A stretch of 63,304 bases of DNA, the filler included. It is 11 parts of 11 records of this genome, joined end to end, with 100 filler letters (N's around TTAATTAATTAA, not from the genome) between each part and the next. Parts side by side here need not be neighbours in the genome. Positions count along the whole stretch, not along the records: positions 12,695 to 17,658 come from SRR15195285_2701; 10 more parts are not named here. One strand, written 5' to 3'. A model generated the notes under the pieces. That model made no database searches. It saw only the letters and a program-made list of their open reading frames with translations, and was not told the DNA's origin. The position numbers and the translations under genes are program-made. How positions within the stretch are numbered: position 1 is the stretch's first letter; every line of letters begins with the position of its first letter. This document shows, in pieces, positions 1 through 63,304 of this stretch.

Positions 1-189
1 GTCTCTCTGTCTCTCTGTCTCTGTGTCTCTCTGTCTCTGTGTCTCTGTGTCTCTGTCCATGTACGACAACAGCAACACGCTGCCTGCTGCGCTGCTGTGC
101 CTCGCTGTCTGTCTCTGTCTCTCCGTCTGTATCTCTGTCTAGGTTTATGTCTCTGTCTCTCTCTATCTCTCTGTCTCTCTGTCTCTCTC
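1..189. repeat. TC/TCTG low-complexity microsatellite at contig start
   Basis: Imperfect (TCTG/TC)n tracts. They account for the spurious LSLCL-rich start of ORF 97..1641. Confidence 0.9.
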
Positions 190-237
190 GCGAGCCACGC
201 AGCTCTAGCGATTAACGCCACGGGTCTGATTCACCGG

Positions 238-1822
238 AGCAGGACGGACGAGGAGCTCTCGGCGCAGCCGGCGCCGGTCGCGCGGGCAGGGGCGCAGTGG
301 GACGCGAGTGGGTCGCAGAAGTTCGTGCAGGAGGAGAAGGTGGACCGACGGGAGAACTACGGGAGCGTATACAACGTGCGGCTGCGGACGCTGTCGGAGC
401 GGCTGAAGCAGGCCGCGGCGGAGAAGTGGGCGGGCGGGGTGATCGAGGGCCTGCCGCTGGTCGACGCGATCAGCTCCATCGGGAAGGGCGTCGACGTCGT
501 GGTGCTGGGGACGGTCTACAAGGAGATGCGACTCAAGCCGGACATCCTTGAGGAAATGGCCAAAGAGCGCGTGATCTCGGTGCGGAAGACGATCAGCACG
601 TACGTGAGCGAGGACCGCGAGGGCGAGGCCATCTTCCTGGAAGACGAGAGCGGCCGGCTGCAGCTGACGGCGGAGGACGGCTGCGATGGTCTGGAGAGGC
701 TGTGCACTGGCACCTCAGTGGCGCTCCGGGGTGAGCTGCTCAAGGGCGCACTCCGGGTGAAGGGATTTTGCACGGCCGGGCTCGCGCCGCAGCGTCCGCT
801 GCCGCAGATTGACACGGACAAGTTCATCCTTCTCGCGAGCGACTTGCAGCTGGGACGCGACGGCGTGAGCCCGCTGCCCAGCCAACTACTGGCCGACTAC
901 GTGTGCGGACACCTGGGGAGCAGCGCGGAGCAGGACTTTTGCGCATCCATCGTGCGAGTCGTGCTTGCGGGCAACACTACGCCGTCGGCTCCGCCGGATG
1001 CAATGAAGTCACACGAAGCGATCAGCCGTGCGATGCAGGAGCAGCACACGGGATCAGTGAGGCTCCTCGACCAGTTTGCAACGCAGCTTTGCGCTGCTGT
1101 GGACGTCGATCTGATGCCGGGCAACAAGGACCCGGTCAACACTCTGTTCCCGCAGCAAGCCTTCCATCCAACGCTGTTGCCGACGTCCTCAGAGCTGTCG
1201 TCGCTGCACCGCGTGACAAATCCGTACGAGTGCAGTGTAGACGGGGTGGTGATGCTGGGGACCGACGGCATCAACGTGAACGATCAGCACAAGTATACTG
1301 ACCCAGCCAGCGGTCGCGCCCCGATCGACACGATGGTCGACATGCTCGAGACGTCTCACGTCTCCCCAACTGCACCGGACACGATCCAGTCCTACCCGTT
1401 CCCCGACCGCGACCCGTTCGTGCTGGTACGTTGCAGCAGAGTCAGCATGACCCCGCTCAGCATGACCCCACTGCGTGCCGTACACTCCCAAGCTGTTGCT
1501 AAGCAGTCGCTGTCTGCACGCCTTCTGTCTCTGTGTGTGCTGTACCGCAGGAATCGACGCCACACGTGTTCTTCGCTGGCTGCCAGGACAGCTTTACGAC
1601 GAAGCTGCTTGAGGGTCCGAACGGAGTTCGATCGCGGGTGATCACAGTGCCGTCGTTTGCGAAGACGCAAACCGTCGTGCTACTCAACTTGCGCACACTG
1701 TGAGCAGACCTCATCCGACACTACGATACCTGTATGCCTTTGGGCTAACAGATCCGTGCGTGTGCTTATGTGATGGCAGGGACGCCACTTCGCTGAGATT
1801 TCCAGATGGCTCCGGGTTCTAG
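238..1822 (+). CDS. POLD2: DNA polymerase delta small (B) subunit, 5' end unresolved
   Basis: Motifs Y..VY..RL, LGTVYKEMRLKPDIL, LEDESGRLQL, DLMPGNKDP...PQQ.FH, VTNPY, H.SPTAPDT..SYPF...DPF. GT-AG introns 1426-1550 and 1700-1779 restore ESTPHVFFAG...VPSF; stop TAG at 1820-1822. Confidence 0.93.
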
Positions 1823-1985
1823 CTGTGGCGCGAGCAGACGAAGCAATGGCTATTCTTGGTGTGCGGACCTTAGCCTTAGGCAATGATTTGTAATGCAGTG
1901 ACCACGCACACTGGCGCCGATATTTCTGGTTCACGGCAGACCATCGCCGCATCATTGGTGTTCACACACAACAACGCCTCGTGGC

Positions 1986-3357
1986 TTAGAGCCGAGCGCT
2001 ATGCCGGTATTCTGTCCAGTCGATTCCGGGATACCGCTTGTCGACTGCGGCAATGGTAGTCTCGTTCCAGTAGTCACTTCCAACAGACGGAAAGCCCACC
2101 ACCGTTCTTTGATACGACGTGATCCGCGGGAAGATGTGGGCGAACAGCCCGAAGGCGCCGTTGCCGACCCCGTGCATTCCTTGGCCGCCAGCGTGGACCC
2201 AGTCAGAGTCTGCCCGACGCCACACGGCCCCCCAGACGCGCCGCACACCCTCTGGATAGACAACCGTCCCCCGATGGTAGGTGTCCATCTGCGTGCAATG
2301 CTGTTGTGTGAAACGGGTATTCAGACGCGCGCAAGTTGCCGGGGCTTGGCAGCTGCTCACGCGGTAGAGCAGCATCGTTCCCGGCCGGTACCTCACTAGC
2401 CGCTCGGCTTCGTACACTGATTGGCCGATCCATCCGTCGCTCCGGCCCCAACCTTCCCTGCCCTCACCAGGCATTTCGTTGTGCTGCGGCAAAGCCGCGT
2501 CGTAAGGCACGATGCCTGTCGCGCCACCCCCGTCCTCGACATGGTTCAAGTCTGACGAGCGGCCGGACACAAATGAGCGAGACGCGAAATGAGCACATCG
2601 CGCACTGTTGTGCGCATAAACAAGCAGACAAGCATCGCTCTTACAACAGATACCCGCGACACAATCGGGTCGCTCGTCCGAGGGCACGAGCATCGTGTTG
2701 TTGCCATAGTCCCAGTGGATGCCTTGGTCGCCTGTAACTGACCCGTCCCAGCCGTTCTGACCTGGCTCGGTTCGTGGCCTCTCGAAGCCGAGCGCGCCGT
2801 ACTTTGCACCGTAATTTGAGCGAGTCACGCGTAGTTCGTCCGTCCCAAGCAGTTGCTCGCACATCTTGAGGGCGCGCGGATGCAGCGTCAGTGTATTGTA
2901 TACGTCGTGCTCCGCGTCGAACGGGAACTCGCGCCCCGTACCGATGCCCCCGAAGCCACCGCCGGCGTCAACTGCCAGCTCTGCCGCGGGACGCTCTGGC
3001 GTCGGCGTAGGGAACTGCTCAGAATGGCAGCGCACGGCTTCTGCCACGAGCTGCGCTGGGTAGAGCCCATCCAGCACGAGGTACCGCTGCGTGTGCCACT
3101 GCTTCACCTGCTCCCACAAAGACATCTCTCAATCACCGGCAGCCCCCAAAATGCACCCCCCTAGCGCAAGACGACGATTCTCAAGGGACTGACTCGTCGG
3201 AGTATCAATCGATAGTAGCTACCTGAGCTGCCGTGAGGACGCAGTCGTCCGGTGCGGAGGAGACATCCTCTGGCTCCGTCCAGCGTGGCGCGCGCGTCGG
3301 CGCGCCACCGTCCGTGTGCACGCCACCCTTGGGGGCGCCTCCGCCTGACCTCTCCAT
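1986..3357 (-). CDS. Phytanoyl-CoA dioxygenase (PhyH)-like Fe(II)/2-oxoglutarate oxygenase with PTS1-like C-terminus
   Basis: Introns 3108-3222, 2552-2644 and 2289-2360 give LTAAQ|VKQWHTQRYLVL, HWD (HxD), IC|YLNH...GGATG and MDTYHRG. The protein ends -ARL*. Confidence 0.82.
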
Positions 3358-3662
3358 GTCGTGCAATCGCGCAGTGTGTGCGTGCAGGGCCGCGGCGCGC
3401 GTGCGTGTACAGTATCATATCTGCGCTGTATGTGCGCATGCAAACTTTGGCACGCGCGCGCGGGGGCGCGCGCTCATCACGGCGCGGCCGCACACACCGA
3501 CGGCACCATGCATGTTAGAATGTGTGATCGAGAGTATCGGACTAGTCAGTGCCCAGGTTGTGTGAGGCTAGTATCAAGTTCTAGCGACGGAGATGATGAA
3601 GACACGCATAAGAAGATGACGGAGCGCCTAATGCCCGCCGCCGCGAACGATCGCGGTTGAAA

Positions 3663-3762
3663 NNNNNNNNNNNNNNNNNNNNNNNNNNNNNNNNNNNNNN
3701 NNNNNNTTAATTAATTAANNNNNNNNNNNNNNNNNNNNNNNNNNNNNNNNNNNNNNNNNNNN
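3663..3762. other. Artificial contig-joining spacer N44-TTAATTAATTAA-N44 (also at 6866, 12595, 17659, 22812, 31745, 37773, 43864, 56723 and 60046)
   Basis: An identical 100-nt block occurs ten times and carries stops in all six frames. Confidence 0.99.
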
Positions 3763-3879
3763 CACACACACACACACACACACACACATCCGCTCCCTTC
3801 TTGCCCCCCTTCGTGTTCTCACGGCTGCTCTGCGTAGATCGTCGAGATCGAGGGCGACGATCAGGTCTGGCAGATCGAC

Positions 3880-6731
3880 ATGAACAGGACTTACGCATTG
3901 GGGAGCCAGGAGTGGTACCTGCAGCAGCGGAGGAAAGACAAGGAGGACTCCGGCGAGATCAAAGTCTCGATTGCGGACCGCAGCGAAGAGCTTGACGCGA
4001 TGGAGGTGCGCTTTCCTTCACATACACTGGGCCATCGCCGGTGCTCGGCATCACAGCAGCGCTGACTCACCACACGCGCGCAGTTGAGCTTCAAGAAAGT
4101 TGCGCTAGAGACGTGGGCGACGCTGTCGTCTGGCGGGAATCTCGCCGCTGGGCTAGCTTCTGCGCTGCACGTAAACATCTACTTGCTCGCCCTCGGCCTG
4201 CTGCTCTCGTCGCCGTATATGGGGATCATGACGATTGTGCGGCTGGCGGTGATGGGAACGGCCATCCAGCAGGCGTACGCGACGTTCTTCTCATCGTACA
4301 AGCACTTCAATATCACAAATGCGGACACGCTTCCGGCAGCCATTTTCGTGAACATGCTCACCTACGCGGTCGAGACGGTCGAGAACGAGAACCAGGTGAG
4401 GTACGAAACGGAGCGGGGCATCGAGAGCATGGTAGACGCCTCTTTTCGCAGGGGAGATACCACGGGAGGCGTCACTCAGACCAGCGGAATGGCCGTGGAC
4501 TACAGTATTATCTCACAGATGAACGAAACACAGGGCGAGCAATTGGCAGACTCGTTCTCGCCCCGCCTGCTGTGTGTTTCCGACGGCGGGCTTCCGATGT
4601 CCCGCCACCTGGACAACAAAGAGTACACAGAGTACGGCTGCTTCGATCAAGCAGCTTCGACGATCCTCGTTCTGATCATGATAACCACGATGTCAGTCGG
4701 CGCCATCATGACACTGCTCGGCTCAAAATTGAACGCGGGGCCACTAATTTCGTTTGTGCCGATCACGGTGCAATGTGCGTTCCTTGCTGGCTGTGGTGGG
4801 TCGATATTCAAGAAGGGGGTGTTCTTTATGGTGGACGTATCATCCCTGACAAAGAGTTTCGGTGCAGGAATCGCCCAGGTTTTCGTGAACCTGGCCCCTG
4901 TCATCGGCATGTCGGTCTTCATTCTATATGCCGAGGAGAAACTGCATCACACGAAGTACGGCCGTGTTGCGCTCCCGGGACTTCTCGTGTTCCTCACGGT
5001 CTGCTTCTACGTGATGCTGATGATCTACTTCATGGGGCAGACGGCAACCAGCGACAACTACTCGTGGAGCGACGCAATGCAAGACGCGCAAGACCCCGAT
5101 GCCAATGGTGGGCGTTCCATCCTGCCACCACTCTCCGAAGGGCGCGGCTGGCTCATGTCTCCAGATGAAATCGATGATAGCGGCAATTATCATCCATTGA
5201 AAGCCGTCGGAACGCTGTACTTACCGCAGTTTACGCACTTTCGCCTGTATCACTACATCATTGATCCGGTGCATTCTACGCCTCTTGAGGACTTCGCCAC
5301 ACAGACCGCATGTGAAGCGTGCTCGTCTGATGACGAAACGTATGCCAGTGGCTGCATCTGGGCGGACATGAACAACGTCGTAGCAGGCTCCGTATACCCG
5401 AAGTACGCGGGGACCGAGACGGAGGGTGCCTGCCACCACCGGATGTTCAAATGGGTCGTGCACTGGGCCGCAATCTTTAATTCCAAGCAAGTTGTGAACC
5501 TAGTAGTGATCACGATCGTCACGTTGCTCGCCATCCTTCTCAACTCCGCAGCGATTGAAGAGGAGACTGAGCGCGACGTAGAGTTCGACCAGGAGCTACG
5601 GACAGTCGGCAACGGCAACGTTCTCAGTGGACTCATGGGCGGATTTGTCGGCTTTAGCTCGGTTGGAAAGACGATGCTCTGCTATCACTTAGGGGGCAAA
5701 CACTACTCGGGAGTCTTCGCAGTAGCATACTACGGTGGGTTCTGGTTCCTGTTCTACCTTTTCGGCCGCTTCGTGCCATTGCCCGTGCTGGGTTCTTTCA
5801 TCTGCGCCATCGGCTTGGAGCTGCTGATCGAGCAGACCTGGCATATGCGTCATAAGGTGTCAACCGAGGAGATGATCGAGATCATCAGCTTGCTCTTCGT
5901 AATGGTCTTCAGCTTCGTCGGCGGATTCGCACTCGGCATGTTCGTGGCCCTCGTCTCTTTCACCGCCAAGTACACCTCCACACCCGTGATTAAAACCATT
6001 CTTAACGGCGATGAATACCAAGGCAGTGCTACTCGCTCGAAAGAAACGCGTGCGTTCCTCCACCGTTACGCCTCAGAGGTCATCACATTGAGACTTCAGG
6101 GCTTCGTGTTCTTCTTCACTGCCGAGAAGCTCCGCAAGTCGGTCATTGGTGTATACGAGAAACTGATGGGCGAAGGCAAGCATGTGAGTGTCACGATTCT
6201 GGTTGATTTAGCTTGGTCGCAGCACAATTCTAAAGCAACCAATCGATGTGGTGTACAGGTGAGCACGATGATCTTAGATTTCCGAATGGTAGAGTCGGTC
6301 GACGCTACGGCGGTCAAGAAACTCAAGAAGCTGCTGCGATACACAGATCGAGTTGGCCTCAAGATCTGCTTTACCAACCTGACCACAAAAATGGTAGAGA
6401 TGTTTGAGGAAGAGGGGGTGCATGAATTGAGAGTGGCGGAGAATGCACATGGACATGGCCATGGTCACGATGACGGCCACGGCCACGGTCATGGCCACGA
6501 GGCAGCGAGCGGGATAGAGACACTGAAGATTTTTGATCAGGCGGACGCCGCAGTAGAGTGGGCGTGTGACGAGCTGCTGCGCAACAAGCACCAGTTCAAC
6601 ATGATGCTGCCGGATCCCAAGACGGGCAAGTTCACAGCCAAAATCATTTTCAGAAATATCCTCACGTACATCAAGCTGGGGTTCGGCGCTCTGGTGCATG
6701 GAGAGGAGTTTGACTCGGCAACTTTCCGAGA
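3880..6731 (+). CDS. SulP/SLC26 anion transporter with STAS domain, 3'-truncated by contig end
   Basis: Many TM segments, DVEFDQELRTVGNGNVLSGLMGGFVG, LRLQGFVFFFTA, ILDFRMVESVDATA. Introns 4006-4083 and 6184-6258; next donor at 6732. Confidence 0.88.
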
Positions 6732-7201
6732 GTGCGTACATGCAGCGCACCCACGGTGTTCTTGTTCTTCCTTGATCTTAGTGGCCTCTGCCTAAACTGG
6801 TTTGGCTGCGCTAATCGTGTGGTTGGTGGGCTGGGCTCTCTCTCTCTCTCTTTTTCTCTCTCTCTNNNNNNNNNNNNNNNNNNNNNNNNNNNNNNNNNNN
6901 NNNNNNNNNTTAATTAATTAANNNNNNNNNNNNNNNNNNNNNNNNNNNNNNNNNNNNNNNNNNNNATTCTGGATGAGCATACGACACCAATTCTAGGCAG
7001 AAATTCAATAGTGCGTCGCATTTTCTCGGACTACGGCACTGCGCGGACGCGCGACAGATGTTCCCGGCCTTCAAGGTAACCCTAAGTGGTGGTGGTGGTG
7101 GCAAATGGAATGAACCGAGACGATAATCCATTGTACAAACGCGCCATCGCGGGCAACAAGCAAGCAGTGGGATTGCTGCTAGTGACAGTGCAAGAGAGTC
7201 C

Positions 7202-8418
7202 TTACATCTTTCCACCATTGACAAGAAGCGGCTGGAGTCGATTGTGCCAACGCATGAGCTGGTGCGTGACCTTGCCAGCTGGCTTAATGTAACCCATTTC
7301 GATGGCAGAATCGATTGTGGCGCGCAGCGTGTCTTGGAGGGAGTGGAACTCCATCCCGAGTAGATTCCGCGCGAGCGCCGTATCGCCCGCCATCGCGCGT
7401 TCAGTAAACTCTCCCTCTGTCTCTCCGGCAACCTGCACGTCTGGATACATCGACTGCAGCATCGTTTGGAGGTCCTTAATGCGGATTGGGCTGGTGCCTC
7501 GGGTCCCGACCATCAGAAATCGGGTGCCATTGGTGACCGTGGTGCTTTCCGCGCTGAGACGGGCACATGTTGCAATGTCTCGCGTGTCGATGATGGAGTA
7601 CATATCAGGTTCCAGTGCGTCGCCTTGAACGAGGCCAGACACACGGTACTGCCAGATCTCGAAGTGCGCCTGGCACATGATTGGACCCAGCACGTGCCAT
7701 GGGTTGTGCGATATCACATCAAACGAGCCGTCTGCTGCGGCTTCGGAGTACAGCAAGCGCTCCGTGTCAGCTTTCGAGCGCCCGTAGTCATATGCGAGCT
7801 CCTTCTTCGGACCAGACAGGTCCCCGTGGTCGGCCCAGTCGGCCTCGGTATATACGTGGTCTGCTGGCCGTCCGCCAACTACTCCAGCGACCGAGGACGT
7901 GTAGATAATCCGCTTGACGGATCCAGATTTCTTGACAGAGTCCAGGACATTCTGGGTGGCAAGGAAGCCACCGTCGTACACTTCTCGCTGCGTCACGTCG
8001 CCTGAGCCCTGGCCACCTCCTTGATGATCTCGCTCCAAGACAGCTGCGACGTGGAACACGGCAGCGCAACCGGCGAAAACTGCATCGTAGTCGCCAGGGG
8101 TCAGCAAGTCAGCCGTGTGGAGGGTCAGCTTGCCCGGCGCTCCGTACGAGTTCATGGCAAGCAGATGCGAGGTCTTCAGTGGGTTGTCGGCGTCACGCAC
8201 GCAGCAGCGCACAGTATAGCCATGATCCACGAGGTTCAGAACGATCTGGGCTCCCACATACCTGTATGTGCCGGACGCGAATAGACGGGACCACGAGCAG
8301 CGGTCAAACCAGCACGCAACACGCGCGATCCATATCTAGTGGGCTGAGTGCGTGATGCTACGTACCCGGAAGCACCTGTAACCGCGACTGGACCATCAGC
8401 GCTAGTGATTGGGGGCAT
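7202..8418 (-). CDS. NAD(P)-dependent epimerase/dehydratase (extended SDR, DFR/CCR-like)
   Basis: Intron 8262-8365 gives VAVTGASG|YVGAQ (GxxGxxG). Also VFHVAA, IIYTSSVA and catalytic YGRSK. Confidence 0.9.
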
Positions 8419-8806
8419 GTGAGTATGCGTGAGCACGAGAGCGTTCCGACGGTACGCACGCCGCCAGCACGGTACCACACACACGCCAGCACGGTACGTA
8501 CGTACCGCGCACAGCCGCGGCCGGCGCACAGTAGATCTCGAGCCCGGCACGCACACGCGCGCGCACCGACGGCACGGCCGGCGACGACGGACGCGTGGCG
8601 CGCGCGCGCGCGCGCGCGCGCGACGATCCGCGCGTCGTCCGCGCGCCCGCGCGCGAGGGATGCGCGGAGTCAGCGGAGATGGCACGGATGCGTGCATTTT
8701 CATTCAAAAGTCACATACACCGAGAACACACAACCTGGGCACTGACCATCACTCCACACCCACGTCGATCGGCCGGCGCATTAAGCGCCGACCTCCAAGT
8801 GCATGC

Positions 8807-10345
8807 ATGGATGGGTGGACGTCGCCGGCGCCGCGCGGCGGTGCGCAGGCTCGCGCCTCGAGCTCGCTGACGGAATGGCGTCCGAGGAGGCAGGGAGGCA
8901 AGCGAAGCTTGAAGCGGACAAGAAGCGCGAAGATGCGAGGAATATTGACTACATGGAGTGAGTGGCTCACAACTCATGAATACATATGCTGTCACACTGC
9001 GCGAGCAAGGGCTTGCTTGCTCTGGATACGTATGCTCTACACGCAGCACTGCATGCACCCTAGCAGTGTTCGTTTTCGGCGCATGGACTGGTGTAGAGCA
9101 TGCGTATCTTCCTTCAGCCATGATGCAGGTCGCTTGTATCTGTGCATCTGCAGGTATGCTATGGGCATCTTGCCGTATGCCACGACTGCAGCGTTATCCT
9201 GGCCGCCACTCAGCAACTTCGCTCCAACCGATGTGCTCCTCGTCTTGATCTCCGTGTTCGCCCTTATGCCGTGGGCAGGGCTGCCCCCTGGTCTGACGCC
9301 AATCCTCGTGCTATGGCGCTTGCGCGGCTGGGTGCCACACCCGTGGGCAGCGAAGAAGCGAACGGTCCTGCAAACCGCCGTGCTGGTGCTGGTCAGTCCA
9401 ATCCTTATTCCCGCTGTCTTTGGCGCAGCGCTGTTGCTGTTTTGGCCGATCCATATGGACTACATGCGCTACCGTGAGTCGACGGGCGAGCAATTAGGAG
9501 GCACGGTGGCGGCTGCCGCCTCCGTTCAGAGAGGCGAAAAGCACGATTGGCGCAAGTGGCTGAACACTCGTTGGGTCGAAACCTTTGGATACACGGACGT
9601 CACGGACCCCAAGTTGGACATCCTAACGGCAGCAATCCAAGAAAACCCAGTGAGCTACCTCAGGATGTCCGTGCCCAGAAACAAGGCCAAAGGTGGCAAA
9701 GAGACCGGGACACAGCGGGGGCGGGGGCCGCGGGAATCTCCGCACGAGGAGGGCGAAATGACGCACATACTTCCCCAGCGAGAGGGAGAGCGCCCGCTGA
9801 TGCTCCGAGGTCAGCCCCATCGTCAGATCGATCAACTACCACCAAGTATCAACGACCCGGATTGGGCGCGCTTAAATGCTGGGCTCATGGCCTCTGTCTT
9901 CGGTACCACCTCGGACCATGCCGATGCCTCCACAGCCGACGTTAAACGAATGCCGTGGCTGATTTATCCTCCTCAGCGTACTGGATGTGGTGTTTTCCGG
10001 TCGGTTGACTCGCTGTACGAAGGCACAGGCGCTAAGTCGCTTCGCTTCACGCCTTCCTCGTTCTGCAAGTGCTGCGATGACGTGGTCGATCGAAAAGGCG
10101 AGTGGGCCCATGTGCATCGTCTCGATCGCAGCTGGCACGTATTGCTCTCACCCGCTGACACAGCTGCAGTTCTACAGTCAGGCTATGGCGAAATATGGCC
10201 CGTAGCTGCACTTGGGTGGGTGCCGGTCGGCTATGTCTTGATATACGCGCCGCGCAACCCAGAGGAGATTGAGGTCCTGCTGCGGATTCTTGAGGCGTCG
10301 TGGATGTACTGTGCGCACGAATGGGAAGGCTCTGGGCGAGAATGA
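8807..10345 (+). CDS. Membrane protein with C-terminal DUF5519/'Luciferase' family domain; 5' exon structure uncertain
   Basis: LPQREGERP...PHRQIDQ, GEWAHVHRLDRSWHVLLSPAD...GYGE.WP, VLIYAPRNPEEIEV..RILEAS. Hydrophobic segments precede the domain. Confidence 0.75.
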   Translation: MDGWTSPAPRGGAQARASSSLTEWRPRRQGGKRSLKRTRSAKMRGILTTWSEWLTTHEYICCHTARARACLLWIRMLYTQHCMHPSSVRFRRMDWCRACVSSFSHDAGRLYLCICRYAMGILPYATTAALSWPPLSNFAPTDVLLVLISVFALMPWAGLPPGLTPILVLWRLRGWVPHPWAAKKRTVLQTAVLVLVSPILIPAVFGAALLLFWPIHMDYMRYRESTGEQLGGTVAAAASVQRGEKHDWRKWLNTRWVETFGYTDVTDPKLDILTAAIQENPVSYLRMSVPRNKAKGGKETGTQRGRGPRESPHEEGEMTHILPQREGERPLMLRGQPHRQIDQLPPSINDPDWARLNAGLMASVFGTTSDHADASTADVKRMPWLIYPPQRTGCGVFRSVDSLYEGTGAKSLRFTPSSFCKCCDDVVDRKGEWAHVHRLDRSWHVLLSPADTAAVLQSGYGEIWPVAALGWVPVGYVLIYAPRNPEEIEVLLRILEASWMYCAHEWEGSGRE

Positions 10346-10405
10346 AAAGCATGAGGTGACATTACCACAATGCCCGGGCGTACCAGTCGAACAGTCGCAT
10401 AATTT

Positions 10406-11842
10406 TCAGACCAGCGAGCGTGGTCCTGCTTCGCCGAGTCTTCCCACGCCGAGCAGCATCTCTCTCACACTCCGATTGAACATTGTTGCTGGAGGCAACA
10501 GAGTTGATAGCAGCTCGTGCCGCCGCCTGTTGCGATCAACGTTCGAAGCAGCTCGTCCCCCGCGTTCTGGTCCGTCTCCGCTGCGACGCGCAGGTTGCTC
10601 GTGCTCTGCAACCTGTCCGAACTCCATGTCAAGCCTCGCTTCTACCCACTGGTGGACACTTTCCGTCAGTCTGTCTGTTGGCACTGAAACTAGACCAGAG
10701 CTTAGCACTCGCGCCAGCAGGTTTGGTTCGAGCTCAAGGAAGCTCTTGTGCTGTACGATTGCCGAGAGGTAGGTGGTGCAGAAATCGCAGCAGGTCTGTT
10801 GAGGATTGCCGAGCAGGTCCTCGCGCTCTTCGGCGCCACTTGCGGAACCAGCTGCTCCATACAGGGTGTCAGCCAGCCGCCCAAGCGACGAGCTCTCCAC
10901 GACATTCCATAGTAAGCAAGCGGTTTCAACTGCCAGCGATTCGATTATCCAATCACCACACCGCTCGTGAAGAGCTGCGATGTCGAAGTAGTCCGCAAGC
11001 TCGACCACAAAACGCAGCTCTTGAACCGTTTCGATGGATATGATACCGGTATGGAGGAACTGATTCACGACCATAAAATTGTCACGATGGAAAGGAAGGC
11101 GCAGCTGGACAACACCTTCACTCGCTCTCATCGTCTCGTGCCACGTGCCACCGTTTAGCATTGCGCGAAAGAAGCCAGAACGGCAGCTCAAGATGGCACG
11201 ATTCCCTCGGCACACTAGTGGATCAAGCTGCCCAGAGGCTCCACTTGGCACGCTAGTCGCTTCGTCTGACTCGGGCTCTGGCTCCGGCTCCAGCTCCTTC
11301 AGGTCCGACATGGCAGGGGGAAGCTCGATCTGAATATCAAAGAACGTGTGGGTGTCTACATCATCCTCAAACGCTGCGAGTAGATCGTCACACAACGACA
11401 TCGTTTGCGATCGCGTCGCGCCGAGTCGTCCACCAGAATGCGCCGCCACATCCGGCGTCTTGTGGCCGTGCATTCCCAGCCCAGGAATTTCCCACGCCTG
11501 CGCGAGCTCCACTAGCTCACGCATCGTCTCGACTGGCAGCGGCTCATCGCGCCGCCGTGGTAGCTCGCCGCGGTACACCCACTGCAGCACAAGCTCGGCG
11601 GTAGATTGGCCAACCCCGTCTGGTAGCGGGACCTCCGTTCGCTTTTGCTCCTGCAGCGAGTGTTCTTGCCGCAGGCCAAGCTGCCCCCGCAGCGCGGGCA
11701 CGCGTGCCCACAGCACTCCTCGGTGAGCCCCCACGACAGCACCGACGCTCGTCGTCAGGGAGACGTCTGGGGGCGAGGGGGGCAGTCGCGATGAGATCAA
11801 AGTGCCGAGGTCAGCGGCGAGGCCAGCAGCACCACTGCTCAT
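10406..11842 (-). CDS. Tandem BTB/POZ and BACK-like domain protein
   Basis: AHRGVLWARVP...LVLQWVYRG and GNRAILSCRSGFFRAML...FLHTG...LADYFDIAALHERC, followed by a BACK-like SFLELEPNLL segment. Confidence 0.85.
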   Translation of the reverse strand: MSSGAAGLAADLGTLISSRLPPSPPDVSLTTSVGAVVGAHRGVLWARVPALRGQLGLRQEHSLQEQKRTEVPLPDGVGQSTAELVLQWVYRGELPRRRDEPLPVETMRELVELAQAWEIPGLGMHGHKTPDVAAHSGGRLGATRSQTMSLCDDLLAAFEDDVDTHTFFDIQIELPPAMSDLKELEPEPEPESDEATSVPSGASGQLDPLVCRGNRAILSCRSGFFRAMLNGGTWHETMRASEGVVQLRLPFHRDNFMVVNQFLHTGIISIETVQELRFVVELADYFDIAALHERCGDWIIESLAVETACLLWNVVESSSLGRLADTLYGAAGSASGAEEREDLLGNPQQTCCDFCTTYLSAIVQHKSFLELEPNLLARVLSSGLVSVPTDRLTESVHQWVEARLDMEFGQVAEHEQPARRSGDGPERGGRAASNVDRNRRRHELLSTLLPPATMFNRSVREMLLGVGRLGEAGPRSLV

Positions 11843-12378
11843 TGCGTGGGCGGCGCTTTAGTACCGTGGAATGCGCTCAGCGACGAAAATCGCCTCGACG
11901 AGCTGCTTCCGGTGCACGCGTCGACACGCACGCAGTCCCCGAGGGGTATCGATGCGTTCCGAATCGTTGAAACGCGTGCACCGCGCGACTCGCACGCGCG
12001 ACGCGACGCTCGCGCCGCGAGACGCACGCGCGCGACGACGCGACGACGCGCGCGCGCTCGCATCGCGCTCGGGAGTGCCCAGATTGGCTGCTGCACAGTA
12101 TACATGCTGAACATGGAGCTGAAGACTCGCATTAATGCGATGAACAGTAGGTCCACAATATGGAATCTTCTATATCAAAGTCGTAGTTCCGCACAAAACA
12201 GTCCCAGTTTCTGCGTGCTTCCTGTTCCCCGCGGCGCGCTCTCGCGTGCACATGCTGGCTGCTGGGCGGGGTTCGTCGCGCGCCCCAGAGCTAGTAGGGA
12301 CCCTACTAGCTCCCACTAGGTTACTACTGGCGAGCGCGTGAAGCGCAACTTATTGCGATCGGGAGTGGGACCGCCAGC

Positions 12379-12540
12379 ATGGATGGCGGGGGTGCTGTCG
12401 AGGAGAGTCGCATGGAGCGGCTGGCGCGCCTCAGCCGTCGCGCACGCAATGCCGCTGCTGAGGCAGCCGCGACTGCTCAGGCGCGAGCAAGCCGGATGGC
12501 GGAGGATGTCGCGGCTGCATCGGCGGCGCCGGAGATGCCG
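12379..12540 (+). CDS. First exon of an unidentified gene, truncated by contig end
   Basis: ATG, helical-looking peptide ESRMERLARL, then a GTGAG donor at 12541. Divergent from the BTB gene. Confidence 0.45.
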
Positions 12541-12912
12541 GTGAGCGACCGCCGCCGTCTGTCCGTCTGTCCGTCTGTCTGTCTGTCTGTCTGTNNNNNN
12601 NNNNNNNNNNNNNNNNNNNNNNNNNNNNNNNNNNNNNNTTAATTAATTAANNNNNNNNNNNNNNNNNNNNNNNNNNNNNNNNNNNNNNNNNNNNAAGGAG
12701 AGGAGAATTAGATTCAGATTATACTATACTAATGTATATTATTAGGTAGATAGATATTTGGTTATTGATAGATACCTATTATATTGATAGATCCCCCCAA
12801 CATCTCAACATTAGGTATTTGACACATGACGATCCACTATGATTGTGTACGTTGTCGGTTGCCACCACTTGGGAGGGGTGAGCCCCTTGTGTATGATACA
12901 AGTAAATTACCT

Positions 12913-14355
12913 TCATGCTGAGCGAAAGCTACCGTGTGCCAGAAACAACCGCACGTCGGTGTATGTTGGCATCGATGCACCACCACCAGTGAAATCACCA
13001 CTAGTAGCAAGTTGCACGCGAATCTCATTGATGTTGAGTGGATTCCCACCCTGCTCGGCCACGGCAGCGCTCGCTGCCCGCACCGCCTCAACGCACGGTT
13101 CGCTGAGTTCTGGCAGTCGAGGTAGATCCAGGGGCAGTCCACTCGCCTGCGCATCGAGCAGGTAGCCCACAACCGTACTTGGACGGATGGCTTTCTGAGT
13201 CGCCACTGCCTCCACAGACAACCCCTTGTCCATGAAAAGTCGGTACGCCTCCTGTTTGCTGGGGCTATTTGGCAGAGGTATGCTCGCGACGTCCCCTACA
13301 AGTTCTGATGGGTTGGTCCGCCTCATCGCAGTCGCGGCGTCACCTGTTGCAAGCAGCGTGTCGAGGAACGCTTTTACCTACGCGCCGACACTCCACCCAA
13401 TGGCATTGTTTCAGTCACACCATATGGACCCACCGACAGCTAGTTGACTCGCGACAGTGTTAGTAGCCAAGACATGATTTAGAACGAGCATGATAGCCCG
13501 CGCATGGCGACTTACCCGTTCCTCGCACGTCGCCCACAGCTCCGGATCAAAGTGGAACTCCTTCTCCAGCGCCAAGCCATCGTAGTTCTCCACGTGCGTG
13601 CATCGTGACGAATCGATGGCGACACTCTCTGAGGTGCGCTGACCCTCCAGCAACCACATGTAGGCGCAGAGCTGTACCTCCTCGTACTTAGGAATCAGCC
13701 CGAATAGTCGGCGGCTGCGGTTCTTTGTCTCAACAATTCGTCCATCGGCGGCGATGCCGTCGACCTTGCCTCGCACTACGACGTCATACCCGGCGTGCGT
13801 AAACCACAGCTTCGAGTGCAGGACAGCATTCCGCTCTGTAACTGGCTGGCTGAAGCTGTCCAGTGCACCTGCCTCGAGCGCTGCGCCACGCTGCAGACGG
13901 ACGTCTGTAATCAGCTCCGCCTTGACGGCACGCAGTTCTGGACTCGCCGAAGTGAGCCGCAACACCTCCTCGTGGCTGTCGGACTCGCGCTTCTGCGCCA
14001 CGCTCGGGGCCACCACAGACTGTTGTAGAGCCGCCGATAGCACGGCTGCTGACGCTGTGGTTTCCAGCTGCTGCGACTCGGCCACTGCCGCCAGGACCGG
14101 TGCTGATAGAGCGTGCACCGCCTCCTCAACCCGAGTCGGGAACTGAGGTACCACCTGCCGTCCGAGCTGCTCCGCAAGCTGCATGTTCCGCTGCAAAAAC
14201 TTCTCCTCGGCCTCTCTCCTCTTCACGAATCGGTTGAGCCCTGCGATCTGCGCGATCTGGCTCGCGGCGATGTGGAGCACCGCTGGTGTCCGTGCGATGT
14301 CCGCACATGTAGAGCTGCTGCTGCGCCGGCAGCAGCGCAAAACTATCCGCCACAT
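12913..14355 (-). CDS. YqaJ/lambda-exonuclease-like PD-(D/E)XK nuclease fused to C-terminal HTH_40-like domain
   Basis: IAASQIAQIAGLNRF, RG..LE, GKVDG, VETKNR.RRLF..IP.YE.VQ..AYM. Phase-0 intron 13378-13515 (GTAAG..TAG) joins to SPSKQEAYRLFMDKGLSVEAVA...STVVGYLLDA, resembling the RecQ/WRN-type C-terminal HTH. Confidence 0.8.
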
Positions 14356-14622
14356 TACACTGTGTACACTGTACAGCTGTAGTGTGTACTGCGAGTGTCT
14401 CACATTTACGAATGGTGTAGATCTAGCCCGCCGCCCGTAGCAATTGATCCTGATTCGTGATTGCGCAAGGGGTTGAAACTTGAAAGGGCGCCGGCGCGCC
14501 CCATCGGCGCGACACGCGCCGCCCGGGGCCGCCGCCCTCCTGACCAGGCCTTGTGCACGTGTTGATGGTGGGACGTGGGCAAAGCGTGGCGGCTGTTGAG
14601 GGCACGCGTACACTACGAGAGC

Positions 14623-15545
14623 ATGCTGCGCGCCCTATGCGGGACGCTGCCGAGACGGCCCGACCAGCAGAGGCCTCTGCAGGTCGCGATGCTGCGACAT
14701 GGCGCACGCGCTTCTGCTCCGCCCACGTCCCGACTGTGTGGACGGCCGATCTTGCGGCACCAGGCGGCAACGGCAGCGCGTACTGCGCGGCGCGCGTGGG
14801 TGCCAGTGCTCATCCCTGGTGACGACGACATCATGCGCACGAAGTTCGGCGGGCGGCCGTACATTCCGCAGGGCCGCGAGTGGCCGCTGTGCCCTGTTTC
14901 CGGGGATCCGCTGCTGTTCCTGTGCCAGCTCGTGGCACGTGATTCACCCCTGGCAACGAAGGACCCGGACACGATGCTGCAGTTCTTCGCGCGAGCGGAT
15001 GCAACGGCGGTGCGCGATGACACTCACGGAAACGTGCTCGCGAGGGCGGTGTGCGCCCCTGATCGGTGCCCTGCTCCGCCGAACGCTGTCATTCCACCAG
15101 CTGCAACGCTGCTTGAGTCTGCCACGGTCTCGTGCTGGGACGAGCACAGCGACTATCCCGATCGCGAAGAGCCGGAGGTTGCTAGCGCGCTCCCTGCCGA
15201 TGACAGCGGTGAAGGCGATGCCTGCGTGGAGCGCCTCCATCCGGCCAGCGGAATCAAAGTTGGTGGCTGGCCGTATTGGGTGCGCGTCACTCGCGGCAGC
15301 CTAGCAAACCGCCTACTGCCACCTCTTGCCCTCTGTTGACCTCGCCGCCGGCCCGTCGCACACAGATTCAGGCTTGTCGACGGCCGCACTGCGATGAATG
15401 TGGTCGCGAGATGGACATCGTGTTATTGCAGCTGGATTCGCGCGATCCGGTTTTCCGGGGCTGTTTTGGGGACGGTGGCATTGCCCACATCTTCCAGTGT
15501 CACGACCACCCTAAGCACTTCCAGTTGCACTGGCAGTGCATGTAG
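14623..15545 (+). CDS. DUF1963/YwqG-like protein
   Basis: TKFGGRPY...WP.CP..G.PL.FLCQL. Intron 15280-15365 gives KVGGWPYW|IQ...C.ECG..M..LLQLDS...FGDGGIAHIF...WQC. Start codon uncertain. Confidence 0.82.
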
Positions 15546-15815
15546 CTCGTCGCTACCTCCGGCGATCTAACTAGTGGTCGCGGATAGAGCAGAGCTGCAG
15601 CGTGCACGGGACTGGAATAAACGAAGACTTGTTGCGTTAGCTGTTGAGTCAGGGCACACATACCCACTTGTGTCGTTCCTCCCCGGCCGACAGCTGCTTG
15701 CGTGCACAAGTTCCCACCGGCGCTCATGGTGATGGCGTGCGCTCTACCAACGACCCTAGACCTTTTCACTTGTCTGCATTGGTACGCGTTCATCCCTCTC
15801 ACGGAAAATCGACCC

Positions 15816-17168
15816 TCATGACGCCGTCGAAAATGAACCACGATATTCGTGGTCATCATAAGGCAGTCGATTCTGGAGTATCTCGCTGATCCTAGATTCG
15901 AGCTTGCGGGATCTGGCTACACCGATTTTCTCTTTCCAGTGGTCGTCGCGGCGGAAGTGGTCGAGCTTGGTATATCCGTCGCACGTCAACTGTTCTACAG
16001 TACTCTTGCCAATGCCATCAATCTTTCCAAGGGACCACACGTGATCAGCCGCGAGCCTATTGCAGAAATCTACATGCGACCCTTCAGTCTGTAGCCATAG
16101 CCGTAGAAGATGATCGGCAAGGGCCTCGTTGGTGGCTGGCCTCTGGTGTTTTTTGAAAGCATCTCTGTCAATCTCCGATTCCGTCTGTTGATGTAGCTCT
16201 TTCCCGTGTCCACCTCCCTGATGCACGCGCCTGGGCATCAGCGTTACTACTCCCGTGGAATGCCCGAGATCACGCTGACCGTTGTGATGCCAATCATATC
16301 CTTCGGGGTTTTTCCCGTCCGATAGGCGTAGGTAATCCGCGGGGGTGACTTCAGTGATGAAATTCTCGTGAAACCGAACTTCCCAGGTTAAGCCGTCGTG
16401 CGAGGCTGCGAGGCGTGCCGCGTGCTTGCCTTCTAGATGGTCACAGCCCCGAGAGCCGACGCCGAATCGGTCCCTGCTGGAACGGTGCTCGTCAGATACT
16501 CTATCGGGGTCGTCTGGATCCAGCACCTCGGTTGGCTTGTGCGTAAGCTGGTATTTTTGGAACATGAGAAGGTGCAGCTCGTGCCTCCCCACCTGCCGCT
16601 GCGCGCCGCCCGGCAGCTCGATTGTGTGGCAGACCAGCGGTTCGGCGGCGTGGTCAATGTGCGCGATTTTGACGATGACCTTTGGCTGGCGATCATACCG
16701 GCTTACTTTCTCGTCGCAGTAGGCGACGACGGAGCCGACGTCGAACACGTTGGTGGTGGTCGACTGCGTGGGCTGCGCCGCGCTCCTGTCCAGTTCTGGC
16801 TCACCCTCAACTAGCTCGCCCGCCGGCTCCGGCTCCGGCTCCGAGGCTGGCGCCGGTCGCAACGTTACCACTCCAGCAAGCGCGGTGCCACCCGTCTGAA
16901 GCAGCGGGCTCGATGAGGGGTTGTGCCGGCGGCCACGCGCCCGAGGCGACGACCGGCGCCTGGCTCGATTCTTCGTCGCGTGGACAAGCGGGGCCGCCGC
17001 ACAGAGCTCCATGCCGGCCGACGCTGCGGCTGACATGGGAGGCGCCATGCACAGCGTACTCGCATGGCGGCCCACTTGTGGCGGCAGGCCCTTCGGCAGT
17101 GGTGCCACGACCTCTGGCAGAGGCATGACGGCCCGGAGCCGTGGAGGAGACCTCGCCACGGCGCGCAT
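15816..17168 (-). CDS. Protein with SH3/Tudor-like segment, WHH-type HNH/EndoVII nuclease motif and C-terminal helix-hairpin-helix; start uncertain
   Basis: GKNPEGYDWHH...GVVTLMPRRVH...H, then LGKIDGIGKSTVEQL...KIGVARSRKL. Upstream FDVGSVVAY...HTIELPGG.QRQV. Confidence 0.65.
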   Translation of the reverse strand: MRAVARSPPRLRAVMPLPEVVAPLPKGLPPQVGRHASTLCMAPPMSAAASAGMELCAAAPLVHATKNRARRRSSPRARGRRHNPSSSPLLQTGGTALAGVVTLRPAPASEPEPEPAGELVEGEPELDRSAAQPTQSTTTNVFDVGSVVAYCDEKVSRYDRQPKVIVKIAHIDHAAEPLVCHTIELPGGAQRQVGRHELHLLMFQKYQLTHKPTEVLDPDDPDRVSDEHRSSRDRFGVGSRGCDHLEGKHAARLAASHDGLTWEVRFHENFITEVTPADYLRLSDGKNPEGYDWHHNGQRDLGHSTGVVTLMPRRVHQGGGHGKELHQQTESEIDRDAFKKHQRPATNEALADHLLRLWLQTEGSHVDFCNRLAADHVWSLGKIDGIGKSTVEQLTCDGYTKLDHFRRDDHWKEKIGVARSRKLESRISEILQNRLPYDDHEYRGSFSTAS

Positions 17169-17829
17169 CTTGCAGAACCAGTATCACCGCGGGCCGCGCT
17201 GCTGGGCTCGCTGCTGACCTTCCGGTGCTCCTCCCAACGCGAGGAGGCCTTCGGCGCACCATGCCATGGGGCCTCGCCATCGTGGCGCCCTTTGAGCTTT
17301 GGCAAGTGAGTCGCCATCGACATCGCCGCCACCCGGCTTGTACATACGTACTGTTGCATCTTGCATACTAATTACTAGATCTAGATCTAGTACTATCCCG
17401 TAATTGACCCGGTTCTTTCCCCCTAATAGGGGGGAAAGAACAATTGAGCTTGGCGCGCCGGGCTAGCCACCACAACTGCCGCTCAGGGCTATCTGCGGGT
17501 CCACTGGACCAAGGTTGTGCTAGCAAGGTGTGGTGTGGGTGGTGGTGGCGCTACCACATGGGCTAGCGTGGCCACAAGGAGGGTAAACAGGGGTGGTGCC
17601 CCAACATAGGCAATATGCGAATCAATCACTCCGCAGTCAGTCAGTGCCATGCATTCAGNNNNNNNNNNNNNNNNNNNNNNNNNNNNNNNNNNNNNNNNNN
17701 NNTTAATTAATTAANNNNNNNNNNNNNNNNNNNNNNNNNNNNNNNNNNNNNNNNNNNNGGTGCTGCTGGTGCTGGTGCTGCTGCTGCTCGCTGCTGCTGC
17801 TGCTAGTGCTAAGTGTCGCTACTAGCGGG

Positions 17830-20800
17830 ATGGGCGAGGCAAGCGCTCCCTGTATCGCGCGATGGCGATCGCTGAAGGATTACTTAGCAGAGGACGGGGC
17901 AGAGATAAGGACCGCCTTGATGGCCCTCGAAGGTCAGCCGCTCCCTACCCCTATCTCGCCCTCTCTGCTCTGCTCTGCCCTGTCGCCTATGCCTGCACGC
18001 TTGCTGCTCTGGATGCTCCCTTCTTCTGTCCTGAGGAACGCTGCTACTCGAGCAGGGACGATGAAGGCGAGCCGCAAGGAGCTCACCGAGAGGACCAAGG
18101 CCTTCAAGGACGTACCGATGGAGGAGCGGGGCGCGGCCTGCGGGGCGCTGATCAAGCAGTACCAGAAGGAGATCGATGCGCTGACCAAGCGGGGGAACAA
18201 GGCGACCAAGGCGTACAACGCGCTGCTGGACAAGGCGATGGAGCTGGAGCACTCCGCCTCCGGCGGCGGGGACGGCGGCGGCGACCTGCTTGAGGCCGCG
18301 CTGGCGGACGGCGGCGGGGACGGCGGACAGAGCCAGGCGCTGGCGGACGAACTGGCGGCGCAGCTGGAGGTGCGCACGCAGGAGCTCGGGGAGATGCACG
18401 AGCGCGTCCGGGTGCTGGAGACGGAGAAGGCGCGGCACGACACGCAGCTCGAGCAGGTCACTGCGGCCATGGAGCGTGAGGCACTTGCCAAAGCCGAGAC
18501 GCACGCGGAGCTGCAGGCGCTGCGCGAGGCGGAGGCGTCCCGCGCCGCGGAGTCGCTGCGCGTCAGCCCCGACGAACTCGAGCAGCAGCTGACGGAATGG
18601 CAGAGGACTGTGGCTGAGCTGCAGTCGGAGCTGCGCTCCGCGCACGAGCAGCGGCAGGAATGGGAGGATCAGGCAGCCGCGGCGCACGCCGCGACGGATC
18701 GAACAGCTGCGCAGCTGAGCGAGGCCCGTGCGGCGGCCGCTAGCGCCAGTGCAGAGGGCACGTCATCTCTGGGTGCTCAGCAAGCAGCGGAGGCCGAGGC
18801 CAAGGCACTGCAGGCCGAGGTCGCCGAGCTGCAGGCCGAGGTTGTGGAGCTCCGAGATGGCCAGCAGCGCGAGTCAGCCGAGCGAAACGGGCACGTCACG
18901 GCGGCCGAGGAGCACGCGGCCGAAGTGGCAGCGCTGCAGGATAACTTGTACGCCGAGGTCCAGCAGGAAGTCAAGGTCCTGCGGGCTCTGAAGTCAGAGT
19001 TCGAGGCGTTCAAGACCGAAGCGGCAGGGAAAGAAGAGCAAGCTGTTGCCGCAGCGTCCGAGTTGGCCAAGCAGCTCGCCGAAGCGAAACGCATTGCTCA
19101 AGCTGCGGAGGCGATGCGGCAGCAAGCAGAAGTACAGCTTGCTGAGCACATGGCAGCAGCTGGCTCGGCTTCCAGCGCTGTTAATGATGCCGAGGCACGG
19201 GTTGTCGAAGCTGAGGCTGCACTGGGAGCTGCCCAGGCGGAGCTGTCCACGTGTAGCGCTGCGCTCGCGGACAAGGAGCAGCAATTTGTTCGGTCAGAGG
19301 ACGCGCTAAACAAGCTGCGCGACGAGCGACTGGTGGACGCGGAAGCCGCCGGTGACCATGCGGCGCAACTTGCCGAGATACGTGAGGCAGCCGCCTCCTT
19401 GGAGCACCGGTGCAATGAGCTGACAACGGCTCTATCGCAGGCTGAGGCAGGCGCTGCAGACGCGATGGAGACAGCCAGTCGCACCAAGGCCGATCTAGCT
19501 GCCTGTCGCACTCAATTGCAGGACGCGGATCGCGCGGCTGCAGCAGAGGTTGAGGTTTTGAAAAGGCAGATGGAAGACGCGGCATCGGAAGCCGCGAAAA
19601 AAGTGGCGGAGCTGGAGGCGGAGGCGGAGAACAGGCTAGAAGAAGCCGAGCTGCGGCACGAAAGACAGCTGCAGAATGCGGACAAGCTGAGGACAACACT
19701 GGAAGCTCGGGCAGCCGCGACTGCTTCGAGCTCCTCGGAACGCGTTGCAGAGCTTGAGTTGGCACGGGATGAATCTTTGACGCAGGTGCGCAATGGCCGC
19801 TTCTGCTCAATCAGTTGTTGTCCAACAACGGCGTCCGAAGGATCACGACCGCGGACTGCAGCAACTGCTTGCTAGCTGAAGCCGCTTTCTTTTCACCTAT
19901 TGCTTGATGCTGCTTGACTGGTTTGCTGATATGATTTCATGCGATATCATGATCGCGATATGCAGCTGGAGGAGGCGACTGCCGAGATCGCACGACTGTC
20001 AGCAGGGGCTATCAAAGCTGAGCGGGAGCACGCAGAGGAGGTAGAGCTGTTGGGAGCGAAGCTGAAATTAGCACGGCAGGAGACAACCGCATCGGAGCAG
20101 GGGCTGAGCGTGGCGTTGGAGAAAATCAAGGAGCTGGAAAATCTGAACGTAAAAGTTAAAGCTGCCTTGTCTGAGGCCACGGCGGAAACGGGGAAGGAGG
20201 CGGTACTAGCTGCGGACATGCGCAGAGAGATCAAAAAGTTGCAAGAAGAGGTCACCGTGTTAGCTCCGTTGCCTGAGCAGCTCGCAACAGCGCAACAGCA
20301 GCTGGCGCTCGTCACAGAGTCACACTCGACAGCGGCCGCCAGAGCGGAACACTTAGCGACAGAGGCAGTGGAGCTGGGCGACTTACGAGAGCAGCTTGCG
20401 GTGGCGATGTCTGAGCGAGACGTGGCGGCGAGCAGGCTGGCTGAGGCTCAAGAGATGCAAGAGGAACTGCAGGGCGCAGATGACAAACGGAAGGCACGCT
20501 TTGCTAAGATGAAAGCAAGCTATGATGCACAGCTGGAGGAGCGCGACGCGACCATTCGCGAAGCGGAGCAGAAACTGGTGAGTTGCGCAACCACGGCTGC
20601 ACAGATGCGAATTTCGATGCAGTACCTGTTCGACCTTCTCTTCGCATTGGGAATCAAAAACTGCTTCTGGACTGTACGTGCTGATTCCATTGCAGTTTCG
20701 CAATTTCAGATGCGCGTGTGTGTGTGTCAGGCTACCCTCTCTGAAACGGCTAGCGAGTTAGAAAATCTGAGAACACAGCTGACTGAGGCTACAGAAGCGC

Positions 20801-21696
20801 GTGAGCAGGCGATCCATAGCTGCACAACTGCCGAAGAGGCGTCGAGGACCGCGCTGGCGCAGTCAGAGGCTTTAACAGGAAAGCTGGCGGCGGCGGAAGC
20901 CACGGCAGCGAGGTTGCAAGAGCGGGCAGAGTGCAGTGGCGAGGCAACGGCGGACCTCGAGCTTAAGATTGCGGCGGCTGAGAAGGCTCGAGATGAAGCA
21001 TGTGCAACCGCAGAACACGCAGAGAAAATGCTCGTGGGCGTTCAACAGCAGGCAGCCGCGGCAGCCGCGGACGCTGCGGAGAGTGAAGCGAAGGCAGTGG
21101 AGCTCCAGGCACGCCTCGATGTCGCGCTACATGCCGAGGAGGAGAGCGCAGCACAGCTTATCAAGCTGAGGGAGCGTGGTGCGCACGCACTAACAACATA
21201 CTGCGACTTACAGCGAGTGGCACATCCCTTCTAGCACGTCAACTCCTTTCTGTTGAAACGTGTGAAGCTGCTGAAACTCGGTGCTAATCTCGGATGTACT
21301 TTGCCTCAACGTGTCTCAACAGAGCTCGGGCGTAGCTCTCCGACGAAAGGCCCGGCAACCCCGGCGCGAACACCAGTGCATGAAGCATACCCAGATGGTT
21401 CGTCGCAATCACCCGCCGATATCGAAGCTGGTGACCTGGACTCGGGCTCGGGCTACGGCAGCCTCACGCCAGTGGGGGCTGGCGATGACAGAGGCGCTGC
21501 AGCGGCCGGAGCAGTTGCAGCCGAAGCCCTGGAGGTCATTGGCAGAGTCGGAGCAAAGGTAAGCAGCTTGGCAAGCGCACGGGCGAGCGGCCTCGCACCA
21601 CCATGGATAGTTCGACTGCGACCAGGAGCGAAGGCGGGATGCCAGACGACCTACTTACTTTTCCTGCACCTTGTTGCCATGCGGTGTGTGATTTAA
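17830..21696 (+). CDS. CASP: CASP/Coy1-like golgin: CUX1/CASP N-terminus, long coiled coil, C-terminal TM
   Basis: SRKELTERTKAFK...LIKQYQKEIDALTKR and C-terminal YLLFLHLV. Introns 17933-18055, 19786-19965, 20578-20730 and 21179-21322 join the three ORFs in frame. Confidence 0.75.
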
Positions 21697-21750
21697 TGTT
21701 AAGGCGTGAAGATGTAATGTTTATGTCACTATGTTGATTTAAAACGATCC

Positions 21751-22806
21751 TCAATCCATCGCCTCCACGTCAAGCTCCTCCTCGGAAGGCATTTCGTCCT
21801 CCTCGTCTGATGAACTCGTCGCGTCGCCGAGGCTGTACATCGGATTTTGACTCAAACTAGCAGGTCCTGTGAGGGAGTTGCGACTGTTTGCGTCGGCGAA
21901 GAGCGGATTCTGCGTCGAGCCACCAGCTTTAGAGTTCTTTTTGTTGCGGCCTATTTTGGCTTTCTTCTTCGATTTGCGACGGCCTGTGCCACCAGCAATT
22001 CCGCCACCTGCTGCAAACACAGGGTTGTCGAATTGCTGGCGCCCGCGGGGTTCAACACCCGCCTCGTCATCGCTGTCATCCGACGATGCTTCGAGACCTT
22101 CGATGACCATGTCCAGATGCTGCGAGGGGTCCGGTTCCTCGTCGTTCACATCGCCAGTCGACAACAACAGCCCGGACACCGAGCGACCCCACTTTCTTTT
22201 CGCTTTCTTATCGCGGGACAGTTCCTTAAAGACGTTAGGCTTCGAGTTCACCGAATTCGCCGCGTCAACATCTTCATGCCCGTTAGCATACAGATCCTCT
22301 TCTTGCAGCTCCTTGTGCACTGTGAGCGCTTCAATACCTGAGAAATCACGTTCCCATTCCTCATCGTTGAGCTCGTTGTCAATTGGCAACGGTAGCACAC
22401 CAATGAGATCATCGGTCTCCTTTTCGTCCTGAACCTTTTCGGCCTCTTTCGCGAAAATCAATTCGATGAGGTCAAATTTCGGCTGATGACCGTCCCTTGC
22501 TTTATCGATCCTGAACTTGGAGACTCCATCCTTTTCTGCACGCTTCCGCAGCGTGCCGATATCGAGCTCAGCTAGCTCTTTCCTGATCGCAGCCTTTTCG
22601 GTGCTCTCGCCCTCCTTTGAGCCGTAGAGTTTGATTATCACGCTCTCGAGGTCGTCCGGCTGCTCATCAACCTCTTCGTCGGCCAGCGGAAACGACAGCG
22701 TCTGGCCGGTGCCTTGGTTCCACGACGGCTGGTCGATCACCTCTTCAGTTTTTGGGTCTACGACCCACGAGTAGGCTGTACGCTGACTCACACCGTTCAC
22801 ACGCAC
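21751..22806 (-). CDS. 3' part of an unknown gene: C2-like strands interrupted by a small SAP/HeH-like helical module, acidic tail with NPxF/Y motifs
   Basis: Open to the contig end. PSWNQ...LSFPL, IIKLY, DDLIGVLPL; IRKELAELDIGTLRKRAEKDGV...PKFDLIELI; FDNPVF, QNPLF, QNPMY. Confidence 0.6.
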   Translation of the reverse strand: MRVNGVSQRTAYSWVVDPKTEEVIDQPSWNQGTGQTLSFPLADEEVDEQPDDLESVIIKLYGSKEGESTEKAAIRKELAELDIGTLRKRAEKDGVSKFRIDKARDGHQPKFDLIELIFAKEAEKVQDEKETDDLIGVLPLPIDNELNDEEWERDFSGIEALTVHKELQEEDLYANGHEDVDAANSVNSKPNVFKELSRDKKAKRKWGRSVSGLLLSTGDVNDEEPDPSQHLDMVIEGLEASSDDSDDEAGVEPRGRQQFDNPVFAAGGGIAGGTGRRKSKKKAKIGRNKKNSKAGGSTQNPLFADANSRNSLTGPASLSQNPMYSLGDATSSSDEEDEMPSEEELDVEAMD

Positions 22807-23044
22807 AAGGANNNNNNNNNNNNNNNNNNNNNNNNNNNNNNNNNNNNNNNNNNNNTTAATTAATTAANNNNNNNNNNNNNNNNNNNNNNNNNNNNNNNNN
22901 NNNNNNNNNNNGCACGAATGAAAGTACGAGATTGAACCCACTTCTGTTCCCAGCTCGTGGGTCCGCTACAGTCTCGTAATCATTTTCCGCACGCGGCACG
23001 GAATTTGTATATAAAATTGCGGTGAGTAATGCATAGATGTCAGT

Positions 23045-23290
23045 GTATCTGGGGCACTGGTGGGCTGGCGGGGCTGGTGGGGGCGATGGCCGGCTAGGAG
23101 CAGTGCGCGGTAGCCCTGCACACACACCTGCGTACACATCGAGTTGAGTGCTCGGTAGCGGCGGCGGTTGTAGAGCGGTTGTTGGGCCCCCTGGGAGGCG
23201 GGGGGTTGGGCTTGGTTGGTTGGTAGGGAGGGTGAGATTTGCTGGTGGGGCTGGTGGGGCTGGTGGGCTGGCGGGCTGGTGGGGACAGCT
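23045..23290. repeat. G-rich GGGCTGGT-type tandem repeats
   Basis: GCTGGTGGGGCTGGTGGGGCTGGTGGGCTGGCGGGCTGGTGGGG at about 23241-23284, with similar units near 23055-23085. Confidence 0.7.
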
Positions 23291-23720
23291 GCAGGAAAGG
23301 CGAAGCGCGCAGACGGAGAGCGCCTTGGCAGCGTTGGAGAGCGCCTTGGTGGCGCTGGAGCGCGCGGTCGAGCAGAAGGCGGACGCTTTGGCCGCCACTG
23401 CATTGTCGCGCGCATTGGCGACGGTTCCTCTGGTGGGCTGGCGGGACAGTTTGGGAGGCGGTTTGCCGCCCGCCCTGTCCCTCCCTCTTCCCCCCCCCCC
23501 CCCTTCGCAGTGCAGTGCGCTTACGCTGGGGCACGCTGGGGGCGGAGCTGTGTGGGGGCTGGGAGGTTAGGGTTGGGAGGCTGTGGGGTTTGGGCGGGGG
23601 AGGCGGCGTGGGCTGCGCCGAAGCGCCCCAGGGCACCGCAGGGCAGGCGGCTTGCTTGTGCCCAGCGCACTGGGGATCTGGGCGAGAGGAAGGCGCGCGT
23701 GAGGGGCAACTGCGATCGCT

Positions 23721-26700
23721 ATGGGCGGCTCGTCCGACGACGAGTTCTCGAACCCCGTGGCTGAATCCGGGATGTTCGAGAGCGAAACGACGGGAGACCC
23801 GGCCGACGAACGAAAACCGGACTCCGAGAACCCCGACGACTGGGGAGACCTGGGGCTCGGCGGTATCGTCAGGGGTGACGTGGACGAGTTCATCCTGAAC
23901 TGGTGCAAGAATGCTTGCGCGTCGTCTTGGCTGGATGCGACAATTCTCATCTGCATCATCTTCAACACGTTTCTGCTCGCGTACGCCGGCCCGGCCAACA
24001 CGTACTCAGAGGACGTCCTGACGGCCATGATGATCGCCGATTTGGTACTCACGCTCATTTTCAGCATCGAGATGTTCATCCGCATCATCGCCCTTGGCTT
24101 CTACGACCGCACGGGAGAGCTTCCAGTGCCCAGATACATGAACGAGTGCGCCGCCACAGTCCCTCCGCTCGTATGCTGTTGCTGCAGCTAGCTCTCTTAC
24201 GAATTTGTTCTCGCAGCGACTGGAACAAAATGGACTTTTTCGTTGTCATCTCATCGTGGGTGAATATCGTGGTGGAAGTCACCGGAGTGGAGCTCGGCGT
24301 CTCGATGTCCAGCCTGCGCGCGCTCCGCATCATGCGTGTGCTCAAGGCATTCAAAAGTATCGAGGGCATTCGCGTGATTCTAGCGACGCTTGCGGCAGCT
24401 GTCCCGCACACAGGCAATGTCGTGGGGTTCCTTGGGTTCATGTTTGTCGTGTCGGGGATCATCGGCGTGCAGATGTTCCGCGGCCTGACGCGGAACCGAT
24501 GCGCGTACAGCAGCTTCGACTTGATGGGCCAGCTCGGAGAGGACCGTTTCCCGATGGCCGACCACGGAGAGCTTGGGCCGTGGGACACTGCCAACGCCAC
24601 CGGATACATCAGCCACATTGAGGTTGGAATGGCCACGATAGTGGACGAGCCCGCACCGGGTCCTTTCCCTTCCGTCTTTGAGCCATCTTACGAGTACCCG
24701 ATCGGAATTGGTGTTTGGGGCACGTATTGCAACTTGGATTCCGACTGTCCGCTGTACAACGCGCGCGATAAATGGAATCGGACTCAGACCTGCCAACCTT
24801 CGCTCAATCCGGGAAAGACATTCTCGAACTACGACTCATCGCCGGAAGCCTGGATCACCATATTCATCAATATGGCCTGCCTTTACTGGTGGGAGACAGC
24901 GCATCGCTACGTGGACTCGAACTCTGGTCACGTGCCGTTCTGCACGGGCACTCCCGAGGAGCTGGACCTCTATCCAACGTGCGAAGGAGCTTTTTGGGAG
25001 GCGACTGGCGGAGACCCTTCCAGCAGCACTTTCTTGGACTGCCCAGACGGTTGCAGGTACCGCACTGGAGGGCCTGGATCGATAATTGCATGGGCGTTTG
25101 GCGCTTTCAACGTGGTACGTGAATCACGTCTGCCAGTGCCTTTCCCCCCCCGTCCCCCCCGCCCTCCACCTGTGCTGGATAAAGACTCGAACTGGCTGAG
25201 CACGGTCGGGTGCTGCGCAGTTCATGCTGACAATGGTGACGGTTAACATGTTTGTTGCCGCTGTAACCACCATTTTCATGGACCAACGCTCCGTTGAAAA
25301 CCCCGACGGTGCTGCAGTGGCACCGCCGCGGACGCCAAAGCAACTTAAGGAGGACGAGCAGGCCGCCGCGTGGACAAAGCCGTTCTATTATGTAGAAGCT
25401 TTTGGAGGCGAAGGACCATATGTGGAACCAAAACGGAACGAGCTAGGTGATATCAAAGCCGTCCTTGCTGAAGCTGAGGAAGAAGAGGCAAAATGGCCGG
25501 GCTCACGCGCTACCGATATCCCCAAGATTCAGCTCAAGGTTGACGAAAAAATTCAAGAAATCATTAATGCTGGCGGGAGTGACCGCACAGAAGAGGGTGC
25601 AGCGCCCCCTGAGGTGCGCAAGGGAATTATCAACCAACCTTGGTTCGACCAATTCATTCTAGCATTCATCATGATCAACACGGTTGCCCTAGCTTCCGAG
25701 CACCACGACCGCGAGCAGTGCATTCCGATGCAGCTGTCGGCATTCGAAGAATGGGGTCACGTGGGCCGCGAGCCATCCCTTCACGGAATGATGGAGGACG
25801 GTTCAGAGCTTTGCCAGAGTCCCGATTTCATTTTCACGATGAAAATCGCAAACTATATCTTCAACTTCGTGTTCACCGTGGAATGCATTCTCAAGATCTT
25901 TGGCATGGGTTTCAGAGAGTACATTCGAGTAGCGTTCAACAAGTTGGACTTTTTCATCGTCGTCACTTCAGCTCTGGACATGATTGGTGAGGCTCTCGCT
26001 GATCCAGGTGAAGCGTCCGGTGGTGGTATTTTCAAGCTCTTTCGCGTGTTTCGTCTCTTCCGTGTGCTTCGTGTCGCCCGTATCCTGTACCGCAACGAGA
26101 ATCTGAAGCGAGTTCTCGTGACGGTGTTTGGAAGCGGAGAGTCGCTGGTGAACTTGACACTTTTCATCGCGTTTTCTATTCTATTGTTCTCCATTCTCGG
26201 CATGCACCTGATCAGTGGATTCTACATACCAACAAACATCACTCCAGCGTCTCCATACGGCAGCAACAACGGAACACTATGGGGCAGGCTGATGGGCGAC
26301 GGCGTGTACGATGTTCGAAAGGAGGGCGCAGAGGTCCGTTACGGCTACGATGTCCAGGATTTCATCATGAAAGGATTGATCCCACGCCGCAACTTCGAGG
26401 ACTTCCCGAGAGCATTCTTGCTATCGTTCCAGATCATGACAGGTGACGATTGGGTAAACCAGATGCACGATTACCTGGAGGTCCGACCAGGATGGATCAC
26501 CTGGTTCATCTTCTTCGCTAACTTTGGCTTCTGCAACTTCATCCTTCTTTCTCTTTTCATTGCCGTAATTCTGGAGAACTTTGAAGTCGCCGAGGCAGAG
26601 AAGATGAAACTGCAGGCGAACATGCGTGAAACAAAAATGCGGAAGGCCGAAGAGAAGGCCAAGAAGCCCAAAATCTTCTTTCCGCATCGTCTTGTTTGGC

Positions 26701-29700
26701 TATGCGGCGGCACAAAGGCTGGGAAGCGGGAAAAATCTCTCTGTGGCATTGGTCCAGATGTTGAGGTATACGTGTCGGAACCCTTTGACCTAGATGATCC
26801 GAAGAACGGAATGCTCGTCCCAGGCGAGCAATGGTACAATGATGATAAGTCGATCTTTACATTCGGTCCCGGACACCCTGTGCGAGTTAGCATGAAGGCA
26901 CTTGCCAACAACATCATCTTCGACAATATTGTGCTCGCTGCAATCATTATTGGTACGATCTTGCTAGCCGTGGAAGGACCACCGGGATCCCTCCCTCCAG
27001 AGACTCTGTACCTCTTCAATCGCGTCAACGACGTCCTCTTCCTCGTGTTCTTAGTGGAGTTCGTCTCGAAGGTTGTTGGATACGGGTTCATGTTTACTCC
27101 TGAAAGCTACTTGAAGAACATGTGGAATCGTCTTGATTTCATTGTGATTGTCGGTACCATCCTGAACTACCTCGGAGCCAACGCTGGATTCGTTCGATTG
27201 CTGCGTTGTCTACGGCCCCTGCGGATCATCAACCGCAACGAAGGCATGCGCGTTATCATCAGTGCTGTTGTGGATAGCCTTGCCGTCAACGTCGGTGTGC
27301 TGGCTCTCTCTGGCCTGGGACTGCTGATATTCGGTATCCTGGGCGTCAGTCTTTTCGCAGGAAAGATGTGGTCTTGCAACTGCTCGCACGTGTATCCTGA
27401 GGGAGTAACTCCAGCTACAGCAATATTTGGAGACGACGGTGGCTGGCTCAACATCACGGCTCGTGTGGCCCCGATGGATGCCTCTTGCTCCGGAGTTGCT
27501 ACTAACGCAGTAGCAACGCCAGATTGCAGCAATGTTCCGACGTTTGTAGCAGATCCGACAGCAGTCAACTGCCCTGCGGGCTGCGTATTCACTGACATGG
27601 TACCGGCAGTCGAACCATTGTACAACACTACACTCCCACTGCCAGTTGAAACAGAGCAAATGTGCATAGGAGCAAACCAACAAGGGGGGGTCTTCGGCAT
27701 TGACCCGACGTTGCCAGATGCAATTTCTGAATGCTACTGGGACAACAGGCCGTACAACTTTGACCATGTTGGAAGCGCCATGATGTCCTTGTTTACTGCT
27801 TCTACTCTGGCTGGCTGGACAGACATAATGGAGATAGGCATGGACCAGGGGGGGATCGGCTACCAGCCAGTTCCGTTCAAGAGCGCTGGTTACGCAGTTT
27901 TCTTCATGTTCTATGTCCTCATCATGGCGTTCTTCGTAACGAACTTGTTTATTGGTGTCCTGATTGATTTCATAGGGACCAACGACGGTAGTGCGCTGCT
28001 AACTGAAGATCAGCAGAAAATGGGCGACACGATGAAATATGCGAAGCTCCATCGGCCGGAGCTGGTTGCCACAGCGCCACCAAATCCCGTTCGCAAGTGG
28101 TGCTGGGGTCTGGTTGAATCGAAATGCTGGGAACTCACAAGCAATTCTGTGATAGTGTTCAATGTGGTGGTCATGATGTGCGAATACGAAGACCAGTCGG
28201 AGGAATGGTGGCTAGCCCTAGAGTTCTTGAACCTCGTCTGCCTGACGTTTTTCTTTGTAGAGATGTGCTTCAAGATTATCGCTTACTTTCCAGTGGAGTA
28301 CATTAAGGACCGGTGGAACCAGTTTGATTTCATAGTTGTCAATCTATCTGTCGCTGGAATCATCTTTGACATGGGCGGGGCGCAGGCGATCCGTGCGATG
28401 CGTGCAATTCGAATTGTGGTTGTGCTGAAGGGTGCAAAGGGCATCCGATCGCTCCTCCAAACCCTCGCACTCAGTGTAGCTCCAGGTGTCAACATTTCGG
28501 TTCTCCTATTCCTGCTGTATGCAGTTTACGCGATCCTGGGGATGATGTATTTTGGTAACACACCAATGCAAGACGTAGAGTGCATGGTTGAGCAGCACCA
28601 AAGTGATGTCGGGAGGTACTTGGTCAAGGATTCTGTTGCCAACTACTGCAAGATCGGTATGGCCAGAGAATCCTGCACAGCATCAGTCAACCCGTTCTAC
28701 GCACTCGGCTGGGGTGAAGAACTGATAGACCCTAATGTCAACTGCACTGATGGATACATCGAGGGCACCTCGACGCAGCCATCAACGACGTGCAAAGACG
28801 GCTGCACCTTGGTGGTTTCTACGTACGTCGACCGCACCTCGTGGTTTTCACATTTCGCCAAGGGCAGGCCAGGGCAGATGCTGATGGGACTGAACAGACA
28901 GTACACCCACCATGCACACTTCCACGATTTTCCATCTGCATTGAAGCTATTGTTTCAGTGTGCCACTGGTCAAGACTGGAAGTTTGTGATGTACGCGGTC
29001 GGTGGTGAGCCGGGACAACCTGGGGCCGCGGTGCGCATCATTGCTTGTGCCTTTGCGCCTTACAGTCTAGGTTTGGTAGTTCAAGCTAACTAGGTGCTTG
29101 GCGAGGGTTGACTTCGTAATGTTTAGTTAGCCAGATTCTCAAGTGGTTAAATATTCAGTAGCTTAGCCAGAGCCTCAATTGTTGATCAGTGAACTACCTA
29201 ATCTCGCTCAAACCGAGCTCACTGCGCGTGTCTCATATGTCTGGTGGACCGACACATCTCGACTACCTTAAATGGTTTTTGATAGATGGTACCGTCACAG
29301 TTGCGTTCAGTCCGTTAGAAACTACAGTTGGATTCGTTGCAACGCTCACATGCGGTGTCGATGGCAGGCACCAACCGCGTTCATATACTTTGGGACGTTT
29401 TTCTTCTTCTCGAACTACATCTTGCTGAATCTGTTCGTCGCGGTTATCCTGGACAATTTCTCTGCATCTATGCGTGAGTCGGAGTTGAACGTGAGCGAAG
29501 AAGACTTCGTGGACTTCAAATTCAAATTCCGGCTCAAAACCACCGACGCACAGCCGGAGATGCTGATGTTCCTGGACTTGTTCAGCCTTTTGGAAGACAT
29601 CGGAGGCGACGAGACTCCAGATGAAAAGGGGGAAGTAACCAATGTCAATGCAATGGCCCCGCCGAGATGGACGTACTGGAGCCAAGACAACGAGATGGCG

Positions 29701-30845
29701 TGGGCTTTACACTGCGAGTCTGGGGTATCACCTGCGGATATCAAAAAGTTCTTGAAAGGAGTGTACACAGCTGCCAACTCCCCATTCAAGATTGAGGGTC
29801 AGCCTGGGATCTCATTCAATGAGTGGTACAACACATTGCTCGAGACCCCTGCGGTTTTCGAAAGTGCACGGCAAGGGGACCTAGGCACGCTGCAGGACTG
29901 GGAAAAGTTTCGAAAGGACAACAAGACGGCCAGGATTCCACCGTACGCTGTCATCAAGGAAGCTTGCAAAGCATTGCGATTCAATGTACACTATCAACAT
30001 CTCGTGGACGAACTTAGTTTCCATGGGGCCGAATACAGTGGCGAAGGCAGTGAGCTCAAGTATGACCAGGTTCTGCAAGGATTGGTCAACGTTGAGATGG
30101 GCGAGGCAGCACTCAGCCTTGAGGAGCAGCTGCACAGAGGGTAAGCCTCCGAGCGTCTCATTGATCATGTTGTGCGTGCACTGACTGTTTGCATTTACGT
30201 GCACTGCCTCGCAGCGTTGCATCGATGGGCTTCGCGTCCGATACCGCACAGGCGGATGCAGAGCTAGCGGAGCTGGTGGAGACTGAGAAGCAGTGGCAAC
30301 AAAAACTGGAATATGCTACGATGAACCCGAGCACGACAGCTCAGGAGCTACGACAGCTCGAGGATCAGCTGAAGCGGATAGCCATGGCGAGAGAAGAACT
30401 AGAGGAGCGTGTCAAAGAGAACCACGAACATGACGATGACCCAGAGGAAGAAGAGGAAGCAGTGAGCCATGCTGCACAAGCGCATTGGTCTATGCAGCTC
30501 CAGATATTCATGTTTTGCTTGCTGGCTTGCTTGCTTGCGCAGCGGCAGCTGACTGATCAGGAAATCGCGGAGAAAGAGCGAGACGATGCCCGTGCCCTCG
30601 CTGAAGCGCTGAAGACGCAGCTCAAAGTAGCGGTGCGACCCCGCCACACGCTTTGCTTGATTGCCAGGGCTGTATTCACGCGTATCGTGGCTGATTCAGA
30701 CATAGCGATTTTCTGGCCACTGATCTAATCGATGTGCATGCACAATCAACAGGCGGATCAAGCTGCTGAGGCTCAAGCGGAAATGCTGAAGCAGCAAAAA
30801 AAGTACGAGCAAGAAATTGCCGACCTTAAGGCACGGGCGACTTGA
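23721..30845 (+). CDS. Four-domain voltage-gated cation channel alpha subunit (Cav/Nav/NALCN superfamily)
   Basis: Four 6-TM repeats with WN.(L/M/F)DF motifs and S4 helices (LRALRIMRVLK, FRVFRLFRVLRVAR, VRLLRCLRPLR, IRAMRAIR); S6 NLFVAVILDNF. Introns 24146-24216, 25115-25220, 29031-29367, 30141-30214, 30462-30542 and 30633-30752. Confidence 0.95.
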
Positions 30846-31006
30846 AGGCGGATGCCTAGCGACTTGAAGGTAGGTGCAGGAGGGATACGTTGTTAGCAGC
30901 ACTGGAGGCTTCTCTAGAGCTCAAGGGCTACGCCCGACGTGCACCATTAATATTGAATGCCCAGTAACTTTTGTACTGCGGATGTCCGCTTCTCACGTAG
31001 TCCCTA

Positions 31007-31741
31007 TCACGGCTGCGCGCCTCCAAATGCAACCGCCTTGTCGGCACTGAGCTGACTTCGATCTATGCGCTCATGGCTATCACCACTGATCGAAGCGACG
31101 TGCTGCTGCACTAGATCCAACGAGCTCCCTGCGCTGAGCATACCATTTTCAGTAGGTGAAGCGGCGGAAACATCGCTGGCTGCCTTGGTTTCATTGGTGT
31201 CGTATGATGCTGTCATTGATGCATCCATCGAAAAGAAAGAAGCTCGGGACATAGACCTCGACAGCGAATCTTTGGGCGCTTCGGCAGGCCGTTTCATGTA
31301 TTCTGCTACAACTGTATCGATCGAGGTTCGCAGTTCACTGAAAATACCTGCAACAACGTCAACGTCGGTCTTCGTGAGCACCATTAGCTCGCATAAGTTG
31401 CGCGCCGTCACAGTCGCAGTCCGCGTCCCCGTCATGAAAAGAGCGATCTCGCCGAAGAACTCGCCAGCATACTTGACCGCCACAACGCCCCGACCATACA
31501 CCACGCACTCGCACTCGCCGGAGCTAATGAAGTACATCTCATCTCCAATGTCTCCTTGCCTGACTATTGTATCGCCTGGCATACACACCTCGCGGCGCAG
31601 CTTGTCTGAAATGCTCAGAACGATGCGGTCGTCCAGGCCGTGAAGCAGTGGCAAGCTAGTGATGAGCTCTCGATTCAGATAGTACTGCACATCCTGGCGT
31701 AGCCTTCGCGGCAACGAGTGCAACAGCTGCGATTCGTCCAT
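31007..31741 (-). CDS. C-linker and cyclic-nucleotide-binding domain of an HCN/CNG/KCNH-type channel (3' fragment)
   Basis: DESQLLHSLPRRLR, PGD.IVRQGDIGDEMYFI..G, GEFFGEIAL...RTATV.A. Confidence 0.9.
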   Translation of the reverse strand: MDESQLLHSLPRRLRQDVQYYLNRELITSLPLLHGLDDRIVLSISDKLRREVCMPGDTIVRQGDIGDEMYFISSGECECVVYGRGVVAVKYAGEFFGEIALFMTGTRTATVTARNLCELMVLTKTDVDVVAGIFSELRTSIDTVVAEYMKRPAEAPKDSLSRSMSRASFFSMDASMTASYDTNETKAASDVSAASPTENGMLSAGSSLDLVQQHVASISGDSHERIDRSQLSADKAVAFGGAQP

Positions 31742-32074
31742 GCCNNNNNNNNNNNNNNNNNNNNNNNNNNNNNNNNNNNNNNNNNNNNTTAATTAATTAA
31801 NNNNNNNNNNNNNNNNNNNNNNNNNNNNNNNNNNNNNNNNNNNNAGGAGGAGGCGGAGGAGGCGGAGGAGGAGGAGGCGCGCAGCTGGCAGCAGCAGGGC
31901 GAGAGGGGACCCTTGCACCGCAGAGCAGGCGAAGAGACACGGCACGGGGGCACGGGGCCCCGGGGGGAGGGGGAGAGGACAAGGACCCCCTGCAGCGCAC
32001 GGGGGCGTGGGCGGGGAGGAGGCCGGAGGGGCAGGAGGACGGCGTGAGAGCGAGGGGGAGCGAGGCGCAGAGCC

Positions 32075-35000
32075 ATGGAGGCGCTCACCGCCATGGGCTT
32101 CCCGGAGCACATGTGCGCCAAGGCCATGCGAATGACCGGGGGAGACGTCGAGGCAGCGGCGAACTACATCATGGGTGCGCCCACCACTGCCCAGCCCCCC
32201 GCCCCGTTCCGCCCGCCGCTGTCACCGCAGCTGCTCGCCGCCGCACAGCAGTCAGCCCCTCTCACGACTGGAGCGGTTCGCTGGCGCGCAGGCAACCTGG
32301 ACCAGCCGGAGCAGTGGTGGTTCGGGCCACCCGGCCAGCCGGACGCCCTGGCACAGCAGCTGGTTGCCGAGGCGAGACTGGACAGCGGTGAGGACGACGA
32401 AGGGCCTGCGGACACGATGGAGGCCCTGCTGGACGGACTGGAACCGGAGCGGCGCGAGGCGTTCGCTGAGGCCGCCGTCTCCGCTCTGAGGGCGCTGAAG
32501 GCCGCCTCCGCCGAGCAGGTTGCCGCGCTGGGCATCGATGAATCCCACGCGCGGCTGCTGCGAGAGCCGCTGCCCCCAGGTCGTCCCGTGTCGCCTCCGG
32601 ACGCCGCAGACGCGCCCCCGCCAGACGTGGCTGCCTCGTCGCCGCGCGACTCGCCGTTCCTCGCGGCTGCGGTCTCTGCCTCCGCCTCCAGTGCCATCGA
32701 GCAGGTCCAACGGCTCGAAGAGGCACTGGGCCGTGCGCGAGGGCCGCCGCGCACCTCATCTCCTCGAGTGGTGGCTGCACGGGCCCCGTCGCCGTCAGCG
32801 GCGGCAGCGCCGAACCCGGCGCTGAAGGAGCTGGAGCAGGACGGTTCTGACCCCCCCGTGTACCTGCTCTGCGGCCAGGGGCTCGAGATCCTCGACGATG
32901 GGCTGCGAGTGCGCCGTGCAGCGGCCGCCTCCTCGCAGCACTGCTGGGCGGCCACGACCAGCGGGCGCAAGTACGTGGAGGTGGTCGTCGAGAGTATCAG
33001 TAGCTCCCTTCCTAGCAGCTCAGACGCTGATACCGACCGCAGAGACCCGTTTGGTGGTGGCCCGGCTGACATCATGCTGTCCATGCTTCGCGGCGACGGC
33101 GACGGCGACCCTTTCGGCAGCCCATTCGGTGGGCCGTTTGGCTTCGGCGAGCGCCCGCTGCGCACACGGGGGCTCACACGGTTCGGCGTGCGCACCGACC
33201 TGGAGGATCTCGATGTGGATGGGCAGCTGCACGAACGAGAAGGCTCAAGACCTGGGCGCGCCACCTGGATGCTGCACCAGAAGAAGATAGTCAAAAATGG
33301 ACGGGGCGTCGCTAACTGCTCGGCGCTCATGGACAACCTACGCGTTGGCGACCGGATCGGAGCTTTGGTCCACAACAGAAGCCTGACGTTCTACCTGAAT
33401 GGGAAGAGCCAAGGCGTTGCCACCTCTGGCCTCCCCTCCGACGCTCGCACGCTACACTTTGTTGTAGATATGCAGGGCGCAGTGGACTCGTTCCGCTTGC
33501 TGCCCGAGCACACCACTCCGAAGACACAGGAAGAGCTCGAGATGGGAACGATCGCTGGACTGATCAAGTCCGCCAGCCTGACTGTAGGTCTCCTCGCAGA
33601 AAAGATTGGGGCTGATGCCGACGGGCGTGAGGCTCGAGCAGTTGACCAAGAAGGCCGAACTGCACTACATTTTCTTTGCCGTGACCACCCTGGAACCAGT
33701 GCGGAGATGCTCTCGATGCTCGCCCAAGCATACCCAGACGCGACCAGCCTCGCGGATCAGTCTGGCAAGACCCCTCTGCTGTACTTGCTAGGAGGCGATG
33801 ACAATGGCGCCCCCAAAACCGTTCTGGACTTTGCGACCGAGGCTGAGTATGCGCAGTATCTGCTACCTCTCTGTAGTGCTGGCGCGAAACTGCAAGCAGC
33901 GAAAGATCTCAACCATCAGGTGCGGCTCGGTACCGTTGGTGAATACGTCGACTCAAACGCGGATAAAGGCGTGCACGTGAATTGGTTCATCCCCGCCGAC
34001 CGCCGACCGGGCAACGGCCGCCGCGCAAGTCGTGAGACCAGGGAAGCTGGTGCATTTGTTTTCGGTGCCGATGATGATGCCACTGGAGGGGATAGAACTA
34101 TGAAGCGTTGGCAGAGCTGGAGCTCTGTGGTGCTGGCGCATGATGACCACGAGAAACAGCAAGCTGCAGCAGCGGAAGCGAAGCCTGAAGTTACTGTTGA
34201 GATGATTGACGCACTGATCAACGCTAACGAAAAGTGTGTCACGGAGGCTGATAGTGACGGGTTGCTACCAGTGCAGGTGGCAGAACGCGCAGGAGCGTGT
34301 GATTCAGTGATGGATCGACTCGTACAGCTCAGCTTGGCAGCTGGGTTGGTCTGGTGTGGCGGTCGCGCACCCACTTCAATGGATGCTGATGCAGCTGCCG
34401 CAGACCAATACGGAATCCACGTGCTGCTCACGAGTGTCACTGGCACTGCTGTCAACGCCAGTTCGTCCACGTTAGCGAAGATGGCGGAAAACGCAGCTCA
34501 TCGCTCCGCTACACGGCTGCACGGTCTGCCATTCGGCGTGGATGAGGTGAAGATGTCAGTGTGTGGGCCTACACACTTCGTGTTCCTGCTCAAAACAGGC
34601 GCTGTGTGGCGGCTAACATTCAAGCCGCTCGCTGGTGCTGCAGGCCACGACTCCTCTGGTCTCAACCCACAAGTGAGTGCGGCTGAGCAGCGGATCGAGG
34701 CTGTGCGCTCGCAGCTGAGCGCCCGTCGCATGCGAGTCAGGCATATTGAAGCACAGATCAATGCGGCGGAGAGCAAGGTTTTCCCTGTGCCAGCGTCGGA
34801 GCTTCAAAGCCTGTGCGATATCACGCGCAAACCACGCGAAGAATGTGAGACGGTTCTTCGCCGCCTGCGCCCGCGTGCCTCTAGGATGGAGCTCGCCATG
34901 CACATGCTCATGGGCGAGCAGCCGGAGCACAACGGACAGCCTGCAGAGTTTTGGGAAGGAGATGAGGTTGGAAGGCTGCAATACGAGCTGCGCAAGGAGA

Positions 35001-37731
35001 CAAAATCGATTGAGAACGACACAAAACAGATCAAGGAGATCCAGGACAGCATCGAATCAGTCTCAGCATCCACGTCGGCTGCGAGTGCTACGCAAGCTGT
35101 CGTTAATCCTCCGGTCTGTGTTAGTACGCTGGAGGAGTGGCAACTGCCAAACCGGCACGGGAGCGGAACAGTTGCCTTCACGCAGCTGGCAGTATCTCAG
35201 AGCACCCTGCTCTTGCTAGGCGAGAATGGCATTCTTTACCGCTGGGACTGGAACTTAACTGGCAACGGGGACGGCGATGGACTAGAAGGAGGGTGCAACG
35301 ACAGTCCTGCTCCATATCGCGGCGAAGACCCGCGTGCTAAGGAGCTTCTGCAGCCCCTTCCCCGCTCCGTTCAGGAATCAGAAGGAGACACTGATCCTGC
35401 GCCTGAACCTGAGCTAGAGCCTGAACCTGAATCTGAAGTTGAGGTCGAGGACCCAATCGTTCAAGTGAGCTCGTCGAGTTGGCGCACGTCAGTGTTGACA
35501 GCATCTGGTCGTGTAGCATCTTGGATAGACAGACAGTGTCACGATGCAGCGAAGCGCAAGCCGCCCGAGGCTCCAGCTGTAGTACATAACGGCGTGAGCT
35601 GTGACAAGAGCGGCATGAGTCCCATCATAGGCTTACGGTACAAGCTAAAGGGCAAAAACTACGATGTCTGCGAGGAAGAATTTGCCAAGCTTGACGATGA
35701 AGAGAAGTTGCTGTATGTACGCATTGCTCAGCCGCATGGACCCGAGGAAGAGATTACTACATTGGAGATTGAGATGGCAAACATGGCTGCCAGTGCATCG
35801 GCTACTGGCGTGAACTGGGCAGTGGGGACGAGTTCACCAATTTCAATCCTCACATGCCTTGAGCATCGTTCATGTTTTCCTGGTTTGCACCAGCCACCAG
35901 ATGATGTCGATGCCAACCAAGCTGAAGGCAATGAAGCTGTACAGCAACCGCAGGAAGAGCAACAAGTGGAACAGGTCGTAGACATTGCCGTGTCCAACTG
36001 GGGCACAATTGCACGCACATCGAAAAACACTGTCTACTGGTGGGGCAGGCGACCGTATAACCCATCCTCAGCTGCAGCTGCAGCTGTCCCGCACAGCCGA
36101 GCCCAGGGCCAGTCGAATATTGCCAAGGATTTCAAAGCCGCGTTATCCAAGTACAAGGCGGTTGCTGACAGTGAGGGTGACGACTCCCGTAGAAGTGGAC
36201 GTGGTCCTTCTACATCGCTGTCATCTCTTAAGAAGATTAAGAACGAGATTTTTGAGCTTGCTGGTGACAGCGATGCCTACAGCGCACGGCTCATGCAATT
36301 AGGAGCTGGTACACCCGGTGCAGATGCATTGCGCAGTGCGGTCGAGCTGTACCTGTCCGCAGCGTCAGCATTGAGCAAGGGTGACAAGGTTGTTCTATGC
36401 TCAAGCTTGGATCGCCCGCTTTATGATGTCAACACGCCAGTGCTCCTAATGAACGACAATGACACCTCTGCTGGAGCTGTGGCACAGACATACTTCTTGC
36501 AGAACCCGATCAGCCGTAGCCGCTTGCAGCGCGAGCGTCGGGTGAAAGTGGTGGACTCTTCTGGCAGCACGAAGACAGTGAATATTCGCGATTTGTTTTT
36601 CCTTTTTGCTGAGTATCAGCCAGTTGAGGCCACAGTGTTGAAAGTTGATGCGCAGCGGGGCGTTGTTGTGTTGTTGCCATCGCAAGAGTCACGTCACACT
36701 GAATACAACCATGGAGGCAATGCTCCGACTCCGATAATCTGCGATATAACTGACGTCACCCCAATAATTGCAGAAACTGCGGCAGTCGAGAAGCAATTGA
36801 GCAGCGTCGTGAGTGTGTTGGAGCCTTGTGCAATCTTCACGAAGCAGCTGCTAGGCAGTGACATGGACGGCAGGCTTGGCTCCGCCATTGTCTCAAGGTC
36901 GGCCGAGAGTTCTGCCACCGACTCAACTCGTGAGGAGCACGACCTGCTCTCCAAATTCACAATCGACAGTATGACGGTCTCCGGCTGGCACGCCACCATC
37001 ATGCTAAGCAAGGATTGTCGCGAGCTTTGGAAGTTTGTAGCAGACGTTTCGCGCGCTTGCTGGACATGTGCACCCTCCCGGTTGAAGCTTACGGCTATCT
37101 CGAACGAGAGCGAAGGCCAAGATTGTTCTGATGTAGACACGCCGACACCGGCTGTGCACATAGTAGGGGTAAAGCATGAAGTTGTCGGACTGAGCACAAC
37201 GATGCCAGTTTGGGTAGATGATGCTGGATTCGTGCACTCGAGCAGTACTACATCGTCTGGTCAAACAACGTCGGATGACAGCGCTGCTGTCAGCAAGTTG
37301 CCCCGTGTGCGATTTCTGTCAACGTGTATCGCATCTGGCGAAGCCGGCAGTGGCGACCGTAGCATCGGGCGTTGGGAGTTTGAAGAGGCTCCTGGCAGCT
37401 GGCGACCTTACAGCGCAAGTGATTGCCAACGGCTTGATGAAGCCGAGCGCAAATCTCAGAGCAGTTGTGAACTGACATTTCCTTACGTAGTTGAGTTACG
37501 CGCCAAGCGACAGATCAACCGCAGCACTGGGCGCGACCGGCGGATTCGTCAAAGGCCATCTGCCAGCAGCAGCAGTGGCAGCAGCAACAGCAGCAGCGAT
37601 GCAGCCGGTTCTGGAGATACTCTGGCTGTGCTACTTGGATTCGAGCCAACATCTGGCACAGAGAGTGACGATGGCAGCGGCAAGAATCCGCAGTTCGCGG
37701 GCCGCAGTGACTTACATGACGCTGTGCTAGA
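32075..37731 (+). CDS. UBR5/EDD/Hyd-like N-terminal region with added UBA, NHR/SPRY-like, ankyrin, ZZ and WWE domains; 3'-truncated
   Basis: UBA (LTAMGFPE...GDVEAAANYI), SPRY/NHR-like (LRVGDRIG...FYLNGKSQGVA), ANK (GRTALHFLC), UBR5-like blocks (CGPTHFVFLLKTGAVWR, LLGENGILYRWDW, SVLTASGRVASWID, VYWWG..P), ZZ (VHNGVSCD.SGM.PI.G.RYK) and WWE (WEFE...WRPY...QIN..TG..RRIR). Probable donor at 37732. Confidence 0.75.
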
Positions 37732-37873
37732 CGGTTTGGGCGCTGTGTGTGTGTGAAGTGCTTGTGCTTGTGNNNNNNNNNNNNNNNNNNNNNNNNNNNN
37801 NNNNNNNNNNNNNNNNTTAATTAATTAANNNNNNNNNNNNNNNNNNNNNNNNNNNNNNNNNNNNNNNNNNNNT

Positions 37874-40800
37874 GTGAACGGCCCAGAGGTGCAGGAGTCA
37901 TCACAGAAACAGGAGCGGGAGCGTGGCGCCACTGCTGCAGGTGGCGATCTCTCCGCCACCCACTCACGTACTGTGACCGGTTCGAACACAGCGGATCCTG
38001 ACTCATTTGCGATCAAGACGAGGAAAAGTCTTGGGCTCCACCACTCGAATTCCAACACGCTTGCGCTTCCGCCATGCACGGTCTGGATCGGTAACTTGCC
38101 ACGTGAGATCGCGAGCAACAGCAAGCTCAAAGGCTTCATCGAACAGAAGTTCGGCGATGTGGAGACCGTCACGGTGCGTGAGAAGGAGTCTCCAGAGCGC
38201 TCGTGGGCCTTTCTTACGTTTGTCGAGCCGGATTCCATGACAGCGTGCATGGAAGCTACGACATCTGTATACGACAACTACCTCGGCAAGGCAGTGGAAC
38301 TCAGTGTGCGCCTCCCGTGGAGTCAGGACCACCAAAGCTCGAATGGCGGGGGAGCATCGGGAGCGATGAAGAGAATTGCGCGGGAGCACAAAACGCGCAG
38401 GCGGTGGGCAGCCGTAGGTGGGTCAGTAGCGGGTCGCAACAAGCCGAAGCTCGTATCACACTTCGGATCTCACCGGGGGCTTGGTGAGATGATGATGGAG
38501 AGCCACCGGCGGCAGCAGGCAGAACATCGGAAATGCTTCTTCATGCCGCAGAGAACTTTTCGCGCGGTCTGGGACGCGAACCAGGTGGTGATCTTGCTGT
38601 ACGTCGCGCTAGCGTACCCAGTTCGGGCAGCGATGGAGTACGACCCGGAGGTAGGTTCGTGGATGATGATTTTGGACATTGTCATTGACTCGTGGTTCCT
38701 GCTTGACATCATCATCAACTTTCGGACTGCTTACAAAAATGAAGAGGACGAAACCATTGTTGTGGACCTGAAGAAGATCGCACATCGCTACGTCTGTGGT
38801 TTTAGGTCGGGTGGTGGATGGTTTTTCGTGGATCTGATCAGTTCCCTGCCAATTCAATACATTGCGCTGATTGGTGGTGGTGATGAAGGTAAAGAGTCCG
38901 GGGTGCAGATACGACTGTTTAAGGTCCTAAGGCTGCTTCGCCTGGCAAGGCTACTTCGGTTGATCAGGATACGCGCACTGACGCGGGAGTACGAAGATAC
39001 TGCACTCTTTGACGTATTCGAAAGCCTGAAGCTTGTGCATATGACATTTCTCATAATGTGGATGGCTCACATTGCAGCTTGCGTCTGGTAAGAGTTGACC
39101 AACTCTTTCTCACAAACGCGTCAAAATCTACCTGCTGACTAGCTTTATCGGCTTTTCTTGTACTGCGTTGGCGTGAAGCATTTCGCTAGCTCTAGAGAAG
39201 CTAATCTGCGGATAGTTGCTCACTACTAGTACCCTGGGATGGTAGGTACTACGTGGGCACAGTAGACCAGACTGTTGCAACTACTGATGGTGGCAACGAG
39301 ACTATCTTCGGGTGGGTGCATACTGAGTACGGTCCGGACAGTGGAAACGTACGCAGTGAAGACAGGTTTCGCGCGTATCTGATGGCCCTACATGCCGTGA
39401 ACCCGAAGATGTATGACCTGAATGATGCCGTTTCTGGAGATTTCACAACGTGGATGTTATTAGTATCGGTGGTATTGGAGACACTCGGGCTGGTGAGTTG
39501 TGAATGTGTTGTGCTGCGTTGTCGCCTCTATATGCGACAGCGTCCTAGACCTACTGATTGCTCGCTACTGGTTTGCAGGTGGGATTTGGTGTCGTCATCG
39601 GCAGTTTGTCTACGTACATTTCGAGTGGCAAGCAGGAGCAGGTTAAATACAAGCAGAAAATGGATACCCTGCACGATTTCTTCCGTGCTAAAGATGTGCC
39701 TTTTGAACTCCGCAAGAACGTGCGTTTATTCTACGATAATCTGCTGCGCAAAAAGACTGTGTTTGACGAGGGAGAGATCATTGCAAGTCTGCCCCCGGCC
39801 CTGGCCAATGATGTCATCTACACGCTGTACTCAGAAACAATCACAAACACACCCATGTTCATCGGGCTGGAAGTGGAGGTCGTGGCTAAGTTGTGCATGA
39901 AGCTCACCCCGTTCCATGCTCTGTCGGGCACAATAATCAGTCAAGAGGGCCACCAAGGCACAGAGGTTTACATTGTGCAAAAAGGCGAGGTGCTCATCAG
40001 TCGCGGTGGGTCTCATTTGGCTGTGATCGGGCCAGGCTCCTCGTTCGGAGAAATGTCTGCCTTAGGGTTCTCGCAAGGGAAGAATGGAAACAAACGTGAC
40101 AAAACTGCCACAGCTATCACAGAGACTGATTTAGTCTTCATCACTGGAGAGCAGCTGTACGACCTAATGGAAGACTATGACTCGCTGCGCATTTCGCTCA
40201 GAAACGTGGTCGAGAAGAGGATGAAAGACAGGCGCAAAACTCGGCGGAAGTCAGCTGAAGGCAAAAGCCTGAAAAACGACAAGCTTGCTATGGCGCGGAA
40301 GAACGCTGCCCATTACGAAGCATCTAATGACGTGACCCGCAGAGGTGAGGCTTTGTCGTCATTAGAACAGTTGCAGGCCGACTTGACACGAAATGCAAAC
40401 CACGCCCTGTCGGGAAAAGACCTATTTGCGCAAGGCCTTGCCGTGACGACCAGCAATGATGAGGAGGATGGTCAGAGCGACTTATCAGCCGCTGTGCTCG
40501 AGGGTCACGGAGGTCAAACTGTTGAGCCGGCGACAGCTCAGAGTGTCATTCCGAGACAAGGCGTCGCGCCAGGAGTCACTAGCAGCAATGGTGCAGAGAT
40601 GACCGAGATACTCTACAATATCGATCGAAAGCTCAATACACTTGTGCAAGAGCAGAGCGTGTTGACACATCGTGTTGCCGAGATGGAGCATTCGATGACA
40701 AACGCTGACACGGCTAAAGGTTTCACTCCGATGTCACCTAAATTTAATCTAGCGGGATGTGCTCGTAAGTTGATGGGGAGTTCGGCAAATCGGACCCTTT

Positions 40801-40922
40801 CTAGTCTCCCAGGTATAGCAGGCGGAATGGGCCTCTCAGATGGGCTGAATAGAGACACTAGTGACGACGACGAGCTACCTGATAGTTCAAGTTCTCAAGT
40901 TCAATTTTCCCTCCCCAAATGA
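37874..40922 (+). CDS. 6-TM CNBD-family channel with N-terminal RRM and non-canonical pore
   Basis: RRM (TVWIGNLP...KFGDV...SWAFLTF), FR.VWD, DIIINFRTAY, WFFVDLISSLP, S4 RLFKVLRLLRLARLLR, C-linker, GSSFGEM. Introns 39088-39245 and 39493-39578. Confidence 0.88.
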
Positions 40923-41109
40923 AAAGTTGCATATGGATACCGCCAGCATAATTGTAGCAGCGAGTGGCATTCGCTTTGTGCGCGTGTAATGCTGGGTCCG
41001 GAAAATGAAATCAAACTCATTGATTGCGCCACCACCAAACATCATCCATTATGAGTACGACCGCTATACTAGTAGCCGACTTCCAACCAGTTGCCACAAG
41101 CGGCGATGT

Positions 41110-43758
41110 TCAGAGCCCAGTGTTCAGAGGTGCAAGTTTGGCACCGCTCGAGCCTGGACGCTGTCCAGGCAGTGCTAAGGGTGGGACTAGGGTCGGAGCA
41201 CCAGGGGTTGGCAGCTCGCCCAAGGCGAGTTTGGTCGGCGCTCCGAAGCCTCCAGCAAGCTCTGCATCTTTCTCAGCGAGCTTTGTTTTCAAATCCGAGA
41301 TTTCCCGTGCAAATTTCTTTGCATTGGCCAACAGCTGTCGCAAGAGAAAGCAGAGGTGTCAGCCAATATCGACGTGGAAATTACGAACTCTGACACGCGG
41401 CACGTACCTGTTGTTCCATCTTCTGTGCACGCGTCTGTGCCCGCTCAGCCTTCATCAGTAGTCCGCGCCTGTCTTCAGACTGCGTGTCATCATTAGTTGC
41501 CTTTTCTAATGAAGCCACCTGCTGCTCAAGCTCTTCAACACGTCGGTCCGCAGCTGCACAGAGAGAAGCACAATCAATAGCAGCAGTCAGTGCCGATGAA
41601 TTTACGGCAACACTGCAAATGAAATGCGCGCGCAAGAGCGGCTTTGGCGGCACGGTCGTAAGCGTATAACATCCATCATTGCATCACAGATTGGCAAAAC
41701 AACGGCACCATCCGCACATGGACACTGATGACGCAAAGGGGTAAAAGCTAAATGCGCGTGAGAATGATTTGCTGTACCGGTCCGCTTGTCTCGCTCATCT
41801 TCAAGTTGCTTACACAGTTCAGCATTCTCCCTCGCAGCAGCAGCTGCTTTCTGCCGCCCCCCGATATTGTGCCCACCGTCGATCTGCTGGTGCACTGCCG
41901 CATCGTCAAGTGCCGATTGCAACCGCTTCTTGTCGCTTAGCGCCGACTCCATCAGCTGCTCCAGCTTCACGATCACGGACTCCTGCTCATGCACAGTCTT
42001 TTTGTACTTCTCGACTGTCGCATTCTCCGTACGAAGCCGAGCCACAAGCTCAGACTGCGAGATATGAGCGTCCTCCAGCTCACGCAACCGTTCTTCCGCG
42101 GCATTTTTCTTCATCACTGCATTTTGAAGCAGCTGCAACTTGTTCACCAAGGTCTCATTTGCTTGGCGCTCAGCACGGTACTTTTTTCGCAGCAACCGGC
42201 TACGCTTCTGCAGTTCGTCAAGGGTCAACATCTCCCATTCCTCATCTCCTTCGTGAGCCATCGCAGTGGAAGCCTGCTTCTCGCGCTCTAGCATGCTGCG
42301 TAGGTCGGCATTGTGGGCAGCAAGCTGTGCGCCCTGCTTTCGCAATTCAATTACCTCGACACCGCAACGACGGATAACATCCTTCTTCTCCTCGATCTCT
42401 CGCATCAACCGGTCAACCAAGAGGTCGTTGCCGTTCCCACTGCCGCCACTGCCACCAGAAACCGCACGTGGTAATGGCGGACCAGTGGGAGCAGGTGCCA
42501 TCTCTGTAGGTGCGACTGAATCTGCATTCCATGTGTGTAGCTCCAATTGCAACACCGATCTTGTTGCCTCTCCGGTGCCCGCAAGTGGTTTCATGAGTGT
42601 AAGAGGCAGTTCATCAACGATGTGTTTAGTAGAAGTCTGGCGCGCAGAAGGGCCAGATGCTCCGCTGCGCATCAGCGGAGCAAGCTGTAGTAGCGCATAG
42701 CCAAGAAACAGCTCCGGCGGCGGTGCCGGGAGCTCCTCTCGCGCACGAGCTGCGCTGCGAAGCCCATCCCGCGCCAGAGGACCAGAAGCCTGTGACCCTG
42801 TCAAGTGGACTCCCCGCTGGTATAACTCAATCAGCAACGCCGCACCATCCGCATGCAACCGATCCGTCGGCACGGTGAAGTAGAGAGTTTCATTCCACGC
42901 CGGTTGGTCTCCTGGACCGACAGCAGGCGTGAGCTGGGCGGTAGACACCTCCGGCAGCTTTGTGGCCTGGCCTGTCGTAGAATCGGTTTCGAGCTGACCA
43001 AATTCTTCGAGTGGATAGGTGTTCGGGCGATCGTCAACCCTGGAACCGTTTCCGCCATACTCCTGCCCGTCCACAGCAGCGGCGGCCAGTTTCCTACAGC
43101 GTCGAACGTAGCCTTCTGCATCGGGTACCACTCGGACAACAGCAACCGACTCCTCTGCCTCGAAAGGCAGCGGTCGACCCACCCCACACCCCTTGAGCAA
43201 CATTTCGATCCGAGTCAAGTGTGGATTTTTCATCAGCAACTTTTTCTCCCCCGCCGGCGTGTCATGCAAGGCTGCAGTCAGCCACAGGCGGGAATTCTCC
43301 TTTCCAGGGTTCAGGCGGACCTCTAAATTGTACTGTTCCGAAGGCACCATCCTATGCGCCGGTAGAGAAATCTGCGCGATGCGCCGCTTGGTTGTGTGGT
43401 TAATGACAGCCACGATAATGTTGCCCTCTTGCCGCTGCAAGTCCTCTTCAAGCACCTCTACAACAAGAGTCTGGTTCCATATCGGATGCCTGCTATTCTT
43501 AACTGCAGTCGTCGATGATTTCGCTGGACGCTTCATCTGTGCATCGCGCTGGGATTTTACAGCGACGAACGGCGTTGGCAGCACTGCTTCTTCAGCGTGG
43601 CCAGACACCGGCAGATTGATCGCGTGTCGCACCACTAATGTCACGACACGAGTCGATGGTGCAACGCCACGAGCCGCAGTTGGGTCTGCGCCAGAGCCTG
43701 TGCCTGCGACAGCTCCGCCACCTGTTGGATGAGGCTGCCGCACTTGCTCCGAGCGCAC
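41110..43758 (-). CDS. CCDC33: C2-domain coiled-coil protein, CCDC33-like; 5'-truncated
   Basis: Two C2-like regions (PFVAVK...HPIWNQTL; PAWNETLYF), KKN...LRELEDAH..Q, YKKTVHEQESVIVKLE. Introns 41554-41777 and 41335-41407 give LLANAKKFAREISDLK. Confidence 0.72.
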
Positions 43759-44449
43759 GCGTGGCGCGGCAGCTGGCGGCTGCGCTTGCGGGTCCTGTGG
43801 GCCTCGCGTACCGGGAGCCGGAGCCGGGGCGGCAGCAGCAGGAGCAGGAGCAGGAGCAGGAGCNNNNNNNNNNNNNNNNNNNNNNNNNNNNNNNNNNNNN
43901 NNNNNNNTTAATTAATTAANNNNNNNNNNNNNNNNNNNNNNNNNNNNNNNNNNNNNNNNNNNNGAGTGCCCCACAGCCCTCGAGCATAGGACGACGTGCA
44001 AGGGGCCGTGTGGACACGGCGGCCGTCGCCTCCCTGCGGTAAGGGGTACTGTAGGCCGGCTGCGTTGGGGAGAACGGAGCGGGTGCACACGCGCTGTGTG
44101 CACACGGACACGCGCTTTGTGCTCCGTGCGAGCGAGTGCCCCACAGACCAGCCGCGGGGCTTGCACTCAGGTTCCTCGGACCTTCTCAACGCGGCTGGAG
44201 GTTGCGTCGACTTGGATGGCCTCTGGGGCTACATAGGAGAGGGTCACGCCCTTGTAGATACGCTGAGGATGGTGATGGCAGGGGCTGGGGAAGCGCAGTG
44301 AAGGGTGCGGAACTGAGGGGGTGCACTCGGCGAGTCGTCGGTCAAGTAGGCGGCAAAACAGCACGGTGGAGAGCGCATTAGCTAGCCCATACAACGGTGA
44401 AAGTGCTTACAGCCGTTGGTTCAACCGAAGCACTGGCTCACTCCCAGGG

Positions 44450-47400
44450 ATGGGGGAGGCGGGTGGGGGCAGTCCACGCAGTTCGTCGCCGAATTGGGCA
44501 CGGCATGACTTTGACTACAACGATGACGGCGTCGTCGACAATGAGGAGTGCGAAACAGAGCCCCCTGCGCTCCCTCTGCTGACGCCTTTTTGTGCTTTGC
44601 CGTCTCCTTCGCCTTCTTCTCTTTCGCTGTCTCGGTTGCTCCCGTGCACGCAGTTGGTCACGCGGGAGTTCTGCGGTCGGAGCAGGTACGTGGCGGGGAA
44701 AGACTTCGGCGTCAAGGCGACGGGGCACCGCAAGCTCAACCCTGAAACGTTTGGGGCCGGTGAGATGGAGGAGTGGGATGAAGATGAGGAGTGGACTCCG
44801 CGGCGGGTCTTTGAAGCGATGGAGGCCGATCAGCAGCGGAGAGAGCTGCTGCTGCCGCAGCACGTGCCGGGGATTTGCCACATGGTGGCTGAGTACGCGG
44901 TGAGCCCGCACGAGCCGTGGCGCTTGCACTGGAACGTGCTGGTCCTCGGAGTGGTGGTCTACAGCTGCATCCAGGTGCCGTACATGGCTGCAGTGGAACC
45001 GTTTTCCCAGGCGACGCTGCTCGACTACCTCGTGGATCTGGTGTTCGTGCGTCGTCCAGCGCCTCGATCCCCCACCTTCGTTCAGTCGAACTGCGCCTGT
45101 TGACTAAGCCACGGCTGCAACGCGCGCGCAGTACGTGGACATGGGCCTGAACTTCTTCACAGGTACGCCTGCGGTAGTTGGGACCCCTGCGCACCCCTTG
45201 ATGCTGAGAACGCGATGTGCGGTACGCGCAGGTTTCGATCTGGGGTATGAGGTAGTGATGATCAAGAGACGCATCGTCCTAAATTACCTGGGCGGGTGGT
45301 TTCTCATTGATATAACAGCGACTGTCGATTGGGAGGCGGTGCTGTCTTCGTTCTTTGAGCCAGAGCACCTCCCAGGATGGGTGAGTATGATGGCGCTGCT
45401 GAAGATTTTGCGTCTCGCGCGTGCCGGCCGGCTAATCGACACCTTGAGCTCACGCTGGAGTACACACTCCGGGTTTGTGGAAGCGGGCAAGTTCTTGCTG
45501 TACGTCATTGTGGTTGCCCACCTACTGGCGTGCTTTTTTTTCATGTGGCCCATCCTGGTCGATGAGCACAAGTGGGGGATTGGGTCGCCCGAATGCGCGA
45601 AAGACGAAGATGCGGCCGCTGCTGCCCGGTCCTGCATCGAAAGCGGCGGAGTCGATGCAGATGCAGAAAGCGGTGAGTGTGATATGTATAGTGCCGTCGG
45701 GTGGTACTACAAAAGCTCGTGCATGCAGGGATCGTGGCGAGAGCAGCAAGGGCTGGAGCAGATATGCTTGCCAAATGTTTGCGGGGACCAGATCGCTCCC
45801 GGAAAGTGGAACTGGGCTATGGACACTTCATGGTGGCTAAGCCGGGACTTTCTGACAACGTGCGACGACGGGTCTCCTTCGCGGCCTCTGACAGTCGACG
45901 AGGCCCAGGAAACGCTCCTCATGTGCATGCACACAGCTGATCAGGATTTGCATACAACTGACCCAGACTTCCGGATCTGCCCCAAGTGCAATCGTCCGTT
46001 TCGGCTGTACCTTGATGCAATGTACTGGAGCTTGACTACAATGACTACAATTGGTTACGGAGATCGTGGGCCAAAAACCGAGACAGAGATTTTGTACACC
46101 CTGTTTGCCGAGGTGTTTGGTCTGGCATTCTTCGCCCTGTTGCTGACGCAGATCAACAGCGTGAACGAGTTGCTTGGTTTGGCGAGTCACCAGCCTAAAG
46201 CAACGAAAGACGGTATCATGCAGTTCCTTGCTTCTAGGAGGGTTGATACCCACTTAGTAGCAGAGGTGGTCAGGTTCTTGAGCTTCCGCAACAAATCTTT
46301 CTCAGGCAAATCAATCACTGATGTACCCGAGATGGATGCGCTGTCGGACGGCGTGCGAGCCAATATCCGTTCCGCGGTCTACGTGCCTGTTCTCAAGAAG
46401 CTCAGCATTTTTGGCTGGAATCAGGATGACGAGGTGGAGCTTGAAAATGTGAAGCAGTTCTTCGATCGCATCGATGAGAGCGGCGACGGTCGGCTAGACA
46501 GGGAAGAGATCGGTCATCTGTTCGCTTCTCTTGGAATCAGTCTGCCCGAGGATCAGTTTAACATATGCTATGCAGAACTCGATCGAGAGGACAACGGCAG
46601 TGTGGACTTCTCTGAGTTCGCCTGGTGGTGGTTCAAAACGAAGTACGGTGTGCCTCGAGCCGCGAGTGGAGTGAAATGCCCAGAACTCTTCCTTTCCGAG
46701 CTAGCGGAGAAACTGCGCCCAAAAATGTTCGGCCCAGGTGACCGCCTGATCAAGCCAGGAGAGTACGGTCATGAGTTTGTCATCTTACTCGGTGGCAAGC
46801 TGCGTATACTGAGGCCAGGCGTGCGGCCAGGTTTGCCAGGCAGCCATCCAGACGACGCAAACCGCGTCGACAAGCGTGATCGTTTCATACTGCCAGATGA
46901 TCGTGCGCCGGTGTTTGGATTCTCTTCCTGCCTTACAAAACTGCAGCACGAGCTAGTCCGGAACCGTACAGACTACTGGGCGATTGACGCCGAGGTGTAC
47001 AGTGACACGCTGTGGTGCCCGCGCAAGCACTTTTACGAATGTTTCTCGAAACACTGGCTCAAAGGTCGCGACGACATGGTAGAGATGGCGTATTACCATT
47101 ACGAGGTGGAAAGCATCTTAAATTCGCAGACAATGATTGACGGCGACGGCGACGGTGTCGTCTCCCATGAAGAGTTCCTCGAGGCTTCTGCACAAATTCC
47201 TCACGGCTTCGCGGCGCGCTTCGCAGCAGAGAAAAAGGCTGTGATCAAGGAGGCGCAGGAGAAAGGCCACACGGTCAAAGGCACGCTGGATACTGGTTCG
47301 TTGGGGCATCAGGACCAAGTCGAAGCGGACAACAACGCAACGTTCGAGTCTCTGCTGGGACGTGAAGAGCTTATGATGCTCCGGGTGAAAAAGCTCGACG

Positions 47401-47758
47401 AAGTCGCTACCAGACTAGCCGATGACGTGGGGACAATAAAACAGGGGATGCGTGCGCTGTTGGATCATCATAACGAGGGCTGGATCGAGACCGAGTCGAA
47501 GGACACCAAAAGTGAGTCTTCCGCCTGCACGCTCGCCCGCACCCACACGCACACGCAACCACAGTGCCTACCTTCCTCTCGTACCTCTGAACACCTGTGC
47601 GTTGATCTACTTTGCTAGCATCAACGACACCAATGAACAAGAATCTTGGTTTTCTCCCTACGCAAAGCGCCGAGGCTACACGTGGCACGTTTGAACACGA
47701 GTCAACATTGCCACGTGGATCGAAATCGCCACGTGGATCGAAATCGAAGAAGCAGTAA
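44450..47758 (+). CDS. KCNH/HCN-like K+ channel with four EF-hand loops and a degenerate CNBD
   Basis: YLDAMYWSLTTMTTIGYGDRGP filter; S4 LKILRLARAGR; EF loops DYNDDGVVDNEE, DESGDGRLDREE, DREDNGSVDFSE and DGDGDGVVSHEE. Introns 44548-44685, 45047-45131, 45163-45231 and 47512-47618. Start may lie further upstream. Confidence 0.9.
47710..47745 (+). repeat. 18-bp tandem duplication (GCCACGTGGATCGAAATC x2), encoding PRGSKS twice
   Basis: Direct reading of the sequence. Confidence 0.9.
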
Positions 47759-47872
47759 TCTGGCTCGCTAAATCAATACAGTAGCAAATTGAAGAGAACT
47801 CAGCCAATGATGATGTCATTATTTTGGTGAGTCTTCGCAATGCATTGGGTAGGGTGTAGTACCAATGCATGT

Positions 47873-50800
47873 CTAGGCAACGCCGCCTGCGTACGCATTT
47901 AGAGCCTCGCACAGTTTCGCGCTTGCAAAAAGGCTGTTGACACCTTTCACCACCTCTGGCTTCTTGCTACCACTAGAAAACGTGTCAATCAGCTCTGAGT
48001 CCGTCACTTGAGACGGCTTGAGCTGGACATAGTCGGCCACAGACACACGAACACTCGTAAGATGCATACAGCAGAGCAGGCAAAGGGTAGCAAAGTTCAA
48101 AGAATACGCGGGCAATTGACTGGGGCAGTGCGTCGAGCGGACCTGCATCAGCCACGCCAATGCCTTGACTGCTAGATCCCGAACGGTATAGTTGCGCTCT
48201 TTTGTCGCCTTAAAAATCGGTTCGCCTAATGCTACGACATAAGGCGTGAGCTTTTCAACACCTGCTGTGCTTTCCAGTGCATCGTCTACGTCGGCGTCTG
48301 CCATTAGTTCCTTGCCGATGGTGATGACTCCTATCAACGCTGCGGTCCGGACCTCAGTGACGCTAGCAACAAGTAGTCCTGCGAGCTTCTTCACAGGCAT
48401 TGTGGCATCCTCGCCGTGGCGCAGCGCCGCCAAACTGAGCGCCGCCATAGCCCCCACCGAAGCGGCTTGCACTGGCAAGTTCTCGTCCGCTAAACCCTTT
48501 CCTACTGCCGCCTCACAGTTGCTACGAACTGCCGCAAGTATCTCTGCTGAGCAGCTCGCTAGCACCGACCCCAGGCAGAGCATGCCGCCTTGTCGCTCTG
48601 CCCAGGTGCCGCCATGGTCCACGAGCCACTCGTCTAAGATTTCCTCTCTGCGCGCCAGTGCGTAGTGCCCTTCGGTTAGGCAATCACATGGATGTGACGG
48701 TTTTGAGTTGTTGGGAGGCGACACTCTACACAAGAGAACGCAACGCACTGTAACGTTCCAGCCGGGTCCTCGTGCAAGATGATGCACCTTGCGGCAGCTG
48801 GAGCTGCTGCTTCGCGCACTTCATCTGCACCACGACAGCATAAACGATGGTTACGCGAATGGCATGATGCAACTCGACAGAGACATGCGTAGAGGGCAGA
48901 ACCGCGAAGCCACAACGGCACGGAGGACTGGTCTCGTGTGCTCAGACATGTGAGTTCTCAACAAAACTCTTAGTTTCAGGATAGTTAGAATTGAAAATTG
49001 TGTCTTCATCGCCATGGAGTGAATGAGGTCGTGTGTGCTCTGTGCGGGCAGCAGTGATCGTGAGTGGTATGGGCGTACCGGAGTCTGAGAACAGGTTCGC
49101 AACACAACACGGTGACAGGTCAGCCAACGCGGCTGATGTCACATTTTCGCCAACGAGCTTTAGGACTTTGTCAACTGCCTTGAGCAAATATTCTACAACA
49201 CCAACTGGATCCTCCACGTCTCCACCACCGTCTTTCAATCCCTTGTTCAGCTCTTTGACTAACGGGTCCACCTTATTCTTGGGGAAGAGTGGGAGCAATT
49301 GCTCTAGCGCCTGTACCGCCTTGGATCGCACCTGCGTGGCACTATTTCGTAGAGCTTTCGTGAAGATACCCTGTAGCTGAGGGACAAACTGTTTGATTTT
49401 GATCCCAGCCTTGCCGATCAACACTCGGAAGGTCTCCAGAATAGCCGCCTTGACTTGCCACGAGAACTTGTCACCGAACACGCGAATCAGTGGGCCGGTG
49501 ATAGGCACAATGTACTTTTGTAATGCCGCGCGGTCTGTAACATCAATCAGTTCGCCCAAGCCAGCAGCACCGGCTTCGCGATTGTCCTCGTTGCCCTTAA
49601 GCAACGCACGTTGATAGATGTCAACAAAAGGGTCCAGACCCTTCGGGACGTTGAGACCGGCGAGATTCCAGTCTGGACCTTGCTCCCTGCGCCCCTTCAG
49701 CTTCAAGTTACGGAACGCAGCGCGGGCAGGACCGATGAATCCCATCAGGGCTTGATCTTCGCCCTTGGGTCCGACCGTTTTGATCATGGTCGATATAGTG
49801 TTCCAGACACCGAGCCGCACCTCTTGATCTTCGTGGTCCAACAGTGCCATGAGGATCTCCAACGAATCAACATGGTGCTCCTGCTCGATTGGCACCTTCT
49901 CGCCGTACAGGCTTTGAAGCAGCTCGGCAGACGCCTTGCGAACTGCATTTGATGGTTTGGAATGCACCGTATCCTTGAGGCCCCGGTGCAGCTCGTTAAT
50001 CATCACCCCGATATCCTCGCTCTCAAACCCGATCGCAACCACAAGTGCCTCAGCATACTCCATTAGCTCGTCGCCCTCACCGGTACTGGTTACCTTGTCA
50101 AAAGACAAGAACAGCCCTGGTACGACACTATTGACATACATGTCCAGCGAGACATCTCCCACACCGGCCATAGTCGCCAGGCACTTCACGGCTGGTAACG
50201 TGATCGCCCTTGCGCCAACCAGCTTCGGCACAAGCGTTTGCACTAGCGAAGGCCTGACTGTCACAATTTGGCGCAGCCCGTCAAGTGCCGCCTCATTTCC
50301 ATCGCCGATTTCAGCGAGGAGGTTCGGCACAATCGAGTCTAGGGCCCTGCGGCCGAACTCGGGATGACGATACATCGCGCCAAACGTCTGAGCGGCAGCC
50401 TCGCGCACGAGTTCGTCTTCGTCGAAGAGTGCCAGCTGCACGGGGGGGATGAAGTCTTCAACGAACTGATCTATCATTGCCTTAGTCGATGCAGCGATGA
50501 CCTGCCCCAGGCCGAGGCAAATGCCTTGGCGCTTGACTGGATCTTCGTCCTGTATACCGTCCATGAGGATGGGTAGCACCATTGGCAGGACGCTGTCGCC
50601 CATTTTGTGCACCAGATCACCGAGCGCGGCACCAGCCAGCGTCTGAAAGTCCTCATTGTCGCTGGCCATCGACGAGATGATCATCGTCATCATCTCCTGC
50701 ATGACCTCCTTTAGAGTTTTCGGTGGGTTGACAACGACACTCTTCCACACATGGTTGGCTGCATGGCCGACTGCATGCGATGGATCAGAGCGCAGCATGT

Positions 50801-53800
50801 AGAGCGCGCCGAGGACTTCGTTGCGACGCGACTCTCCCAAGGCAGCGATCAATGCTTTCTGTGTCGAAGCTGTGCCCAGGCCCGTTTCATCTTCGTCCAT
50901 TACTGCCTTGCCAGATGTGCCCGTGAGCTTGTACAGCAGATCGCCTAATAACTGCACTGCACTGAGACGAATGCGCCAGTCTTCGTCGAAAAGACGTGCC
51001 TGCAGAGCCGGCAGAAGCAGGTCCAGAGCAGACCGACCGTATATTTCTACAAGCACCTTCGCAGCTCGAAGGGCGATGTCACGTACAGATTCACCTTCGT
51101 CGGCCAAGCCAGAGAGGACGGGAGGTAGAGAGTCCGCAATAAACGGTTCAAACTCATCCTGGGTTTCACAGGCTTGGGGCATGTAAACAAAGATCGAGAG
51201 CACGCCTTCGCGCACCGCAGGACGGCTGTCTCGGCATCTCTCCATTAGGTCAGGCATCATGTCCGCAAACCTATCCATGCCCAGCCCGGCGACCACTTCG
51301 CTGAGACCTTGTGCTGCACCGGCGCGTTCGACAGTCGTGCTAGACACTGCGACTTCGTTTCCATAGTCATCGAGTTCACCGGTCGGAGGGCATGCACGAT
51401 CGAGCAGGTCAGAGACTAGAGTTGGGAAAGCCGTCTCACCCATCCCTCTGACCAGCGAGCCAATTGCCTTTGCAGCAACGGCACGAACTTCCGGAATGTG
51501 ATCCATAAGCATCTGCTGCAGCTCTGGCAGTACCATCGGCAGATATGGCACCATGTCCTTCTCGTCACCTATCAAGCTGCACATCGACCCAACGATCTGG
51601 CAACCAGATTTTTTGGTCTCAGTGGACCGGTCTGTGAGACTCTTGTGCAGAATTGGCATGATGATCGCCAGGGACGGAGCATCCACAGCGTGCACGAACG
51701 CCATATCCATCAACCTTTGGAGTGCTTTGGATGTGTAAGATGCATCTGAGAGTGCATTGAGCAGGCTTTCTGAAATTTCTTTGATCTCCGGGTTGCGGAT
51801 CACTTCACCAATCCTTGATAGCGATGCCTTGGACGCAGCCTTGACCTTTGGATGAGTGTCCTGCAGCGTCTGGCAGAGCCGCGGAACCACCGTGGGAAGG
51901 CATTGCGACAGCTGCCGCGGGGCACAGTGCGCCATCGCCCCGAGTACGTCGATAGCGCCCTGTTTTGTTCGCCACGCATCGGCCTCATCGATAGACTTGA
52001 GTAGAGCAGGAAGAACGAGCTTCACGCCTTGGCCACTCAGTTGGGACATAATGGCATCGGCAGCACCAAACGCAGCCTCTCGGATCGATTCTCCGGAGTT
52101 GAAGCATTCGAGGAGCAAAGGTAAGATATGGATGACGTACGGCTCGAAGAGGCGCCCCATAGTCAAGCACAGACACTCGAAGGCCCACAACGCACCCTGT
52201 CGGGACAAGTTGTTCTTTTTGTTGACTTTCGGATCGACCATTTCTGAGAGCTTCGGGATGATCTGGTGCTGCTTCAACGATGACAAACCAAGCCCCTTCA
52301 CCAGTCCAGCGAGCCCGTACGCAGCTCCGCGCCTGTCAGCGTGACCACTAGCCTCTCCAATGACTTGCAGCACTCTGGCTAGCAGCTCTTCTGCCCGGTC
52401 TTTCTGTACCTTCATCAGCCCTGGAAGGCACTTGGAGATTGACTGTTGGACCGGCTCCGATGGTGTACTCAACGCGTCCAAGAGCCTGTCCATAATTTCT
52501 TGTGGCTTGCCTCCTTCTGCCGGCAAGTGCTTCGCCAGACCCCCCAGGCAGACAACACTGCTTTGGCGAGCACGATCCTGCACGTAGACCTCCTCTTCGC
52601 CCTGAGCGTCTGGGAAAGCCAAAAAGTCTTCGAAGATCGGGAAGATGATGTTTGCATGCTCGGCGCCCAGATCATCCATGAGTTTGAGCGTGGTATCCAC
52701 AAAGGCATCCTTGACAGCATCGACAGGGTCACCAAGCGGACGTGTAACTAGAAAGTCAAAGAGTGGCTCAACATCGTCTGCGGAGACCATCGCTGCAGCT
52801 TCGCCAAGGGTGAGCGCCACGCCCTCACGGACCATCCAGGAATAGAAGCCTTCGCTGCTCTCTTCATTGGCGAGCGAAAATGTCTCTGGTAGTGGATCAT
52901 CAGAGCCGAAGACAGTTGGGTATTCCGTGTAGAGACTTCGAAGGCTCTCGAGAATCAGCTCGGCACTCTCTGGAACTTCAGCAATCGCAAGAGCGATAGC
53001 GCGTGCAGCTGACTGCCTCACGTACGGTACTCCGGAAACCGACAGCAGCTTGACGAGGCTGTCGCACAGCTCGCTGTCAACCTGATACGCGTAAGTAGAC
53101 CATGCAAGCTCGGCCTCGGCCCGATTATCTTCGTCAGTATCTGATCTGGCACAGTATAGATAAGCTGCGACATTCATGTCCATCTCCTCGTGCGTTTGCA
53201 GCACAGGTGCTTCGGTCAAGCCAGCGAGGCATGCGCTCCGCACGTGGCTGTGCTGAGACAGCAGACTTTCCGTCACCGCTGGTAGGTCTGTGGACGTCAG
53301 CCCGAGACAAAGTTTGACAGCTAAGGTTGCCGCTAGGTTGTGCAGCGTCCCGGCGCCTCGCACGAGCACAGACTGAAGCAGCAGGCGCAGCATGTCGATC
53401 CTAGGGTACGGAACATCGGGTGCTGTGTGCAGCGCCAAGATAGCCGTTGCAGGCTGGTGCAATGCCATAGCTTCCTTACTGTTTGGATCCTCGAAACAAG
53501 CGCCTGAGAGCGCAGCACCGATTGCAGGGAATACACATGAAAACGCGGCTGGCGGTAGTGGCATTCCTTGGCATCCATCTGGTCCGGAAAGCTCACGGAC
53601 GAGCATGGTCACGCCACTTGCCAGGTCACCTGCTTTCTCGTACTCCTTGCGCATGTCGTCGGCACTCTGCAGTAGAGCAATGCAATGCACGATCTGAGGA
53701 ACCAACCGACCCACGGGTTCCGCACCCGCACCAGCCGAAGCTGCAGCCACAACGTCAGTCAAAGTCTTCACAGCTGCGCGGGAAACCGGCGGCAGTCGTG

Positions 53801-56639
53801 CGCCAACGAAAGGCATTAGCAACGGGAGAATATGCTCGTGCATCATGCTCTCTGCACTCTCCGGATCGGCCGCGACCATGCCAGCTAAAGCTTCCAAATT
53901 TTCGACGAAAGCATTGCTCAACTCTTGTAACTCGGCACGTCGGGCAGTCTCCTCCTGCAGCTTGTTCGCCGCCTTCATCTCCATCATTTCTTTTGCTGAC
54001 ATTTGCTTCGGTGGCTCCTTCTTTCCACCGCGGCCGCCGCCACGCCCTCCCTTGCCACCCCCGCGACCACCTTTCTTACCAGCGTCTTTTTTCTCTTGCT
54101 TGGCCTCTAGCTCTTTTCGCAGCTCTTCCTCCCATGCTGCATCCTCAGCCGTGTACAGAGCTGTGCGGCCACGGTCCGTTGCAGATTTTTTGACCTGCTT
54201 TTTGTCACTGGCTACAGTCACACCTGCCATGATATCCTTGAAGTCGGGGTCAACGATCACACCATCAGGCGCCAAAAAGATTTCAGTGTCCATCGATGTC
54301 AGCGCAGCTAGTTCTTCCCATCGCAGGACAGACTTCAGCCGCGGCATGAAGACCTCTCCGAACGTGTCGAAATCCCACCGAGCCAGAGACTGAATGGCGT
54401 AGTTCGCTGTCTTGCGGTCTATTGCGGAAGGGCTCGCCAGCCCTCGTTCCCCGAGAAGCAATTCTGTAATTTTCGTAAGCTGTTGCCTGAAGACAGGAAT
54501 GTTTGCCATCCTGCGAAGGCAGCGACGGCTGAAGCGATCCCAAACCATGCCGTAATCTGAACCCAGCAGCAACGGGTGGTGAGCCGTCATAATGTATGCG
54601 GTAGCATCAGCGACGGTCAAGTGCTGCGTCGCCAGCACAAGGGCTCCCGTGACAACCTCGGCCCTGACTTCGTGCACCTCGTCATCTGGCTCTGCCTGCC
54701 CAGGCGCACCCTCGCCAAACGCAGCGTACCCGTTGGATGAACCCTTCACGATATAGTCGTCTCCCAGCGAGTTGAGGTACTTGGAGAACGCGGAGAGGTA
54801 ATTCCGCGAGCGCGGCGGGCTACTGTTGAGCAGTCGCTGCGTTGAATCAATGGCAGTCTTGCGTGCAGCCGCGCTGTCGTGCGTTAGGATCATCACTAGT
54901 TCGTCGTAGACCAGGTTCAGCGCCGACTCGTCCAGTTTGTGCGAGTGATCGCGCAGCAGCAGTTCAAATAGCTGGCATACCTCCTGGACAATTTCAGCTG
55001 GGGGCCCAGCGCTACTCAACACGTTCCAGAAGCCAAGCTTTGCACCATCCTCAGTCGAGAGCAGCAGTTTCCAGAACCCAGCCTTTTCAAGCTTCTCTGC
55101 CGCGGCAGAATCAGCAGTCGCGAGGTTGATGAGCAGCCGAGCAGCCGCAACCCCTTCGCGCGCGCGCATGGTAGCCTCCGCTTTCTGCTTTGCGGCGCAG
55201 GCTTTCAGGATGTCTAGAGCTGGTGCAACAAGCTCCATTCCTTGCTGGACAAGCTCATCAGACTCTATCCCCGCCAACGCAGCCGAAAGCATGCCGCGCC
55301 GCACGGCCTCACCCTTGGCGTTCTTCAGCAGCTTGCCAAAGCTCCCCACGAAAGGTTTGGGCATCTCTGGACAGCGCACTAACCAGGAACCGATGGCCTC
55401 AAGGAAAGTGATCTTTAGATCTGGAGTTTTCTCCGCTTGCATCAAGGGCACCAGCTTCCCAACTGCCTCCGGTGCCGCGGCGCTCAGATCAGCTTCAGTA
55501 GAAGCTAGTGGGTCCAGCATCTTAATCAGCGCGAGCTTTTGCTCGGGCAATGATGCGCTGCCCAGTGCGTCCGATAGGCTGTGCATGAGGGACAACACTA
55601 ACTCGGCGTCATGGCTCTGCGCCAGGCTGCTCACTATCCTAAACGCGACCTCGCAGCGGTCTGCCTTGCCATCCTTCACGTGCTCCACGACGAACGGCAT
55701 CAGAATGTCCCTCGCCACAGCGCCCAGGTCGCAGGTCAACGCCGCGGCCAAGCGCGCCAGCGGAAGCCCCACAATGTCCGGCCCGCGCTTGATGGCCTTC
55801 GGAATGGTGGGTGAGATGATCTCAGCCAGCTCAGCCGCTGTGAGAGAAGCAAGGAAGGCATCGAAGCAAGAAAAATGCCGCTCAGCCAGGGCCTTCTTCG
55901 CACCCAGCACGCTCTTGCAGTAGAGCTCGCCCAGCTGCTGCTTGTAGTCGGCGAGCACGCCGCATTCTGCGAGGAATTTGAGGATCACGCCGGTTGCTGC
56001 CGCGGTGGAGCCATCCACAGCGAAATCGTCCGCCACAAGGGACGCCATGTAGGCGGGCGCAGCGCCCGGCACGGCGCCCAGCATCTTCAGGAACGCCTTG
56101 GACGCCGTGTGGAGCTGGCGCTCGGCAGACTTCGAGTCAGGCCTGGCCTCCGCGGCGCGTGCGATCCGCGTGAGGCACTGCGCGGCCGCCAGCACCTGGT
56201 TGCTCTGCGCCTTGCCCTCGAGCTTCGGCACGATCGCGAGCGACCAGTTCAGGATCGTGTACGCCGCCTGGCTATCGAGTGACTTCTTGGCCGCCGCCTT
56301 CACGATGCTCTTCGCGAGCCCAACGCGCGCCTGCGCATATGTCTCGCACAGCTTGGCCAGGAAGCCGGACAGGCGCACGATGCAGGCGCGTTCGCGCCAG
56401 CGCGCCGCCGCCCGTAGCGAGATCAGCACCGTGGTTGCGATGGCCTCGTTCATCATCTCAATCTGCTCCTCGTCGCACATCTCCTCCGCGAAGGCGCCCT
56501 CCAGCACCTCGATGGCGCCCAGCCGCTCCTTGACGGAGGACTCCCCGAAGGCGTAGCACACCCAACCCAGCAGCCGCTCGTCCGTGAACGACGGCGCCAC
56601 CCTCGCCCAGCGCCCCTCATCCTCAGCCCCATCGGAAGC
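47873..56639 (-). CDS. GCN1: eIF2-alpha kinase activator GCN1 (HEAT-repeat protein)
   Basis: RRGAAYGLAGLVKGLG, GRLFEPYVIHILPLLL, LSGQGVKLVLPALL, WRTKQG...AMAHCAPRQLSQCLP.VVP, DWRIRLSAVQLLGDLL, ITGPLIRV.GD. Introns 48825-49078, about 48648-48748 and 48023-48142. Confidence 0.97.
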
Positions 56640-57290
56640 CATCAAAACAATCTCACAACAATTCCCCCCCGCCGGGACAAGTGTTTGCCCTCTCCCCAGT
56701 CAATAGTATGGGGGGGGGGGGGNNNNNNNNNNNNNNNNNNNNNNNNNNNNNNNNNNNNNNNNNNNNTTAATTAATTAANNNNNNNNNNNNNNNNNNNNNN
56801 NNNNNNNNNNNNNNNNNNNNNNTTTTCGCGGCAATGCATGCTGTGCGCGCGGTGACTGAATTCGTTCCGTAGACGTCACTTGATTCACTGGTCAACGCGC
56901 TGGAATCGTCTTTTCACATTTCAATCATCCAGACCTCGCGACGCTGATCCGCCAGCTGCAGGCAGCACCACCCGCCAGTTCAGAAAAGTCATCGAATTTC
57001 TCAGCACGTATAATACAGTACGCGATGCTGCGGACGTATCCCCATAGGACCTACCGGCGGCGCCACTGAGCATTCCGCTCATGCAAAGCGCTGTAGCCAA
57101 TGCGGCACAGTACTGGTACTGATTACCCGGGTACACACAGCGGTACTGTCGAATACGAATTGGCCACATTGTTCCCGTGTGTACACACTAAACACACGGT
57201 GTACAGCCACGTACTACTCTATGTATAGCATAGGATTCTACTAGTACGGTACCGGTACTATACTATAATAGTAGCAGTAGCGGTAGCAGC

Positions 57291-57972
57291 ATGCGGCGCG
57301 TTGGGGTGGGTGGCTTGCAGCAGCGGCAGCGCCTGGCCACGGGGCGGCGCACCCTACCCGCCCTATCCGCCCTATCCACCCTGCGATACGCCACGCGCAC
57401 CACGCACACCTACGGCTACGGCCTATACGACACGCTCAACAACAACGCTGCACGACTCACAGGTACGCACACTTGCCGATGATTCGCGATCTCGCGATCG
57501 GAATGGCGCAGTCCACATTCTGCGGGGAGCGGGGGCTGCACAACATCGGTGCCGGCTGAGGGTGGTGTGTCTGTGTGGCCGTGCGGGCGCAGCGCTGCCG
57601 GCGCGGAGCTTTGGCGGCATGATGGGCACGACGGACAACCCCGGAGGCATGAAGGCGAACGCCTCCGTCGAGGAGCTCACCGCAGCCTTCCCGACCGCCA
57701 CCGTCATCGACGTGCGCGGCCCGGACGAGGTGGCGAAGGGCCCGGCGGTGCCCGGCTCGCTGAACCTGGTCTGGGACCGCGAGGCCGAGACCATGCCCTT
57801 GGACGGCCTGCCCGAGGACAAGTCCGTTCCGCTGTTCGTCCACTGAGGCAGCGGTGGCCGCGCCTCGAAAGCGAAAGCTTTCCTCGAGGCTGCCGGCCAC
57901 ACGAACGTGCTCAACGCCGGTGGGCCCAGAACGCCTGAGCTCTGGGCGTGCTACAGCGCAGGCAAGCAGTAG
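57291..57972 (+). CDS. Single-domain rhodanese (PspE-like), probable selenoprotein with in-frame TGA at 57844-57846 and putative mitochondrial presequence
   Basis: VIDVRGPDE...VPGSLN...PLFVH-TGA-GSGGRASKAKAFLEAAGHTNVLNAGG; the frame stays open and homologous after the TGA to TAG at 57970-57972. Phase-1 intron 57463-57592 joins an Arg-rich leader. Confidence 0.88.
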
Positions 57973-58276
57973 ATGCGGATGGTAGGAGTGTAGAGCGCGC
58001 GCACCCGGGCAAACAGGGTAGTTGTGGCAGATGACAGCGACGTGGCGCCAGGCTCGTAGTACCACGATCGGAAACACGTGGCAATGAGCGGGCGCGCAAG
58101 CTTGACAGCACGAGCTGGCCACCAACGAGCGACCGTTCCGGTGCGCGCGGATTGATGTACGACATGCACGCATGTGTGTTTACGATGGCAGGGCACGGCG
58201 CATCGCAGTGAGAGCGGGTCTCGAGGCCTGGCGTCGTTCACACTGACCCTGGCACCAGACTGGCTGGAACAGAGCC

Positions 58277-59737
58277 TCAGAGCGAGGGCTCCCGCGGCGC
58301 GTGGGTCAAAACACAGCGCCCGACAATGGTGCCGACCCTCAGGTCCGCGATGGCCTCGTTGGCTGCTTCGATCGGTCGCGTCTCCACGGGGATGTCTTTC
58401 TTTTCTCCCGACCGCACGTACTCCATGAGCTCGTTGAACTCGTCCAGCGAGCCCTGTCCAGCGCAGATGCTACGTCAGCACCAGAACCCACGCGCGAGAC
58501 TAGCTAGGCACCAACGGCAGGGCGTTGACAAAAAGCACGGGCAAGACGCAGCCGGGCGTATCGCACCACGAAGTTTCCCATGAGGTGCTTGTGCGCGGTG
58601 GCGAAGGATCCGACGTCGAGCTCCATCGGTCCGCCGAACAGCCCGACCTGCACCTGCGTGCCACCTCTGCGCAAGGCGTCCCGGCCCAAGCCGCTGGTCG
58701 CAGACATCCCAACAAAGTCGATCACGGCGTGCGGGCCGCCGCCGGTCGCGGCGCGGAGCAGGTCCAGCGCGTCATCGCCACTCGTGTCAATGACCACGTC
58801 CGCGCCAGCCTCCTTCGCCGCCGCGTGCTTGGTTGTGTCGGGCTCTGCGACCACGACCTGGGCCTCCGTCAGGATCTTGGCCCAGCCGATGCCATGCAGA
58901 CCCAGGCCGCCCGCGCCAATGATCAGCAGGAACCGGCCGGCGCCAGTCGGACTCGACGTGGTGCCTTGCATTGCCAAGGAGGCCTTTCTCACAGCCGAGA
59001 AGGCGGTGAGGCCGCTACAGGTGTACGTGGCGGCGAGTGCCATGTCGCAGTTGCCCGGATCGACGAGATACTTCGGATCCGGCACGATGAGATGGCTTGC
59101 GAATCCGCCGTTGTTGTTGACGCCGTAGTTACGGGAGCGGCCCATGCCTGCGACCACAAGGGCTCCACCTTGAGCTGGAGCGTGTAGCGACAGCGTGTCT
59201 CACGCACGAAAGGGAACGCACAGAAGATCTCGTCGCTGGTCGGGTCGGAGCACTGGATGCAGCTGCCGCAGCCGAGCCAGGGGTATAGCACATACTGCTT
59301 GCCGACGGTCACCGAGTCCACCCCCGCACCGAGGCCGATGACAGTGCCTCCAATCTCGTGCGAAAGTGCTAGTGGCGACATCTCGCCCCCCGCCTTCTTC
59401 GCCGCCGCCTCACGTAGGAACATACCGTCCAGTATGTGCAGGTCGGAGTGGCACAGCCCAGCCACGTCAACACGCAGCAGCACCTCGCCGGGGCCCTGTA
59501 TTGTGGCGGTATATGTGAGTATCGATAGAGAGGCGCAGCCTGAGCATGTACACATAGTAGGCGGGTGGATGTGATAGCGGGCGACATTCTAACATGGGTG
59601 GGTGGGTTGCAGGGCATCGATCGATCGCGCTTACGTACCGGCTGTGGAGTGGATAGCGGCTGCATGACGAGGTCGAGTGGCGGGGGCGGTGTGCCCTCCC
59701 CTGTGCCCGTGCAGACCATCGCTTGCCCAGAAGCCAT
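58277..59737 (-). CDS. Zinc-dependent alcohol dehydrogenase (MDR family)
   Basis: AGLCHSDLH, LSHEIGG, GCGSCIQC...C, TCSGLTAF, IIGAGGLG. Introns 59496-59638, 59148-59221 and 58454-58566; ends IVGRCVL...*. Confidence 0.93.
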
Positions 59738-60174
59738 CCTAATATCGAGCTACCCCTCTCTACGCTACACAGTATACAGTGCACTCTCTACAGTGCACAC
59801 CACTGTCGACTGCGTCCGTCGGCGCCGCGGTTAGTTGGCGCGCGCGTCCTCGACGTGGGAGAGAACCCCATGTATGTGGCCATGCAAGAGTCAACTTGGT
59901 ACTTGGCGAGGGGGGTGCGTGCGTGCGTGGTCTCGCGTGGCGGGGGGTCTGTGCGCCGGCGGGTCTGACGAGTGACGTTTGTGCGCCGGGTGCCCAAAAA
60001 CGATCCGCGGCGGCTTACGAATGCATGTACCCAGGTTGAAATGAGNNNNNNNNNNNNNNNNNNNNNNNNNNNNNNNNNNNNNNNNNNNNTTAATTAATTA
60101 ANNNNNNNNNNNNNNNNNNNNNNNNNNNNNNNNNNNNNNNNNNNNAGCAGCAGCAGCAGCAGCAGCAGCAGAAA

Positions 60175-61338
60175 ATGCCTGAGCCTGAAGAGCCTGTGCC
60201 CGAGCCCGAGGAAGAGTCAGGACTAGCTGAAGAGCAGGGGGCGCACAGCAAGAACGCGTCGTCTGACAAATCCAATCAGCTGTTCTCAAGCATCAACCGG
60301 ACTCGGCAAAAGCGTCGTGTACGTAACCATATTCTATCAGCGATGTTTCAACAAGCTGACACAAACGGTGACGGGAACATTTCACGCTCCGAGCTCATTC
60401 GTTCTCTCCGTCGCAACCCGAAGATGGCGACGGTGCTTGATCTACCTGAAAAGATCACTGACCAGGAGCGTGCAGCATTTGAGCGCGTTTTTCAAGCTAT
60501 GGATCGGGATGACGATCGTGCGATCAACGAAAAAGAGTTCCTCAAATTTTTCTCGACGGGCAAGGCCGCGGCTGCGGCGTTCAAGCTGGGTGCGGGCCAA
60601 CGGCAAGCACCAGCGGGCATTGAGGGTGCTGGTGAGGACTGGGAGTGGGCAGACTTGTTGGAAGAGCTGGACCAGGATAATGATGGCCAGCTCTCTGTAA
60701 AGGAGCTGATGGGACTGTTTGTGGATATTGACCCGAAGAATTACCAGTTGTACACAACCTGCGTGCTAAAGCCACTGTACGAGCTCAAACACAATGGCTG
60801 GTTTGACCCTGTCGAGATGACGAAGCTTTGTCTCAAGCGCCTCGGGCAGGCGGACAGCGAGCTTCGGGATCGTCAGATACGAATGCAAAAGGCCGAGCAG
60901 CACTGCACAGAGGCCACGCAGCAGGTGCAGCGAACAGCTAAACAGCTGGCAGATGCTGACAAGGTCGTGTCGGCCGCGTTGCAGTACCTTGGTGAGTACC
61001 TCAACTTCGCAGTGGACGGCGTCACCGTGCTGCATATCGCCGCAGACCGTGGCGACATGCCTCTGCTTCTTATGCTGCTGCAAACGGACTCGCTGGACGT
61101 AGACAAAGCAAAGGTCAGCGGTGCCACTGCCCTGCACTGCGCAGCAGCAAACGGTCACTTGGAGGCAGTGCAGGCGTTGCTCGACGCGGGTGCCCAGCTG
61201 GACGTGCTGGATGGCAGTGGGCGGTCTGCAAGTGATCGCGCACGACAGAGCGGCCTGGCAGAGGCAGGCGAGGTAGAAACACTGCTGACTGCCGCAAGGC
61301 TACAGCGGCAGTTTGCGGACACACCGGAGAAAACGTGA
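60175..61338 (+). CDS. EF-hand, coiled-coil and ankyrin-repeat protein, probably 5'-truncated
   Basis: EF loops DTNGDGNISRSE, DRDDDRAINEKE and DQDNDGQLSVKE. ANK repeats GVTVLHIAA and GATALHCAAANGH. Confidence 0.88.
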   Translation: MPEPEEPVPEPEEESGLAEEQGAHSKNASSDKSNQLFSSINRTRQKRRVRNHILSAMFQQADTNGDGNISRSELIRSLRRNPKMATVLDLPEKITDQERAAFERVFQAMDRDDDRAINEKEFLKFFSTGKAAAAAFKLGAGQRQAPAGIEGAGEDWEWADLLEELDQDNDGQLSVKELMGLFVDIDPKNYQLYTTCVLKPLYELKHNGWFDPVEMTKLCLKRLGQADSELRDRQIRMQKAEQHCTEATQQVQRTAKQLADADKVVSAALQYLGEYLNFAVDGVTVLHIAADRGDMPLLLMLLQTDSLDVDKAKVSGATALHCAAANGHLEAVQALLDAGAQLDVLDGSGRSASDRARQSGLAEAGEVETLLTAARLQRQFADTPEKT

Positions 61339-61382
61339 CGAACAATGTGCCAGAGCTGTTTGTTTTTACATTCATATATTTA

Positions 61383-63107
61383 TTAATCTGGACGCTTAAT
61401 CGAAATTGCCCCGGGCCGGAAGCCAAGCCACAGCAATTGCGTCGCTGCACCACATAAGCTAAACCAGAACAAGGCACGGTTGGCGCCAACGCGTTGAGCC
61501 AACTCGCCAAGCACTGCACAGCCGAAGGGAGCGCCGCCGACTGTTGGCACATCACCACAACCCAACCGCCCAAAGTCAGCTTGGACAAGCAATGTGCATC
61601 TGCAATAGCGTCGATCGAGTGCTCACTGGCGAGGGTCAGGAGACCCAGGGCTCGACCTCGGTACTGATCCTCAACCTGTGGATTGCAAGCCAACACAAGG
61701 ACACCTTCAGACAACGAGTCAAACGGCTCACACTCTACCGATCGAATGCTCAGATAGTAATCTCGCACACTACTGAATACTGTCTTCCAAAGTGTGCGCA
61801 CCATTGACATCACAAGCGCTGACTGTACAGCACCAAATAATCCAGCCAGAAACCCAGAGCTAGCAACTGCCCCGAAAGCCACCCAAAAGTTGGGTAGCGT
61901 CGCCCCAGGAAGAGCAACATTTGCGAGAACTATTCCCGTGCAGTACAGCACACCCGTGCGTCTGGGATTGAGCTTGGTTACGTAGACTGATGCGAATAGA
62001 CTTCCCCAGCCAGATGCGGAGACGAGCAGCCCGGCCTCGCTCGGCGTGGCGTGCAAATTTGTCGCCAGCACTTGCAACAACGGTAGATGACTCCAGTAAA
62101 AGAAGTTTCCAATCGTTGTCACCCCGAGCTACCACAACAACAGTTGGACTCAGTCATTGCAGCGCTGCGATACAAGGAGTCTGCACTGCCCAGCAGTGCA
62201 GAGAGGAACACGCAAGCCTCACCATTGACATGAAGCTCCTATCCCAGATCATCGACACTCCGGCCGATATTTCTTCCATGACTCCAGGAGCAGGACGTGA
62301 ATTGCTGGTCTTCTTGGCGTCAACACCCCCAGTTTGTCCGGATGCTTTCGGAGGGCTCGGCACGAAGCAGAGCAGGACAAGGGCTCCACTGAGCAGCGCT
62401 GACACGAAAAGGCACGCCGTTGCGACGTTCGTCTCCTCGATAACGTAGCCCACGACCTGGTTGCCACAAATCTTGCCGATGCTGCCTCCCACAGATCGCA
62501 GCGCCATCGCCGTACCAAGCATATGCTTTGCACGGTGACTATGTAGCAGGTCGTACACGAGGGCCGGTCGATTTGTTGTATCCAGGACCATACAGATCGA
62601 GCTGAACAGCATGTAGACGAACATGAAAGCTGCGTGCATCATGTCGGCGCGCAGCAAAACGCCCATCACAATCGACATGGATAGTTCGAACGTCAAAACT
62701 GCTAGTACGGTGCGCCTCCGATCGAACCGGTCGCTCAGAAGACCGAAGCATGGACCAGCAAGGAGAAATGCCCACGTTGCGCTGCCTGTTAGCTGCACCA
62801 GCCGTGGACTGTGCGTCGTCGCGTTGATGTAAAACGGACCGATGAAGGCCATACCAATCCTGGCGAAATCGAAAAGGAGGCCTGCTATGAGGACCAGCGG
62901 ATAGCGCGGAACGCGCAGCAGCGCCACAACGCCTTCCTCTCTGTCCTGCTCTCCGGCTAATTTTCTTTGCTCGGATTCCAGCGTCGGTGCTGCTGGCGAA
63001 AGCAGTGGCAAAGCCGGCGGCAGCAGCGGCAAAGCCTCGTCGTCGCTGCTACCATCTTGCTGTGACACCATCTTCGATCTAACTGTCTTCACCATAGTTC
63101 CTGTCAC
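61383..63107 (-). CDS. Major facilitator superfamily transporter
   Basis: Motif A GLLSDRFDRRR and multiple TMs. Introns 62129-62222, 61676-61801 and 61541-61626 give VEDQYRGRALGLLTLA|IGGAPFG. Confidence 0.88.
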
Positions 63108-63304
63108 GGGTCAGCAGCCGTCAGCGCTCCATCGATCTCTGCCCGGTGTTGAACTACGCTAACCGCTGCGTCGAGTATATGCCGCCCGGCGACCATCGCG
63201 CGTTAGCGAGCACATGGTTGTCGATATCTGGTATCCGTAGAATTGTACCTGCTGTACAAAATAAGATCGCAGCGAGTCGTACTTGTTTCCTGTGTATGTT
63301 TGAC

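Follow-up and report, generated by a model that had tools for sequence, protein, structure and literature searches.

A picozoan contig of 4,964 nt (positions 12695-17658, bounded by N-linkers) within the window, the 63,304-nucleotide stretch of DNA analyzed here, carries three genes, encoding a fusion of a YqaJ-type exonuclease with HTH_40 (gene 1), a DUF1963/TYPP protein (gene 2), and an HNH nuclease (gene 3). All three are real genes. The overall reading that we favor, and to which we give about an even chance, is that genes 2 and 3 form an old pair, that the exonuclease gene is unrelated to them, and that gene 3 encodes a predicted intracellular DNase acting against foreign DNA. In our best reading, the product of gene 3 is a DNase that has been domesticated, acts within the cell, and evolves under conflict, and gene 2 is a linked neighbor of unproven role.

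The original prediction had placed the contig in a protist, and the host is indeed picozoan, with relatives of genes 2 and 3 on EukProt Picozoa COSAG02 NODE_226. Two nucleases were expected to flank the DUF1963 gene across spacers of about 270 bp, and the measured distances are 267 bp on the head-to-head side, counted from ATG 14623, and 270 bp on the tail-to-tail side; introns are present in genes 1 and 2 while gene 3 is a single exon, in agreement with the expected two of three (Table 1). Domain searches likewise agree that each gene carries a domain of prokaryotic or viral appearance, and by sequence the three are of differing affinity: giant-virus, bacterial, and bacterial toxin, respectively. 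The tail-to-tail spacer is spanned by an independent DNA contig (15269-16066, 5 differences), and no further gene was recognized on the contig. Run X2 has zero cover at 15185-16015 with both flanks covered, and GC3 drops to 0.50-0.60 over the 3' part of gene 3 (its second half), within or slightly under the window range of 0.56-0.73; neither observation was given weight as evidence. Synonymous and nonsynonymous counts at the 56 displayed variant sites were uninformative, PDB sequence searches returned no significant match, and the nine loci matched in a metagenome scan were discarded as spurious because the query translation ran into an intron.

Table 1. Features of the three-gene contig, in window coordinates.
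Feature	Coordinates	Strand	Remarks
Gene 1 exon 2, HTH_40 domain	12913..13377	-	profile match
Gene 1 intron, 138 nt	13378..13515	-	GTAAGT..TAG; missing in some relatives
Gene 1 exon 1, 280 codons, YqaJ/lambda-exonuclease-type PD-(D/E)XK	13516..14355	-	motifs GKVDG...VETK...Q intact
Head-to-head spacer, genes 1/2	14356..14688		267 bp to ATG 14623, 333 bp to ATG 14689
Gene 2 exon 1, presequence-like leader rich in Arg and free of acidic residues, followed by DUF1963/TYPP	14689..15279	+	GGxP of both repeats
Block that one relative carries in a much more diverged form	~14950..16570		protein identities only
Gene 2 intron, 86 nt	15280..15365	+	GT..AG; splice in 1 RNA contig (4 RNA runs)
Gene 2 exon 2	15366..15545	+	conserved Q, CxxC, FGDxGxxHIxQC = end of second TYPP repeat
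Tail-to-tail spacer, genes 2/3	15546..15815		270 bp
Gene 3, one exon, 450 aa	15816..17168	-	low-complexity N-terminus, barrel, WHH/LHH-type HNH nuclease, HhH/SAM-like domain
Gene 3 HhH/SAM-like helical domain, residues 373-435	15864..16052	-	
Gene 3 His-Me nuclease, residues 255-345	16134..16406	-	W293-H294-H295, Q298, H316, E324-L325-H326
Gene 3 barrel, residues 141-205, SH3/Tudor/chromo-barrel-like	16554..16748	-	weak fold matches, low-confidence model

Gene 3 is predicted from its sequence to be a catalytically active His-Me finger (HNH) nuclease. The Pfam WHH profile matched it at E 0.009 and 16.2 bits (gathering score 25.1), with the best relative reaching 21.6 bits, but profile-profile comparison by hhalign upheld the WHH assignment (95.7%, E 1e-8 over 52 columns to bacterial WHH, versus 35.5% and E 4e-4 to LHH), and the four histidines, an HH dyad and two more, are kept without exception in all 14 relatives aligned. 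The tripeptide, leucine, and histidine of Tox-WHH (PF14414) are present as W293-H294-H295, L310, and H316, although the tryptophan is tyrosine in one cluster of relatives. The C-terminal HxG(G) of that family is absent: gene 3 has HGK, in which the histidine varies among relatives, and its invariant C-terminal histidine lies instead in ELH. From Tox-LHH (PF14411) it has the HH dyad, the later H and LH, and the SxIxR..F extension, with the best relative scoring 22.7 bits, under the LHH cut-off of 23.3, but it lacks the tripeptide (having WHH), the upstream N, and the E before the helix. The gene had been described as WHH-HhH; the WHH-type nuclease and HhH-like domain stand, but the nuclease proves to be a hybrid of WHH and LHH and is accompanied by an additional barrel. 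The nuclease tree, with its long branches, did not separate WHH from LHH ancestry.

A model of the nuclease domain (pLDDT 78) places strands at model positions 57-61 and 73-78 followed by a helix, forming a beta-beta-alpha core. Its top match in a viral library was an LHH protein (rmsd 2.4 over 93 columns, E 0.052), a match with some circularity, since the model alignment itself contained LHH rows, and Foldseek searches of the PDB with the full-length and domain models returned nothing at E<=0.001. The barrel was called from the full-length model, whose mean pLDDT is 38, and a related domain is also found on an unrelated rhomboid protein. Relatives are rare: 8 representatives among 1.84 billion matched gene 3 at E<=0.001, and the nuclease domain reached only E 1 and E 0.2 against plasmids and phages. 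No Pfam secretion or toxin-delivery domain was detected in the protein or in the 11 relatives scanned, and presequence-like composition is weak (background 18% for gene 1 and 14% for gene 3). None of the searches backed a passing resemblance to plant CBP60.

Gene 2 begins on the plus strand at 14689, or at an additional upstream in-frame ATG at 14623, runs to 15279, and resumes at 15366..15545. It matches DUF1963 (PF09234) at E 6e-9 and 36.9 bits (cut-off 23), and after splicing both repeats carry the GGxP and Q of TYPP/DUF1963 proteins, as GGRP/LCQ and GGWP/IQ. Homology of all 11 picozoan-type DUF1963 relatives is broken or interrupted at the intron codon. Presequence-like composition is clearer here (background 3%) than in genes 1 and 3, suggesting that the protein is possibly mitochondrial.

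Gene 1 (14355..13516 joined to 13377..12913, minus strand) encodes 434 aa. Its profile scores were above the cut-off for PDDEXK_1 (E 1.3e-4) and below it for YqaJ (E 1.4e-3), with HTH_40 at E 2.6e-8, and the D, ExK, and Q of YqaJ/lambda exonucleases are present as GKVDG, VETK, and VQL. The lambda-exonuclease family has a characteristic fold and forms a ring-shaped trimer. The intron junction is read through as a single ORF in relatives P0011 and P0012, and ~141 nt are missing at this site in one DNA contig; no spliced form was found among the RNA contigs, and one RNA-library contig carried the intron unspliced. HTH_40 is absent from all 76 viral relatives examined, a motif-selected set since only a degenerate motif, not tblastn, reached these proteins: four scans of viral contigs with the three window proteins gave no relative, and neither did a tblastn search of phage records with gene 1. 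The product is most likely an HTH-fused 5'-3' exonuclease of a kind that giant viruses also have, which would serve DNA recombination or repair.

The conservation of the gene order among relatives differs between the two junctions. On COSAG02 NODE_226, the third gene is a DUF1963 relative (81%) and the fifth a nuclease relative (79%). Overall, 9 of 31 nuclease records have a DUF1963 record on an equal-sized contig, against a null mean of 0.32 and 8-11 expected under adjacency; one of these pairs was matched by contig name and eight are inferred from equal contig sizes among protein records, and the null is one of chance matches and not a genome-wide gene-order baseline for Picozoa. The comparison used the longest contig per protein and, for one DUF1963 cluster, covered 15 of its 20 entries. 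The pair recurs down to ~45% identity; 8 of 16 DUF1963 contigs of at least 2.2 kb had no matching nuclease record, nor did the nuclease cluster that includes COSAG06 match a DUF1963 record. Genes 2 and 3 are likely an old linked pair in picozoan relatives. The synteny expected across all three genes did not extend to gene 1: none of 27 YqaJ records lay on a contig equal in size to that of a DUF1963 record (7-10 expected under adjacency) or of a nuclease record (0/27), and none of 28 cluster members was named from COSAG02. Gene 1 probably lies beside the pair without being related to it. A negative result of this kind could also arise if assemblies break within the head-to-head spacer, which is GC-rich.

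The proposed co-occurrence of bacterial DUF1963 with toxins failed to appear. WHH/LHH toxins were absent from the 148 neighbors of related DUF1963 genes, DUF1963 was absent from 29 bacterial LHH/WHH toxin loci, none of six canonical YwqG loci adjoined such a toxin, and YqaJ was not found at 102 bacterial DUF1963 loci; in this motif-selected set, DUF1963 genes have no steady neighbors. The immunity proteins listed for WHH/LHH toxins in PMC3482391 are SUKH, Imm28, and Imm37. None of these adjoins gene 3, whose neighbor is the DUF1963 gene on the opposite strand.

One version of the pair is mosaic. P0086/P0093 match gene 3 at 89% identity over residues 25-140, with a 7-residue insertion in common, but at 43% over the nuclease and 33% over the HhH part. 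In P0084, the DUF1963 protein linked to this nuclease, identity starts at 97% and declines to 43% on approaching the junction, while seven YqaJ relatives diverge evenly. This single version is present in both ENA and NCBI records (two nuclease records). Polymorphic toxins combine a constant N-terminus with an exchanged C-terminal nuclease; here the exchanged part is a homologue and not another toxin family. Introgression or conversion by a paralogue could also give rise to such mosaicism.

It is possible, though we think it doubtful, that the contig is an ordinary neighborhood of separately acquired housekeeping genes (repair nucleases and a chaperone), with genes 2 and 3 linked by the plain microsynteny of compact genomes and the mosaic version a one-off introgression or conversion allele. 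The three-way difference in affinity would suit this, as would the inconstant neighbors of bacterial DUF1963, the ordinary eukaryotic genes in the remainder of the window, and the absence of repeats or mobile-element ends from the contig, and HhH and barrel domains are as compatible with repair as with defense. However, the pair has been kept across deep divergence when the other neighbor apparently has not, and the catalytic domain of P0086/P0093 diverges far beyond the low-complexity N-terminus, the opposite of housekeeping behavior. WHH and LHH domains are, moreover, described as largely confined to toxin systems (PMC3482391).

The suspected toxin/immunity link between genes 2 and 3 keeps the recurring pair and a mosaic, conflict-like pattern in its favor, but no bacterial precedent was found. 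We regard it as unlikely that Picozoa possess a two-gene toxin-antidote, anti-viral, or self/non-self locus in which a toxic nuclease of bacterial toxin type is bound and restrained by a TYPP chaperone, the two 3' halves passing on together as a matched haplotype among deeply divergent ones kept for a long time. The conserved tail-to-tail arrangement and the joint divergence of both genes of one relative, in records from both databases, are consistent with such a locus, and TYPP domains have been proposed as peptide-binding or chaperone-complex modules (PMC4275035). Yet linkage alone would suffice for joint divergence, the listed immunity proteins do not include TYPP, and the presequence-like leader may mean another compartment. 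The original reading, which unites the three genes in a single domesticated module for DNA degradation or toxin immunity, seems very improbable: the compact arrangement and two nucleases with intact motifs speak for it, but differing origins, viral versus bacterial, and the lack of any sign of YqaJ-DUF1963 linkage, in relatives or in bacteria, leave it unsupported.

Under the preferred reading of gene 3 as a domesticated DNase, we infer that its His-Me domain may have been taken from a bacterial polymorphic toxin with loss of the delivery parts, and that it gained the barrel and HhH-like domain, whose binding to chromatin or DNA would direct the nuclease. It would likely be used against foreign DNA inside the cell, and its fast mosaic divergence may reflect conflict with viruses or selfish DNA; much viral DNA is reported from Picozoa cells (PMC7541821). 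The TYPP protein is most likely a protein-binding chaperone, joined to the nuclease by tight linkage and not its shown inhibitor.

WHH and LHH nucleases are catalogued as the tips of bacterial toxins (PMC3482391). A family from Picozoa, a lineage that lies near the red algae and for which we know of no defenses, would exemplify toxin domestication, given its intact catalytic residues, its new accessory domains, and its mosaic allele. Were the toxin-antidote or anti-viral locus true, a bacterial-type DUF1963 protein would gain its first partner, and eukaryotes their first working WHH/LHH nuclease system. The recurring link also offers a concrete and cheap test for DUF1963, a domain for which we know of no bacterial function. 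The literature searched gave no description of this picozoan nuclease family; the supplement of PMC4275035, which concerns YwqG-family eukaryotes and neighborhoods, may bear on its novelty.

Among known systems, gene 3 most resembles the Tox-WHH and Tox-LHH HNH/EndoVII nucleases found in bacterial polymorphic toxins (Zhang et al. 2011, PMC3113570; 2012, PMC3482391), sharing the HH dyad and two later histidines, the WHH tripeptide and upstream G-x-x-P-x-G-Y stretch of the former, and the LH...S-x-I-x-R-x-x-F extension of the latter. It differs in its eukaryotic host and in a hybrid signature matching neither family completely; on our reading of its columns, a 2017 census (PMC5714182) gives 0 eukaryotic WHH sequences and 1 LHH. 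Unlike in bacterial toxins, the nuclease domain is internal, between the barrel and HhH-like domain, and has neither a delivery domain nor a SUKH neighbor. Gene 2 belongs with the TYPP superfamily (Burroughs and Aravind 2014, PMC4275035), whose named references are B. subtilis YwqG (PDB 1PV5) and eukaryotic TSR4/PDCD2: it has two GGxP+Q repeats, the second with CxxC, and is ~30% identical to a widespread bacterial DUF1963 subfamily. In contrast to known members, the picozoan copies form one long-branch group with a common intron position and an Arg-rich leader, lack the MYND insert, and, unlike their bacterial relatives, are linked to a nuclease gene. Gene 1 is closest to giant-virus YqaJ-like exonucleases (PF09588), collinear with exon 1, which are 260-aa proteins on viral contigs, several labelled as giant-virus MAGs (GVMAG), and are 27-29% identical over ~270 residues, helical insert included, a likeness for which transfer may have run in either direction. 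Compared with these viral proteins, gene 1 has an HTH_40 fusion, a variable intron, and an N-terminal leader.

The window consists of contigs strung together by N-linkers, and one of them, at 12695-17658, contains three genes, which lie where the original prediction placed them and are intact, with their catalytic motifs: a YqaJ-type exonuclease (gene 1), a DUF1963 protein (gene 2) and a WHH/LHH-type nuclease (gene 3). RNA-library contigs overlap parts of all three, which alone is no proof of transcription. The gene 2 intron is spliced out in one RNA contig. The gene 1 splice has no RNA support, one RNA-library contig running across the intron unspliced; relatives read across the same point as one ORF, and a DNA contig is about 141 nt shorter there, both of which support the splice. 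Some relatives have this intron and others lack it, and P0015, a database relative, seems to carry an in-frame intron elsewhere, pointing to intron turnover in Picozoa. Within 17169-17658, one relative matches from 17391 on and differs before it (loose ends, two runs), showing that sequence upstream of gene 3 varies as well.

Positions of the three genes and the gene 1 intron in the window
Feature	Coordinates	Strand	Description
Gene 1	14355..12913	minus	One 138-nt intron; 434-aa product
Gene 1 intron	13378-13515	minus	138 nt
Gene 2	14623 or 14689..15545	plus	DUF1963; 86-nt intron
Gene 3	17168..15816	minus	Single exon; 450 aa

The host is a picozoan. Ordinary eukaryotic genes are found on other contigs of the window. 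The named close relatives of genes 2 and 3 are from EukProt Picozoa COSAG02 (81% and 79%), and the cluster of the 75% relative of gene 1 includes a EukProt Picozoa member from COSAG03 (Picomonas judraskeda). The Picozoa relatives appear single-exon because, as described in PMC8599508, these assemblies were annotated with Prodigal. Elsewhere in the window, several genes on three contigs (23879-30144, 37829-40922 and 45108-47618) encode ion channels, in which Ion_trans comes with cNMP or EF-hand domains, and an ORF at 8423-10345 includes a luciferase-like domain (PF17648) of the bacterial/fungal kind.

Of the proposed toxin/immunity-like or anti-viral module of three genes, relatives show signs of linkage for genes 2 and 3 but not for gene 1. 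A second named contig, COSAG02 NODE_226, carries the pair, with a DUF1963 relative as its gene 3 and a nuclease relative as its gene 5. For unnamed records (the matches listed, a part of the clusters), linkage was inferred indirectly, from equal size of each record's longest listed contig: 9 of 31 nuclease records, against a null mean of 0.32, have a counterpart of equal size among 40 DUF1963 records, but none of 27 YqaJ records does, where adjacency would give roughly 8-11 and 7-10 matches, respectively. One of the matched sizes, 5,386 nt, is shared by relatives with about 45-50% (DUF1963) and 35-38% (nuclease) identity. The tail-to-tail spacer is bridged by an independent DNA contig from a near-identical strain. 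Linkage of YqaJ could be hidden by assembly breaks in the GC-rich head-to-head spacer. A module of all three genes seems to us very improbable, and gene 1 would be a separate exonuclease. Its PD-(D/E)XK/YqaJ nuclease is collinear with 260-aa viral-contig proteins, several labelled as giant-virus MAGs, the best match reaching 29% over 275 residues, and its HTH_40 domain was found in none of 76 extracted viral ORFs.

A toxin-antidote relationship between genes 2 and 3 would be in keeping with their linkage, but the bacterial co-occurrence of DUF1963 and WHH toxins that the prediction put forward as a check was not borne out, and we consider this reading unlikely. The picozoan nuclease profile, sensitive enough to pick up LHH and WHH domains of bacteria (E 2e-7), had no match in 102 genome loci picked by a motif from gene 2 exon 2 (best E 1.1), 98 of which encode DUF1963. 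LHH, WHH and YqaJ were absent from the 148 immediate neighbours scanned (of 154), which include one WGR-SMI1/KNR4 protein, and DUF1963 lay within 1.5 kb of none of 29 toxin loci. Among 301 genomes of one phylum, LHH occurs in 2, DUF1963 in 12 and both in none; among 136 genomes of one family, 4 have DUF1963 with an LHH or WHH match, never less than 1 Mb apart on one contig. In B. subtilis, ywqG presumably adjoins ywqH. Around six canonical YwqG loci, neither LXG nor HNH turned up in the 35 neighbouring ORFs scanned out of 51; a YxiJ-like gene lies near one and a Fic gene near one. Tandem DUF1963 copies occur at three marine cyanobacterial loci (L152, L165 and L174), as described for the YwqG family. 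The available text of a polymorphic-toxin survey does not mention DUF1963 (PMC3482391), and that of PMC4275035 makes no immunity claim for it, grouping it with TSR4 and PDCD2 in the TYPP superfamily and proposing a chaperone-like role.

Gene 2 would be a linked chaperone-like protein and a putative partner of gene 3. The picozoan DUF1963 copies group together and share about 30% identity with a bacterial subfamily that is widespread. At the codon where gene 2 has its intron, each of the 11 relatives breaks or is interrupted, so the gene must have been in this lineage for a long time. Of 40 residues of its leader, counted from the ATG at 14689, 8 are basic and none is acidic, a composition matched by 3% of background frames, from which we would guess at mitochondrial targeting.

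Gene 3 has four histidines (H294, H295, H316 and H326) that do not vary across 14 aligned sequences, the most distant at 25% identity; they occupy the positions to which metal binding and water activation are ascribed in WHH, LHH and AHH domains (PMC3113570). A model of residues 235-435 (pLDDT 78) has an LHH protein as its top viral-library match, LHH rows being present in the input alignment. Its C-terminal domain is HhH/SAM-like, with a middling score (Z 7.6 and rmsd 1.8 over 57 residues), and residues 141-205 weakly resemble an SH3/Tudor/chromo barrel. No delivery domain was found in the protein or the relatives scanned. When 1.84 billion representatives were searched by profile, 8 proteins matched, among them one whose cluster has a COSAG06 member, a rhomboid sharing only the barrel, and P0092. 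The rhomboid protease (P0091 cluster, 12 members) is headed by a gene 3-type barrel, which in these protists may therefore be a small domain that is mobile. P0092, on a 6.2-kb contig, has an LHH-like domain, a hydrophobic N-terminus and a long Ser/Thr/Pro tail, and may represent a second non-bacterial LHH lineage. An EPEPEP-coding stretch within gene 3 (16822-16857) has very high metagenome depth and recurs in a BTB gene (10406-11857); it is a low-complexity element that is common in genomes of this type.

A mosaic relative exists. In their N-terminal part, the nuclease relatives P0086 and P0093 are the closest to gene 3, with 89% identity across residues 25-140 and a shared 7-residue insertion. 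Yet they drop to 43% in the nuclease region and to 33% in the HhH region, while four other relatives reach 82-89% and 67-77% there. P0084, the DUF1963 record matched to this nuclease by equal longest-contig size, falls from 97% and 90% identity to gene 2 at the start to 43% in the last exon 1 segment (close relatives, 78-86%), which is also the most variable segment across all relatives. These drops indicate a block of about 1.6 kb at the tail-to-tail junction in two very different versions, for which balancing selection, introgression or paralogue conversion could each account. The YqaJ relatives diverge evenly along their length.

Plain microsynteny of genes with housekeeping roles would also be compatible with recurrence of the pair, and we hold it possible but less likely. 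The reading we prefer, to which we give about an even chance, is that gene 3 would be a toxin-derived DNase that stays in the cell, is directed to its target by the barrel and the HhH-like domain, and evolves in a setting of conflict, with gene 2 linked and gene 1 apart. Viral DNA, which Picozoa cells contain in quantity (9 of 9 cells in the account of PMC7541821), would be the most plausible opponent. The first half of the gene 3 nuclease resembles bacterial WHH (hhalign 95.7%, E 1e-8; its WHH domain match is sub-threshold), and the second half has an LHH-type LH...SEI.R..F extension (35.5%, E 4e-4). Gene 3 carries neither signature in full, and the host is new for these known domain families.
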